Shown here: piece after piece, positions 1 through 64,000 of the stretch
How the letters are laid out: each line of letters starts with the position of its first letter
How positions within the stretch are numbered: position 1 is the stretch's first letter
From: Takakia lepidozioides
Lineage: Eukaryota; Plantae; Bryophyta
DNA length: 64,000 nucleotides
NCBI GenBank assembly: GCA_030704615.1
Contig: CM060732.1
Span: 5,952,001 to 6,016,000, forward strand
Direction of reading: 5' to 3'
The notes under the pieces: generated by a model
The model's input: only the letters and a program-made list of their open reading frames with translations
Databases searched by the model: none
What the model was told of the DNA's origin: nothing
Program-made: the position numbers and the translations under genes

Positions 1-3000
1 CAGCCGTGTACATTGTCTTGTCATTGGAGGGGTCAGCCCATGAATAGATGAAGTCTGGGTCATCGCTAAGGTACTTTCCCGGTATGAGGATATGATACAT
101 ATACCTGAATCACATACAAAAAACCCAGACAGTCATTCGATCAGAAAACGAAAAAGAACACACATCCGGAAAAAGATATTGAAATGCAGGAAGGCAACAC
201 TGAGAATTCTACTTTTGAAATCCCGAATCAACCTTGCGTTGACGCAATGTTCATTCGAGCAGAAATGGGGAACACCAAATGATAATGTTGTATTGATAGA
301 GACAACGACTGAGAAGCGCAGTTCAACATTGCTTCAACGCAAGGTTGTTTTCATTCAGAGAGGAAATGGAAAACACTGCTTGAAAACTACCATCTGACTA
401 TGTACTGGTGCGGATATTCAACATTGCGTTGGCGCAATGTTGAAATCCTCTGTTGAAACACATGTCAATGCTATCTGATAATCATAAGTTTCCTACAATT
501 GTATTGAAATCAGGGGATGGCTGCGGGAAATTTCCAACAATCCATATCGCCAAACAACCTTGCGTCAACGCAAGTCTGTTTGTTGGTACAGTGAAAGTTG
601 TAAATAGCATTTCAAACCGACTCCAAACAGTCTTATGTTCATCTTGGCAGCATTGGAACTGGATTTGAACTGCCCAAAACCACAGGAAAAGCTACATAGC
701 CTGCCACTTCATCAACCTTGCGTTGACGCAAGGCTGATTTTCCTATCAGTTTATCCCCTTTCACATTCAGAAAAACGGCATTATGGGATACCCAGGTATA
801 GGTAAGTGAAACCAGGACAATGGGAAACAACCTTGCGTTAACGCAATGTTGCTCGACTGCACATGCAGAGCCCTCAGAGATCTCGCAAAGCACTGCAAAT
901 TCGCAATTCTTTATGGAAAGAACGACACAAGATTGCAGAAACATGCCCTTCAAGCACCAATTTTGATTCAAGGAGGTCACACCTGTACAACACTCGCTTC
1001 ATTGCTTGCTCGCTGTTGTACTGGTTTTTGAATTCGTAAGACCTGGAGATTTCTTTCTCTTTCTCAAACTCCCTGAAGAAGCAGTTGTTCCAGACAGCGA
1101 GCTTCCATCTCCTGATATAGGCCTCCAGTGTGATCCGGGGGCAAGCCATCTGGATTTTGTAGTCTGCCATCGACTCAGCAAGTGCAGCCACTGCACGTTT
1201 TTCTAACTGCAACAAGAAAGCTCGTAAGAATTTGGGAGAGGTTACGGAGCAACACAAATGTCTGAAAATGGTTTGGTTCAAACCTTACCTGGCTCCAGAA
1301 TGTGGCTTTGTGTAACCACTGGTCGAATGTGTGGTCGCTAACAACTCTTATTGCTTGTGTCTTCGGGTCCCTCTCTGGAGTTGGGAACATGTTCGTGTCT
1401 CTCACAAGAGGATCCGAATTCCATATCTCCAACCACCTGATTTTGGTTGCATTGTCCACCATTGAAATGGAAAGGCGATGTAGTTTCTCTTGAGTCATTT
1501 CTGGCTTGGAGCCATACTTGTCATAGTGTGCTTTCACCTGCTCCAGAAATTTCGTGCCAAGACCTGGGTCTGCTATCCGGATCTGTTTGTCGAATGCACT
1601 CATGAGGTTCTTCCTTTGATTTTTCATCTCGAACTTCATCATGTCCTCAAGCCCAGTTGCAGACCGCTGCTCTTCTGTGTGGGAATCATAGTACTCTGCT
1701 TTCGCCTTCAATCCAGTTTCTGCTATTTCTTGCTGCATACATAACAAGTAAAAAGAATCAAACACTGGAATTTCTTCACAAAATTTGCAGTAACAACAGG
1801 CAAACAGGTGTCAAAAAGCTTACAGTGTACATGTACTCAAGAAAAGCCTCCCTTGTCAAGCTGTACCATGTGCTTGTCTTCTTCTCAGCACATCTCTTCA
1901 TCTGCTGAGGACTGAGCACGTTCGTGAATGACTCCAGTGGCATCAGCCCTACCTTCTGGATGCGGAATAGAGTGTGGCACAGATTGGTCGTCACATGAGA
2001 TGTTTCATTGGACCTGGAAAAACCTTCAACTCATAAGATGATTTCAAATTGTCGAAACAAGGAACAGACACAAAGTTGGAAACTTACTTGTTTATGTCGT
2101 GCATGGCTGTCAAGAGCTGCGTGACACGTCCTTTGTGATCGAGAACCATGGAAACCACGCTCCAGTGCCATTCGATGTCGTCCGAGTGCAAGCTTGAAAT
2201 GTAATCCATCCAGGCAAGCAGTCTTTGGTTCCCATCCCAGACAAAAAACATCTTTCCCATGAATGCTTTTGTGGAGGCCTTTTTGGACAGCTTAAACTCG
2301 AACTCCCTGTTTACATCCCGCCAGCATGCATCCCAACCTTGCTCAATGTCCTCTGTTACAAGACACTCCTCTCCTTTCGTGTTCATAGTGGATACGTAGA
2401 ACACTGCTGATCCCTTGACATAGCCGTGAACAAAGTCGTTCTTCAACTTCGTTATATCATTCCTCAATGCCGGTCGAACATCGGGCATGGAGATCATCCT
2501 GCACAGCGGAATGACCAGGTTTTCGCCGGGAACCTCCATCGACAGAATCACCTTCGACGAGTTCACTTTCTGCCCACCAATTATCTCCTCGGCCTTGTCT
2601 TCATAGTTTCCCTCCAATGAGTCTTCCTCACCTTCACCTTCTGACGCGGCCAAATCTTCCCCCTTGGATTTTCTTTTTCTTTTCCTCTGCACAGAATGAA
2701 TTATCTGTGAGTGACAGATTGAGCACCCATGGATCAACATTGCTTTGACGCAAGGTTGATTGATGGGGATGTAGTTTAGACTGAAAGGCATACAGGAAAG
2801 ACTTTTGAAGCAAAAAAATGCTTTGCGTTGACGCAGGGTTCTTTTGGGAGCTTCAACTAATCAACTTTCCCTACCTTACAGTTCAGGGTACGAGAGATCG
2901 GATGCTTCCATTGAACACAAAAATCATCAAAACCAGCCTTGCGTCAACGCAATGTTGATTCCTGTGCGGCATCTGTTCGTTTTACTAGAAGTTCTAACAT

Positions 3001-3652
3001 ACACCATGGAGGTTGGCATCAACCTTGCGTTGACGCAAGGTTGATTGCGAGCTCTCGGATTGGTGTGAACAAACACAAAAGCTACAGGAAAAGGAGATTG
3101 CTGTCTCTTCTTCTTCTTCGAACTTGATGATGCGTCGCAAGCATCCATGTCTGTCTAGCTTGATTGTAGTGCAGCATCTGCACTGTTTTGATGCCCAATA
3201 TATACACTTAGGATGTCGACTTCAACCTTGCGTTGACGCAAGGTTGATGTCGACCTCAATGCTTAGCAAGAACCAGACAGAATCAGAGAGAGAGAAAGAG
3301 AGTTCATAGCCACCTCCGGTTTCTTCTTTGCACTTGATGATGCTCCTGACGCATTCAATCTTTCCATTTGGTCTAGAGGTAGCATGCTTCCAAGGAGGTC
3401 CCGATGGTGCGAAACAAGGGCAGACGGCATCATTTCCGCGTCCGTTTGTTCTCCCTGCTCTTTGAAGACCTGTTTCTCTACTCGCAGTTCTTTCTCCCGA
3501 GCCCAGCTCACTTCCTCGTCCTCCCCCCCTTCTATTGGAGGTTGCTCATCGGTCGCCTCCGGGATCACTTCAAGACCTTCCTCTCCACACTGCGGTTGCA
3601 GAATCCTGTTTTGCCCTTCGTCTTCCTCTACGCCGGATGTTTCTTCTCCCAT
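1..3652 (-). CDS. Spliced transposon accessory gene with ParB/Sulfiredoxin-like domain (continues past window edge; exon structure partial)
   Basis: Exon 2686-2088 is bounded by tgcag| and |gtaag and encodes IPLCRMISMPDVRPALRNDITKLKNDFVHGY...MFFVWDGNQRLLAWM (DG-x-x-R motif of the ParB/Srx fold). Further co-linear ORF segments at 3652-3263, 2013-1823, 1765-1288 and 1281-874. Confidence 0.6.
230..3254. repeat. Dispersed 22-bp palindrome AACCTTGCGT-NN-ACGCAAGGTT (11 copies)
   Basis: Copies start at 230, 325, 420, 556, 714, 829, 2736, 2819, 2935, 3021 and 3224. The last extends to a ~40-bp near-perfect palindrome (3215-3254). Confidence 0.95.
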
Positions 3653-4363
3653 TCTAAGTTCTCGTCTCGCCTTCCTTAGCGCGTGCCCTTTGCTTGTTTG
3701 ATGTGAAATAAAGTGTTCTTCGACGCTTGCTTCTCCCTCGGAATGGGGTCACCGTCTCTGCAGAATCCAGGGTTGCAAAGACAATAAGGAGAAGAGGGAA
3801 AAAAGAGGACTATGGGAGGTTCATCGCAAGACCTTCAACGCCAATATGTTCGCTCGCAACGTTCAGTGCGCCATTGACTCATTCCACATGCATGGCGAAC
3901 ACGTGTCCATCTAATCGTTATAAAATATCGGCGGAGATCATTGGATCCTCATCCATCCAAAAATCGTTGGGGTCTAATCACCACTCATCTGAAAAAGTTC
4001 ATTATTGGGCAATTTATTCTGGGATGTTCCAGAGGAATGTCAAGTATGTACAGTTGTACAGCGGTGCAAGTGCCGTTAAAATTAAATGGAAATGGGCATC
4101 TCTTCTGGCCTCTCTGACATGACAACCAAACGGCGGCTCTGTCAGTCAATCTGTCAACGAATGCACTGGTGGGGCACTTGTGAAAAAACAGTTGGATTCT
4201 AGGATTAGGGCTGACATTATGGACTCCGCATTTGGGCACTCTGTGACCATGCGCTTGGTTCGCATGGGGAGACATTTCACAGAAGTGGAAACCCGCATTA
4301 GGAGATCTGCAAGCCGGAGCGATACCTGCAATTCTCTGTGAGGACGCCAAAAAAGGGAGAGAT

Positions 4364-5647
4364 TTGTATGCGGCGACGGCCGATGACCTCATTCGTGCTC
4401 TGCAGCAGCAAACCAGATATAGGTCATTCTTGAGGGGTGGCCTTGGTGGCAAAGGTCCGGATAGGAGCGAGTTGATGTTGCGGGCAGCTGGAAGATCAGG
4501 GGATCCCAGCAAAATAGCGCGGGCAGTGAGCATATGTGCAGATGGCACCCCTCTCGTGGGAAGAGTTCCCCATCTGGAAGGCGAAGAGAGATTCGGGTCT
4601 TGCAAACGGAAATTGGACACCCCTCCGGGATCGGATGCAGATTCCCATAGGGCGGACATGGTGAACTTCTCGACGCCACGTGTTCCCTTGGATCAGAGAT
4701 GGAATTGCGGAACATCCACAAGTGAGGGCTACTCTGCCCCAGACCGGACCCCTGCATCAAGCATTGTCACTGCAATGGTTGAAGACCAGAACGTGGTGCC
4801 GCATATAATCGAGTCCATGGGCTTGGACGAGGTTTGGCATATAGAACGCACAAGTGCTGGATCTCGTGTGAAATGCGCGGCGATCAGGGCCACCAATCAT
4901 GAAAAATGTACATCATTAATCTCCAGAGGGAAAGAACGCACTGCAGCTCCTACATTCACGGGTTTGTTTCTCCCTTACGGACAAGACGAGGCAAAGAACC
5001 ACAAGTTCTGGTTCTGCGCTGACGATTGTGGGAGATGTGTGCATGGTACAGTGAGGCCTTCCGTGGTAAGGAAGCCTACTCCACCAACCGTGTGGCCTGT
5101 GAAGATGGGCACAGGTCTCACTCACCGAGAGATCGCAATGCTGGAAGAGGCGGGTTTCTCCCTAGCCAGACATTCCATTGCACGTGAAGGTGCTTCAAGT
5201 GGAAGCAGTTCACGGGTACCTCCGCCTGACGCTCACTTGTGGCCAACCAGACGGAATGGGAAGCTGGTTCGACGATTCCCTCCAACCGCAGAACACTACG
5301 GCAAAATTGAGTCCGCCAGAATGCTTCACGCTCGTGTTGCGGGAACAATGGAAGTGCCTGATCCAGGGTATGGTTGGGTCTTCACCATGATCTCATCCGC
5401 ATCTGCGCTGCAGGACAGGACATACGAAATCACTGTTTCCAATTTTTCCAATTGTACATGTCCTGATTTTGTTGGTATGCTTTCAAGTAGTTTGGGAAAG
5501 AGAGGGAAGTTCATACCGTGCAAACACCTTTACTTTGTCTTCTTGAGAAGGATGGTTTGTGATCCAAAGCGCGACTTCTTCATTCACCAAGCCACTACGA
5601 GTTTCAACGAAGTCAACACACTTCTACAGCGGGATACAAGCCCATAA
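4364..5647 (+). CDS. C-terminal part of a MULE-like transposase with SWIM zinc finger
   Basis: 427-aa ORF ending YEITVSNFSNCTCPDF...FIPCKHLYFVF (SWIM CxC...CxH) with an extra Cys cluster (KC...KC...FWFCADDCGRC). Homologous to the SWIM segments at 50339-50626 and 56180-56580. Confidence 0.7.
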   Translation: MYAATADDLIRALQQQTRYRSFLRGGLGGKGPDRSELMLRAAGRSGDPSKIARAVSICADGTPLVGRVPHLEGEERFGSCKRKLDTPPGSDADSHRADMVNFSTPRVPLDQRWNCGTSTSEGYSAPDRTPASSIVTAMVEDQNVVPHIIESMGLDEVWHIERTSAGSRVKCAAIRATNHEKCTSLISRGKERTAAPTFTGLFLPYGQDEAKNHKFWFCADDCGRCVHGTVRPSVVRKPTPPTVWPVKMGTGLTHREIAMLEEAGFSLARHSIAREGASSGSSSRVPPPDAHLWPTRRNGKLVRRFPPTAEHYGKIESARMLHARVAGTMEVPDPGYGWVFTMISSASALQDRTYEITVSNFSNCTCPDFVGMLSSSLGKRGKFIPCKHLYFVFLRRMVCDPKRDFFIHQATTSFNEVNTLLQRDTSP

Positions 5648-5829
5648 AAATCTGTGTTTTCCTTGACTACAACTTGTAATGGAATGACTGTTCAAGTCCA
5701 GTGACTCTCAATGTATGTCGTCTAACATCTTTGCTATGCGTGGGTCAATGCATTTGTCGCATTGGTTTGTCATTATCTTTTCATTAGCAAACACAAGAAA
5801 CTACCTTCAGATAGACAGATGATCAAATC

Positions 5830-6061
5830 AACCTCGTCTCAACACGAGGTTTACTTGAAGTTCTCCAAATCCTCCTTGTGTTGACACAAGGATGATTTTA
5901 GTTCTCAGAAAACAACATCGTGTCAACACGAAGTTCATTTTTGTTCCAGGAAAACAACCTCGTGTTAACACGAGGTTTTGTTGAAGTTCTCCAAATCCCC
6001 CTTGTGTCGACACGAGGTTCATTTCAGTTCTACGAAATGAAGCTTCTGTTAACAGAAGGTT
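5830..6061. repeat. Phased subterminal array of six 22-bp palindromes (AACCTCGTGT-NN-ACACGAGGTT type), 42-bp period
   Basis: Copies start at 5830, 5872, 5914, 5956, 5998 and 6040, separated by 20-bp related spacers. Confidence 0.95.
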
Positions 6062-7709
6062 GAACTCCAGGAAAGCCCAAAACCCTTCATCCGTTTCACC
6101 TTCATGTGGTGAAATCAGCAGTTGGGGGCTCCACGGTTATAGGCCCACCTTCTTTGTGGTGACGTGGCATGACCTGGACCAGGCTCACGCCACGTCAGCA
6201 TCAGCGCCATGTCAGCAGCGTGAGCGTAGGCTCACGCCACGTCATCATTGTGTGAGCGTACGCTCACACGCTCACGCGCCAGGCTCACGCGGTAGCGTCG
6301 TTGTCTCTCTTATCTTAGTATTGTTTGTGACTACAGCAGTGAAAAGCGACAATAGTCGAGCCAATAGTGAAACTTGAAAGTTGAAAATACAAAGGGTGTG
6401 GCTTAGTGTGGTAGTTAGTTCGAGAGGGTATAGTCAATTGGCTGGAGTAGCAAAATATTGAGGTAAATACTTAGTCAATCATTGGCGACCATACAGTGGG
6501 ATAGATGTGCTGATTTAAACAGGACCAAGAAAATGCCAACTAATGGCAGAATATGACGTGGAAAGTCGCGAGACGGATTGCAGCTGTTTACTTGGAGTTG
6601 AATTATCCGGACAAGATGCAATAAGAGCGAAGCGCCAGTAGTGTTGCGTACCTTCAGAGCGGAAATCGAGGGCCGGGATGACACACCAACATATATGGAC
6701 GAGATCAGGGCCAATTCGAAGGCGGTGACATTTTGGAAGAAGTATCCCGATCTCTTTTCCGACAAGAGGTGGACGAGATCTACTAGATAGCGGAGTACCA
6801 GGACTATTTGGAAGCACGCATCCACAGATTCGTGGCGGCGAGATCCAACGGACCAGCGTGGCGGCTCACTTTTGGAGCAGTTAGGCGAGAATTTCAATTG
6901 TCACTGCCTGGCGAAAATCACTACGTGAGGCAGTACGCTCTGCATAACAAGGAGGATGGTCCGTGGGCGCGGTTAGCCAATGACATTGTAAGAGTAAAAC
7001 TGGTAACGAGAAAAGCTCCTGGATTTGACAAATAGTTGATGGTTGGTAGTAAGTTGAAGAGAAAGTTGGGGAATGACTGGATGAATGGACAATCAGTAAT
7101 GAGAACGCGATGAAGATCACATGGATGGAAGTACATGAGAGCTGATGAATGAAGTGAAGGATTACTGGAAGGATGAACTGAATATGAACAGTCAGCATTG
7201 GAGGGCTTCGTTGATGGGAGCAAAGCTTTGTTCTTTGCCTAAGTGCAAAGGAGAGTGCCCAAGGACCAAAAAGGCACACGGCCTAAAGGATATGGGGGAC
7301 CTAAAGCCAAAGGCTAATCCCCTTAGAGCAGGCGGACCCCACGAGGTGGAGCAGCACGGCGCGTGTAGGGGGGGGGGGGGGGCAGGCTGCGTGGCAGCAC
7401 GCTCAGCCAGCCAATCGCGAAAACACCATCATTGGGGGCGAGGCAAACCAATGGTCCGCCCCTTTACCTCAGTTTTACCCCACGGTCCGCCACGCGGTGG
7501 TGGCCACTGGTGCCTCGACACGTGGCAGGTCCACGGGGCAGCGGCATTGACCGCGGGTGTGGGACCAAGGGTCCCGCGCCTTTGTTTTGGGGGGAGGGGG
7601 GGCTATGGGAAAAATACTTGGGGCACTTTTCCCTTCCATTTATTCTCGCATGCTTTACGGGGAATGTATAATTAGAGAGATTTAATTCTCGATTAGCTAG
7701 GGAGTTAGG

Positions 7710-9464
7710 TGTCATGGTTTTGTTTGTGATTAGTTAGAAATAGTTATATATAGCTAATTATGACTTTATACATTTATATTTGTATTTTGTGGACATTGGG
7801 ACTTCATTTGGGTCCACGTACCAAATGAGGTGGCGAACCTCATTTGGGACGTGGAGAGGTTATCTCCACGTGAGACTCAGGAAGGCTCGTCTTCTTCTAG
7901 TCGAGCCTCCCGTGGCCTCTCTCGTCGCCATAGCTTTAGAGCTTGAGCAATCGCGGAGCCAAAGCGGCGCAAACCCTAGCTTGGGAACGCGTGGGAACGC
8001 ATGACAACAGTGCCCCAGGCTGGGAACACCACTATTGAGCCATCGGATGAACTATTGAGCCTATGGATGAAAATTGGTGCACCTGGATGAAAAATCATTG
8101 CGGTGGATGAAAGTGCGCCAGCGGATGAAATCATGGCAGCGGATGAACAATTGTGCCATTGGATGAAAAATCACGGTGGCGGATGAAATTGTGGCAGCAA
8201 ATGAACAATCGCATCATCGGATGAAAAAATGCGGCGGCAAATGAAACTGCGCAGCGGATGAAATCGTGCCAACGGATGAACTATCGCGGTTTTGGATGAC
8301 AAATCGCGCCAGCAGATGATAATCGCGACGTCGGATGAAATCGCACCAGCGGATGAAATATCGGACTTGCGGATGAAAAATCGTGGTTTTGGATGATATT
8401 TGGTCAGCGACAGATGAAATATTGATTGCTAGTGAATATTTTTGTAGCCTTTTGGGGGCTTGTTTGAAGGACTGTTTGGGGTCTATTGAGGCCAATATTT
8501 TGCAGTCCTGTGGAGCCTTCTTGGGGCTGTTTGAAGGACTATTGGAGGTCCTTTGAGGCCAATATTTGGCAGATTTGTGGAACTTTTTAAGGGCTGTTTG
8601 GAGAACTATTGGAGGTCCTTGGAGGCCATATTGGGCAGCCCTGTGGAGTCATTTGAGGGTTGTTTGGAGGGCTGGTTGGCGTCCTTGGAGGCCACTATTT
8701 GACCAGCTCTTGGGCCTTTCGGTGACTGTTTGGAGCCCAAGTTTGCGGACTTCTTGAGCCTCGGTGGGTCTATGTGAGGGGCTGATTGAGGGCAAATTTC
8801 AGAAGTTCATGGCAATAATTTGAGGGCACTTTGAGAGTTATTTGAGAGGTCCTAGTCTTATCTATTGCTCAAGCAATAGTGTGTGTGAAGATATGGGGAG
8901 TAATGGGATGAGAGCATTCTGGGATGAGAGCATTCTGGGCTTAGAGATTGCTTTAGCTTCTCTTCTCCATAGTCTTCCGTCATTCTTGTAGGCCAAAGCT
9001 TTTCCATAAGCGGAGGGAGAGCTAGTTTGGATAGAAACTTTGTCATCTTGGAGGAGCTGCAATGAGATCGATTGATTTAAGGTGTGGGAGGTGTTGTTGT
9101 TTGAGTTTCATGTATTTGGATCCTCCTCCCACACATGCATGCTTGACTGTGCGTCATGCTAGTTTGGTTTGGGCGCTTGTTTTTATAGGTGGTTGGTCCG
9201 GATTTGATCACCGGCCAACCCTAAAGCGTGCTGTCGGTGGTGAGGCTAGGGTGATGACTAGCAAGACTATCATTGTTTCTCTTGTGGTGAGGCTGAGGTG
9301 ATGACCAGCCAACCATAGGAGTACTTGCGGCAGGTGCAGGTGCAGGTTTATGATAAGAACCTAGTATTCTAAACCATAAGCCGCAACAGATTCTCTACTC
9401 GGTTACCTTGTGGAAGGGGGTTTAGAGACAGGTTTACAACCGGTTTGAGTGTGAGTTTTTATCA
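7710..9464 (+). repeat. Putative 5' LTR (TG...CA); left boundary uncertain
   Basis: Begins TGTCATGG and ends TTATCA directly before the PBS-like sequence. Its last ~350 bp are clearly homologous to 49040-49393. Confidence 0.55.
8040..8720 (+). repeat. Minisatellites inside the LTR: ~20-bp GCGGATGAAA units (8040-8420) and ~55-60-bp units (8450-8720)
   Basis: Visible tandem degenerate repeats. Confidence 0.8.
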
Positions 9465-9479
9465 CGGAGGTGCCACCAG
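9465..9479 (+). promoter_or_regulatory. Primer-binding site, tRNA-Gln-like
   Basis: cGGAGGTgCCACCAG follows the LTR-terminal CA and resembles the complement of the eukaryotic tRNA-Gln 3' end (TGGAGGTTCCACCGAG). Confidence 0.5.
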
Positions 9480-9659
9480 TTGCTGATAAGAGTGTCGGTA
9501 GGAGCACCAGCGATACTAGTAGGTATACAAGACGAGGTGTGCGGTTCAAGTTACCTTCATCTTCAGTGTCTTTTGAGGAAGGTTCAGACTCGGAGTCAGG
9601 AGGATTCTCGCCGAGGGTGCAAGCCATTTTTGTGCCATTGTTGTGGGATACGATGGAGG

Positions 9660-10070
9660 AAATGTATGGAGCTACCAACCGGGGGCCTCGTCGGTACTAT
9701 GGAGCTGTGGGCACCATCGAGCTTGATGATTTCATATAGGAGTTTGATAGTTGGTGTGATTTGCAGCAGATGCGCATTCCACAACTGTTTACGTCTTTTA
9801 TGGCGTGGAAGGGGTTGTTCCAACATCTTGAGGGGCTGCCCATGGATGACTATCATGAGTTTAGGCGGGAGAATGCACGATGGATTACACACCATGAACT
9901 CTTCATTCGATTGCAACCAGATCATCCTATAGATGGCTCTATCATGAGAGCTAAAGCCATTGTTACAGACGCGATGTCCTATGATGTGCTTTTTGGTGGG
10001 GCTGTGCTATACCCGATGGGATTCACTCTGGACTTTTGGGAAGAAACGACATCCTACAGGATGGAATGGC
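9660..10070 (+). pseudogene. gag N-terminal remnant joined by internal deletion to an aspartic protease C-terminal remnant
   Basis: ELDDFI*EFDSWCD...LFQHLEG (gag-like) followed by AIVTDAMSYDVLFGGAVLYPMGFTLDFW (retropepsin C-terminal DxLxG-like). Same reading frame as the DNMT. Confidence 0.6.
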
Positions 10071-10462
10071 AGTCAGGGGATGGCCGACGTGCATTGCTCC
10101 CAGTGCGATTTATTGGGAATATAACGGTGGATCATAGAAATATGATGCCCACATTGGCTGCATTCTAAGGGGTGGTGACTTCGGGTGATGAGCTCTTGGA
10201 GGGAAATAACCATGCATATGATAGGTCACCACCTGATGAGGATAAACAATTGGCATACAAGACTGAGTTGCTTCCTATGCCTGTGCATATTCCATTATGG
10301 GGTACGATTGGGAATTTGCATCGAGTAGCAGGCGAGTGTGTGCAACAAGCATGGCAGGAGGCATTTCCATCGGTGGGTGAAGGGAGTTCAGTGACATCAC
10401 CTAGACCTCCTCAGTTAGCTCTTTTGGACACAATGTCCATTACCTGACAACCACCTGACTCA

Positions 10463-11400
10463 GGGATTTGTTTGCTAGACCTGTTTGGAGGCATGAGCAC
10501 TGGGCTTGTAAGAGTGTTGCAAGCAGGGATTAAAATACACAAGTACTTATATGTGGAGAATGATGAGATTGCTCGGCGTGTCTCCATGTGCCATATTGTC
10601 GTGCTCACACACCAGTATCCTGAGTTGTTGCATCTCTCAACAAATCAAGGGTACCAAAAGGCCTTGTCAGTAGACGTTACTTTGCTGGGGGCGGATGATT
10701 TGGACTGACATGGTGACATGGACTTGGTGATAGCCGGATGGCCTTGCCAATGACACTCTCCCGCAGGTCATGGGAATGGTTTGCATGATGCACGGTCGCA
10801 TTTGTTGCGAGTGTTGCGTGACTTGCAGACGAGGTCAGTACAACCTCTAGCCTATATCTTGGAGAATGTTCCTCTTATGGGGGATTCTCGGGCCAGGGTT
10901 ATGGCCAGTGTGCATCAGGTGCGGTCTTGGATTGGATCGGCGGTGCTATTGGATGCAGCAGCGGTGGGATCACGTGCGCATCGACCTCGATTGTGGTGGA
11001 CCAATCTTGCACCACGAGAGCTACTCAAGAGAGCATACGATTCCATTCAACGGCCACCCAATCTCACGATTGAGGGCATTTTGGACTAAGGGAGGCTACC
11101 TCAAATGATGCGACATGATGACCGTCCACCTTTGGCGGTGGTCAATCGAGTGGGGCAGCCACGTGCGGCCTTACCTACACTTATGAGCTTTTCCTCGTCT
11201 CATACTTTCTGAGACGATGGTCCTGGGTTGATTTGGGACAATGTGCTACAACAATTGGTGGAGCCTAATGCGGATGAGCGAGAGCTAGCAATGGGGTTTG
11301 CCACAGGCACTACAGCTGTGACAACTCTGTCAGAGGCATCACGTATGTTGGGTCAAGCAATGGATCTAAATTGCTTAACATGGGTCATTGGCTTGTGCAT
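10463..11400 (+). pseudogene. Retrotransposon-encoded C5 DNA cytosine methyltransferase, DNMT3-like, with in-frame stops
   Basis: All in one frame: motif I ICLLDLFGGMSTG, motif II YLYVEND, motif IV DLVIAGWPCQ (Cys codon 10745-10747), motif VI YILENVP, motif VIII LDAAAVGSRAHRPRLWWTNL, motif IX ERELAMGF and motif X SRMLGQAMD. Confidence 0.9.
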
Positions 11401-11903
11401 GGCTGAGCAATGGAGAATGCAAGCAGTGGTGGCTACTTCGGCTCTCCCATTGGATAGTGCATCCTCCATACCAACCAGAACGACCGAATCATGGGGTGCA
11501 AACACCCATGACAAATGTGGGATGAGATGCGCAAAGAGAGAGTCATTGGATCTCTCAAGCAACGATATGAGGAGTGGGGAGAGCTATATACTGAGGATCA
11601 GTTGGAGGCCAAGGTGACCAAGGTTTTTGAAGAAGTTGAGGATGTTTTTTCCCCAGAGGATGTTCTCAAGGTGGCTATGGCGGAGCAAGTGGAGGCTACG
11701 CAACGGTCAGAGTGGGCGGATAAGGCCCAAGAGGTTGCTATCTAGCAACCAAAGGATGCGTCTCTTACCTCCAAGCCTGATGTACCCAAGATTGCAGTCA
11801 TTGAGGACAATTTGAAACCAGATGTTGGACCTACAGTCGCGGAGGAGAGAGACGGAGGATCCAGTGATTTCTAAGGGCTTATAGGAATTGCTTTGCCTTC
11901 TGT

Positions 11904-13140
11904 TTGAAGGATTTGGGGAGTTTGAAGGGCCAAGAGATTCGTATTGATTTGGCAAGTGACACGCCAATTTTTCGAAGGCCCTACAAGTATAGTGACATGG
12001 AGAGGTCTTTGATCCAGTCACGGACTATCTACGACAATTGGACAGAAAGAAGGATGTGTGGGGACTATCGTCTTGTGAACCGTCCGACTAAGTCTGATAG
12101 ATATGTCATGTCAACTCCAGAGGAGCCAGAGGAGATCTTTGATGCCATTGGGCATACAAAGGTGTTTAACACCTTGGACTTGCGATCCGGTTACCAGCAG
12201 TTGCCAATCAAAGAGGCTGACAGACAAAAGATGGCATTCTGGGGGATTGATCAGTATGGGAAGGATTGTTTGTACCAATGGCGATTCTTACCATTTGGGT
12301 TGAAAAATGCTTCTGCAGAGTTTCAGAGGTTCATGGATAGGATTCTCGCGGAGCTAGACATCACCTGGTGCTACATTGATGACATTTATCGTCTTTAGTG
12401 CTACGGTTGAGGAGCATGAGAGACATCTCCAGGTGGTGTTAGAACGCTTGAGAGCGCATGGGTTGAAACTGCACCCTGGAAAGTGGATGTTCTTCCACGA
12501 TCAGATTGAGTATCTGAGACACATGATATACCGTGTAGGATTAGGTGTTCAACAGACAAAGGTGGAGGCCATTGCATGTATTCCACGTCCCACAGATGTG
12601 AGCAGAGTTCGTGCTTTCATGAGGTTGGCAAACTACTATCGAAGGTTTGTCAAGGGATTTAGCAGCATTGCAAAGGCTCTTACCAAGTTGACCAAGGTGT
12701 ATCAGGAGTGGCAGTGGGAGGAGGAGCAGGAGGAAGCCTTTGAGGAACTCAAGGATCGATTGACTTCTACACCTATTTTGAGGCGGCCTTTCCAGTTACA
12801 TACAGATTGGAGTATGCTGGGGATTGAAGCAGTGCCCACACAGGTGGACGATGAGAGAAGAGAGATTGTGGTGGCATATGTTAGCCGCTCGAACAATGAT
12901 GCTGAGGCGAAATATAGTTCATATGAAGGGGAGTGTCTAGCTGCGGTATGGGCAGTGGCACATTTTAGATGTTACCTCTATGGCAATTTCTTCACCCTTG
13001 TCACAGATTACCAACCATTGAAGTGGTTGATGGAGTCAGATAAGCTTACACGGTGGGCACTTATGCTTCAAGAGTACGACTTCCAGGTGGTGCATCTAGC
13101 CGGTATAGTCAATCGGGATGCAGATGGGTTGAGTCGTAAT
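11904..13140 (+). pseudogene. Ty3/Gypsy reverse transcriptase and RNase H (frameshifted)
   Basis: RMCGDYR..N, LDLRSGYQQ, LPFGLKNA, YIDDI; RNase H LHTDWS, YSSYEGECLA, LVTDYQPL, RWALMLQEYDF, DADGLSR. Confidence 0.95.
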
Positions 13141-13189
13141 CCATGCATGAGCAAGCATGCTCACTACTGATGTTAGCACAAATGTCTAT

Positions 13190-13651
13190 TTGTTATCCAA
13201 GAACCCTCAACCATACATGGTTTGAAGTCATTACCTTGTAGCCGGTGGAAGGCTTGTAATATGATGTGCTTAATACACTGGAAACAAACGTTGTTGTTGG
13301 CTTTGTCCACACCGGAAATATAAAGATGACTTAGTTCTCCCAACAATAGTCAGTGAGCCATACATGCATAGCTCCCAACCATTCACATGAACTCAGGTTT
13401 AGCAAAGTACAGACCTGGTCCCAAGCAAGTTGGACTGAAGTGACCACCTCATGCAAGTACAAAGGACGCATGGGAATGTGATTCAGCCCACAAGTAAACA
13501 AATGTCTCAGTTGTGTATGTCTTATGATATTGACATCCATAGACCTTACATGTGTGCATGCTTCTAAATTCACATCATGAAATTTATCACTAGTCAAAGG
13601 ATCAACAAAAGCTTGCAATCGCTTGGACTTGGAACAACCACATGTATTCAA
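13190..13651 (-). mobile_element. Penelope-like retroelement fragment (region N-terminal to RT)
   Basis: TCGCSKS...HVRSMDVNIIRHTQLRHLFTCGLNH followed by HLYISGVDKANNNVCFQCIKH. This matches my recollection of the CxC..HV.TGDL..I....LR.L..KG and DKA.NN..C motifs upstream of PLE RT. Confidence 0.55.
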
Positions 13652-13699
13652 ATAGAGCTTATGTACACACTATACACTCACTTATCCCACAAATCCCTA

Positions 13700-16040
13700 T
13701 TAAAGAACTCAATGTTTGTTGCAACTTGGAAGCTTTATGGCCCCATCAAGTACCAAGAACTCTGTGGAGGTTTTGAAGGGGTAAAAGGTCAAAGAAAACT
13801 GACACGAGGATGTGGAGGTTTTAAAAGAGGAGGTAAAAGCCGTAAAAGAGAAACGATATAAGGTTGTGTAGGTCTTAAGGGAGGAGGTGAGATAGGTCAA
13901 AGAAAAACGACACAAGGATATTGGCCGTTTTGAAAGGTGAATGCCTCAGACTCGTTTATAAGATGTTCAACACGGCCTCCCGTGACGACGACATGGACAT
14001 CAACGAAGATTTTGTTTTTTCTCAAGGTGAATGATATACCTTTAATATTTGTAATATCTCGAAAGAACTCGATGTTGTTGCAACTTGCAAGCTTTATGGC
14101 AACCATCAAGGACCTTAAGAACTTTGTACAGGTTTTGAAGGGAGGAGGTGAGAAAGGTCAAAGAGAATCGACACGAATATGTGGAGGTTTTAAGAGAGGA
14201 GATTAGAGAGGTCAAAGCGAAATGACACAAGGATATCAAGTGCGAATTAGCCGTTGTGAATGGCGAATGCCTCAAACTCATTATGAAATCTTCAACAGGG
14301 CTTACTGAGGCGACGACATGGACATTAACGAAGAATATTTTTTTTCTCAAAGTGAGTGACATACCTTTAATATTCGTATCAGATATGTAGTCTCAGTACT
14401 CAATTGGGAAAAGTTTGGTTTCTTTATAGGTATAATGAACTTAATAATTGGATTATTTAATATTATACCATAGTAGATGAAGAAGTTCTACAAGTATTTG
14501 TTGAAATTTTCCATAAATTTTCTTGAAGTATTTTCTTGAGTTAGATGTCATCGTGTCGTCTCTTATAAAAATCAAGATAAATTATATGTATTCATTGAGT
14601 TTAGATAATCTTAATATAATAACTTGGGGTTGAAGTTGCACATTTGCTTATCCGACAAACCCCTAAATTTTGGCCATGCAAAAAGATTGCAACTAACAAG
14701 CTTTATGGCGACCATCAAGGACCTCAAAAACTCTGTAGAGGTTTTGAATGGAGGAGGTGAGAGAGGTTAAAGAAAATGACACGAGGATGTAGAGGTGAGA
14801 GAGGACGTTAAAAAAACGACATAAGGATGTAGAGGTTTTAGAGGAAGAGGTGAGATAGGTCAAAGAGAAACAACACGAGAATAGCATCGCAAATTGACCG
14901 TTGTAAATGGCACTAGTAGTAATCCGTGCTTTTCGAATGGTGAGTGCCTCAAACTTGTTTTTGAGATCTTTAACATGGCCCACCGAGGTGTCGACATGGA
15001 CATCTACAAAGAATATTTTGTTTTCTCAAAGCAAGTGACATACCTTTACCATCTGTACCGGATATGTCTTCTCAGAACTCCATCGAGACAAGTCTGATTT
15101 CTTTATAGGTATCAGAGTTCAATAGTTTGATTCTTTAATCTTAGACTATAAGAGATGAAGTTCTCTAAGTATTTGTTGGAGTGTCGTCTCTTCTCGTAAT
15201 TGAGATGAATTATATCTATTTATTGAGTTTAAATAATTATATTGTAATATTTTTAATCAATTTATTATTGAAACCATTCAATCTTGAGCACCACAAATGA
15301 TTGTGTGTGTGTTTTTCAACCAATAGATCATTAGGAAAGGACATTCAATATTATTCATTGAATTGAGGAGTGAATGGATGTTTTTTTTAATCAAATCCCC
15401 ATAAAACTCAAAGATGAAAACAATATGCCTCTCTATCATATTTGTTGTATGTATTTGGAATTTTTGCAATCCTTGCATAATTGTCTATGCTAGGTTTCCA
15501 CTATCTTGTAGAAATTGTATATGATGTACAGATGATAATCGTTTCTCTCCAAGTTCTTTATAGGTATAAGAGCTTAATAGTTTGATTCTTTAATCTTAGA
15601 TTATAATAGATGAAGAAGTTCTATGAGTATTTGTCAGAGTTTTTCATGATATTTTCAGAAGCCTTTTATTGAGATAGATGTCATCGTGTTGTCTCTTCTC
15701 ATAATTGAGATGAACTATATGTAATCATTGAGTTTAAATAAATAGATTGTAATATTTTAATCAATCTATTATTGAATACATTCATTCTTGAGCACCACAA
15801 ATGATTGTGAGTGTGTTTTTCAACCAGTTCAATATTATTCATTGAATTGAGGAGTGAACGGATGTATTTTTTTCTATCAAATCCCCATAGAACTCAAAGA
15901 TGAAAAAACAACATGCATCTCTACTATATTTGTTGTATGTATTATGAATTTTTACAATCCTTGTGTAACTATCTATGTTAGGTTCTCACTATCTTGTAGA
16001 AATTATATATGATGTACAAATGACAATCATTTCTCTCCAT
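13700..16040 (+). repeat. Degenerate tandem segmental duplications
   Basis: A ~350-bp unit at about 13702, 14062 and 14697. A second unit starting tctttataggtat occurs at about 14421, 15100 and 15555; the last two copies are ~455 bp apart. Confidence 0.8.
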
Positions 16041-16217
16041 GGAAGTTGGCGCTTTCATTGGACTGATGTAGGTTAGATAAATAATCATGGAGCTGTAAAA
16101 CTAGATGAACAATATAAATCACGTCAACCCAAAATGTGATTAGACAAATTTTTTGGAAAATTAAAAATTTATGTTTGTTTGGATTTGGACACAAAGGTGA
16201 TTGCATCATTGGCGAGT

Positions 16218-19200
16218 ATGGCAAAAAAATCCAAAGGGGGAGCAAAAGCCCCGAAACATGTGTTGGCTTATGGAGATGAAGCGTATTGGGATAATCGCTA
16301 TACCCAAGAGCCAAATTCGTTTGATTGGTATCAACAATACTCCGGCTTGGCACATATAATCAATACATACATTCCTAAGACAAACCGCATATTGATTATT
16401 GGGTGCGGTAATGCAGGTGTGCAATTGGGGTAATTTTATTTGTTGCACATATTTATGTAAAAGACTGCTTGGGAACTTAGAATTTTTCTAATTGCTCTTG
16501 CAATTTCATTATTTGCTCAACACGTACAATATAGATTTTTTTTAAAAATCATATGTTGCAATAGATGTTTTTAAGGTTGGGATTTTTGTAAACAATGTCT
16601 TATCTTGACGTATAAATTAGATATATAGTTCAGAATTGTAATTACTGACCAATTCAATGTCAAAACTCTAGTACGGTTGGTAGAATTGGAATGTTTAGCT
16701 GGCAAATTGTAATTATTGTCCTCCTTATTCAATCCTACATGTCTCTTGTCAATTTTGATTAAGAAAAACAGCCCAGTTAATTTCTAATGTTTGCACCTTG
16801 ATGCAAACAACTAATCAAAAAATTTAAATTGATAAAATGATTACTTACAATTCATTCTACAAAGAATGAGATTTTTTTCCTATACGATCCTCTTTATTTT
16901 TTGGGCATATATCTTTATTTTTATATCTCATCTACCTCCATTTAGGTTTGTCTTATGGATTATCTGAAAATAGAACCAAACATTAAATAAGAGAATTATT
17001 AATAACTTTGTAATATAAGGAGAACTTACTTTGATGCAAGAAAATAAATAAAAAATAAAAACTATAATAGACAGTTTTTCTCTTATGGGAAATGGCCAAA
17101 ACTTTTATAAATCGATTTCATTGTCCCTAATACTGAAATTTTGGATCTATTCTTGCGGGTTATGGGACAGACATGTCAGAGGATATGATGAAAGATGGCT
17201 TTACAGAAATTGTAAATATAGATATATCTTCTGTTGTGATTGGAGCAATGCAAACAAAATACAAGGGGGTGAAGGAAATGACATGTACTGATTGAACACT
17301 TGTTGAGCATGATTTTATTCTCGATAGAAAACATGGTCTTTCTAATAATAAGGGATTTTGTTTACATATGCAACTCATCTACCAAGTTATTAATGTCAAT
17401 AAGTGATTTTTGATGCTCTACTTATACGATGAAACAACTGAATCTAAAATTCTGAATATGAGCTTGTCAGATATATTAGCTTTATATAAAGATATTTGTT
17501 GGTTTTTTAAATAATTTTGTTCCATATTTGAAAATTTGAAAATTTCTTCTTAAAGAGCATTACACTGAGAAGCCAACAGTGTTTGATAAGAAACGCAGTC
17601 TTTAGGATGGATGTGCGAGAACTCAAGATGTTCAAAGAGCTGACATTTGACTCTGTTGTAGATAAAGGTAATTGTGATTTTATTCTCATTTGGATTAGAT
17701 GCAAACCTAAACAAAAACATAGTTCAAGTAGTTGATTGATAAGGACATTCTTTTATTTATTGAATATCATCCATATTCAATTAAAGTTGTAGTATCATAA
17801 TCTATACGATATTGAAATTTGAAGATTGGTGAGGTCTTTAGGACATGTTATGGAATTTATATTAGTCCATGATCAAAATTACAAATATCAATGTTTGACA
17901 TTTGTAATTGGCTGTGAATAGTGAAACACGTTTTTATAAATTAGGTTTTTGTATCATTGTTCATGTGGACTCTGCGGTGTGGGTTTTGGGCGACATTTGT
18001 ATTTTAGGCATGCTCGACTCCCTATTGGTAAGTCTTATTTTGAAACATTATTTAAGAATATGTTCAATGACATTTATGTTATGAAATTAATATAATATAT
18101 TCCTTTAATTAGCCGATCAATTTCTTTTTTGTGTTAGATGGTGGAGGTTTTTATATTGTATTTCATTTTTTGTGGGAATAACGTAGATGGACGGGTAAGG
18201 TGTGGAAAATGATCTATATGTAGATTGTTTACTGCAAGAATGTCCTTATTGGAAAAGATAAAAGATACTAATACATTCAATGTACATATGTCTGCTTAAT
18301 TACATCGGAACAACGATATTACAATGTCTGGGTCTTGGATTTTTAGAGTAATTAGTTTAGCCAAAGTGAACAAGAGTTTCAAAACAGACATTTATAATTT
18401 TATTGAATATGAATTAATTAATTAATTAATATGGGAATACGTTCTTGAACAATACTATTCTAGAGCATTTTAGACTCTAATTGCTTTAATTTTTCCCACA
18501 AAGCTATTCTTTCTGGATCATTTTGTACAATATTAAGGTGTATGTTCCAAAATTTTACCCACTATTTCATCTTATTTTTCGTTTGGTTCCCATATTGCTC
18601 CAAGTCTCTTTTGACCGCCATTAATAATGAGGTCATAATTTGTGAGTCAAAACATGATTATTATTTATTAAATTGATGATGATTATTTTTCAAATATTTC
18701 ATGGATTTGGCAAAGTCTAATGCATCAATATTGAGTGGATTATCTTGATGTTGTCTCTATTTTGTTGTGTGTGGTCTCTGATCTCATTGACTTGGTGACC
18801 TCAGTGTGGAGCCGATGCTTATACGAGTGTACAACAAATGCTATCAGAAGTCCGCAGGTTATTGTTTTTTCACTCATTGTTTGCATTGATAGGTTATTTT
18901 TCCCCGCTCTTTATAAATATTGCTTTCAAACTCAACGTGTTGTTAGAATCTTTTGACAAAATCACTTATGGTACTAAAGGATATTCTATGAATCTTACAA
19001 AATATTTGGGATTTTATTTTATTTAAACTAATTATATATCTTGAGGGTTATAATAAATCATTCATATCGTATCATAATTCTCGGTATGGCTATATCTACA
19101 TAGGAATTTTCATATAAGGTGGAGTAAAATTGTTGAATATTTGTGGAATGAAGTGTGAAATGTAACAAAAATATTATGTTTTGATCTCGAGCAGCTTATT

Positions 19201-22200
19201 TGTCTTAGCCAATGATTAAAGTTGAATCTCTCTAATAGATTTTACGCTACATGACATTGGGTTTAAGCATTAACTTTGATCTCTAGTAGCTCAACCAATT
19301 AACAAACAAATGTACTACAAAAATACTTCAAAACATGTCTAAAATTATCTATATGAAACCTATAAGTCTTGAGCTATATAAGCTTTTAATTAATTTATGA
19401 GTTTTAACACATTGAAAAAAATATAAGTATGGATTCTTGCCAAAGCAAGCGTAATTACTTATGATGTCACTTGATCCCCAAGGACTACTGCATTCCGATG
19501 GGAAGGTGTATACACCTTCATGACATCCAACACAATGCTTATGTGGTTTTGAGCCCACAACCACTAGAGAAATGGTATTATGCTCTAACCACTGGACTAT
19601 CTATTGGATGGAAAAAATGTATGTGGTTTGTGCCAGAGTTTTGAGACCAGAAGGTGTATATGTTTTGGTACGTACCCCATGTTTTTTAACTTACATTATT
19701 GTTTTGATGTGATAGGAAATTGGATGAATATAGTTTTATGTGTATATCGGTACAAAACTAACAATAATATTAAAATTAAAATTAAAAAAAACTCAAGCAA
19801 AAGCAAACGTGTAACTTATGATATCATTTCATTCCGAAGAACTTTTACGTTCCATTTGGAAGATGGACGCTCTAATGGCAGTAACTGGGGCAATGCGGTT
19901 GCCCAACTCTTCCCCAAGTACTCCAAAGTTCCCAAGTGTCCACACATTAAGTAATTAGTTGACCCAGGTACTCCCCTTTTATAGCTAGGTTGGCCATAAT
20001 GGGTCAGATCCAATATACACCTATGTGGCTTTGAACCCACGACCACTTGTACGACGGCACTTGGCTGCCATCTGTAGTGGAGGCTCAAAACTAGCATAAT
20101 TGGGGACAAAACTTCCTCTCATACATATATACTAGGGTAGCCTCTGCCGTTGGCCCAAGTGTCGAGTGTCATCTAAGTCCAAGTGCAATCCCCTATGTAT
20201 CCAAGTGCGTCTCCTATGTCGAGGCCCAAGTGCGACCTCTAGGGTAGCCTGTGCCGTTGGCCCATGTGTGAAAAATTGAAATCTAAGACCAAGTGCAATT
20301 TCCTATGTATCCCAGTGCGTCTCCTATGTCGAGGCCCATCTAAGGCCAAGTGCAATCTTTTATGTATCCAAGTGCATCTCCCATGTAGAGGCCCATCTAA
20401 GGCCAAGTGCAATCTTCTATGTATCCAAGTGCATCTCCCATGTAGAGGCCCAAGTGTCCACTGTCATCTAAGCCCAAGTGCAATCTTCTATGTATCCAAG
20501 TGTTTCTCCCATGTAGAGGCCCAAATGCGACCTCCAGTGTCCAATGTCATCTAAGTCTAAGTGCAATCCCATATGTATGCAGAGACCCTACAATTTGGAA
20601 GCTCTCCACGTCATTGTTCCAGCAAATCCTAGTTTGCTATTTTTGCAATCTCCCCTGTCGAGGCTTCATATATTGATATATCCACTTTTCTATTTTTTAC
20701 GAATTTCCAACGACCAAAAGTACTTGAAATTCCAGATCTCCCACATGAAGGGCCCAATCATTGCTCCAGGAAAGCCCACTTTGCTATTTTTTGGGAATTT
20801 CCAGCGACCAAAAGTACTTGAAATTCCACATCTCCCACACCGCAGTCCAAAATTTATGAGACCAAGTCGGTGCACCCCTCCTCATCCAGGGCTTTCCAAC
20901 GGTACCAAGCACCAGGGCTGGGGCCCCGCAGTTCGGGACATCTCAACGTGTCAAAACAAACAAAACAAACTGGCTTGCTTCATATATTGACTAGGGTAGC
21001 CTGTGCCGTTCGTCCAAGTGTCCAGTGTCATCTAAGTCCAAGTATAAGATCTTCTATTCATGTATCCAAGTGCATCTCCCATGTAGAGGCCCAAGTGTAC
21101 AACTTCATCTAAGCCCAAGTGCAATCTCCTATGTATCCAAGTACGTCTCCAATGTCAAGGCCCAATTTATTTTTTCCATGAATTATTGAGTAGCAATATA
21201 TCCAATCATTATTGATATATCTCCCGTCAAGGCTCCAATCGTTGCCCCAGGAAAGCCCACTTTGCTATTTTTCACAAATTTCCATCGACCGAATGTACTT
21301 GAAATTCCATATCTCCCACACCGCATGTCCAAAAATCATCATACCAAGTCGGTGCACCCCTCCTCATCAAGGGCTTTCCAACGGTACCAAGCACCAGGGC
21401 TTGGGCCTCGCGGTTTGGGACATCTCAACGTGACAAAAACAAAACAAACAAACTAGCTTCCTTCATATATTGACTAGGGTAGCCTGTGCCGTTGGCGCAA
21501 GTGTCCAGGGTCATGTAAGCCCAAGTGCAATCTCCTATGCATTCAAGTGCGTATCCTATGTCTAGGCCCAAGTATGACCTCCAGGGTAGCCTGTGCCGTT
21601 GGCCCAAGTGTCGAGTGTCATCTAAGTCCAAGTGCAATCCCCTATGTATCCAAGTGCGTCTCCTATGTTGATGCCCAAATGCGACCTCTAGGGTAGCTTG
21701 TGCCATTGGCCCAAGTGTCGAGTGTCATCTAAGCCCAAGTGTAAGATCTTCTATGTATCCCAGTGCGTCTCCTATGTCGAGGCCCAAGTGCGACCTCTAG
21801 TGTAGCCTATGCCGTTGGCCCATGTGTGAAGAACTGAAACCTAAGACCAAGTGCAATTTCCTATGTATCCAAGTGCGTCTCCTATGTTGAGGCCCAAGTG
21901 CGACCTCTAGTGTAGCCTATGCCGTTGGCCCATGTGTGAAGAATTGAAACCTAAGACCAAGTGCAATTTCCTATGTGTCCAAGTGCGTCTCCGCTATGTC
22001 GAGGCCCATCTAAGCCCAAATGCAATCTTCTATTCATGTATCCAAGTGCATTTCCCATGTAGAGGCCCAAGTGTCCGATGTCATTTAAAATCTCCTATGT
22101 ATCCAAGTACGTCTCCCATGTCAAAGGCCTCATTTATTCTTTTCCATGAATTTATTGAGTACTAATATATCAATGTATCTCCCGTCGAGGCTCGTCGAAG

Positions 22201-25200
22201 CTCCAATCGTTGTTCCAGGAAATCCCACTTTCAAGCTATTTTTGGGAATTTTCAGCGACCAAAAGCACTTGAAATTCCAAATTTGCCACATGATGGGCCA
22301 ATCATAGCTCCAGGAAAGCCCACTTTGCTATTTTATTTTTGAATTTCCAGCGACCCAAAGCACTTGAAATTCCATATCTCCCACACCGCCGGTCCAAAAA
22401 TCATGAGACCAAGCCGGTGCACCCCTCCTCATTGAGGGCTTTCCAACGGCACTAAGCACCAGGCCCGCGGTTTGGGAGATCTCAACGATGCTACAAAACA
22501 AAACAAAACAAACGTCTTGATTAATCTAGGGTAGCCTGTGCCGTTGGCCCAAGTGTCCAGTGTCATCTAAGTCCAAGTGCAATCCCCTTATATTCATCCA
22601 AGTGCGTCCCCTATGTCGAGGCTCAAATGCGACCTCTAGGATAGCCTAGTGTGCGGTTGGCCCAAGTGTCCAGTGTCATCTAAGCCCAAGTGCAAGATCT
22701 CCTATGTATCCAAGTGTGTCTCATATGTTGAGGCCCAAGTGCGACCTCTAGGGTAGCCTGTGTCATTGGCCCATGTCTGAAGAATTGAAATCCCAGACCA
22801 AGTGCAATTTCCTATGTATCCCAGTGCATCTCCTATGTCGAGGCCCATCTAAGCCCAAGTGCAATCTTCTATGTATCCAAGTGCATCTTCCATGTAGAGG
22901 CCCAAGTGTCCACTAAGCCCAAGTGCAATCTCCTATGTATCCAAGGGCATCTCTGATGTGCGTCTCCCATGTCGAGGCCCATCTAAGCCTAGTGTGCAAT
23001 CTCCTATGTATCCAAGTATGTCTCCCATGTCAAGGCTTGATTATTTTTTTTCCATGAATTTATTGAGTAGTAATATATCCAATGTCATCTAAGTCCAAAT
23101 GCATTTTTTTTCCCCAAAGCCTACGACCAGATTTGAACCGGAGACCTTTCCCTTGATATCTCTCCTGTCGAGGCTCCAACCATTGTCCAGGCCCAATTTG
23201 CTATTTTTTTGCGAATTTCCAACGACCAAAAGTACTCGGAAATTCCAAATTTCCCACGTGAAGGGCCAATCATTGCTCTAGGAAAGCCCACTTTGCTAGG
23301 GTAGTCTGTGCCGTTGGCCCAAGTGTCCAGTATCATCAAGGCCCAGTGCAATCCCTATGTATCCAAGTACATCTCCTATGTCGATGCCCGTGTGTGAAGA
23401 ATTGAAATCTAAGCCCAAGTGCAATCTCCTATGTATCCAAGTGCTTCTCCCATGTAGAGGCCCAAGTGCGACCTCCGATGTCCAATGTCATCTAAGTCCA
23501 AGTGCAATCCCAAAGCCCACTTTGCTATTTTTGCAATCTCCCTTGTCGAGGCTTCATATATTGATATATCCACTTTGCTATTTTTGGGAATTTTCAGCGA
23601 CAAAAAGCACTTGAATTTCCAAATCTGCCACATGATGGGCCAATCATAGCTCCAGGAAAGCCCACTTTGCTATTTTTTTCGAATTTCCAGCGACCCAAAG
23701 CACTTGAAATTCCATATCTCCCACATCGCCGGTCCAAAAATCATGAGACCAAGCCGGTGCACCCCTCCTCATCGAGGGCTTTCCAACGGCACCAAGCACC
23801 GGGGCTGGCCCCGCGGTTTGGGAGATCTCAACGACGCTACAAAACAAAACAAAACAAAACAAACGTCTTTATTCATATATTGATACACAAACCCCAAAAT
23901 TTGTTGGCTGTCATAAAAGTGTTACTGTCCCATCGGAAGGCCGGGTGTACTGATATCATAGGTTACATTTGCTTCGGCAAAAATCTACTATATATATAGT
24001 GCTACGTGATTGAGTTTTTTGTAAATGCGGTAGAAATTTGATACAAGAATTGTCTACTTTTATACCCATATTGAATGTCAATATAATATAATATATTGTG
24101 ATCTAGACATATACTACTATTGGGAGTTGATTACTAGCAACACAATATTAACTATCAATCTATTTTGCATGCACAACATAGTCTCCATTGGTGGTCATAA
24201 GCCTCCCTGGAAGAAATAGACCGTGTCAAATCATTTGTCAATCCTGAAGCCTATACCTGGTTTGGGAGACACTAATTACACTCAAAACGATGCGGGAGAG
24301 CAAAAAACAACTTCTCTTTCAAAATTTTACTCAATTAGTCAACCCTATATGTGTCCAATCCCACTTCCGTTTGGTAACTATATATTGTGTAATTGTGGCA
24401 GACACCGCTCTATGATGGAAAAGACTTACATGCTCTAGAGTATATTTCACGTTAGGTGGTGGTCTTTACTAAAAATTGAGATGTCCATTGAAATTTATTT
24501 TATTTTTGCTCAAAATTACAGTTTAATTGACTAGACAATTATAAGACTAATGACTTGTTTACAAATAGGTTACATATGGAGATCCCCGCGTGCGTATTCC
24601 TCACTTGAAGACTTCAGAGTTTCGATGGAACATTATTCTTTATGTTCTTCGTACGTAATTATCTCATATTGAGGTTATTATATTATAATCTCAACAACCA
24701 AGTTGTAGCCCACTCTTAATGGACACATACCACCTCGGAAGTGGTTGTGGGTACAATACACCAATTGGTGTCACCAAGGTGTCCATTTTCCTGCTGGAAG
24801 GCAATAGTCAAATGACACCATAACTTACACTGCCTTCAAGAGGCATCATACTTTACTTCATGATAATCTCATTGCACTAGTTTGTTAGAGATATCCATAA
24901 AATGACAAACATTGTATGCATGTACAATATGTGTAAAAGCTGATAATAAGAATTTCCAATTTGTAGGATATGGAGGTACTTCATTTTTAGGCCTCATATA
25001 ATTAGAATATTTTTATCACTTGGAGAATTAAGCACTCACATATCTCACATATTTTCTAGCTTTCTAACATTCTCAATTTGGTTAGTATAACATTTTTGTC
25101 GAATTGAGAGTTATTGGAAATAAATATTTTACTATTATTTTTATGTTGAATCTCTACAGTCGCATTGAAATAATAATTATTGTGTTTTTTCTTTGAATAA

Positions 25201-25912
25201 TAAATTGTAAATCTTTAAATGACTTTCTTTCGAATGATCATATATTGATAGGTAATATGTGGAAAGATACTTTGACTTTACAGGTTTTATAAGTCTCACA
25301 ATTGGTTTTCAACTTAAATCAACAGTAAAGGATTTGAATATCTGTCAAATAGAGAGAAAAACTGAATTTTGCTGCCATAACCAAGCTCTAGCCCATGTCA
25401 CATTCCAACTACCCCTTTTTGGAGGTGGGCAAGGTGTCTTATAACTTATAAAGAAGGTATATTGCAAACTAATCCTTGTGGTTGGGTGCAGCTAGACCTG
25501 GCTCTGCAAAGGCCAAAGTGAGTACTTCAAGAAAGTTAACCGACCCAGTGTATATGAATGAGGATTTCACACTTGGACCTCAATTCAATCTCGATGATCC
25601 TGACTTGCATTATATTTATGTCTGTGTCAAGGTAAGACGATTGCAATAATTTTATTTTTGACAAATACGCTTTGGTGAGAGGCTCCACCCATTTAAATTT
25701 GTCGTTAAACTGTTGCAGCTGATCAATTATCATTTTTGCCAAATGATTCAGAGTAATTCTGGAGCTCACCGGAAACGCAATACAATTTGTTGCTTAATCT
25801 TTGACATTATTGGATCTTTGGCAATTTTGAGAAGAATTATGAATAAAATAGATTGATAGTTCAATTTGACACAATAACAAGATGATTGGATGTGCAGGAA
25901 CTTCCTCCGGTG
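16218..25912 (+). CDS. SAM-dependent methyltransferase, EEF1A lysine methyltransferase 4 / METTL13 N-terminal-like (240 aa, 9 exons)
   Basis: Exons 16218-16416, 17171-17284, 17599-17667, 18008-18027, 18805-18857, 19637-19667, 24569-24650, 25492-25631 and 25898-25912. All introns are GT-AG and the spliced length is 723 nt in frame. Motifs YGDEAYWDNRY, FDWY, ILIIGCGN, NIDIS, FDSVVDKGMLDSL, VLRPEG, TYGDP, HYIYVCVK. Confidence 0.9.
19455..19600 (-). mobile_element. Putative tRNA-derived SINE-like repeat (related copies at ~19812-20100 minus and ~24695-24835 plus)
   Basis: The minus strand has box A-like TAGTCCAGTGG and box B-like GGGCTCAAAACC. The three intronic copies share gtggtygtggg and a 3' gacatcataagt-like motif. 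Confidence 0.45.
20132..23883 (-). mobile_element. Tandem array of four non-autonomous Helitron units in intron 6
   Basis: On the minus strand the array starts TC (tcaatatatg) and ends with a hairpin (cttgggcc-aac-ggcacagg consensus) plus CTAG. It is inserted between A and T. Units: 20132-20990, 20991-21473, 21474-~22525 and 22526-23883. Confidence 0.85.
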
Positions 25913-26878
25913 AAGGAAATGCCTTCAAAGGGAAAGAAAGGAAAGGAGGATGAAAAAGGAAAGGGAAAGGCTGAAGCCAAAGGAAAGAAAGGAAAGAAGA
26001 AATGAATGTGTCATAGTTAATTGTAAAATAACAACAAAGACTCAAAGACTTGTTGATAATAGCAAAAAAATTGTGTCACAGTTTGAGCATAATTTTGATT
26101 GTGCATTGATCTTAAATTAACAATATATTACTATTATACGTATTGTATAATGGTCAAAACACATTATCATATCATAATTGTTCATTTCCTCCGTGGATTT
26201 TCCAAATGAAAATAAATGGTGATTGAGACATCAATTGACAATATCAAGAGCACTGTGATAATAAAGTTTGTCAACTTGAAGTTCAAGACCATCTATGGAA
26301 TATTGCAAGTTTTTAATTCGTGACTTTTGTTGAATAGTCAAGGGTTGTAAAATATTATTTGCTTTTTGGATCTTATATAGTCAATCCCTAAAACACAATT
26401 GCTTATATTTTCAAAGGTTTTTTTTAGCTTTTCCCATTTATATTTCATTGGTGTTCAATGTGGGAGAAAGTTGGAGTATGTAATTCTATGCTGCAATATC
26501 ATAGATTTAGTGTAATAAATTTTGATAAAGACTAGGAGCATGCATCTTATTTTTAAAAAATATAAATACTATTAGTTAATACTCAAAGACAGATCTAACT
26601 GCGAGCTTTTTAAATTCTAGTCTCGCCTAAAGGTTGGAGACTAGTTTTAGGGTCGAGCAAGAATGGTGTCCTTGTGCCACATCATTGTCACCACGTTTCG
26701 TATGCCACATCATCAACGTAATTATTTTGGAACCTGCCCGGACTGCCCATAAAAAGAGAAAAAAAAATTACCATTATCATTGCCACATTTTGTAGGCCGC
26801 ATCACCAATATACATTCTTGAAGCTGCCCGGATTGCCCAAATTGTTAACTGAGTGATGTAGAATCTTTGTACATAATA

Positions 26879-26881
<3 letters not shown>

Positions 26882-26910
<29 letters not shown>
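26882..26910 (+). repeat. (GA)n microsatellite
   Basis: Seen directly in the sequence. Confidence 0.95.
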
Positions 26911-26913
<3 letters not shown>

Positions 26914-28358
26914 GGGGGGGGGAGGTGGGATGGAGGGGGAGAGAGCACGCCGCTAGTAACAGAAGCAGTTTTGCAGAAGTGAGTGGCACAACTTCTTGTA
27001 CCTAGTGCTTCAGTTGCAGATGAAAGTGGCAGTCCTCACTTCTGATGATTTTATGTCAACAACTAATCATGCTCACAAGTTGATGGATGGCATCCATCTC
27101 CCTCACGAAAATGAGGACTCAGGTCTCTCGACTATTTTGGAAGCCGAACGTAGAGCCCACTATTTATTAATTTAGTAAGTAGTAAGTTAGTAGGTAGTAA
27201 GAGGGGGGGGGGGGGCCTCCCTTATATACCCTCTCAGGGCGGTGGGACCCTTCTAGAAGCCCACCGACCCTCGGACGCTTCTAGAAGGCGCTGGACACAT
27301 GTCAAGCTTACAAGACTCCCTATTCTAAATTTAGCCAATTCTTCCCTTCTCTTTTGGACCCCCTCAACTCATTCCTTAATACACGTGGCCTTCCTACATA
27401 GGCGCCACACTCTAATTCCTGGGACACAGTAATTCCTGGACCACTCTAGAATCAGGCCCCAATGAAACTTTTCTACATATTTGTTCAAATGATCATTGCA
27501 GTGGTGCAAGTATATTTCCCCTAAACAAGTGCGGTGCAACAGGGTGGCTGTTTGTGAACAGAGATGTGAACTGATCATGCAGAACAAGTGCTAATAAGAT
27601 CAAGGACGGAGATGGAGATGGAGGTGCATCTGCTGAGACTCGCAGGAGGTACCTGCTCCCGTCCTCATACCAAAACCAACACCGATGAGGCATCATGGAT
27701 GCAAATCATTCCCGTGGATGGTGGGTGGGGATGTGGGGTTTCATCATGCTTGCGCAGTTTTGCATGTGCCTCGCAGACAAGAGGATGGAGACGAGGAGTG
27801 CGGAGGAGCAATGCCATAATCTTATCTTACTTGATCGCACACTTGCCATGACTGATAGAAGCAAGTAGCAAAATTCTTGAGGGACGCAGTGTTTCGGTCC
27901 CTTTCTGGAGTCATTACTCAATTTGTCTGATCTTGTATTAGGTCTGTGACAAAAGTATGACCGCGATGGATGGAGATATATGAGGGGACTAAATTTGTGT
28001 GTTTGCGTCATCTTTGCATTTAAGGATGGAAGTGGCAAGATGAGTGACAGCCGGGAATGGACTGTGGCAGTGTCTGCTGCAAGTTGGAGTTGGTGTAAAT
28101 AGTAGCTTGAATAGGGAGGCGGCATATTTTTTCCGAGGAGAAACAGGGGTCTAAATAGGAGGGACATTTGTTGTTAGAGCCTCGCTGCGTGACTCGGCAA
28201 CGGCGTGAACTTGAAGTGTGGGTGATCCGGAATGCTGGAAGGAGTGGTGGCGTTGTTTCTCTCGGCAAGCGTGATGTTGTGGTAGTTAGATTTGGTGTTG
28301 GATCCATTCTCGAGGCGGCTGTGTAGGCGAGAGACGCGGTTTACCCCTACCTGCCAAG

Positions 28359-29430
28359 ATGATGAAGTTCGCTCTGATTTCGGGATCTCTTCGGAAGGCG
28401 TCCTTCAACAAAGGCCTCCTGCGTGCAGGTTGTTAACGAATGAATTTTGAAGGCAATATCAATTTACTGGCGATGCTTTGCTTATTGGTCTGGACTCTCA
28501 CTGATGTCTTTCCAACTCAATGCAGCACAGGAGATCGCAAGAGACCACTTGACGGATGTGGAGGTCGAGATTATCGAGATTGGTAATCTGCCCTTCGTGA
28601 ACACGGATCTAGAGGTGGATAACCGATACCCCGAGCCAGTGACGGCCTTCAGGTCAAAAGTGCAGAAAGCAACAAGTGTCCTATTTGCCTGTCCTGAATA
28701 CAATGGTTCCATCACTCGTGAGTACTCTCTGCGCTTCACTTGACCATTTGCTACTCTTCCTGCTTGGAGGTAAAGGTCTGTTGGCAAAGACATGTTTCAG
28801 AGTCATGTCTCTCTTTCAGACACATTGGTAACAACGGATGCTGGTCCCAAACCATCGCGTTTAGAATGCATTTTTTTAAATGGTAAAAGATGTCCTAGTA
28901 ATTCAGCCCAGGCTGTGCCATTCTTGCCTTGGCTTCTCTGCACTTTTTCGCATAACATCAGGAAGTGACACTACTATCCATGCACTAATACGAATCACAG
29001 TATATTTGAAGCTACTAACTTCTTGGCAGGCAGATACTGAAGAAGTTTCTAATTTCATAGGAATCGCACGTGTCTTGTTTCCTTTTCATTATCTACTAAC
29101 ATGTCCCGCTCTCTCTTTCCAGCTGCGCTCAAGAATGCCATAGACTGGGGCTCACGGTTTCCAAATGTGTGGTCAAACAAGCCAGCGGCGGTCATTAGTG
29201 CTGGAGGTGGTTTCGGTGGGGGAAGAGCAAGCTCTCATCTCCGTCAAATTGGCACTGCTTCATACATCGACCTGTATTTTATTAACAAACCAGAGCTCTA
29301 TGTGCGAGCATTTGAGCCCCCTAATAAGTTTGATAAGGATGGGAACCTCATTGACAGTGCCACGAGGGAGGGCGTGAAGGCTGTAGTGGAGGCCCTGCGA
29401 TCTTGGACAATCCAGTTGGGGCATCGATAA
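28359..29430 (+). CDS. NQR: NAD(P)H:quinone oxidoreductase / NADPH-dependent FMN reductase (189 aa, 3 exons)
   Basis: Exons 28359-28428, 28526-28717 and 29123-29430, 570 nt in frame. Motifs ISGSLRKASFN, LPFVNTDLE, FACPEYNGS, LKNAIDWGSR, GGGFGGGRA, LYFINKPE, KFDKDGNL. Confidence 0.93.
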
Positions 29431-31904
29431 CACTTCATCAGCGATTGAAATTATAAGGTTTCTTTGTTGTCTGGGTCTTTACTTTCCCGACTCAAACCAG
29501 AGAGCTCAACTCACCTTTGCATGAGGGTGATGGGCATGTAAATAATCTTTGCACAGGTCTAGTTGTTTGATCACCTATATCCCTGACTTGTGAGAAGAAA
29601 GAGCAGAATATTACATAGAAGGACATCATATAGTATGGTATGCTATTTAACAAGCTTAGGCTCCGGCTGCACTAGCCTTCTACTCAACATTGGCATCTCA
29701 AAGAAAAACAGGTGTGTAACTAATTTGCTAAGGCAGGGTATTTCCTTGAAGTTAATTAAAGAAAGCACTAAATTTGGGATGGGGATGTTGTGGAAATCCT
29801 CAAGTATTGCGTGATCTATGCATAACAACAGTTATGAGGTGGGGGGCTTCAATCACACTGGTGTCAAGTTCGGAGCCCCTATCCCACTTGATTTTAATTG
29901 TGTCCTAGGAGGTTTGCTGATTTTTATGGAGAGAATGTTTTGGCATCTTTTGTTGGAACCACTCTCCATTCGGTGAAGGGGAAGTGTCAACATGCCTGTG
30001 GTGCATGTGGAGGAGTGATGATCCCACCCATCCTTCGGTTTATGCCCTATTGAAAGCGTGTTCGGGCTTTGGCTCTGGAGTGGCTTGTTGGTTTCTGAGG
30101 GTGCCTGTCTGCCTTCGCATTCTTTCCAGAGGGAAGGTTAAGGACTCTCCTTTTAAAACTGCTCTGGTTTCTACTGCTACCACCTTCAGTGGCTGGGCTG
30201 GTTCTCAGACCCTTGGTTCTTGTGTAGCAGTGAGGGTCTGCCATCCTGATTTCGTCTGTTCTTCAGGTTAGAAAGTATTGCTCCTTATTTAATGATCCAT
30301 CAACTTCATTTGAGAAGTTCAATTTCGAGCCTGTTCGGGCTTTTGGCTGTGGAACAAAATAGTTCTAGATTGTTGCCCTTTTTTTTCCAAGAAGCCTTCA
30401 GATTGTACCTGTCGCCATTTGTTTCAGATTCTTGCATTTGGCCTTCTCTTTAGCAAGGAGAGAACTGCATCCCTTGACAAGAGTGTATTCTACTCCCCTA
30501 CATAGCTAGTGGCAACTCAGTGATGTATGTGCTGGTCGCTGAGTGGGCACTAGAAAGCATTCATGCCATACATTTCCGAGTGAAAAGCAAGTATTAACAT
30601 TTCCAACACCCTGCCAAACTTCTGTCAGCATTATGCAACCTCATGCAATTAACTCAACAAGATTTCCTAGGAGAACAAAAGTCAGGTGCCCACAGATTGT
30701 ACCCTCGAAGTTAGTTGCATCAGACAAACTCTCTTGGAACATAATAATGACAGTTTTGAATGCAAAATTTGTGAAGCTAAAATCACCGCAATAGTTGTAT
30801 CAAGACATTTGTTTATCAATATATTTGACAACAGTATGCCAAGTTGACTAATGTATAACAGAAAATTAAGCAAAATCAGAATCTGTTTGCACCTTTGGGC
30901 AGAGATCACACCCATATGATTGGCTTCTGCCAATAAAAATGGCTGCCCTCAGGACTTCTCAATACCTCCTGAAGTTCCCCGGTTGATGGTATGTTGCTCC
31001 GATGTGAGGCCAAAAATCGTTAGCAACTACCACTACATAGAAAGCCATTGCTTTACCTTCTGGGGATCCAATGGAGCAGATTGTGTCATCAGGCTGACTA
31101 TTCTCTCTTGAATCTGTTCCTGCCTGGAAACACTCAACAGAGAGTGGCATGAGCTAACTTCTTGTCATGCGTGCCAACACATTCTAAGAGGTATTACTAC
31201 AGAAATATCAAAATCCCGCAAAAACAAGGACTGTACATTGGATCTCGGGTTGAGAAACCTCTGTTGAGAGACACTAGTGACAAACTAGTACACTTTAAGT
31301 TGTGACATTGGTCATTCGGCAGCTCTGGGTGGACATCTTGACGACCTACATATGATGACACCATGCAGGTATCATCACAAACAGATATTATTCTGATGTG
31401 ATGACCTTAAAAACTGCCGAGAATCATGCCCTGCCTAACTGTGTTTATTTGAGCCCCAACCGAACAGCTGAAAAATTGACCATTGGCTCTTGGCACCTCC
31501 ATCACCAGCTAAATTTACATGTTCCCTCCTTTACCTCTTCCCTAAGGCCCCTTTGGCAGGACCACTTTGCATGGTGCTGGGGGGCTTAGAGATACAGAGA
31601 GAGAGAATCAATACCTAGAGAGTACCCAGCAGTCACAAGAAGTAACCTATGATACCAACCATGTTTTGAGGAAAAGGAAAATAATGCCAACAGAAGGGGC
31701 TTTCCTTTTTCAAGAGGTTTTGTGAGAACACCCAGTCTGGATTGCTGCTGGCTGTTGGCCGAATGCTTGTAAACCCGCTGCACAGTACAAATGAAACCTT
31801 GTGAGTGAAAAACAATGACGGTGTGGCATGACTCACACAGACAGATATAACTATTAGACTTCAGTTGTCCTAGCCTTTTGGCTGGGAACAGTGGGCCCAG
31901 TGAG

Positions 31905-32480
31905 GGGTAGGTAGGGAATAGAATGTACTCGTAAGACGTTGTTTGCCGTGGCCTTGTGGCCATTGACCCCGCGCCCAGTTTGAGCGGAACACAAAGGGAC
32001 AGAACCTACCTCTGTCAGGGGCTGACGTTGGTAGTAAGACTTACCTTGGTATAAAGCATTGATCCGGGTTTTCCAGATATCCTCTAGAAATCCCTTCACA
32101 CAAGCATCAATCTGCTGTGTGTGGTTTGCCCAATAACTAGGCCCCAGAAGGGCCTGGGCTTTTGGCTCAGCCTCGAGACTTTCAAAGTTGGTAAACAGAG
32201 GTACAGGAACAATTCCCTTGATAGATTTGAGGAGAGCATCTCTCTGGTGAGAGAACCCCGGACAGTGAATCAGGAAATGAATATTGTCTTCAGGTTGCCC
32301 ACACAACGGGCAATTGCACTCTCCCTTTCCTCTCTGCTTCTGTTTGCTGTTCATAGATAGGCTTCCTGCCCTGAGTTTAAATTTCAGTCTAGGGCCGAGA
32401 TTGGGTAGACCCTTGAGGTTTGCCGTAGCCTTGTGGCCATTGACATTCCCTATATTGCAGATAGGGAATAGAGAGAGAGA
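31905..32480 (-). mobile_element. 5'-truncated LINE 3' end (RTEX-like), with a duplicated terminal motif
   Basis: GPRLKFKLRAGSL...CPLCGQPEDNIHFLIHCPGF (CCHC knuckle) then GVNGHKATA. The 3' motif gtcaatggccacaaggcyacggcaaac occurs twice here and again at 35180-35295. Confidence 0.65.
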
Positions 32481-32598
32481 AAAAGGGGATATTGCATCCA
32501 CAGGAGGTCCAGAGGACCTCTAGGACACAGACTGAAAGACGGACAAGAGTCCACAACATACCTAAGGACTGATAATTCAGTTAAGTGGAGATCATACT

Positions 32599-35500
32599 CT
32601 ATTGGCCTGCTATCCAGTTCGGTATGTTTGCCGTTGCCTCATTGACCATCTTCACCAACGTCACCTGCAACCAGTGGCAAAATGGGCAACTTAGCATGTG
32701 AAACCAATGGCAAGGTGACATCAAAAAGGTTGAAGCACTCTTCCTCTTTCTTCTCTGTTTTTCCCCTCCAGCTGACCCACACATTATAAGGCTGCACACT
32801 GCAGACCTCTCTGGGTACTACAGTTCAGGATTAGCGGAGGAGACAATTACATACCACCGTCTCAGGCACACCCGGAGGCGGCATGGGCAAATTCCTCGGG
32901 GGAGCTCCCATTGTGTAAGACCGCTTGTCAAAGCGCCATTCCCCAATTTTGCCATATGTCAGCACCCCCTGTTACATTCTAGCATTAGGTTTCAAGTACA
33001 ATCACTGCGTCTTTTCTGGCACATCACCAATGGCATTGATATGAAAATTCCATTACCTTCATGTTGTAGTCACATCCATATGTGTAATGAATAATGTACT
33101 TGTCTCCTAGCTCAGTGTCCCATGGAGGCTGCAAGCACAAGTTGTTGTTTGCCACATCAATCCAAAATGAATCTCCAATCATGACTCAGTTACAAAAGGT
33201 ATTCCAAGTAATTTGGTTCCCAGCTATCCAGCATTCTGCCTATTTGAGGTATTCTGTGGGATGATGGCTTCGTCAGACTGTGAATGTGCAGGGTCCCCTT
33301 GCTCCTTTTGTAGGATTGAAGTGCATCGTTATGTTTGGTGTAAGACTCCTGATCAAGGCTATGGCTCCTCCAATTATCTCTATAGTGTTTCAGCCTGGAT
33401 ATTCAGGTCATTCACTAATTTCCAACGAGATAACAGGTCAACTTGTACCAATTTTTAGAGAAACTACTCCAGAACAGTAGTAAGATTGACTTCTCAAAGC
33501 ACCCTGGAGCAGCAAATAGTCAAAATGTAAGAACCGAACAAGAATTAACAAGCATAATATGCACCTGAAGCATGAAATCCTTGCGCAAAATGTGTTGTAC
33601 ACCGTGTAAGGCTGATGCAGTTGCATATCCATACCTAGCCAAAATCAACCCACCGATTCCGTTATTAGCCCAGGGCAATAAACAGAGAGATGTGCTTTTC
33701 ACCTAATATCTTTCTTAACAATGTTCCTTTGCTTGATCTTCCATAGGAACTAAAGCTTGTATCCCTGAGAAAAACATTTCCAAGTGAAGGGCCAAACTTA
33801 AAGAGGTCTTACATTTCCAACACCCAGCCAAACTTGCTGTCAGCAGCTGGATCATCTTTCATGTTGATTGAAACATTCGCCCATGTGGGCGCTATTTTCT
33901 CCAGCTGTGACTGCTCAGCCCCCAATATCCCACCAACATGTGTCATCGCAAGTCCTTACAAAACACATCTGCAGTGGGTAGTTTGTATGATGTATTCCTT
34001 AACCACCTCCCTGTAGGAAAATGGTTTGCAATAATCTTGCTACTTTCAACTCCACGGGAAACTTGCTCTCCTGGCCCTGCATGAGGAGATTTCACACAAC
34101 AAAGGATAGATAGAGAGACTAACCTTCTTAATGATGACGGGGGAATTTCCAATGGGGTCAATATTGGTGATTTCCCCCAGTTCTTTAGGGTAGAACTTCC
34201 GCAAAACATCTTCATTCTCCTTTGGAACAATGTAGAAGAAAGAAAAGGCAGCTGGCATCTGTTCAGTGGCCAGGTTAGGCAGTGGCCTTATGAACACATG
34301 ATCTGGCTCCGCCATCATTATGTATCTGGGAAACCCCAACCCCACTTTTCCAACCTTACAATTTGCAGAACGTAAAAGGAAAACATTTTAACTATGCATT
34401 TCATTGCTCCCAGACTGCCTGGTCAAGTAACTGCCATGGTGAACTCCAAAGCTGAAAAGTTACTTCATGAGAGTGGACCACCAATATACTCAATTGCCTG
34501 TAAACTTTGTCTATCTCCCCCTCTCCAGCTAAGCAGCATATCCTTGTAAGTGAAACCAGTGACGCAAGTCAGGTGTTGGGTATCTCCTACAAAAAGAGCT
34601 GCATAACTGTAGCGAGCCTTTGAGAGAGAAAAACAATACATCTCTCTCTCTCTCTCCTTGGATGTGGATACGTTCTTTGTAACAACACTCAAGAACTGCC
34701 TGAGCCCTCTGGCTCTTTCTCCATCCTTGAACATACACGACATACAAGATGGCAAACTAATACATTAGGAAACCTGAAAATGAGAGGCTTGAGAATTTTT
34801 TTTTCTCTCTTTCCTTGAATGTTGCTAAGATCTTTATAGACAGCATTTTGCCTGATCCCGTTATTCTGTTCAGATTTTTTTGTCTGGAACGGAACTGGGA
34901 AATGGGTAGCGGGATGACTCACTAGGGTGACTCAACCTAATGAGGTATTAACCTAAAGCTATTGCCCTATATGGCTAGTTATTTTGGCCACTCTCATTTG
35001 GAAGAGGAGCAGGCAAGAGCTGAAGGAGCTGACTACACTATGGCTACAAGCAAGGTATCCATTCAGACTCCTTCAACACTGTGATGGGCTGCTTAGTATG
35101 GCAACACAAAGAGAGTTGACACTATGAGGAACTTACGTGTGTCATAACGTGTTGGCTGTAGAGGAGAGTTTTATTGTAATCTCAATGGCCACAAGGCTAC
35201 GGCAAACAGCATCTTATGAGTACATTCTCTCTATGGCCACGAGGCTATGGCACACAACGTCTTATGAGTACATTCTTTCTGTCTCTCTCTCCCTACTTTC
35301 ACCTAACATTCTTGTGCACATACTCTTCTTCAATGTTGGCCCTTTGAAGCCATTGTACGAATGCCCAAGGTCGGTTTAAAACAATGTAACCCTGCACACT
35401 CGACCAACTCACATGGATTAGTTATCCTGCTTTCTAGAACATGCAAGAGTTGGTTTGGGTAGAATTCATGCAAACACTAAAAGCAGACCACCGCATCCTT

Positions 35501-36456
35501 TTCCTGGCTAGACAAACCTAACACTTTAAGCTCCTGTACTATAAGAAGTGCCAAAGCGAGGTGCACTACAGAATAGGTTGCTGCTGCCGGTCACATTGGT
35601 CTCCTTCCAAAACTTTGTCAAATTCGATTGCAAAAGTTTCCAACATCAAGAATATCACGTACAGTCACGTGTGGCGATCACATGCCTTTGTAAGACCTAG
35701 ACACCAGGTCTTAGTTCAGCATCATCACCACAAAAACCGTCTCATACCACTCTCCAACACACCCAGTGCAACTACCGCAATCTTGAGATTCGGGTGGTGC
35801 TGAGCTCACATAGGTGCTCAATCCTGAGTTCTTACGGCGTTTTCTGAAACGCAAAGAGATTTGACGAGTGCAGCGGGTCTGGATTGTTAGTGGATTGTTC
35901 ACGGTGTGATTGCTACTCCAGGGCTTAGGTTGAAGCGTACACCTTATGAGCTCCCTTGCAAAACCTAATTGGTGGTCTAGTGGGAGATTCCAGCTCGAAG
36001 TCGATAACCCTTCCTCATTGCTATGAGTGTGTTCAGCTAACATACCCGATCTTCCCCTTCCGGTAGGGGATCCACAATAAATGTGGGGACCTCGTCCATA
36101 ACATCATCTGGCTTCCCAGAATGCATCACGCGTGTGAAGCCCCCCATCTCCGACCCTGGTTGATCTTTGAACTTCTTGAACCAGTAGTACATAATGCGAC
36201 ACTGCCATCGGTTGTAAGGGGAATCGTTCGCAGTAACCGCAGTATGAAACAACCTCTTCGGCCCCTTCTTCTCCTCCAGAGGCATTTTAATGAGAGGGTC
36301 AAAGAAGCCTCCAGCATCATCAAGCTCATCAACAGCCTCCAACTCCGACGCGTCGCCTTTCAATCGATAGTTACTAACCATTGTCACGGTGTTGTACGTA
36401 GCGACAAACAGAGCAAAAGCCACCACCATCAACAAAGGGAGCGTCACGCGCACCAT
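32599..36456 (-). CDS. HPAT: Hydroxyproline O-arabinosyltransferase, HPAT/RDN1 family (366 aa, 8 exons)
   Basis: Exons 36456-36046, 35391-35324, 34325-34124, 33910-33813, 33634-33565, 33128-33057, 32968-32855 and 32664-32599, 1101 nt in frame. N-terminal TM segment, WQCRIMYYW, GGFTRVMHSG, GYIVLNRPWAFVQWL, MAEPDH, FGWVLEMYGYA, HYTYGCDY, WRFDKR. Confidence 0.95.
35180..35295 (+). repeat. Two tandem copies of the LINE 3'-tail motif in HPAT intron 2
   Basis: atggccacaaggctacggcaaacagcatcttatgagtacattct, repeated twice; matches the reverse complement of 31920-31966. Confidence 0.75.
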
Positions 36457-37039
36457 GGCGACTGCCAAATTTCTCTCCCCCTGCACCACAACCTTTCTCA
36501 CCGAGCCCCTTCAATAAGGCAAAAACACAATACCCCTGTAGACCTGCAATCAGGCCATCCCATCGCAATATCGCAACCTAGAACTCATCTCTCGCACAAT
36601 CAAATTCTCGTGCAATTCTCCGCAACCCAAGAGCCCATCTGCACCGTCTGCATTCACGCGCAGCGCTTATGTGACAGCCATGGCAGGGTCGGCCCGCCCA
36701 CCCGCCGGGTCGGGTCTCACCTCGCCCGCACTTAACCGTTCCGCGTTCCTATCCCCGCCCCCTGTTTCAACGGGCGCCGTCACTCTGTCCCTCGGACAGA
36801 ACTTCCGCTTCCCTCGCACGTTTGTAGATGCTTGGTAGAAGTCAATACCGGCTTTCGGCTTGGGCTGTTTCCCAGCACTGTCATTAAGGGGCCTGATTTG
36901 TGAGCTATTGGGAAGAGACCGAGGGTGTACAACGAGGAGGATCTGGTGAAACAAGCATCACTAGGGTGATAGGCAGATTGCCCCAGAACTAGTATGAACA
37001 GAGGCTTTAAAGGTGAGAACAGCAGATCGGCAAAGCATC

Positions 37040-38760
37040 TATCTATGGAATTGCAGCCGAGCTCGTGATGCCACCTTCACATGCTTCCAGTTGATGTCGG
37101 ACTTGTCAAATTCTGGAGATGCCGAAGATGAGGGACTAGTGATGCTGCCGTGGGTCGGGAATTCCTCGAGGCCAATCGCATGAGCTTGCATCAGTGCATC
37201 TACAAATGAGTCCGTCCCTTCCCCAGGTCGCCTGGAATGTGGCGAGGAGGGTAAACTGCCGTTGAGGCTTCCTGGCGATTTCTGCACACATTTTTGCCCA
37301 AGCGAGTGTGGCAACAACCGTCAGGTCAAAAAACACTTGAGTAAGGATGGCGGTGGCCGAGGTATTGTGTGAGTCTAATATCCATCTGTATCTGGCTTTC
37401 CACAAGTGCCATAGAGTTGCCGATCTCAAAGTTTCATAAACTGGACAGTCAGAGGCTCTGGATTTGTCATTCTGATTGCAATTGAAAAGCAAGGTAATGG
37501 GTCCCAGAGAGGGAGTTCCCCAAGGGCGATAGAAGGCCAAGACCAGGTGCCAGATTGCCATTGGGGATAGGCAGTAAATAAGGAAGTGTTCCAAACTTTC
37601 AATTGTATCTATTGAGCAGCATCTTCATAGGAGAGCGTCTTGGAATCCTACAAATTGCCCCACCTTCAACACCCTGTTGGCTATCTGCCAGAGAAAAGCA
37701 CTGAGCTTTGCTGGTTTTGTCTCGTCCCAGATCAATCTCCAAATATTGTTCCAGTTTTCCATAACAAAACAAGCGTGCCCCCATCTGGCGTTCCATTTGG
37801 CATAGAGAGGCTGGGTTTTGTTAAGCGCCCTGTAAGCCTTTTTAGCAGAGTAAGCAAAGAAGGGTTGGGGGGAGGTTCCGAATTTCCAAAGCCACTCAGC
37901 CGGGTCTATCTGCAGATTTTGCAGAGCTCTCTTGGCCCCCAATCTAGGCAAACCTCTCTTTTGCTACCCAAGCTGCGACGGGGGTCCCTAATGGATGCAG
38001 AGGGTTGAAGTCTTTTGAATCAGAATTCCATTGGCAGATACAAGCTGGTCTTGCCCGCGCAGAGGGGGTAAGGGCTTCGTGAGGACTCAATAGAGATAGC
38101 ATGCCCGAGAAGGGGTCAGCGAGGAACCTGTAACCTTTGAGCATTCCATTATGCATTGCAGGGACATAAAGGATTTGGAATTCTCTATCTTCGAACATTA
38201 CCCATTGGGTGGGCCTTACAGAGATCACCTGCAGCCAGCAGAGTTCTCCATGGGTCTGGGACCGAACCGAGGACCAAGTCAATTCCGGTAGTCAGCCTTC
38301 AGGATCCTAGAGCATCTTGGAGAGAAATGGGCGTGCTAATCCAGAGGTCCCTAACCTTGCTAATTCCCCTAGTCTCCCATGCCGCCCACCTTTTGGCCTG
38401 CCCTTTCTCCGTCTAGGTTGGGTGGGCCGAGTTGAGAAAGAGCTATTGTCTCAGGGTTTCATGGAAGTTGGTAGGCACTTGCTTGATTAAAAAAGGCCTG
38501 AACCTATTCCATGCTCTCCAAATGGAGGTCCAGAGGGGAGATCCCACCACCTTGTGGTTGAATCCTTGAGTAATCCAACGAGTGATGGGGCCCATGAGGT
38601 AGATTGAAGAGGAGAGTTGGCAAATATGTTAGCGATAATTAACAGTTTCCACCAACCTCCTTCAGGACCCATGAAGTGTGGAAGCCATTTCCCTAGCAGG
38701 GCCTGAATTTGAGTGCCCGGATCCAAAACCCCCAGACATCTTGCTTTTTTGGCTGGCAGA
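37040..38760 (-). mobile_element. Degenerate L1-clade LINE ORF2 C-terminal region
   Basis: LGVLDP..QIQALLGKW; zf-RVT-like YSAKKAY...WNNIW...PAKLSAFLWQIANRVL...LEHFLIYC...AIW; TLWHLWKARY. Multiple stops and frameshifts. Confidence 0.8.
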
Positions 38761-39049
38761 TTTGGGGGTGTGCTTGATTGTGAGCAGCTCATGTGAGCAA
38801 AAAATACTGTAAGCAGAATTCTGCTCATGTTCCTTGGAATTAGAATTTAGGGTTGGGCCTATTACCGCGGTCCATCAACTCCTAGAAGCCCTATTGCCGC
38901 GGGGCTTAACCGCCGAAAATGGGAGCTTAGTATTCCTGGAGTGTGGCTAAGGCATGGCAATAAGATTGGTGAGTGGATGAATGATAGATGAATGTGATAT
39001 GATAAAAATCTGGATGAAAGTAGAGTGGAATAAAGGTGATATTGTCTGA

Positions 39050-39240
39050 TGTATGATGCAATTCCTGCTTTGATGAGATGAGCATGGACTTGCTTGCCCT
39101 TCCCCAGGTATCCAAGGTTGGCACATACATTGACTCTACTAATAAAAGTGACCACGATCGGTCGCACCCCTTTCTGTGACCTTCCTATGTTGCATCCTAT
39201 GTTCCATCTCCATTGAGTGAATTTGCTCAACCACATCACA
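39050..39240 (-). pseudogene. Short pentatricopeptide-repeat (PLS-type) gene fragment
   Basis: KGVRPIVVTFISRVNVCANLGYLGKGKQVHAHLIKAGI matches the plant PPR L-motif consensus (GV.P..vTF.svL.aCa.LG.L..GkqvH). Confidence 0.6.
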
Positions 39241-39269
39241 GAGAGTCATTGCAATGGTATGTCTGAATG

Positions 39270-40360
39270 GCTCTGGATTAAGATGGCATTGACGCCAGCT
39301 TAATCTTCACCCCTCTAAGCTCAAGGAAATTGAAAAGCAGAAAAGAAGCAACCACTGAAGTCCTACCATTTGTTTGTGTATCTGTCTGTCTGTCTGTCTA
39401 CCTATCTGTCTGCTGCGAGGGTAGCTACCGTGTGAGCAGCTCACGTGAGCACACTAATCGTGAGCAGAATCCCTTAAACATGAGCACATTGTAAGCGTGA
39501 GCAGATTAAAAAGGCGGAGCCTACAACCGAGGTAATACAGGGCCTATTGCCGTGGACGCAAACACTTTCAAATGGAAATTCATGTAGGCGCCCAGGGACT
39601 AAAGATGTCGTGCTCCATGCATGCAATGTGGGATGAATATGTGATGAAAAACTGCCGAATGCAAGAAGCATGGATGGACTAAAATAAGAGTGATTGTTCG
39701 GCAAACATGGCAAATTCTTAACCCAAGGAAACACGGGAAACCCTGACCACAAACACTGATCCCGCAACCCAAACTCCAAACCCCCAAGGCAAACCATAAG
39801 CCTAAAACCCAAGCCCGCACTGATAAACCCCAAACCCCAAACCCCAAACCCCAAAGAATAAACGGAAACCACAAACCCAGAACGGTGACCCAAATTCGTG
39901 AAAGTGACCCTTACAACAGAATAAACCCCAACCAGCGACAATGTAGAAGAGGTGGAGAAGCAAAGCGAAAGGAGGCTTAAATTTAGAAGAATATGTGGAA
40001 AAAATTCAAGTGTCATAAAGAAACTCAACGGAAATTGTATGTGTTATTGAGTTTAAATAAGTGTATTTTAATTTGGCAGAAGCTTAATTCCAGCCCAGAA
40101 GACCAGCCAGATTAAGGTGTCGTTGACGACACCTTAATGTGGCACATTCGGGGATTTTTATTTTTATTTTTTTGGTTGCTACTTTTCTGTTTTTCAATAT
40201 CCTTCTGCTTAGAGGGGTGGAGATTAAGTTGGCGTCAACGCCATCTTAATCCAGACCCAGACAGACAGACAGGGTTCTTGAGTGGTTTCTGTTTTTCTGT
40301 TTGTCAATTTTCTTGTGCTTAGAGGGGTGGAGATTAAGTTGGCGTCAACGCCATCTTAAT
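39270..40360. mobile_element. Fragments of palindrome-bearing non-autonomous elements, including a family terminus at 39417
   Basis: Palindrome GATTAAG-n-TGGCGT-NN-ACGCCA-n-CTTAATC type at ~39277, 40110, 40222 and 40332. The terminus gagggtagctaccgtgtgagc at 39417 is followed by TGAGC repeats; a similar fragment lies at 38780-38905. Confidence 0.55.
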
Positions 40361-41656
40361 CCGGATGACGGTCTGGATGGGTAGAGGGTACATTCCAGTG
40401 CTGACGGATCGATGAACTTGATCCAGAGCCCATCGGCGTCCAAGGCCTAGCTCCTTTAGCTTGCGCTTGGTATGCTTGGAAAAAGCCTATACCGGAAGAT
40501 GGTTGCACCCAACGGCGCAAGGGGAAGCTGGCCTGCCTCACTTGGGCTGTGTGTCAAGGGGCGCCTTGTGAGGAGCGGGGAATTGGGGCCATTGTAGCTG
40601 AAATTGAAAGGGAAAGAAGGAAGAAAGGGAAAAGAGGGCAAGAGCCCCGAAGGATTAGAATGAGGCGGATGGCTTAAATACTAGGAAGAGAGGAAGTTAA
40701 AACAAGACCAAAGGAGGTACTTAAACAAAATATAAGCCAAGAATGGATCAAGAGAGAGGGATAGAAGGTAGAGGGTTGCAGCAAGCTGAAGAGAGACTCT
40801 AGAAAGATCTGCCTGAAATAATTAAAGAGGAGGAAGCAGCATGCAAAGAAGAAGATGAGCCTCGGATACTGAGCAGGAGAACAAGCAGAAGACAAACTAT
40901 GCAACTAAGATAGTAAGCCGCAAGATTCAACGAGCTTGGAAAATCTAGCAAAATAGCAAGGTAGCGAAACAAGCAATTTACAATCAGCATACGCGACTAG
41001 CATGAAGAGAACAAGGAGACTGTAAGGGCGAGTTCGCCTTCCCTCAGATAGGGAAAGGATGATTAAGCGTGAGAATTAATGGTAGGGTCATACGATGATA
41101 CTCAACCATCACTGTCCGACAGAAAGCAGGGAGTTTGGAGCTTGCCAGATAGCTGCGAATGATAAAGTGTGACAAGTGGGAGGTTCGGAGTTGAAGGCAA
41201 GACTGCATGGCGGCTGAGAATTAAGAGGCTTGCCTAGAAATCATCAGGGAATTATGAGAGAAACAAATGAAGGTGAGGATGAAAGGAACATTCGTCCTTG
41301 ATTTTTGTTGTCACATCAAACCTGACTGGAGACGAAAGAGTGGGAAAAATTTGCTTCGAACCGGGGTAGGAGGGTGTCTGGTGAACGCGCCTCAAGTGCT
41401 TTAGAGAAACTGAGGTAGGAAGGACAAACCGCCAGTCTGGGAGAGGGTTTAGCAAGCTTCGATGGGCGGAAGGTGGACTCTCGCCATAGACAACCGTTGA
41501 GCTTGCACACTTTCTCACCGCAGAACACGGAGCTCTCGCATGGCTCCGCCATCCCCAAGTTTGCATTGTTGATCTCGCAATTATGTTAAATCAAGTGAAC
41601 AAAACATATGCATAAATAGAAAAGAGAGAACATTATAATGAATAATATAAACTTAC

Positions 41657-42093
41657 AGTCAATATGCCACAATGCCATCGGTGTTGTAACATTGTATTGA
41701 CGCCCTGCCAGGGGTAATGCTCTGTACCTCCTGTCATAGTGAGCCCCTAAGAAATTAATCAATGAAAAAAATGTCATAAAGAATAAAAACAAAGAATGTG
41801 CCTTTGATAACCAACACATCTACAAATTCCACATGTTTAATGGTACCTGATAACACTTGCAATGCTCTTGCGATCTTCCCCCTGGGAGCCCTCACATTCA
41901 ACCGTGTCAGGGTTGCTTTGACGTGCAAAATGCCCCAATTTGCACCATGCTCCCCAATTGGAAGAGTGGATTGAATTCTATCTGACAATTCCTCAATGGT
42001 GAAGCTACCATATACCTTGAATTTGTAACCCAGGGCCTTTGTCAAAAGCCTCTTCAACTGTCTAGGGTCTTTAATACTGTAGAGCTTCAGCAA
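41657..42093 (-). pseudogene. Spliced IS3EU-like (integrase-core) transposase fragment
   Basis: The exon ending at 41847 splices in frame (GT-AG) to exon 41746-41657: EELSDRIQ...NWGILHVKATLTRLNVRAPRGKIARALQVLS|GAHYDRR...RQYNVTTPMALWHID. Confidence 0.6.
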
Positions 42094-43899
42094 CTTTTTT
42101 GAAAGTAACTCCTTGGTTGAGCATGGTCTGAAACATAGGTCACTAGGTCTGCCATAGGCTGAACACCTTGTTCAGCCATAACTCTTCTGAAAAAGTAGTT
42201 GCAATAATCACTATGCCATAGCTGCATCCAAAGAAACTAGGGCTAATTAAACTACCTAATATTACTTCAGCTCATGATGTTAATCCTGAGAATTTGGAAA
42301 AAAAACTAAAACAACCACAACTATACTCAATCAGTCTGTCTCTTAACCGCTTCCTCTCTCCACCAGAGCGCCAAAATGCTAACCACTCATCGATTCCTTG
42401 TCACAATCCGAGGCTGCAAACGACCTAGCCAGAAGGAAGGTATCGAGGTGCATGGCATCAAAGCTCCATAGTCCGCATTCGCCGCGACCCACCAAACGGA
42501 ACCCTCAATAATTCTCCCAAAAATCCCAAATCCGACCTCCAACTCCCAAACCACCGCAAACTAATGTTCATGAACCCTAAACCCCAAAAACACCCGGTTT
42601 TCCCCTCCCTCGAACGGACCATGCCCGCGCGATGAACTAGGCATTCTACAGAAAAATTTGGAACATATGGAATTCCCGTGTAATTTTACTTGGTATTCAT
42701 ATAAATACTTGGTATAAAGTACGGTCACGCAAGACCGCGGTCCTCCCACGGGTAACCAGTGGTAGCCGGCATCTTTCTAGTGGCAATGGGCGTCTATCCA
42801 GTGGTCATGGGCATCTTTCCAGTGGTCATGGGTGCATAACTGAAAGAGAAAGCATGGCCCTTTTGGCATTCCATAAAGACCCATTTTGGACTAGAGAGAG
42901 AGTCGCTCCTTCCTCTTTGCGAGGTCACAGAGGTATGGGGGAATAGACAGGAATAGCAAGCTTAGCCACGAAAAGGGGAATCAAACACCTAGAGGAACTA
43001 GCTGTCTGAACTAAATAGAGTTCATACATTTGCCACATCCAACACCTTGTACACAAGAAATACACCCAAAACCAACATCTTTCCAAAGACCCCCAACCTT
43101 AGGTAATCCGTGACTTATACAACACACTAGGGGTTAGCCATCTTGCCACATGTTTCGGCGTGAATGGCCAGCCGTAAGGATATCAATCTAAGCCGTATGA
43201 TCTAAATGGCCAGGATGTAGCCACCACCTAGGGTTACACTGTACGGCTCATAATGCCAAGGGCCGTATATAACGGTATAGAGCCACCAAAATACAGGTGA
43301 TGAAGTCCTGGGGGGGGGATAAACTCATAATGAGGCAAGGAGATCCTCATAAGCCTCCACATCTGTGAAGACCAGCCCCCGTCGGAAACCGAGCTCCGCG
43401 AGGTAGGAAAAATATAAGCCCAAGTGCTAGATGAACGCCCTCCATTGCAAGATTAAAAACCTGCCAAGAAAAACCTGACACTTGCAAGGTGGGCTGAGAA
43501 CCCTTGGACATGAAAACTTTTCAAGGAGTATAGGTGGTGTACATCATATACTAAGGATATTCCCAAAAAGATCTAGAGATTTCAGAGGGCTAAAAGACTA
43601 AATTCCATAAACAAAGCTGGAAATTCAGAATAGAAAGTAGGAATAAACCAGATTCGAACTACAAAAGTCATCCCATAGGATGAATTCGCCTAATATGGAT
43701 GATATACATGGATGAAAGTACATAGGAGGATGATTCTGTCCAAATTTCGCCACTCATAACCTTAGGTTATTAGACCCAATATATATATTCATAACCACGT
43801 GGTGTCATTCATGATGCCAAGGAAAATATTGATAAGGCTCAGCTAACATAGCCCGCAACTTTAACAAACATGTTAAGTATTCTAATCTGTTTCAGGTGG

Positions 43900-44700
43900 G
43901 ACAGACGGTATGCCTCCGTTTACAACATGGTCAGTATGCATGCAAATCCAAATTCAAGATCGACAGTCCCTATTTGGTGTATCAATTATTACGCGAGTGG
44001 GGTGCTCTATTTCTACCACGGGGGACCAATGTCAAGGCGCATGACGATCCTGTCCATCTCACTGACCTTGTTCATTCCGAGCTAGTGTTTGATTTAACTT
44101 GCATCAACGTGGTCAAAAAAGGTAGCTGACAAATCAACAAGGTCAGAAAGAGTAGAGATCATTGTGGGGAACAATGTAACGGATCCGTACAACAAGAGCG
44201 TCCATACAACAATTCAAATGGCATCTTCTTGATACTAGCATGCATAGCGGTGCGATAAGCAAAGAATATAGGGGGCAAAAAAATATCCCACTCCCTGGTG
44301 AGTGCACCATTTTTCTCCAACATTTGACAAAGAGTCTGGTTAAACCACTCCGTGAGGCCATTGGTCTGGGGATGATAAGGAGTTGTAGTCACATGCTTCA
44401 CACCAAAATTGAAGCATATCATCGTGAGTAATTGATTATAGAACTCCTTACCTTGGTCCCTGAGGATCTCCCTAGGACACCCATAGCGCAGGATGATCTC
44501 ATAAAAAAAACCCTAAGCCACAGCATCACTACTCTTGATATGCAAAGGACGGACTTCTACCTATTTGGTCAAGTAACCAGTGGCAACACAAAGGTAGCTA
44601 TGACCTTTTGACGTGAAAGCAAGGGGTCATACTAAGTCAATCCCCACACGAGCAAAAGCATGAGTAACGGATAGGGATTGGAGCTCATAAACAACTATGA
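43900..44700 (-). pseudogene. Ty3/Gypsy integrase remnant
   Basis: FARVGIDLV, FGVKHVTTTPYHPQTNGLTEWFNQTL, WDIFLPPIFFAYRT..HAS....PFELLYGR. Confidence 0.85.
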
Positions 44701-46739
44701 CCCACTGTTTTCCCCGAGTTGGTCTATCCCAATACAAGTCCCATAGCAACACCCGAAAATTGAAAAAATATCGTGTGTGCTCATCACAGTAATCATCCAG
44801 CTCAACAACGATGTCTCTAACCACAGGAGTGTGATGCCGACTGTCTCGCCCTTCGATCCGAAGAGGGCAATCCACATTGCAACAAGCCATCTGAAGCGAT
44901 TCGTAGCGACTGTAAGGATTGGTTACGGGGATTGAGTTCTTGGAGACTTCGGAGGAATTCTTGTATATATATGTTTTGATGCTTAGAGGTGGATTCCGGA
45001 TCTAGAGTGTCAGATGTATCATCTAAAATTAGTTCAACGACTACATTTAGAATAATGAAACCCTCAAATTGGAGGGAGATCTCGTCAAGTTCTTAGAGAG
45101 AAAACAACGAAGTGATTTTACCCTCCTATGTGAGATCATTCCTAGGCAAGGCCACAATTATCTTATGCTTTCTTCTTCTCGACCATTTCAGCTTTAACGG
45201 TATTATGCCGAATTTAGGTTTACAAATGGTACTTTGGATTATTTGTGAATAACGATATCCTTATTCTCTAACATATGATCTTTCCCCTCTGAAACCACCT
45301 TACGTTCCAGTTTGCGTACTCGGCAGTCAGTATACACGTACGTCAGTTGGGTTCAGAGCTATGTCAAGTTATTTTACCATTAGTGTGAAACTAGCTAGGA
45401 AATAATTAGCTTTTACATATTGATATTTGGGATTGGCCCAAGTGTCAATCCAGGGGTCAAGGCAGATTTAGGCCCTGGTGTGGTTATCTTCACGGCAAGC
45501 GCGCTGGGCTCATCTTTCTCGAGTTAAGCCTCACCGCATCTAGCTATGGCGCCGTAGTGTGGATTCCCCATGGCGTGGGGTGCACTTGGCTCGACTATAT
45601 TTGAGTGATGATTTTATATATGCATCAGTTTGTGTGAGCTCATGTGAGCTTGTCTTCTTCTTATTTATCACTCGAGAAAGATGTGCTCGTATCGGAGCAT
45701 GCCAGATACGAGTTAGTTATAGCACTTGTGGTTTTTGCTTGAGGTTGGGATGCGAGGAGCATCATCAAGTTCGTTGTTAAAAGCAGAGGCAATGTTGGTT
45801 ACGAGGTGGTGGACCTTAACATTCGTTCTTTAGCTGCAGAGCTGAAAACACCATGCTACAGGGCTGGAAGCGATGCACTAGGCCATGGAATGTGCATGAG
45901 GAGTTCAAGTGCACCACAATTAGGGAGGAAAATAAAAAAATAAAAAAAATGACGCCTCCCGAAGGGAGCGTAATTTATGGTGTCACTTCACCACAAGGGC
46001 TACTCCACAGTTAGAATGGTATGTACACCTAGAGTTTCAGAGCTTGGAAGAAGAGCTCTTGCATCACAAGAGGAGTGTCTTGTGGCTGGAAATATAGACC
46101 TTAGGGTTTCAGGAGCTTGGCATTAAAGGCTATGGATTGCTTAGTCTTGTTTTAGAAAGCATCAAGGAGCCAAGATAGCGGGCTGATACCTCTTGTGTGA
46201 AGGGGGTGTGGAGCATGCATTTAGCCCATTGAAGCTTCTATCTTCAAGCTTGGAAAGCAAGCAAAGAAGAGGGAAGGGCTGATTTCTCTTATGTGGGAGT
46301 AGTGCATGTGTGGAGCATGCATTCAGCCTAGTTAGGCCTCCATCTTTACACTTTGGAGAGCTGGAAGGGAAGGTAAGGGGCTAATTTGCTCTTATGTGAT
46401 AGTCCGACACTTATAGAGCATGTTTTGAGTTGGGGTTCCAACTTCAAGCCCAGATAGAGCATGGCTCTTGAAGTGGCAGATGTAGGGGGCTGGAATAGGC
46501 TCTAAGATATATGCTATGGCCAAGGAGAGCGCATGAGGAGTGCTTACAAGGGCTGGAAACCAGCAAGGCTTGGGTGTTTGCCTGCATGGATTTGAGTGGC
46601 GTGTTTTGGGAGTCTAAGTGAAAAAGAGGGCTTGGTTTGTGGCAAGTAGGCCTCTCATGAGGTAGAGCTACTGTTGGTGGTGTGTGGGAGTGGAAGAGAG
46701 CAAGAAAACAGCTCGGGTTTCTTCACAGCCACCATAGCC

Positions 46740-48470
46740 GTTGCAAGGAAGCTGCATGGGGTCGAAGGGGTCACACCATGAGAATTAGTGGCGGGGCAGC
46801 CACTAACCGCCACGGTCACGACCAAGGGCCACGGGAAAGACCACGAAGGGGCACCGTGAGAGTTAGTGGCGTGGCAGCCACTAACCGTCACGACCACGAC
46901 CACGGGCCACGGGGGTTTGCTGTTCTATCAGCCATCAGCCATCAGTGTGACGTGAATGCGGGAATACCGGCCACGTGGCAATCAATTTTTTTTCCCGGGC
47001 AGCCCGTAAATTTGTGCTTGGATTCATGAGAGACATTAATGCAGAATGACACGGTATTGTCCCGAAACACTACCTTTGGTTACAGAAGGTGGAGACTGAT
47101 CTGGAAAACTAAATGTATTTCTGCGATCTACAACCTTAGCTTCTGAAATATAAACCTACAGTAGACGTGGAATGTTAAAAAACAAGCACCACACATGTTA
47201 TCAAATGATGTAGACAAGCCAACACATCAAAAGGTTGACGACAAAATTCTGGGGACACCACTTTCATTCGCCGAAGGTGGGCACAAAAAACAGAAGGTCT
47301 GGAGGTCCACAACATAATCTGGGGGAGACGACCTTCTTTTGTCGAAGGTAGGAAAAGAATAAAAGGTCCAAGAAATAATTTGGGGACACCACCTTCGTCC
47401 GAAGAAGGTGGGCATAAAAATCAAAGGTCCCAAATTTTTTGGAGGAGATCACCTTCGTTGGACGGAGGTGGGCATAAAAATCAAAGATCTACATTTATTT
47501 CGGATGAGACCACCTTCGTTCAACGAAAGTGGGGAATAAAAGTCAAAGATCCAATATTGTTTTTGGTGGAAACCAACTTCGTTGAACGAAAATGGGCATA
47601 AAATTCGAGGATCAAATACATTCTATGCAGTAGACCACCTTCATTCGCCGAAAATGGGCATAAAAATCCAAAATATTGCTTTGTGGAGACCATTTTACTC
47701 TGCCGAAGATGGGTATAGAGATCCGTAGGTCTAAGTCAATTTTGGGTTGAACGAAATTGGGCATAAAATTCGAGGATCAAATACATTATATGCAGTAGAT
47801 CACCTTCATTCGCCGAAAACGGGCATAAAAATCCAAAATATTGCTTTGTGGAGACCATTTTACTCTGCCGAAGGTGAGTATAGAGATCCGTAGGTCTAAG
47901 TCAATTTTGGGGCAGACCACCTTCGGCGAATGAGGACGTTGAAAGTGTCTTCAAGAATTTATCATGGACGTCACCTTTGGTGAACGAATGTACATTCCTG
48001 GTGATACAAATAGACGCATGGTAAGAGTTCCAACCTTCTGTCAATGAAGGTTGTTTATTTTTTCTTCTTGTACCTTCATTCGTCGAAGGTAATATTTCTT
48101 GGGCAGGTTCGTTGGGCAACTTCAAATATTCCTGGTGACCTTCGTTGACCTTCGTCACTGATGGATTTGTGCTAATAACTGACAGAATAGGAGCTCTCCG
48201 GGCCACAGGAAAGACCACGAAGGGGCACCGTGAGAGTTAGTGACGTGGAAGCCATTAACCGCCATGACCACGACCACGGGCCACGAGAAAGACCACGAAG
48301 GGGCACCGTGAGAGTTAGTGGCGTTGCAGCCACTAATCGCCACGGCCACGACCAAGGGCCACGGGAAAGCCACGAAGGGGCACTAATGAAGGCTAGTGGC
48401 GGCCACGACCACTACACAAAGGGTCACTAGCTAGTGGGGGGGGGCTAGTGGCATGGCAACCACTAAGGTT
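46740..48470 (+). repeat. ~78-bp tandem repeat (gaaggggcaccgtgagagttagtggc...) split by the insertion at 46912-48198
   Basis: Units at 46740-46911 continue in register at 48199-48470. Confidence 0.85.
46912..48198. mobile_element. Non-autonomous Mutator-like element with 9-bp TSD and internal palindrome array
   Basis: TSD cgggccacg (46903-46911) / cgggccaca (48199-48207). Imperfect TIRs ggggtttgctgttctatcag vs gagagctcctattctgtcag (reverse complement). CACCTTCGTT-N-AACGAAGGTG-type palindromes recur at ~61-bp spacing. Confidence 0.8.
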
Positions 48471-48989
48471 CAAGAAAGAATATTCCTGGAATATTCTATG
48501 GGAACCCATTGAGAACTCTGGGGAACCTATAGGGAATTGTTGGGAACTCATTGGGAACCGTGGGGAACAGTGCCATGGGGATACCGCCCTGCAGGTAATT
48601 CATTTGGACAGATTTTTTTTTGGGCTTATATATACCTCAATTTGCTTATGTTTTGAAGCTTCAACGAATGGCGCAGTTTCCTGAGGAGGTTCAGAGGAAT
48701 GGCTGGTGGACATACAGGGCACTGGCGGACCATATGGAGGCTTGCATGGGGCCTTGAAGGCCAAGTTTCATAAGCTCGTGGAGGGCGGTTTGAGGAGTGT
48801 CTACAGGATGCTTCCCATGGTCATGCAAGTGAGGGAAGAGAGGAAAATGAGAGTGTTGGGATGAGGGCATGCTGGGGTTAGGCATTTCTTTAGCTCTCTT
48901 CCCCGTAGCTTTCCACCTTCTCTGTAGGCCGAGACCTTTCCGTAGGTGAAGGCAAGAGTCAGTCCGGGTTTGGGCTGGGGTGTCTTTGT

Positions 48990-49401
48990 AGGTGGAAAGA
49001 ATTTTGGTGTGGGGGAATTGTTGCTTTGGTTTCTTGTGTTTGGATCCCCTCCACACCTGCATGCTTGACTGTGCGCCATGTTAGTTTTATGTGGGCGCTT
49101 GTTTTTATAGGTGGTTGATTCGGATTTGACCACCGATCCAATCCTAGAGCATGCTGTCGATGGTGAGGCTAGGGTGATGACCAGTCAGACCATCATTGTT
49201 TCTCTCGTGGTGAGGTTGGGGTGATGACCAGCTAACCATAAAAGTGTGTGCGGTGGATACAGGTGCAAGTGCAGGCTATGTTAGGAACCTAGTATTCCAA
49301 ACCATAAGCCGCAACAAGTTCTCTAACCGGTTACCTTGTGGAAATGGGGATTAGAAACGGGTTCATGACCGGTTGAGTGTCAGTTTGTCAACACGGAGGT
49401 G
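48990..49401 (+). repeat. LTR 3' part plus start of PBS, related to the DNMT-Gypsy LTR
   Basis: Co-linear with 9115-9472; ends ...caACA cggaggtg and is then interrupted by the element starting at 49403. Confidence 0.8.
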
Positions 49402-49402
49402 T

Positions 49403-50700
49403 GAGGTTAGCTATTCAATGAGCATGAGCGGCATAAGCGGAGTAGTAAGACAATCGGTTTTCATGAGCAGAAGTTCAAATTTTGGAATTAAAAAATATTA
49501 AAAATATATATTTTAATGAAATGTGTCAGAAAAATAATAATATAATATTCATTGTGTGAAACTGAAATTGAAGTTTTGGGAGCCATGCTCATGAAATTTT
49601 CTCTTGCGCTCATAGAAAATGCGAGCGACATCTGTAAAAATGGCGCCGAATTTCGCAGTAATAGGTTCCGCAACCTTGGAAAATGACGACATATTTCGCG
49701 GTAATAGGTGCCTCCGGCGAAAAATGGTGCCGAATTTCGCGGCTATAGGTACCTGGCATTAAAGTACGTTGGCCCAAAATTGGAAATGTGGCGCCGAATT
49801 TCGGGAGATGGTGCCTAGGATTGCACAGATTTTGGGCACTTTTTGGCTATGTAACTGGAAATTTGGCGCCATTTTTCCAGACATGGTTCCCGGACATGCT
49901 GGGACTTAGCCAGTTTTTGGCCCAAAATCCCTAAAAACTGAGTTCCAATACTAGCAGTTGTGGGGGCCATTTCTAGAAATATGGCGCCGAATTTCCCGAT
50001 TGATCTGCAAATTCATCCTGCCGCCATCTTATTATGGATTTTGTTTCGACATTGAATTGCTAGTGGACCTCAATGGATATCCAGAAGTCCATAATGTGTT
50101 TGAATGAGACATTACTTTAATATTGCAGGTCTCATTCATGGAGTTTTGGGGTGGATTTTATTACACTGCAAAACAAAATCTAATGCGTAAAAATGCAATT
50201 GAAAATATCCAAATGTTGGATTCCCTTTGCCCCATCAATGATTTCTGGAATCCTTGCCGAGGAGCTTGTGCAGCTCGTTCACGCTCAATGCTGGTGCATG
50301 AACAAAGTCATCAATACTCAAGTTCATCCTCAGCCTCTTTAGGTAAATGTATGTAGATGCTTGCATGGATAATACTTCGTCCCCTTCTTTGTTGCCATCA
50401 ACGAAAAATCCGTACAATTGCAGGTCGGCTCCACTCCGATTGTAATTGTGTATACGTCGTCGCGTACAGCTGAGCCGGCCGTTGCCATCCGATAAACACG
50501 CCCAAGGCCGGGTGCAGGTACGTCCCAGGAGCTCTGAATAGTACAAGCCATCCCAAGAGCATTGGCAATCCGAGTCTCATTCAACTTGTTGGGAGGGTGT
50601 CGTCTCTTCACTCTTTCGAATCGCATTTGGGATATGCGAAATTGTCCAATCCGTCTCTACTGGACCTCGCAGTCTACAATGGCTGGAGTAGATGCATATC
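49403..50700 (-). mobile_element. Mutator-like copy 2 (3' end only) with SWIM remnant at 50626-50339
   Basis: Terminus gaggttagctattcaatgagc; palindromes of type GAAATnTGGCGCCGAATTTC; VYTITIGVEPTCNCTDF...YYPCKHL. Confidence 0.75.
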
Positions 50701-52129
50701 TTGGTACAAACTTTTTTTTCAGATCCTTTTTTATCATAAGACAAGCGGTTTTGGCATTATACTGCCAAAAACAGGATAGTTTGTTAGTTATTTGGAAATC
50801 GTTGGTAAAGCACGTAAGAAATTAGAAGTGTCTACGACAACCATAGAGAGGAGCTTTGGCGTCAAGATGACCATAGGAAGTTGCATCGATAGCAGATTAG
50901 GTTGTCAATTCGGTACCAATAACGACAAGATAATCATGTTCAAACAATACAAGACGACTGTTCCAGTCCCAGATTACGATCTCTCTGTTCTCCCGCCTTT
51001 CAAGTCCAGTAAGAACACACGGCGAGGAGCTTGGCAATTGGAAGAAACAACATGTACAGCGATGAAATATCGCAACAAAGTGAAAGGCTGCATCGGAACG
51101 ACAGCAAATCAGGACGACTTCAAACGACGAAGCGTGGACTTGTTAGCGGTGCAGGACAACTGGAGGGGACTCTGGACAACCTATGACTCAGTGGCAGGGT
51201 CAAAGACCCCAGAGTCCACACCAGGGATTTGATTTCCAAAATACAACAAAATCTTTATGTAGCAAAACTACGACGAATGGCGAAAGGAGCGACTTTTTAC
51301 CACCGATGGACCTGAGAAATTATACTGGAAGTTAGCAAAAATATAACTTTGGGCCTGCAGACTCTCCACTCATGGGGGGGTCTTCTCTCTGGTCTTGCAG
51401 TTTGTCATACTATGACAGTATCCCGGTGATCCCTGCGAGTTCACTCTTCTCTCTCATTTATCAAGAGGAATACATGTCGTTCGGTGGAGGTGGTCGTCTC
51501 CCCGCTGGTCTCTCTGCTATCCATTAGCCATAACTAACTCTTACTTCTTCCTTAGCTATGGCCGCCGCCAGGACGTATGCTCCCAATCGCAGTGCTATTA
51601 CGTTGTGGTTATGCTGCGCAGATCTCAGACTTCTACTCGCTCTCTACCATCTTCTTCCTGCACTACTTTTAAGCCTATCTTAGCTCGATTCCGAGACGTA
51701 TTCTACTCTCTCGATTAATTACAATGTTTATGAGCCTCATTCTCGTCTGTCTGTTTCTCGCCCCTTTGACTACGCTGGAGGACGCATTTCTCTGTCTCGG
51801 CCTCTACATCGAATGACTACTACGGCTTCTATCTACACCAAAGCACCTCAACTCGTTGCAGAATGGTCTACTTCTCATTACCAGGAACCCCCCCGACTCT
51901 CACTACCTCACGACCGGATAGTCTAGTTACACCCCTGCTACATCAGCCCGGCACGCCCTACTCAGGCACGAGGTATTCACATGACCCACACAGTCAATTC
52001 CAGTTTCTTCACGATATGCGCTTCGGGCTTCACCAAATAGTGTGAGTGGCTTCATCGGCCTACAAGACAGTTGTCAAAGGGGGTGGGGGGGGGATCCCTA
52101 ATTGTTTTTCCTCTAGTCATCGCCGCTGG

Positions 52130-54070
52130 ATTGCAATGCGGTGCCGTTTTTCCATCCAAAGGGGTGAAAAGAAAAAAAGAAAAAATTCAAAGTTTTTTGT
52201 TTCTTTTCTCTAGTCATCCCCGCTATATGGAAATGCGGCGCCGCATTTCCAACAATAGAGGGTAAAAGGGGGGGGGGGGGGGCAAAAAAAAAACCCTATT
52301 TTTTTTTTTTTCTTGTCATCGCTGCTGGATTGAAATGCGGCGCCGCATTTCCGTCCAGAGGGGGGGTGGGGGGCAAAAAAATGTTGTTGTTGTTTTTGTT
52401 CCCCCCCCCCCTCTAGTCATCCGCACTGGATGGAAATGTGGCGCCACATTTCCAACAACAGGGGGTAGAGGGGGGGAAAAAAATAACCCTAACCTTTTTT
52501 CTTCTCTTGTCATCGCTGCTGCATTTCCGTCCATGAGGGGTGAGATTGTTTGCAATATTTATTTTATTTTTCCTTTTTCTTTTTATTTTCATTTTTCATT
52601 TTTTCATTTTTATTTTTATTTATTTATTTTTCCCTCTAGTCATCCACGCTCGATGGAATGTGACACCGCATTTCCAACAATAGGGGGTAAAGGGGGAAAA
52701 AAAAATAACCCGAATTTATTTTTCCTCTTCTCATCGTAGCTGGATTGAAATGCGGCACCGCATTTTCGTCCACAAAGGGGGTCTATCCGGGCTCTTCCTT
52801 TCAATGAGTCGGGACGGAAATGCGGCACTGCATTTACGTTCTGAGTCTTAATCACGAAAGGGTGGCATGGAAATACGGTGCCGCATTTCCGTTCTGGGTG
52901 TAACGCATGAAATGGTGGAACGGAATGCGGTTGGAAATGCGGCGCCGCATTTCCATCCAGCGGGTAGAGCTTGAAAAAACACGAAACAAAAAAATTTGGA
53001 TTTTTCTGGTCCCCCCCCTCTTCTGGTCGAAATGCGGCGCCGCATTTCAATTTAGCGAACATGAGAAGAGAAAAGAAAAATGTTAGGGTTAATTTTTTTC
53101 CCCCCCTCTACCCCCTGTTGTTGGAAATGTGGCACCGCATTTCAATCCAGCTGGGATGACTAGAGGGGGCCAAAAAAAAAAAAAAAAAAAAAATTCCCCT
53201 TGCATATCCGTTCCACCATTTCATGAGTTACACCTAGAACGAAAATGCGGTGCCGCATTTCCGTCGAGCCGCATTGAGAGGAAGACCCCGGACGGAAATG
53301 TGGCACCACATTTCCGTTCCACCCTTTCGTGATTTAGACTCAGAACGGAAATGTTGTGCCGCATTTCCGTCCTGACTCATTGAAAGGAAGAGCCCGGACG
53401 GAAATGCAGCACCGCATTTCCGTTCCACCATTTCATGAGTTACACCCCGAACGGATATGCAGTGCCGCATTTCCGTTCCACCCTTTCATGAGTTACACTC
53501 AGAACGGAAATGCGGCACCGGATTTCCGTCCACTCCTTCAAAGGAAGAGGCCGGACGGAAATGCGGCCGTTCCACCCTTTCACGATTTAGACTCAAAACA
53601 GAAATGCGGTGCCGCATTTCCGTCAAGACGTTTTGAAAGGAAGAGGCCGGACGGAACTGCGGCACCGCATGTCTGTTCCACCTTTTCGTGAGTTACACTC
53701 AAAACGGAAATGCGGTGCCGGATTTCCGTCCACTTCTTCAAAGGAAGAGGCCGGACGGAAACGCGGCACCGCATTTCCGTTCCACCATTCAAAACTCTGT
53801 GTAAGGACCGAAATGCGGACGCATCTCTGTGATGAGTCTTTGCAAGGAAGAGTCCAGACGGTGGGCATAGCCGTTATGGGCATAGCCGGTGTGGGCCAGA
53901 GAGGGGCCATCCAGACTAATAGCATCTGTTAGTGTGAACGTTCAACTTGATGTGCACAGGGATGCTTTGTGTCCGTCTGGACGGAAATGCGGTGCCGCAT
54001 TTCCATCCACGTATTTACAGAAGGATGTTGGATTGAGAGTGTGGACGGAAATGCGGCACCGCATTTCCAT
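52130..54070. repeat. Array of roughly 25 copies of palindrome GGAAATGCGG-NN-CCGCATTTCC
   Basis: Period ~52-54 bp in 53240-53830; further copies near 56853 and 56992. Confidence 0.95.
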
Positions 54071-54797
54071 CCCACCCTGGATCATGCGACCGGAGTCGAG
54101 GCGTGAGAAGGATATTTGAGCAGCCTCTCCCTTTCATGTAGGACTCTGTCCTTGGCATGGCCTCCACTTTATGAGCACAACTTGGTTGTCTAACTGTTTT
54201 AACTAACATTCCTGGCATATGTCAGTGTGAACGTTCATGTCTACCGCGAGAATATGGCAGTATCCACCTTTACAAAAATCTGTCAGGAGATGTTATTGGT
54301 GCGTTGAATTCCCCATCATTGCCAGCCATCCCTAATATGGAATCGGAGCTCCCACCTTCATGCATGTATCTTCAAACTTTCTGTCGGCACTTCAAAGTGG
54401 GACTTCCAATCTTCGATGGCCTCCGCGATTCCAAGTACGCGGTGCCACTGAGCCTTCGTCTCTCATTGTACAGAATCTCACATCTGGCAACTTCGGAAGG
54501 TGTTTGATGGCTCCCAATTCCCACGCTATTGTGTGTTGCCCTCCTCAAACGGCGAGAGCAAGGATCTCTTCCGAGGAAGGACTTTGCCGAGTGTAGGAGA
54601 CTTTTCTTTGTTCCAAATTTAAGCTCAAACCAGGCGCAAGGTATTTGGAAGAAGAAAGAAAGGATGTCCCTAGACAGGTTGATGAGACCATTGTGGTGCT
54701 ACATGTCGACAGCGGAGACGGAATCGAGTGGCACGTACCCCCATCAGGCACCATTTTCTATCGCGCTGTGGGAATGCCCATTCCGTACCCAAATTAG

Positions 54798-56580
54798 TTG
54801 CTGCCCACACCATCCACAAAGGAGTTGGAAAACCGACAGGCGGCCATTGCAACCAGAGAGATATGCAACGGTAACAATTCCGAACCTGGTCCGTCAAGAC
54901 CTTCCATAGCTTCTCGTGTGAAGGAATTTGACGTTTCAGACGAGGAAGATGACTGCATGGAAGTCCCCATGTCCTCCACAAGGTCGTTAAAATCCGCCAT
55001 GGACGTCTCTACAGGTGCTACACATGTACCCCCGAGCACAACTCCAACCCGCTTCATTATGGAACTCCTACGACAACTACACCTGGATGGTTCTCGCTCT
55101 GAGCTAGCTGCTCTTCACTATACCAAATTTCTAGTTACTAAGGTTACGTATAATTTTGCCTACCAACGTCGATGGGAACGTCATCTTCGAGTTTCAACCT
55201 TTGTCTTCGTCAAACAAAGCCTCTGGGATGTTAACGAACATGGATCGAAAGCATGACGGACACCCCTGGTGTGTGACGAGGACCAGTAGCATGAAAATTG
55301 CAGATGGTGTTCGTATAAGATACGTCCTCTGTGCGGGGAAGCTGAGGTGCCTCAATCCGACCTGCTTCCACTTTCTCTCAAAAGGAGGGCGGAAAAACGA
55401 GATGGATTGGACGGGCACAACCCCTCAACCATTCATTGTCTCCAGCCAGGCTCATTATACAGGTACTTTCAAGTGCGCCCATTGCAAAGATCCACCAACA
55501 TGCATGTCAATGTGCAAAGCCAAGCAATATTATGTCGGTAGTCAGTTCCCAGACTTGACAAGAGCTTGCATACACGTTGGGGTCCACTGCCACCCCTTGG
55601 CGAGAGGCAACATACAGGAGGCTGTGCAGGAATCACATGACATCATAAAAGAGGAGGTGAAATTGAACCCTGGAGCCAGACCAAAGCAGATACAGCTGAA
55701 GGCAGCCCACAAGATTGCTCTAGGAAAAATTATGTCTAAAGATGAAAAAGACCAAGTGCCCTTGGACGAGAGGGATATGGTGGACCTCTTGGAGTCCGTC
55801 TCGCACGTTTGCAGCCCGAATGTGCGGAATCACATCGTATCTTGCAAGCAAGAATCTGGCCGGGGATCAGACATGCACTCTATCATGGAGGTGAAAGACG
55901 GTGTGGATATGACTACATCCAAGGTAGCAGGTTTCCAGGGCAAGGCAGTGAAACTGACCATTGTTTCATTTTCAAAATGTCAACCTGTGGGCCTGGGAGT
56001 GGAGTCGACTTGGTCACTCGAATAACAAGTGGAAACTTGTCAAATGCTTGGGTGATGTTTGACCACATCAAGCGAATTACAAACCATCAATGGGTGATCA
56101 TAGGTGCGCATGTTTATGACTATCACTCCAAAAAGCTCATGACGATTGCAATCTACGAGATGAAAGGGGAGGACACACACTTTGTGCATCCTACGCATCG
56201 TTGGGGGAAAGCGAAGAGACGGAGACCCGCCTCGGAAGTGAACGAGACAAGGATGGGGAATGCACTTGGGATGAACTGTACAATGTAGAGCTCAACAGAA
56301 GTGCCCCTACCAGGCTTTGGGTGTGTGTATCAGATGGCCACAGCAGGCTCAGCTGTCCGCAACGAGGTGTACACCATCACCATTTCAGAATTATCCGCCT
56401 GCAATTGCACCGACTTACTGATCACATGATCACATGTGGCGAAGAAGGGGGGATCGTATTGCCCTCGCAAACATCTGTATTACGTGTACCTAAAGAGACT
56501 CGGGTGTAATTCCACAACTCATCATTTCATACATGCACCAACGTTGAGCCCCAACAAGGTGCACAGGCATCTGAATATGG
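54798..56580 (+). pseudogene. Frameshifted, internally deleted transposase: GCM-like Zn domain, start of MULE-type DDE domain, SWIM
   Basis: DGHPW...CAGKLRCLNPTC...CAHCKDPPTCMSMCKA...IHVGVHCHP parallels GCM (SCLGV..C..CPNC..C..GEHDHP). Then WVMFDHIKR...GAHVYD...IAIYEMKGED, then a jump at ~56180 to SWIM (CNCTD...PRKHLYYVY). Frameshifts near 55150 and 55900. Confidence 0.7.
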
Positions 56581-59329
56581 ATCCAGGGGACCAGTGACCT
56601 TGGTTTCCGGGGCACAAGACAATGTTACGCTCATCTTTTCCGAAGTTTCAGTTGTTGAACTGTACTGCTGCAAGTACCTCAGACTTTGGCAAGAGAACTG
56701 TTCGAGTTATGTCTTGCCTACCAGTACCTACTTTGGTCAAACTAAGATACTAATATGTCATTGCCTTCTGTTTCCACGTGCCTGGATTTTTTTTGGGGTT
56801 GTTACTTTTATCCTCACCCCAAACTTTGCATACCTCATTCGACCCTCGACAAGGAAATGCGGCATCGCATTTCCAAGTACTGTGGCCACCACTACCAATA
56901 CAAATTTTGGTCATAGTAAGATAGTCGCACCGAGTCTTTTGGGCGCCGACTGTGGAGAACAGACTCCTCAAAAATCTCGCACATGCGAATCAAAATTCGG
57001 CACCGCATTTCCCAATGGAGTCGCAAACCTTTCCCGCAGAATGCAGGAATAAGCAAAAAATTTCAAGCACTGCAGACTGTGTTGTTGCATGGGGATCATA
57101 CAATCGCGAGAAAAGGGTCAGCTTCATTCCAATGTCAGGGCATATAAAACCGCGGAATATTCTATACACGCCAGTATACGACGTTCTTTTGCTGTGGGAC
57201 ACTGGATTTTTTTTTCGTTGCACGGTGGGTTTTTTCCATGAGCAAACTTACGAAACCATGAATCGAATTGTTACTCACGATATATCTTCGCCGCATTACA
57301 GGATCTGGAAATTCCAAAATAGTCAATGTCAAATTTAAAAAACTATTATTTAAATACTTTTTTAATCTGCCGCATTTCCAAATTTGGAGAAGTCCGCTCA
57401 TGAAAACGGCGTGTCTTAGACTTCGGCTCACGGCTCATGCGGCTCATGGCTCATGGTTTCTGGCTCATGAAATAGCAAATCTCCTTGAGAGGAGTGGCAG
57501 GGGTTGGAAGAGAAGACATGTGTGGGTGTGGGTGGGAGAAGAAGCCACAGATAGGGTGGGCGCACAGTGGGTGAGAAATGACAGATAGAAGAGGGAGAGT
57601 GAAGATGTGGGTGAAATACGATGAGGGGGGCAGTTGCAGAAGGAGAGAGTGTGTGGGGTGGGGAGCGCCAGTGAGTGGACAGAGGGGGGAAGAGACGTAC
57701 TGAGAGGAGAGCGCAAAGAGTACTTGATGGTGTAGGGAAAATAGGAGATAGAGGGTATATAGGAATAGACAGGGTCTTGAGGTGTGATATGTTGATGGGC
57801 ACATCTGGGTGTGGTGTCAATGTAATTGATCAGAGGCGGCATGAAATGAAGGGCGTTCCGGTATGATGAGTGAGGTGGAGGCGGCCATAGCAGCGAGGCT
57901 TGCAACTTGGAGTAGCCTATTTGTGTCATGGCGGGGGGATATGCCGTGATTTGTGTGCAAGGGGAGTAGCCTGCAGGTTGGTTTAGAGAGTAGTCATGAG
58001 TGGAGTAATGAGCAGGGATGCTGGCATGTACAGGTTGTGGTGTAGTTCGCATGGCAGGGAGAGACAAGAGGCTAGGTGTCAACCATTAATGCACCCCATT
58101 AACAGTTGCATACTTAATTTAGGGTTCGTGTTAGACAGAGCTAGGTTAGGTCCCGAAGGCGCCGCCTAGCCCCAAGGGTGCTACTAGTGTGGATTATAAT
58201 TTTTCTATGTTATAAGTGTTTGCATTTGTAATTTGTAACCAACAGTTAGTACTAATTCATTGACGTATGTACGAAAACAATAGTCCAGAAATAAGTAATG
58301 CGAATGTATAATTACCCTCGGTATAAAGGGTTATGGTTATTTTAGAGGAGAGATATTCTAGTGTAAATATTAATTATTCAGTAAACAACAAAAAAAAAAA
58401 ATCAATTAACCAACTTTATTATTTCTTTTCTTTTTGAATAACTTTATGTATATGTTCAAAAGATAGAGATACTGATTTATTTAGTTTTTACTAGTACCTA
58501 TTAATTTAGGTGAGTCAAGAATATATAATTAATTAGAGGAAAATATTAGCCCAACAAACAATATTAATATAACCAAAATAAAAGAAGAGAATCAAAACCA
58601 ACTATAGGAAAGCCATGTGGCGGCTATTGGGATTTGAAACCCCAACCTCGAATGTGCGAGCGAAATCTCTAACCGATAAGTCCCTCAAGTTATATTCAAA
58701 GCTAATTTGTCTATCTAAGTACTTATAGGGCTATTACAAAGGTTCTGAACAGATGAGCAAAACTAAATAAGTTGCAGCCGACAGGACTTGAACCCCCAAC
58801 CCCATAAGTATGAACTACCAAACCAACCATCAAACTAACCTAGAGATGTTGTTACAATAGGGTTTCTTTTAGTTATTTAGACACAATAGTCAAATCTCAC
58901 TTTGTAACATGGCCTGGCAGTTAAAATTCTCTGTTTTCAAAAATTCATAAGTCCCTACTACATTCTTCAATTCACTTGCTGTAAAACAGAGGCTCTAACC
59001 TAAGCTTTACTCAACAAGATTTTGGAATTAGTTTGTGAATCAAGGTCCATAAAAAGGTTTTAACTCAAATCGTGGCTGCTCATAATAATAACAAAACTAT
59101 TTTGCAGTCAAGAATTGACCCTGTTCAAAAATTCCTAATTCTGCACTCACCACTTGTTTTCCTTAAATTTGAATCAGATTCCCATTAACATTCTTCTTTC
59201 TATGGGCTTCAATAAGCACCTCTTCTAGATCATCCAAACACTAATTAAGGTCTCAGCTTGAAGTTAGTAATTTAATCAATAATACTTCATGTGCTGGGCC
59301 AACAAAGAAAACAAACTAAGTCACATCCT

Positions 59330-60560
59330 GGTATGACTTCCCAGTTGAAAATCGATAGGGCGGTATTCCGTTGACCCAGCCGCCTTCAATTCAAGTACCC
59401 AAGGCTCGTTACCTGGAAAGGACAGAAGAGAACAGAACAGGGAAGAAAGAAGAAAAAGAAAACAAACAACCAAGACGAGACACTTCTTCAAACGATTCGG
59501 CTGTAGCTTCGGAGTGCTAGATTTCCAAGGTCGTTTCCCCTAGCTCGGTGTAAATCTAGGATGGTCTAGGATATCTGAAGTTCAGACTCGAGTTTGTCTC
59601 TATAGAACTCCAAGTAGATATAGAGGGTAGTCTTATACAAAATAATCAACTACTCGAGGTGGAGTTTCCCACACGGTGCTCACCCGAGCACTAGTCCCGA
59701 ATTGATGTCGCTGGTGGTGCAGGTTTGATGAATTCTGCTCACGGAACTGATATGAGTTGCTACAGTACGGACGACCGATCAGATTATAGAGAGGGTATGT
59801 ACACGATCAACTCAAAGGGAATCTAGACAATAAGAAGCTTCTCTTATTCAATCATGCACGTCTCAGTGTACCACACTACCTTCAACTAATACGGCACCTT
59901 AATCCCAACGACTTGCGGCTGTAATATTTGATCCAAAACAGTTCGCTATACACCTTTATTCTTCACACAACATCTAGCATACACTAAAACGAAGAAAGAG
60001 AGCGAAGAGGGAGAGAGCGAAGAGGGAGAGAGCGAAGAGGAAGAGAGGGAGCGAGAGAAATAAGAACTAGATTGTCTCTGTTCTCCCTTTCGCCGGCTGA
60101 TTTATAGCAGTCCGTCGCCCTACATCCGTCACTTGTTTTGACGACTTTCATCCATCCCTTTCTCAAAAAAATAAAATAAATCACCACTGGTGCATATAAG
60201 CACCGACACCTAATTAAAGTTTTTAATTAATTTTCCTAGAGTGTTCATTAATAGAAGATATAATCTTTTTTGTTTTAATCCTTCAGATCTGCACCCTCCA
60301 CCTGAACGGACCAGATCGAACCACGTGTTTTTCCTCCATCCATTGTCATATGTCCAGAAATCCAGCCCGTAATCCATCCATCCATGGTTCCATCCGCTGA
60401 TTTCATCCATTTTCATTCTTCCTCATAATTTTCATCCATCTGTAACTTTCATCCATCCAAGGACATGACAAACTTACATTGATACATGAGCCATTTTAAA
60501 TCCTCATGAATGTTGCTCCTCATCCATGTCATTCATCCGTTTGGGAAGTGGGGATCGCTA
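59330..60560 (-). mobile_element. Probable LTR/leader of another retrotransposon
   Basis: Non-coding, with CATCC/GGATG-rich repeats like the other LTRs here and a 15-bp purine tandem repeat at 59990-60050. No coding support. Confidence 0.3.
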
Positions 60561-63500
60561 CCCTTGATCAACCAATATCCAGCGGTTCACATTTATCCTT
60601 GTTTTCCCATTAGCTCCATTTCCCGTGCTATGTTGAGATCGGGGAGAGGTTCCCATGCTTGAAGTAGCGATTTGTAGCGCTTGATTGCTTTGAGAGTCGT
60701 CTATTGGTGAGACTTCCAGTACAAATAGACATATTTGCCCACATTTGCTGAGTCAAAAAGACATCAATCTTGAATCATTCTTGGCGTTGAAGACTATTCG
60801 TTGAGTTCTAAATCGTACCTCCATACCATGTAGCCTCTAGGGTACTGTCCGCAAACCAGATGCTGTTTTAATTAGAATAAAAAAAGATTATCGACATTAG
60901 GCCATAAACATTTGTGTCCGCTGAGATTCTGTTTGTCCCAGTTGTTAAGTGGGCAGCAAGGTAAATCGTCTACATGAATAAAGGAGTTGTTCCTGAAGAA
61001 GAGTGGGGCTACTGATGCCTCATGAATGTGCGTTAATATGGTTGGGATTGGGAGTGGGAGGAGATTATGTGAGGGGGTGATTTGATGGCTGAGTGTGAGG
61101 GTAATGAGGCATATGTGACGATGAGGAGGGAAAGAATTGGGTTATGGGATGGGTATGATTGGGAGGGTGTGTATGCATGATGTGGTAAGGTGAGTGATTG
61201 GAGACTAGTTGTGTATGTACATGTTGGGGCGAGTGTGGAGATCACCCTTGACTTGGGGTGGGCTGGTACGTGGAAACTGGGACAGGGTAGTGCATTTAGG
61301 GCCAGGAGTGAGGTAACTTGTGGTTGTTTGATGAGGGGCTTAAGTGGGGAACTTAGTTTGTTGTGAGGAGGGGTAAGGTATATGGGTGGGTGAAGGTAAA
61401 AACTGGGGGGCTTCTTGAGGGGTATTGGCTGTGTATTGGTAGTGGCAGGATTGACATATTAAGGATAGGGGCGGATTATAAGGGGGCAGAGGGACCTTGG
61501 GATTGGTCTCTCGAGGTTGAGGGTCATAGCAGAGTTGGGTATCAGAAAGTATGGGCACATTAAATTCACCGCCCTCCGAGGGCACCGTGAGGCAGTGTCT
61601 TTTTGAGGAGGTTGATGGTGGTGTTTGGAAGTGTTTTGATTGGCCTTGTGGGTATAAGAGGTAATTTGGTGGGAGGGATGAGTGACTGAGTTGGGGGGCT
61701 GAGTATAGTATGTTTGCACAATGGATATGTGTTGATAGGTATTAGGATTGAGGTATAGTTGGGATTGAGGATGGCTTGGGAGCCAGTGTAATAAGAACAT
61801 AGGATTGTTAATATGCATAAAAAAAGGCATACCATGTGACATCAACAAGACCAAAATATATGTTGGGGAGCATGAATAGCTAGATGCCCTTGTGTGACGG
61901 GGGGCGTCTCTGAAGCTGGTCATCTGCCAGTACATTGCTATCACTATCATCTGCTGAATTGGGGGATCTACATTGTGGCTTGTGAACAGATTATTGAGGA
62001 GCTGCGTAGCAATCAGGTCAGTAGCAGAGGGGTGGGATTTGTTCAATTCGACGCCCATGATGTTGTTGGAAGATGTCGGAGCAGGCTAGTGGAGCTGGGG
62101 GTAGAGCCAGAATCCGGGTCTGGTGGGGGTCTTCAACTGATATACAAGGAATAGCATGCACAAAGAATAACACAGCCCAGATGTGAGATGAGTCTATGGT
62201 GTGCAAGGGGGGGTGAGAGAAACATTGTGAGGTAGAAGGGGGGGTTGTTGAGTGAAAGAGTAGGGTGTGAGGTTGGGGTATTTGGCAGCATGGGAGCAGA
62301 AGAGTGAAGAACATTGGTGATGGGGCCGGGGGGGTAGTAATCATAGGGGGGTGCATTTGTATGGTGGGGGATAGAGAGTCTGAGTGGGGCAGAGGAGTGA
62401 GAGGGCAGATTGGCTGTAGCAATATAGTATAAGGAGAAGGGAGAGTAGTGGTGTGAGACTAGTGCAATGATGTGAAAAGAAGGGGGGGGGGGGGGGGGAG
62501 AGGTACCTGTTGAGCTGGTGCGTATGCTCGGGTAATATATCGTACCTGGGAGGGGTGGAGAGGAGAGTTGGTGGGGGGGGGGGCTGGAGGCAGTGCCAAT
62601 GGCCCAACCCATCAGGCCAAGCCACCGGCAGCCGAGTACTTTGGTAAATATAGGGGTAGGGATCTGCAGCACAGACCAGGGGAGGGGAGAAAAGAGCTCC
62701 AGGTGTCCCGGGTTAATGCAAAGAAAGTTGCCAGACGAGTATGTAGGCAACAAGGGATTAGTAGGAACAGTAGGAATGAGAGGGGATTTGTAGGAGGTGA
62801 GGTATGATGACCATACCTAGGGATATGGGTGTATAGTGATAACTTGTATGTCGGGTTTAACTTGAGAGGGAATTGGGGGAGTCCACCAGAAGCCCCTGGT
62901 GAGAGATTTGGTCTTGGGGGATTGGGTGTTTTGCAGGCAGCAGGCAGAGGTCAGGCAGGTCCAACATCGCCCAAGCAGCCGATCCAAGAACATGGTTGGT
63001 GTAGCGCCGCCTGAGAATACGATGACTGTGGCAGAGGTGATGAGGGAGCCTGAGCAATAACTGAGGTAGTGTGGTGTAGCTTATCTCGCAACGGGTGCCG
63101 GGGAGAGAAGACCCGGCCATCAGTGGTGAGCTGCTCCCTTGGTAGAGGGCGCACGTGCTCGAATACTACTTCTAGCCGTAGAGAGTGCAACATCCGTAGT
63201 CCGAGTTGTGGGGAGGGGGACCAAGCGGGTGTTGTGGGGTATACAAACCGGTATCATGGGCCCGCTGCAACATCATCTGAGGGGCGCTGTCTGAGTGGAT
63301 GCAACTCCGTATGGTGTTGGCAGTGTAGGACCAGTTACTTTTGAAAAGTAGGTAATAGAGAGGCACCTTAGCTGGTGTGTGTGTAGCGTTGCAGTAGATG
63401 CGTTCCCTCCACTTGATGTGATAGGCCTGGGGCCAAGTATGGTAATCATAGTGAAGCCAGAACATCAGAGATAGTTGACATTGGGTGGCAGATTTACCCC

Positions 63501-64000
63501 CCAGGACATGCCTCATGTTGAAATTGATGGGTTGTAAAGCAACAAAGCAAGAGGAAACTATGCAAATAAACTAGGTGAAAAGCAAGGAGAGCCTTGCTCT
63601 TCTTTTATACTGTTTTTGGTCCTAATAAACTAATGAGAAATATTCATTAAACTATTGTAACATTGAAGGATCTATAGTTTAATATTCAACATGGACAATG
63701 AAAGATGGCTTTTCATCCATCCTTATGGATGACAGGTTGGCGTAGAAAGATCTGCACACGAAAGCGGAGGAGAAGAGAAAGGAAAGACGTGTCCCTGCTG
63801 GGCCTGAGTCGGCAAAGGACGCTGATGCTCTGGAACAATCCAGAAAGGCAGTTGAGATGGCATAGAAGACGGTGGATGGAGCTGTGCAGGCTCAACAGAA
63901 GGGGTCGAAGAAGAGGACTTGCCAGCAAGGAGCAGTAGTTGTGACACCCAAAAAGACGAAGAAGCAGAAATAGAAAGAGCAGGAAGAGGGTGACGAAGAG

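Follow-up and report, generated by a model that had tools for sequence, protein, structure and literature searches.

A decayed Ty3/Gypsy element of the bryophyte Takakia lepidozioides belongs to a land-plant family with a DNMT3-like methyltransferase domain ahead of the reverse transcriptase

Why a retrotransposon should carry a cytosine methyltransferase, the very type of enzyme that is used to silence it, is the question raised by a locus of Takakia lepidozioides in which such a domain lies between the protease and the reverse transcriptase (RT) of a Ty3/Gypsy element. The window analysed here is a stretch of 64,000 nucleotides (contig CM060732.1, positions 5,952,001 to 6,016,000 of the forward strand), and all coordinates refer to it. 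The only Gypsy case given in the accessible text of de Mendoza et al. 2018 (PMC5890265) is KnitGypsy-Dnmt3 of Klebsormidium nitens, for which methylation of the cDNA was proposed; there the methyltransferase (DNMT) is said to share an open reading frame (ORF) with RT and RNase H, and the capture is treated as specific to the K. nitens lineage. Later papers, as far as their accessible passages go, refer to this type of case as 'streptophytes', and methylase-encoding transposons have been described as absent from land plants such as tracheophytes (Morozov et al. 2019, PMC6338049).

The copy in the window is organised as follows, with all parts on the plus strand:

7710..13157, +: decayed, internally deleted and 3'-truncated Ty3/Gypsy element of the DNMT3-bearing clade; its left end is a candidate and its right end a break point
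7710..7716, +: putative left terminus TGTCATG, coinciding with the step in depth
8031..8701, +: tandem arrays with units of 18-76 nt and 67 nt, the presumed 5' leader
9479..9871, +: N-terminal remnant of Gag, identified by its sequence match to intact ORF1 proteins
9869..10114, +: aspartic-protease region, C-terminal half only; the deletion has removed the DSG catalytic motif seen in relatives
10463..11407, +: DNMT3-like C5 cytosine methyltransferase domain, unpermuted and intronless, with PC, ENV and RxR motifs present
11743..11751, +: TAG CAA CCA, the conserved end of ORF1 in a CAR YYA context of the read-through type, behind a frame change near 11490-11500
11844..12561, +: reverse transcriptase with an internal deletion and frame breaks near 11840 and 12387
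12652..13157, +: Ty3-type RNase H, just behind which the copy stops; integrase, PHD finger and 3' repeats are missing

The left edge of the element is marked by a rise in summed contig depth from below 100 to above 10,000 within the bin 7702-7935. Past the bin ending at 13317 the depth drops to a few hundred, and loose contig ends at 13157-13159 run on into family sequence that is absent from the window. TGTCATG corresponds to the opening seven letters of repeat A in related complete elements, and the window copy retains neither a matching right end nor a target duplication for it. Together with its reverse complement CATGACA at 8000, the TGTCATG at 7710 brackets a stretch of 297 nt (7710-8006), without target duplication, which may represent the complete left repeat of the window's family, unlike the A-only left end of related loci. 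A continuation of the element was not found elsewhere within the 64-kb window, where the integrase at 44198-44686 resembles that of the family at just 31-34%.

The Gag remnant matches residues 5-130 of the intact ORF1 protein P0389 at 52% and residues 1-74 of Marchantia Mp4g09160 at 76%, and a deletion at ~9870 removes ~600 codons comprising the rest of Gag, the zinc knuckle and the N-terminal half of the protease. A single plus-strand frame from 9503 to ~11490 contains the Gag remnant, the protease half and the methyltransferase, in agreement with the preliminary description, which had placed an intronless domain with canonically ordered motifs in frame with Gag and protease remnants. The best relative of the window RT among solved structures is the RT of Ty3 (E 5e-36), which, with the Ty3-type RNase H, bears out the Gypsy identity. 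RT similarity begins ~440 nt past the domain (at 11844), close to the ~500 bp first estimated, but RT lies out of the DNMT frame in this copy. The copy is dead, with in-frame stops inside the DNMT domain (10706, 10751, 11087, 11210) and upstream of it (9737, 10166, 10445). The preliminary description had likewise called the copy dead, with several in-frame stops; the further stop at 11743, between DNMT and RT, is a feature of the family and not decay. When compared with other copies in DNA run X1, the window has A/T against their G/C at 292 places and the reverse at 161, an excess expected from C-to-T decay.

The methyltransferase motifs follow each other in canonical order as LFGG (F at 10484), ENDE, GWPCQ (PC at 10742-10747), ENV (10862), HRPR (10979), ERELAMGF and LGQAMD (11348), and the match to Pfam DNA_methylase (PF00145), on which the initial assignment had been made to depend, reaches 35.6 bits against a cut-off of 22 (E 9e-9). 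With a profile score above cut-off and motifs I, IV (PC), VI (ENV), VIII (RxR), IX and X present, the domain is a C5 cytosine methyltransferase domain. In a sequence search of the PDB the top 29 of 49 matches are DNMT3A, DNMT3B or DNMT3C (best E 9e-8), and DRM does not appear before E 0.02; a profile of the family finds DNMT3A at 5e-22, DRM at 7e-11 and the bacterial enzymes HaeIII and HhaI at 1e-6. An AlphaFold model of the domain (pLDDT 71, pTM 0.77) retrieves DNMT3 chains alone among the Foldseek matches listed from the top 50 ranks, with a best E of 2.5e-14 and TM scores of 0.61-0.70. The unpermuted motif order and the nearness of DNMT3 thus assign the domain to the DNMT3-like enzymes, as proposed at the outset, rather than to DRM, DNMT1 or prokaryotic ones. 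It shares the linear motif order with host DNMT3 of animals and Physcomitrium, and DNMT3A is its best match by both sequence and fold; in contrast to these enzymes, however, it is only ~22% identical to DNMT3A and is a bare catalytic domain within a retrotransposon ORF, to which the context preference of those enzymes is not transferable. The first cluster retrieved from the ESM Atlas is a streptophyte DNA_methylase cluster of 57 members, followed by phage enzymes. A search of viral contigs gave six matches (of 28 pattern matches), all of them weak phage methyltransferases, and among these there was no viral donor.

The preliminary description had asked whether other family members carry the domain at all. 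They do: the family order is Gag, zinc knuckle, protease, DNMT, RT, RNase H, integrase and PHD finger (80 metagenome loci), with RT behind the DNMT in 55 of the 61 loci that have at least 900 nt downstream and protease ahead of it in 47 of the 57 with upstream room. These loci had been chosen by their DNMT, and a search with RT and RNase H only was added as a counter-check. It found the DNMT in 17 of its 150 best representatives, and in two RT/RNase H trees every DNMT-bearing row lies on one side of one branch (support 97 and 94); the rows without a DNMT on that side are of insufficient length to reveal one. Among 78 long homologues, 21 are named to organism (16 from Marchantia polymorpha, two each from Sphagnum and Closterium, one from Calypogeia), those of Marchantia, Calypogeia and Sphagnum being at 44-65%. 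The best 120 of 186 short homologues include 11 named ones: four from Calypogeia, two from Sphagnum, two from M. polymorpha, one from M. paleacea, one from Riccia and one from a bacterial metagenome bin. No vascular plant occurs among these 198 listed homologues (78 long and 120 of 186 short). The family member deposited under a bacterial bin (P0103, Obscuribacterales) is probably eukaryotic contamination.

Two DNA runs of one sample (X1 and X2) yield 6577 and 13819 contigs on positions 7000-14000, the host's own copies being visible solely as such short contigs. Their summed depth, which is not a copy number, is 9,000-229,000 over the DNMT, 40,000-244,000 over RT and RNase H and 36-80 on the outermost flank bins, so that DNMT and RT depths are of the same order and two to three orders above the flanks. 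From a further run, presumed to be RNA, come 24 contigs, most of them divergent; 10744-11679 is covered by none of these, which weighs neither for nor against expression. The DNMT is an old, family-wide feature. That the window copy alone captured a retrocopy of a host DNMT3, or is an assembly chimera, has nothing in its favour besides the window copy being dead; the same domain order in 55 of 61 loci and in liverwort and moss proteins, the like depths of DNMT and RT and the congruent DNMT and RT groupings leave this a negligible chance, and we regard it as ruled out by the family data.

Between lineages the DNMT appears, as judged from substitution patterns, to be under purifying selection, the absence of which among copies had been named as a refuting point. 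For the window compared with 74 loci, the median pN is 0.25, pS 0.71 and omega 0.14 (68 unsaturated pairs, with pS near saturation and pairs that are not independent); the corresponding omega is 0.115 for RNase H and 0.27 for protease. Within the main locus family, pN/pS from variants present in at least four copies is 0.61 for the DNMT, 0.70 for protease and 0.32-0.35 for RT, RNase H and integrase, in a comparison that repeated C-to-T decay inflates. Singletons behave neutrally (1.09), and most copies of this family are dead, with 3 stop-free DNMTs among the 41 that are full-length. Placed beside the Ka/Ks below 0.2 of the KnitGypsy type, the domain stands at 0.14 between lineages (near saturation) and at ~0.6 within one family, most of whose copies are dead. 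Together these values suggest that the DNMT has been constrained over deep time about as much as the protease, and recently less than RT. The catalytic Cys is kept in 47 of 49 distinct copies, and the Glu of ENV in 49 of 52.

The same data bear on whether the domain acts as an enzyme at all. It might instead be retained for a non-catalytic job, such as nucleic-acid binding or particle spacing, or damp the element to the host's benefit, methylation being weak or absent, a reading that is favoured by the within-family constraint being weaker than that of RT and by composition: a signature of self-methylation is absent, with a CpG observed/expected ratio of 0.54 in the element and 0.59 in the DNMT compared to 0.59 for the window average and 0.61 for a neighbouring transposon, and CHG is depleted in the element to no greater degree than in the remaining window. 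The KnitGypsy DNMT also gave no methylation in yeast, a result that its authors call inconclusive, and the idea of a host benefit is raised in the same paper (PMC5890265, as far as its accessible text goes). The SAM-binding, PC, ENV and RxR motifs, however, are kept from Klebsormidium (GFPCQ) to bryophytes, and we consider a non-catalytic or damping role improbable.

The descent of the family was followed in quick tree searches, with supports given as SH-aLRT and without host DNMT3. In the DNMT tree, which has phage outgroups only and from which 5 of 101 element rows were left out for short coverage, the window domain is sister to those of Marchantia, Calypogeia and Sphagnum (clades 86 and 97), and the window RT/RNase H groups with that of the same genera (97-99). 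A clade of RT/RNase H sequences unites the window, Marchantia, the locus L014, Klebsormidium KFL_008720020 and Closterium (SH-aLRT 93), which favours the kinship with Klebsormidium elements that had been suspected; K. nitens is represented in this tree by a single fragment of 407 residues. In KFL_008720020 the DNMT likewise lies upstream of RT and RNase H, and is 34% identical to the window domain over 99 residues. The first RT tree was built without the long multi-RT rows and with only 35 of the DNMT-less ones, and one protein, P0540, shifted position between the two RT/RNase H trees. On the grouping with Klebsormidium and Closterium, as obtained from a quick tree with one K. nitens fragment, we suggest that the family is the land-plant branch of KnitGypsy-Dnmt3, and that the lineage was probably inherited from streptophyte algae (Klebsormidium, Closterium) and not newly captured in bryophytes.

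A second architecture, in which the DNMT lies downstream of RT and RNase H and is followed by integrase and PHD finger, in some cases with Tudor or G-patch, is present in P0043, P0044, P0061, P0573 and ~30 more proteins. These form their own clade in the RT and DNMT trees (98-100), which includes the chlorophyte Haematococcus lacustris; in the RT/RNase H tree this sister clade has a support of 98, and both clades together 94. The simplest reading of the two architectures is a single ancient capture, after which the domain changed place, two separate captures being a possible alternative in trees that hold no host DNMT3. Within bryophytes, moss-type elements (L008, L018) and Marchantia elements are very close, with ~72% in the DNMT and up to 80% in RNase H, and the two liverworts are not grouped together, a possible sign of horizontal transfer between bryophytes or of parallel lineages of old date.

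The preliminary description had assigned the DNMT to one polyprotein with RT, and in this respect the domain order was correct for the family, but in the land-plant branch the DNMT ends ORF1 and a conserved stop stands behind it. Each of the 27 linkers that were read contains a single stop, always at one position and followed by RT in an unchanged frame, and among 54 aligned linkers the stop is present in 53, as TAG CAA CCC (38 times) or TAA CAA CCC (12 times). L056, from a distinct family, has TAG CAA CCA in frame, identical to the TAG CAA CCA at 11743 of the window, despite different flanking linkers. Three sequence families share, in equivalent positions between DNMT and RT, a stop followed by CAA CCN; the motif was unreadable in three decayed loci (L066, L076, L077) that belong to another subfamily. 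The ORF1 proteins of Marchantia, Calypogeia and several other relatives end 94-100 residues past motif X with similar last residues, and more distant ones end 71-163 residues past it. RNA folding behind the stop gives hairpins in two families, in folds made without controls.

UAG CAR YYA is the read-through signal of TMV, where, according to the accessible text, the short product is about ten times as abundant as the long one (PMC2754532). The UAG CAA CCA of the window and L056 matches this TMV-type signal exactly, and non-structural enzymes likewise lie behind the stop; the main locus family differs in having CAA CCC, one base off CAR YYA. We think it likely that ORF1 encodes Gag, protease and DNMT, with termination at the UAG as the usual outcome, and that RT, RNase H, integrase and PHD finger would be made by a minority of ribosomes reading through it. 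The recoding site of retroelements usually lies between Gag and protease, whereas the candidate site of this family comes after Gag, protease and DNMT. With the stop at this place, the DNMT is likely produced at the level of Gag, the capsid protein. In the algal-type relatives P0401, P0475 and P0037 and in Closterium P0421, DNMT and RT share a single open frame, so that across the entire clade bulk synthesis of the DNMT is not a necessity.

Two features of the linker leave some room for a genuine stop without read-through, with RT, RNase H and integrase expressed from a spliced RNA, by re-initiation or by internal entry and the DNMT still within ORF1: the main family has CAA CCC in place of CAR YYA and, two codons on from the stop, an ATG. 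The accessible text of Neumann et al. (PMC6317226) describes plant elements in which Gag or Gag-protease forms a first ORF of its own. Inheritance from one master copy would, moreover, explain the conservation of the stop within a family, which counts against read-through. CAA CC after the stop nevertheless recurs in three families with differing linkers, where the chance expectation is 0.6% (of the window's 5804 stop triplets, 35 have CARYY behind them), RT is in the same frame in 27 of 27 linkers and there is no ATG at this place in the window or L056. We therefore judge expression without read-through to be unlikely.

Complete relatives start with TGTCATG and end with CACGACA or similar (TG...CA). 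A target duplication of 4 bp is present at five of the six independent insertions with both ends (L060, L062=L064, L016, L078 and L042), L019 being ambiguous, and one more is deduced from an overlapping pair. Rather than two complete LTRs of identical type, the relatives exhibit split repeats of the form A...B-A-B or A...B: the arrangement A-coding-B-A-B is complete in L060, L062/L064 and L019, partial in L008, L017, L029 and L059 and absent from the truncated window copy, with B-A(-B) behind a purine tract in eight loci and B alone in nine. The B-A junction consists of CA, two variable bases and TG (L008 14742-14743, L060 10495-10496 and six more loci), and resembles joined cDNA ends. A circle-like intermediate cut by integrase at this CA-nn-TG junction would account for both repeat forms, and the A...B form may in part reflect collapse in short-read assembly or B-by-B recombination.

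What, then, would the enzyme do for the element? Taken together, we slightly favour the view that the copy in the window is a dead member of a Ty3/Gypsy family of bryophytes, and that the ORF1 of this family, Gag-protease-DNMT3-like, would deliver the enzyme at the level of Gag, such that it is packed in the particle and methylates the element's own new cDNA. The protease would release the DNMT within the particle, where it would methylate double-stranded cDNA de novo before integration, and the new copy would arrive pre-marked and be treated like ordinary methylated chromatin; for this methylation before integration, with its pre-marking, we put the chances at even. The enzyme could alternatively work in the nucleus, during or after integration, its target being the insertion site or host chromatin picked by the PHD finger of the integrase, rather than cDNA in the particle. 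The clade does couple a DNA methyltransferase with a PHD reader, the DNMT directly precedes the integrase in the chlorophyte-containing sister clade, and the host DNMT3 of the moss Physcomitrium makes de novo CG and CHH methylation (PMC6453930, accessible text). In the land-plant branch, however, the DNMT ends ORF1 and is separated from the integrase by the stop, RT and RNase H, an arrangement that better suits a role in the particle, and nuclear action seems to us an unlikely substitute for methylation of the cDNA.

A wider and distinctly more speculative picture is that of a green-plant-wide Gypsy clade with a DNMT3-like writer and a PHD reader, which would predate the chlorophyte/streptophyte split and survive in high copy number in mosses and liverworts; there the recoding site would have moved behind the DNMT, the enzymes would equal the capsid proteins in number and pre-methylate the cDNA, and integrase would cut the CA-nn-TG of a circle-like intermediate, from which split repeats flanked by target duplications would result.

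With KnitGypsy-Dnmt3, as far as the accessible description goes, the family shares an intronless, unpermuted Dnmt3-like domain in a Gypsy polyprotein, split repeats of the A-coding-B-A-B form and, as far as the between-lineage value goes, purifying selection. It differs in its land-plant host, its abundance and the conserved stop between DNMT and RT, so that the two lie in the same open frame only in the algal-type relatives. The PHD finger, TG...CA ends, 4-bp target duplications and A-ORF-B form belong to the window family and have no mention in the accessible description of KnitGypsy-Dnmt3; the relatives found here range over Zygnematophyceae, bryophytes and one chlorophyte, compared to K. 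nitens alone in that description. SymbioDIRS-Dnmt3 and SymbioLINE-Dnmt of Symbiodinium (PMC5890265) and EpiLTRs (bioRxiv 10.64898/2026.05.21.726589) resemble the family in encoding a C5 methyltransferase within a retrotransposon, that of SymbioDIRS being of Dnmt3 type, with domains that set de novo CG methylation in yeast (PMC5890265). According to the accessible texts they differ in belonging to other element classes (tyrosine recombinase, LINE) or in having DNMT4-related domains with DAM and chromodomain, and are of independent origin. Gypsy-7a_cRei of Chlamydomonas (bioRxiv 10.1101/2022.06.16.496473), compared by its description only, is a Gypsy polyprotein of the green lineage with a PHD finger, and no DNMT is listed for it in the accessible part. 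For the plant lineages of REXdb (Phygy, Selgy, Tcn1, Chlamyvir), the accessible text of Neumann et al. (PMC6317226) mentions no comparable accessory domain, and it does not contain the word 'Marchantia'.

In the openly searchable literature we found no description of DNMT3-Gypsy elements from land plants or chlorophytes, or of a stop behind the DNMT, in accordance with the initial view that no land-plant lineage had been characterised; subscription papers, Repbase and supplementary trees may hold some. The additions to the known picture are the occurrence in land plants, a stop following the DNMT, the form of the termini (split repeats, TG...CA, 4-bp duplications) and the sister clade containing a chlorophyte.

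The remainder of the window contains host genes and other repeats:

32602-36456, -: hydroxyproline O-arabinosyltransferase (HPAT) gene, with 8 exon matches
29053-29430, +: exon of an NADPH-dependent FMN reductase
16218-17800, +: spliced class I methyltransferase-like gene, labelled by eye; its first exon has no Pfam match
4247-5647: transposon remnant, SWIM-finger ORF
55135-56288: transposon remnant, cysteine-rich ORF
44198-44686, -: transposon remnant, decayed rve integrase
1175-2860, -: transposon remnant, ORFs without Pfam matches
20094-23815, 47243-47839 and 52065-54089: degenerate tandem arrays of complex structure; numerous inverted arms occur in the last of them

The first exon of the HPAT gene is 67-68% identical to those of Sphagnum, Ceratodon, Riccia and Marchantia, 63% to that of Ginkgo and 56% to that of a lycophyte, and the HPAT tree places it with bryophytes (SH-aLRT 83), outside the liverwort clade; by this one gene the host is likely to be a moss or hornwort.

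Retrotransposons that bear the enzyme used to silence them were known from a charophyte and from dinoflagellates, and are now represented by full-length ORF1 gene models in Marchantia polymorpha (Mp4g09160, Mp5g06330, Mp5g06860, MpVg00370, MpVg00540). Four Marchantia ORF1 models (Mp_Vg00370, Mp_Vg00540, Mp_Vg00480 and Mp_Vg00690) are located on the male sex chromosome, V, and carry the annotation of ordinary hypothetical genes. Such models inflate DNMT counts, and could add methylation once the elements are derepressed. Marchantia is also a genetic model with methylation mutants, in which it can be asked what the enzyme gives the element.
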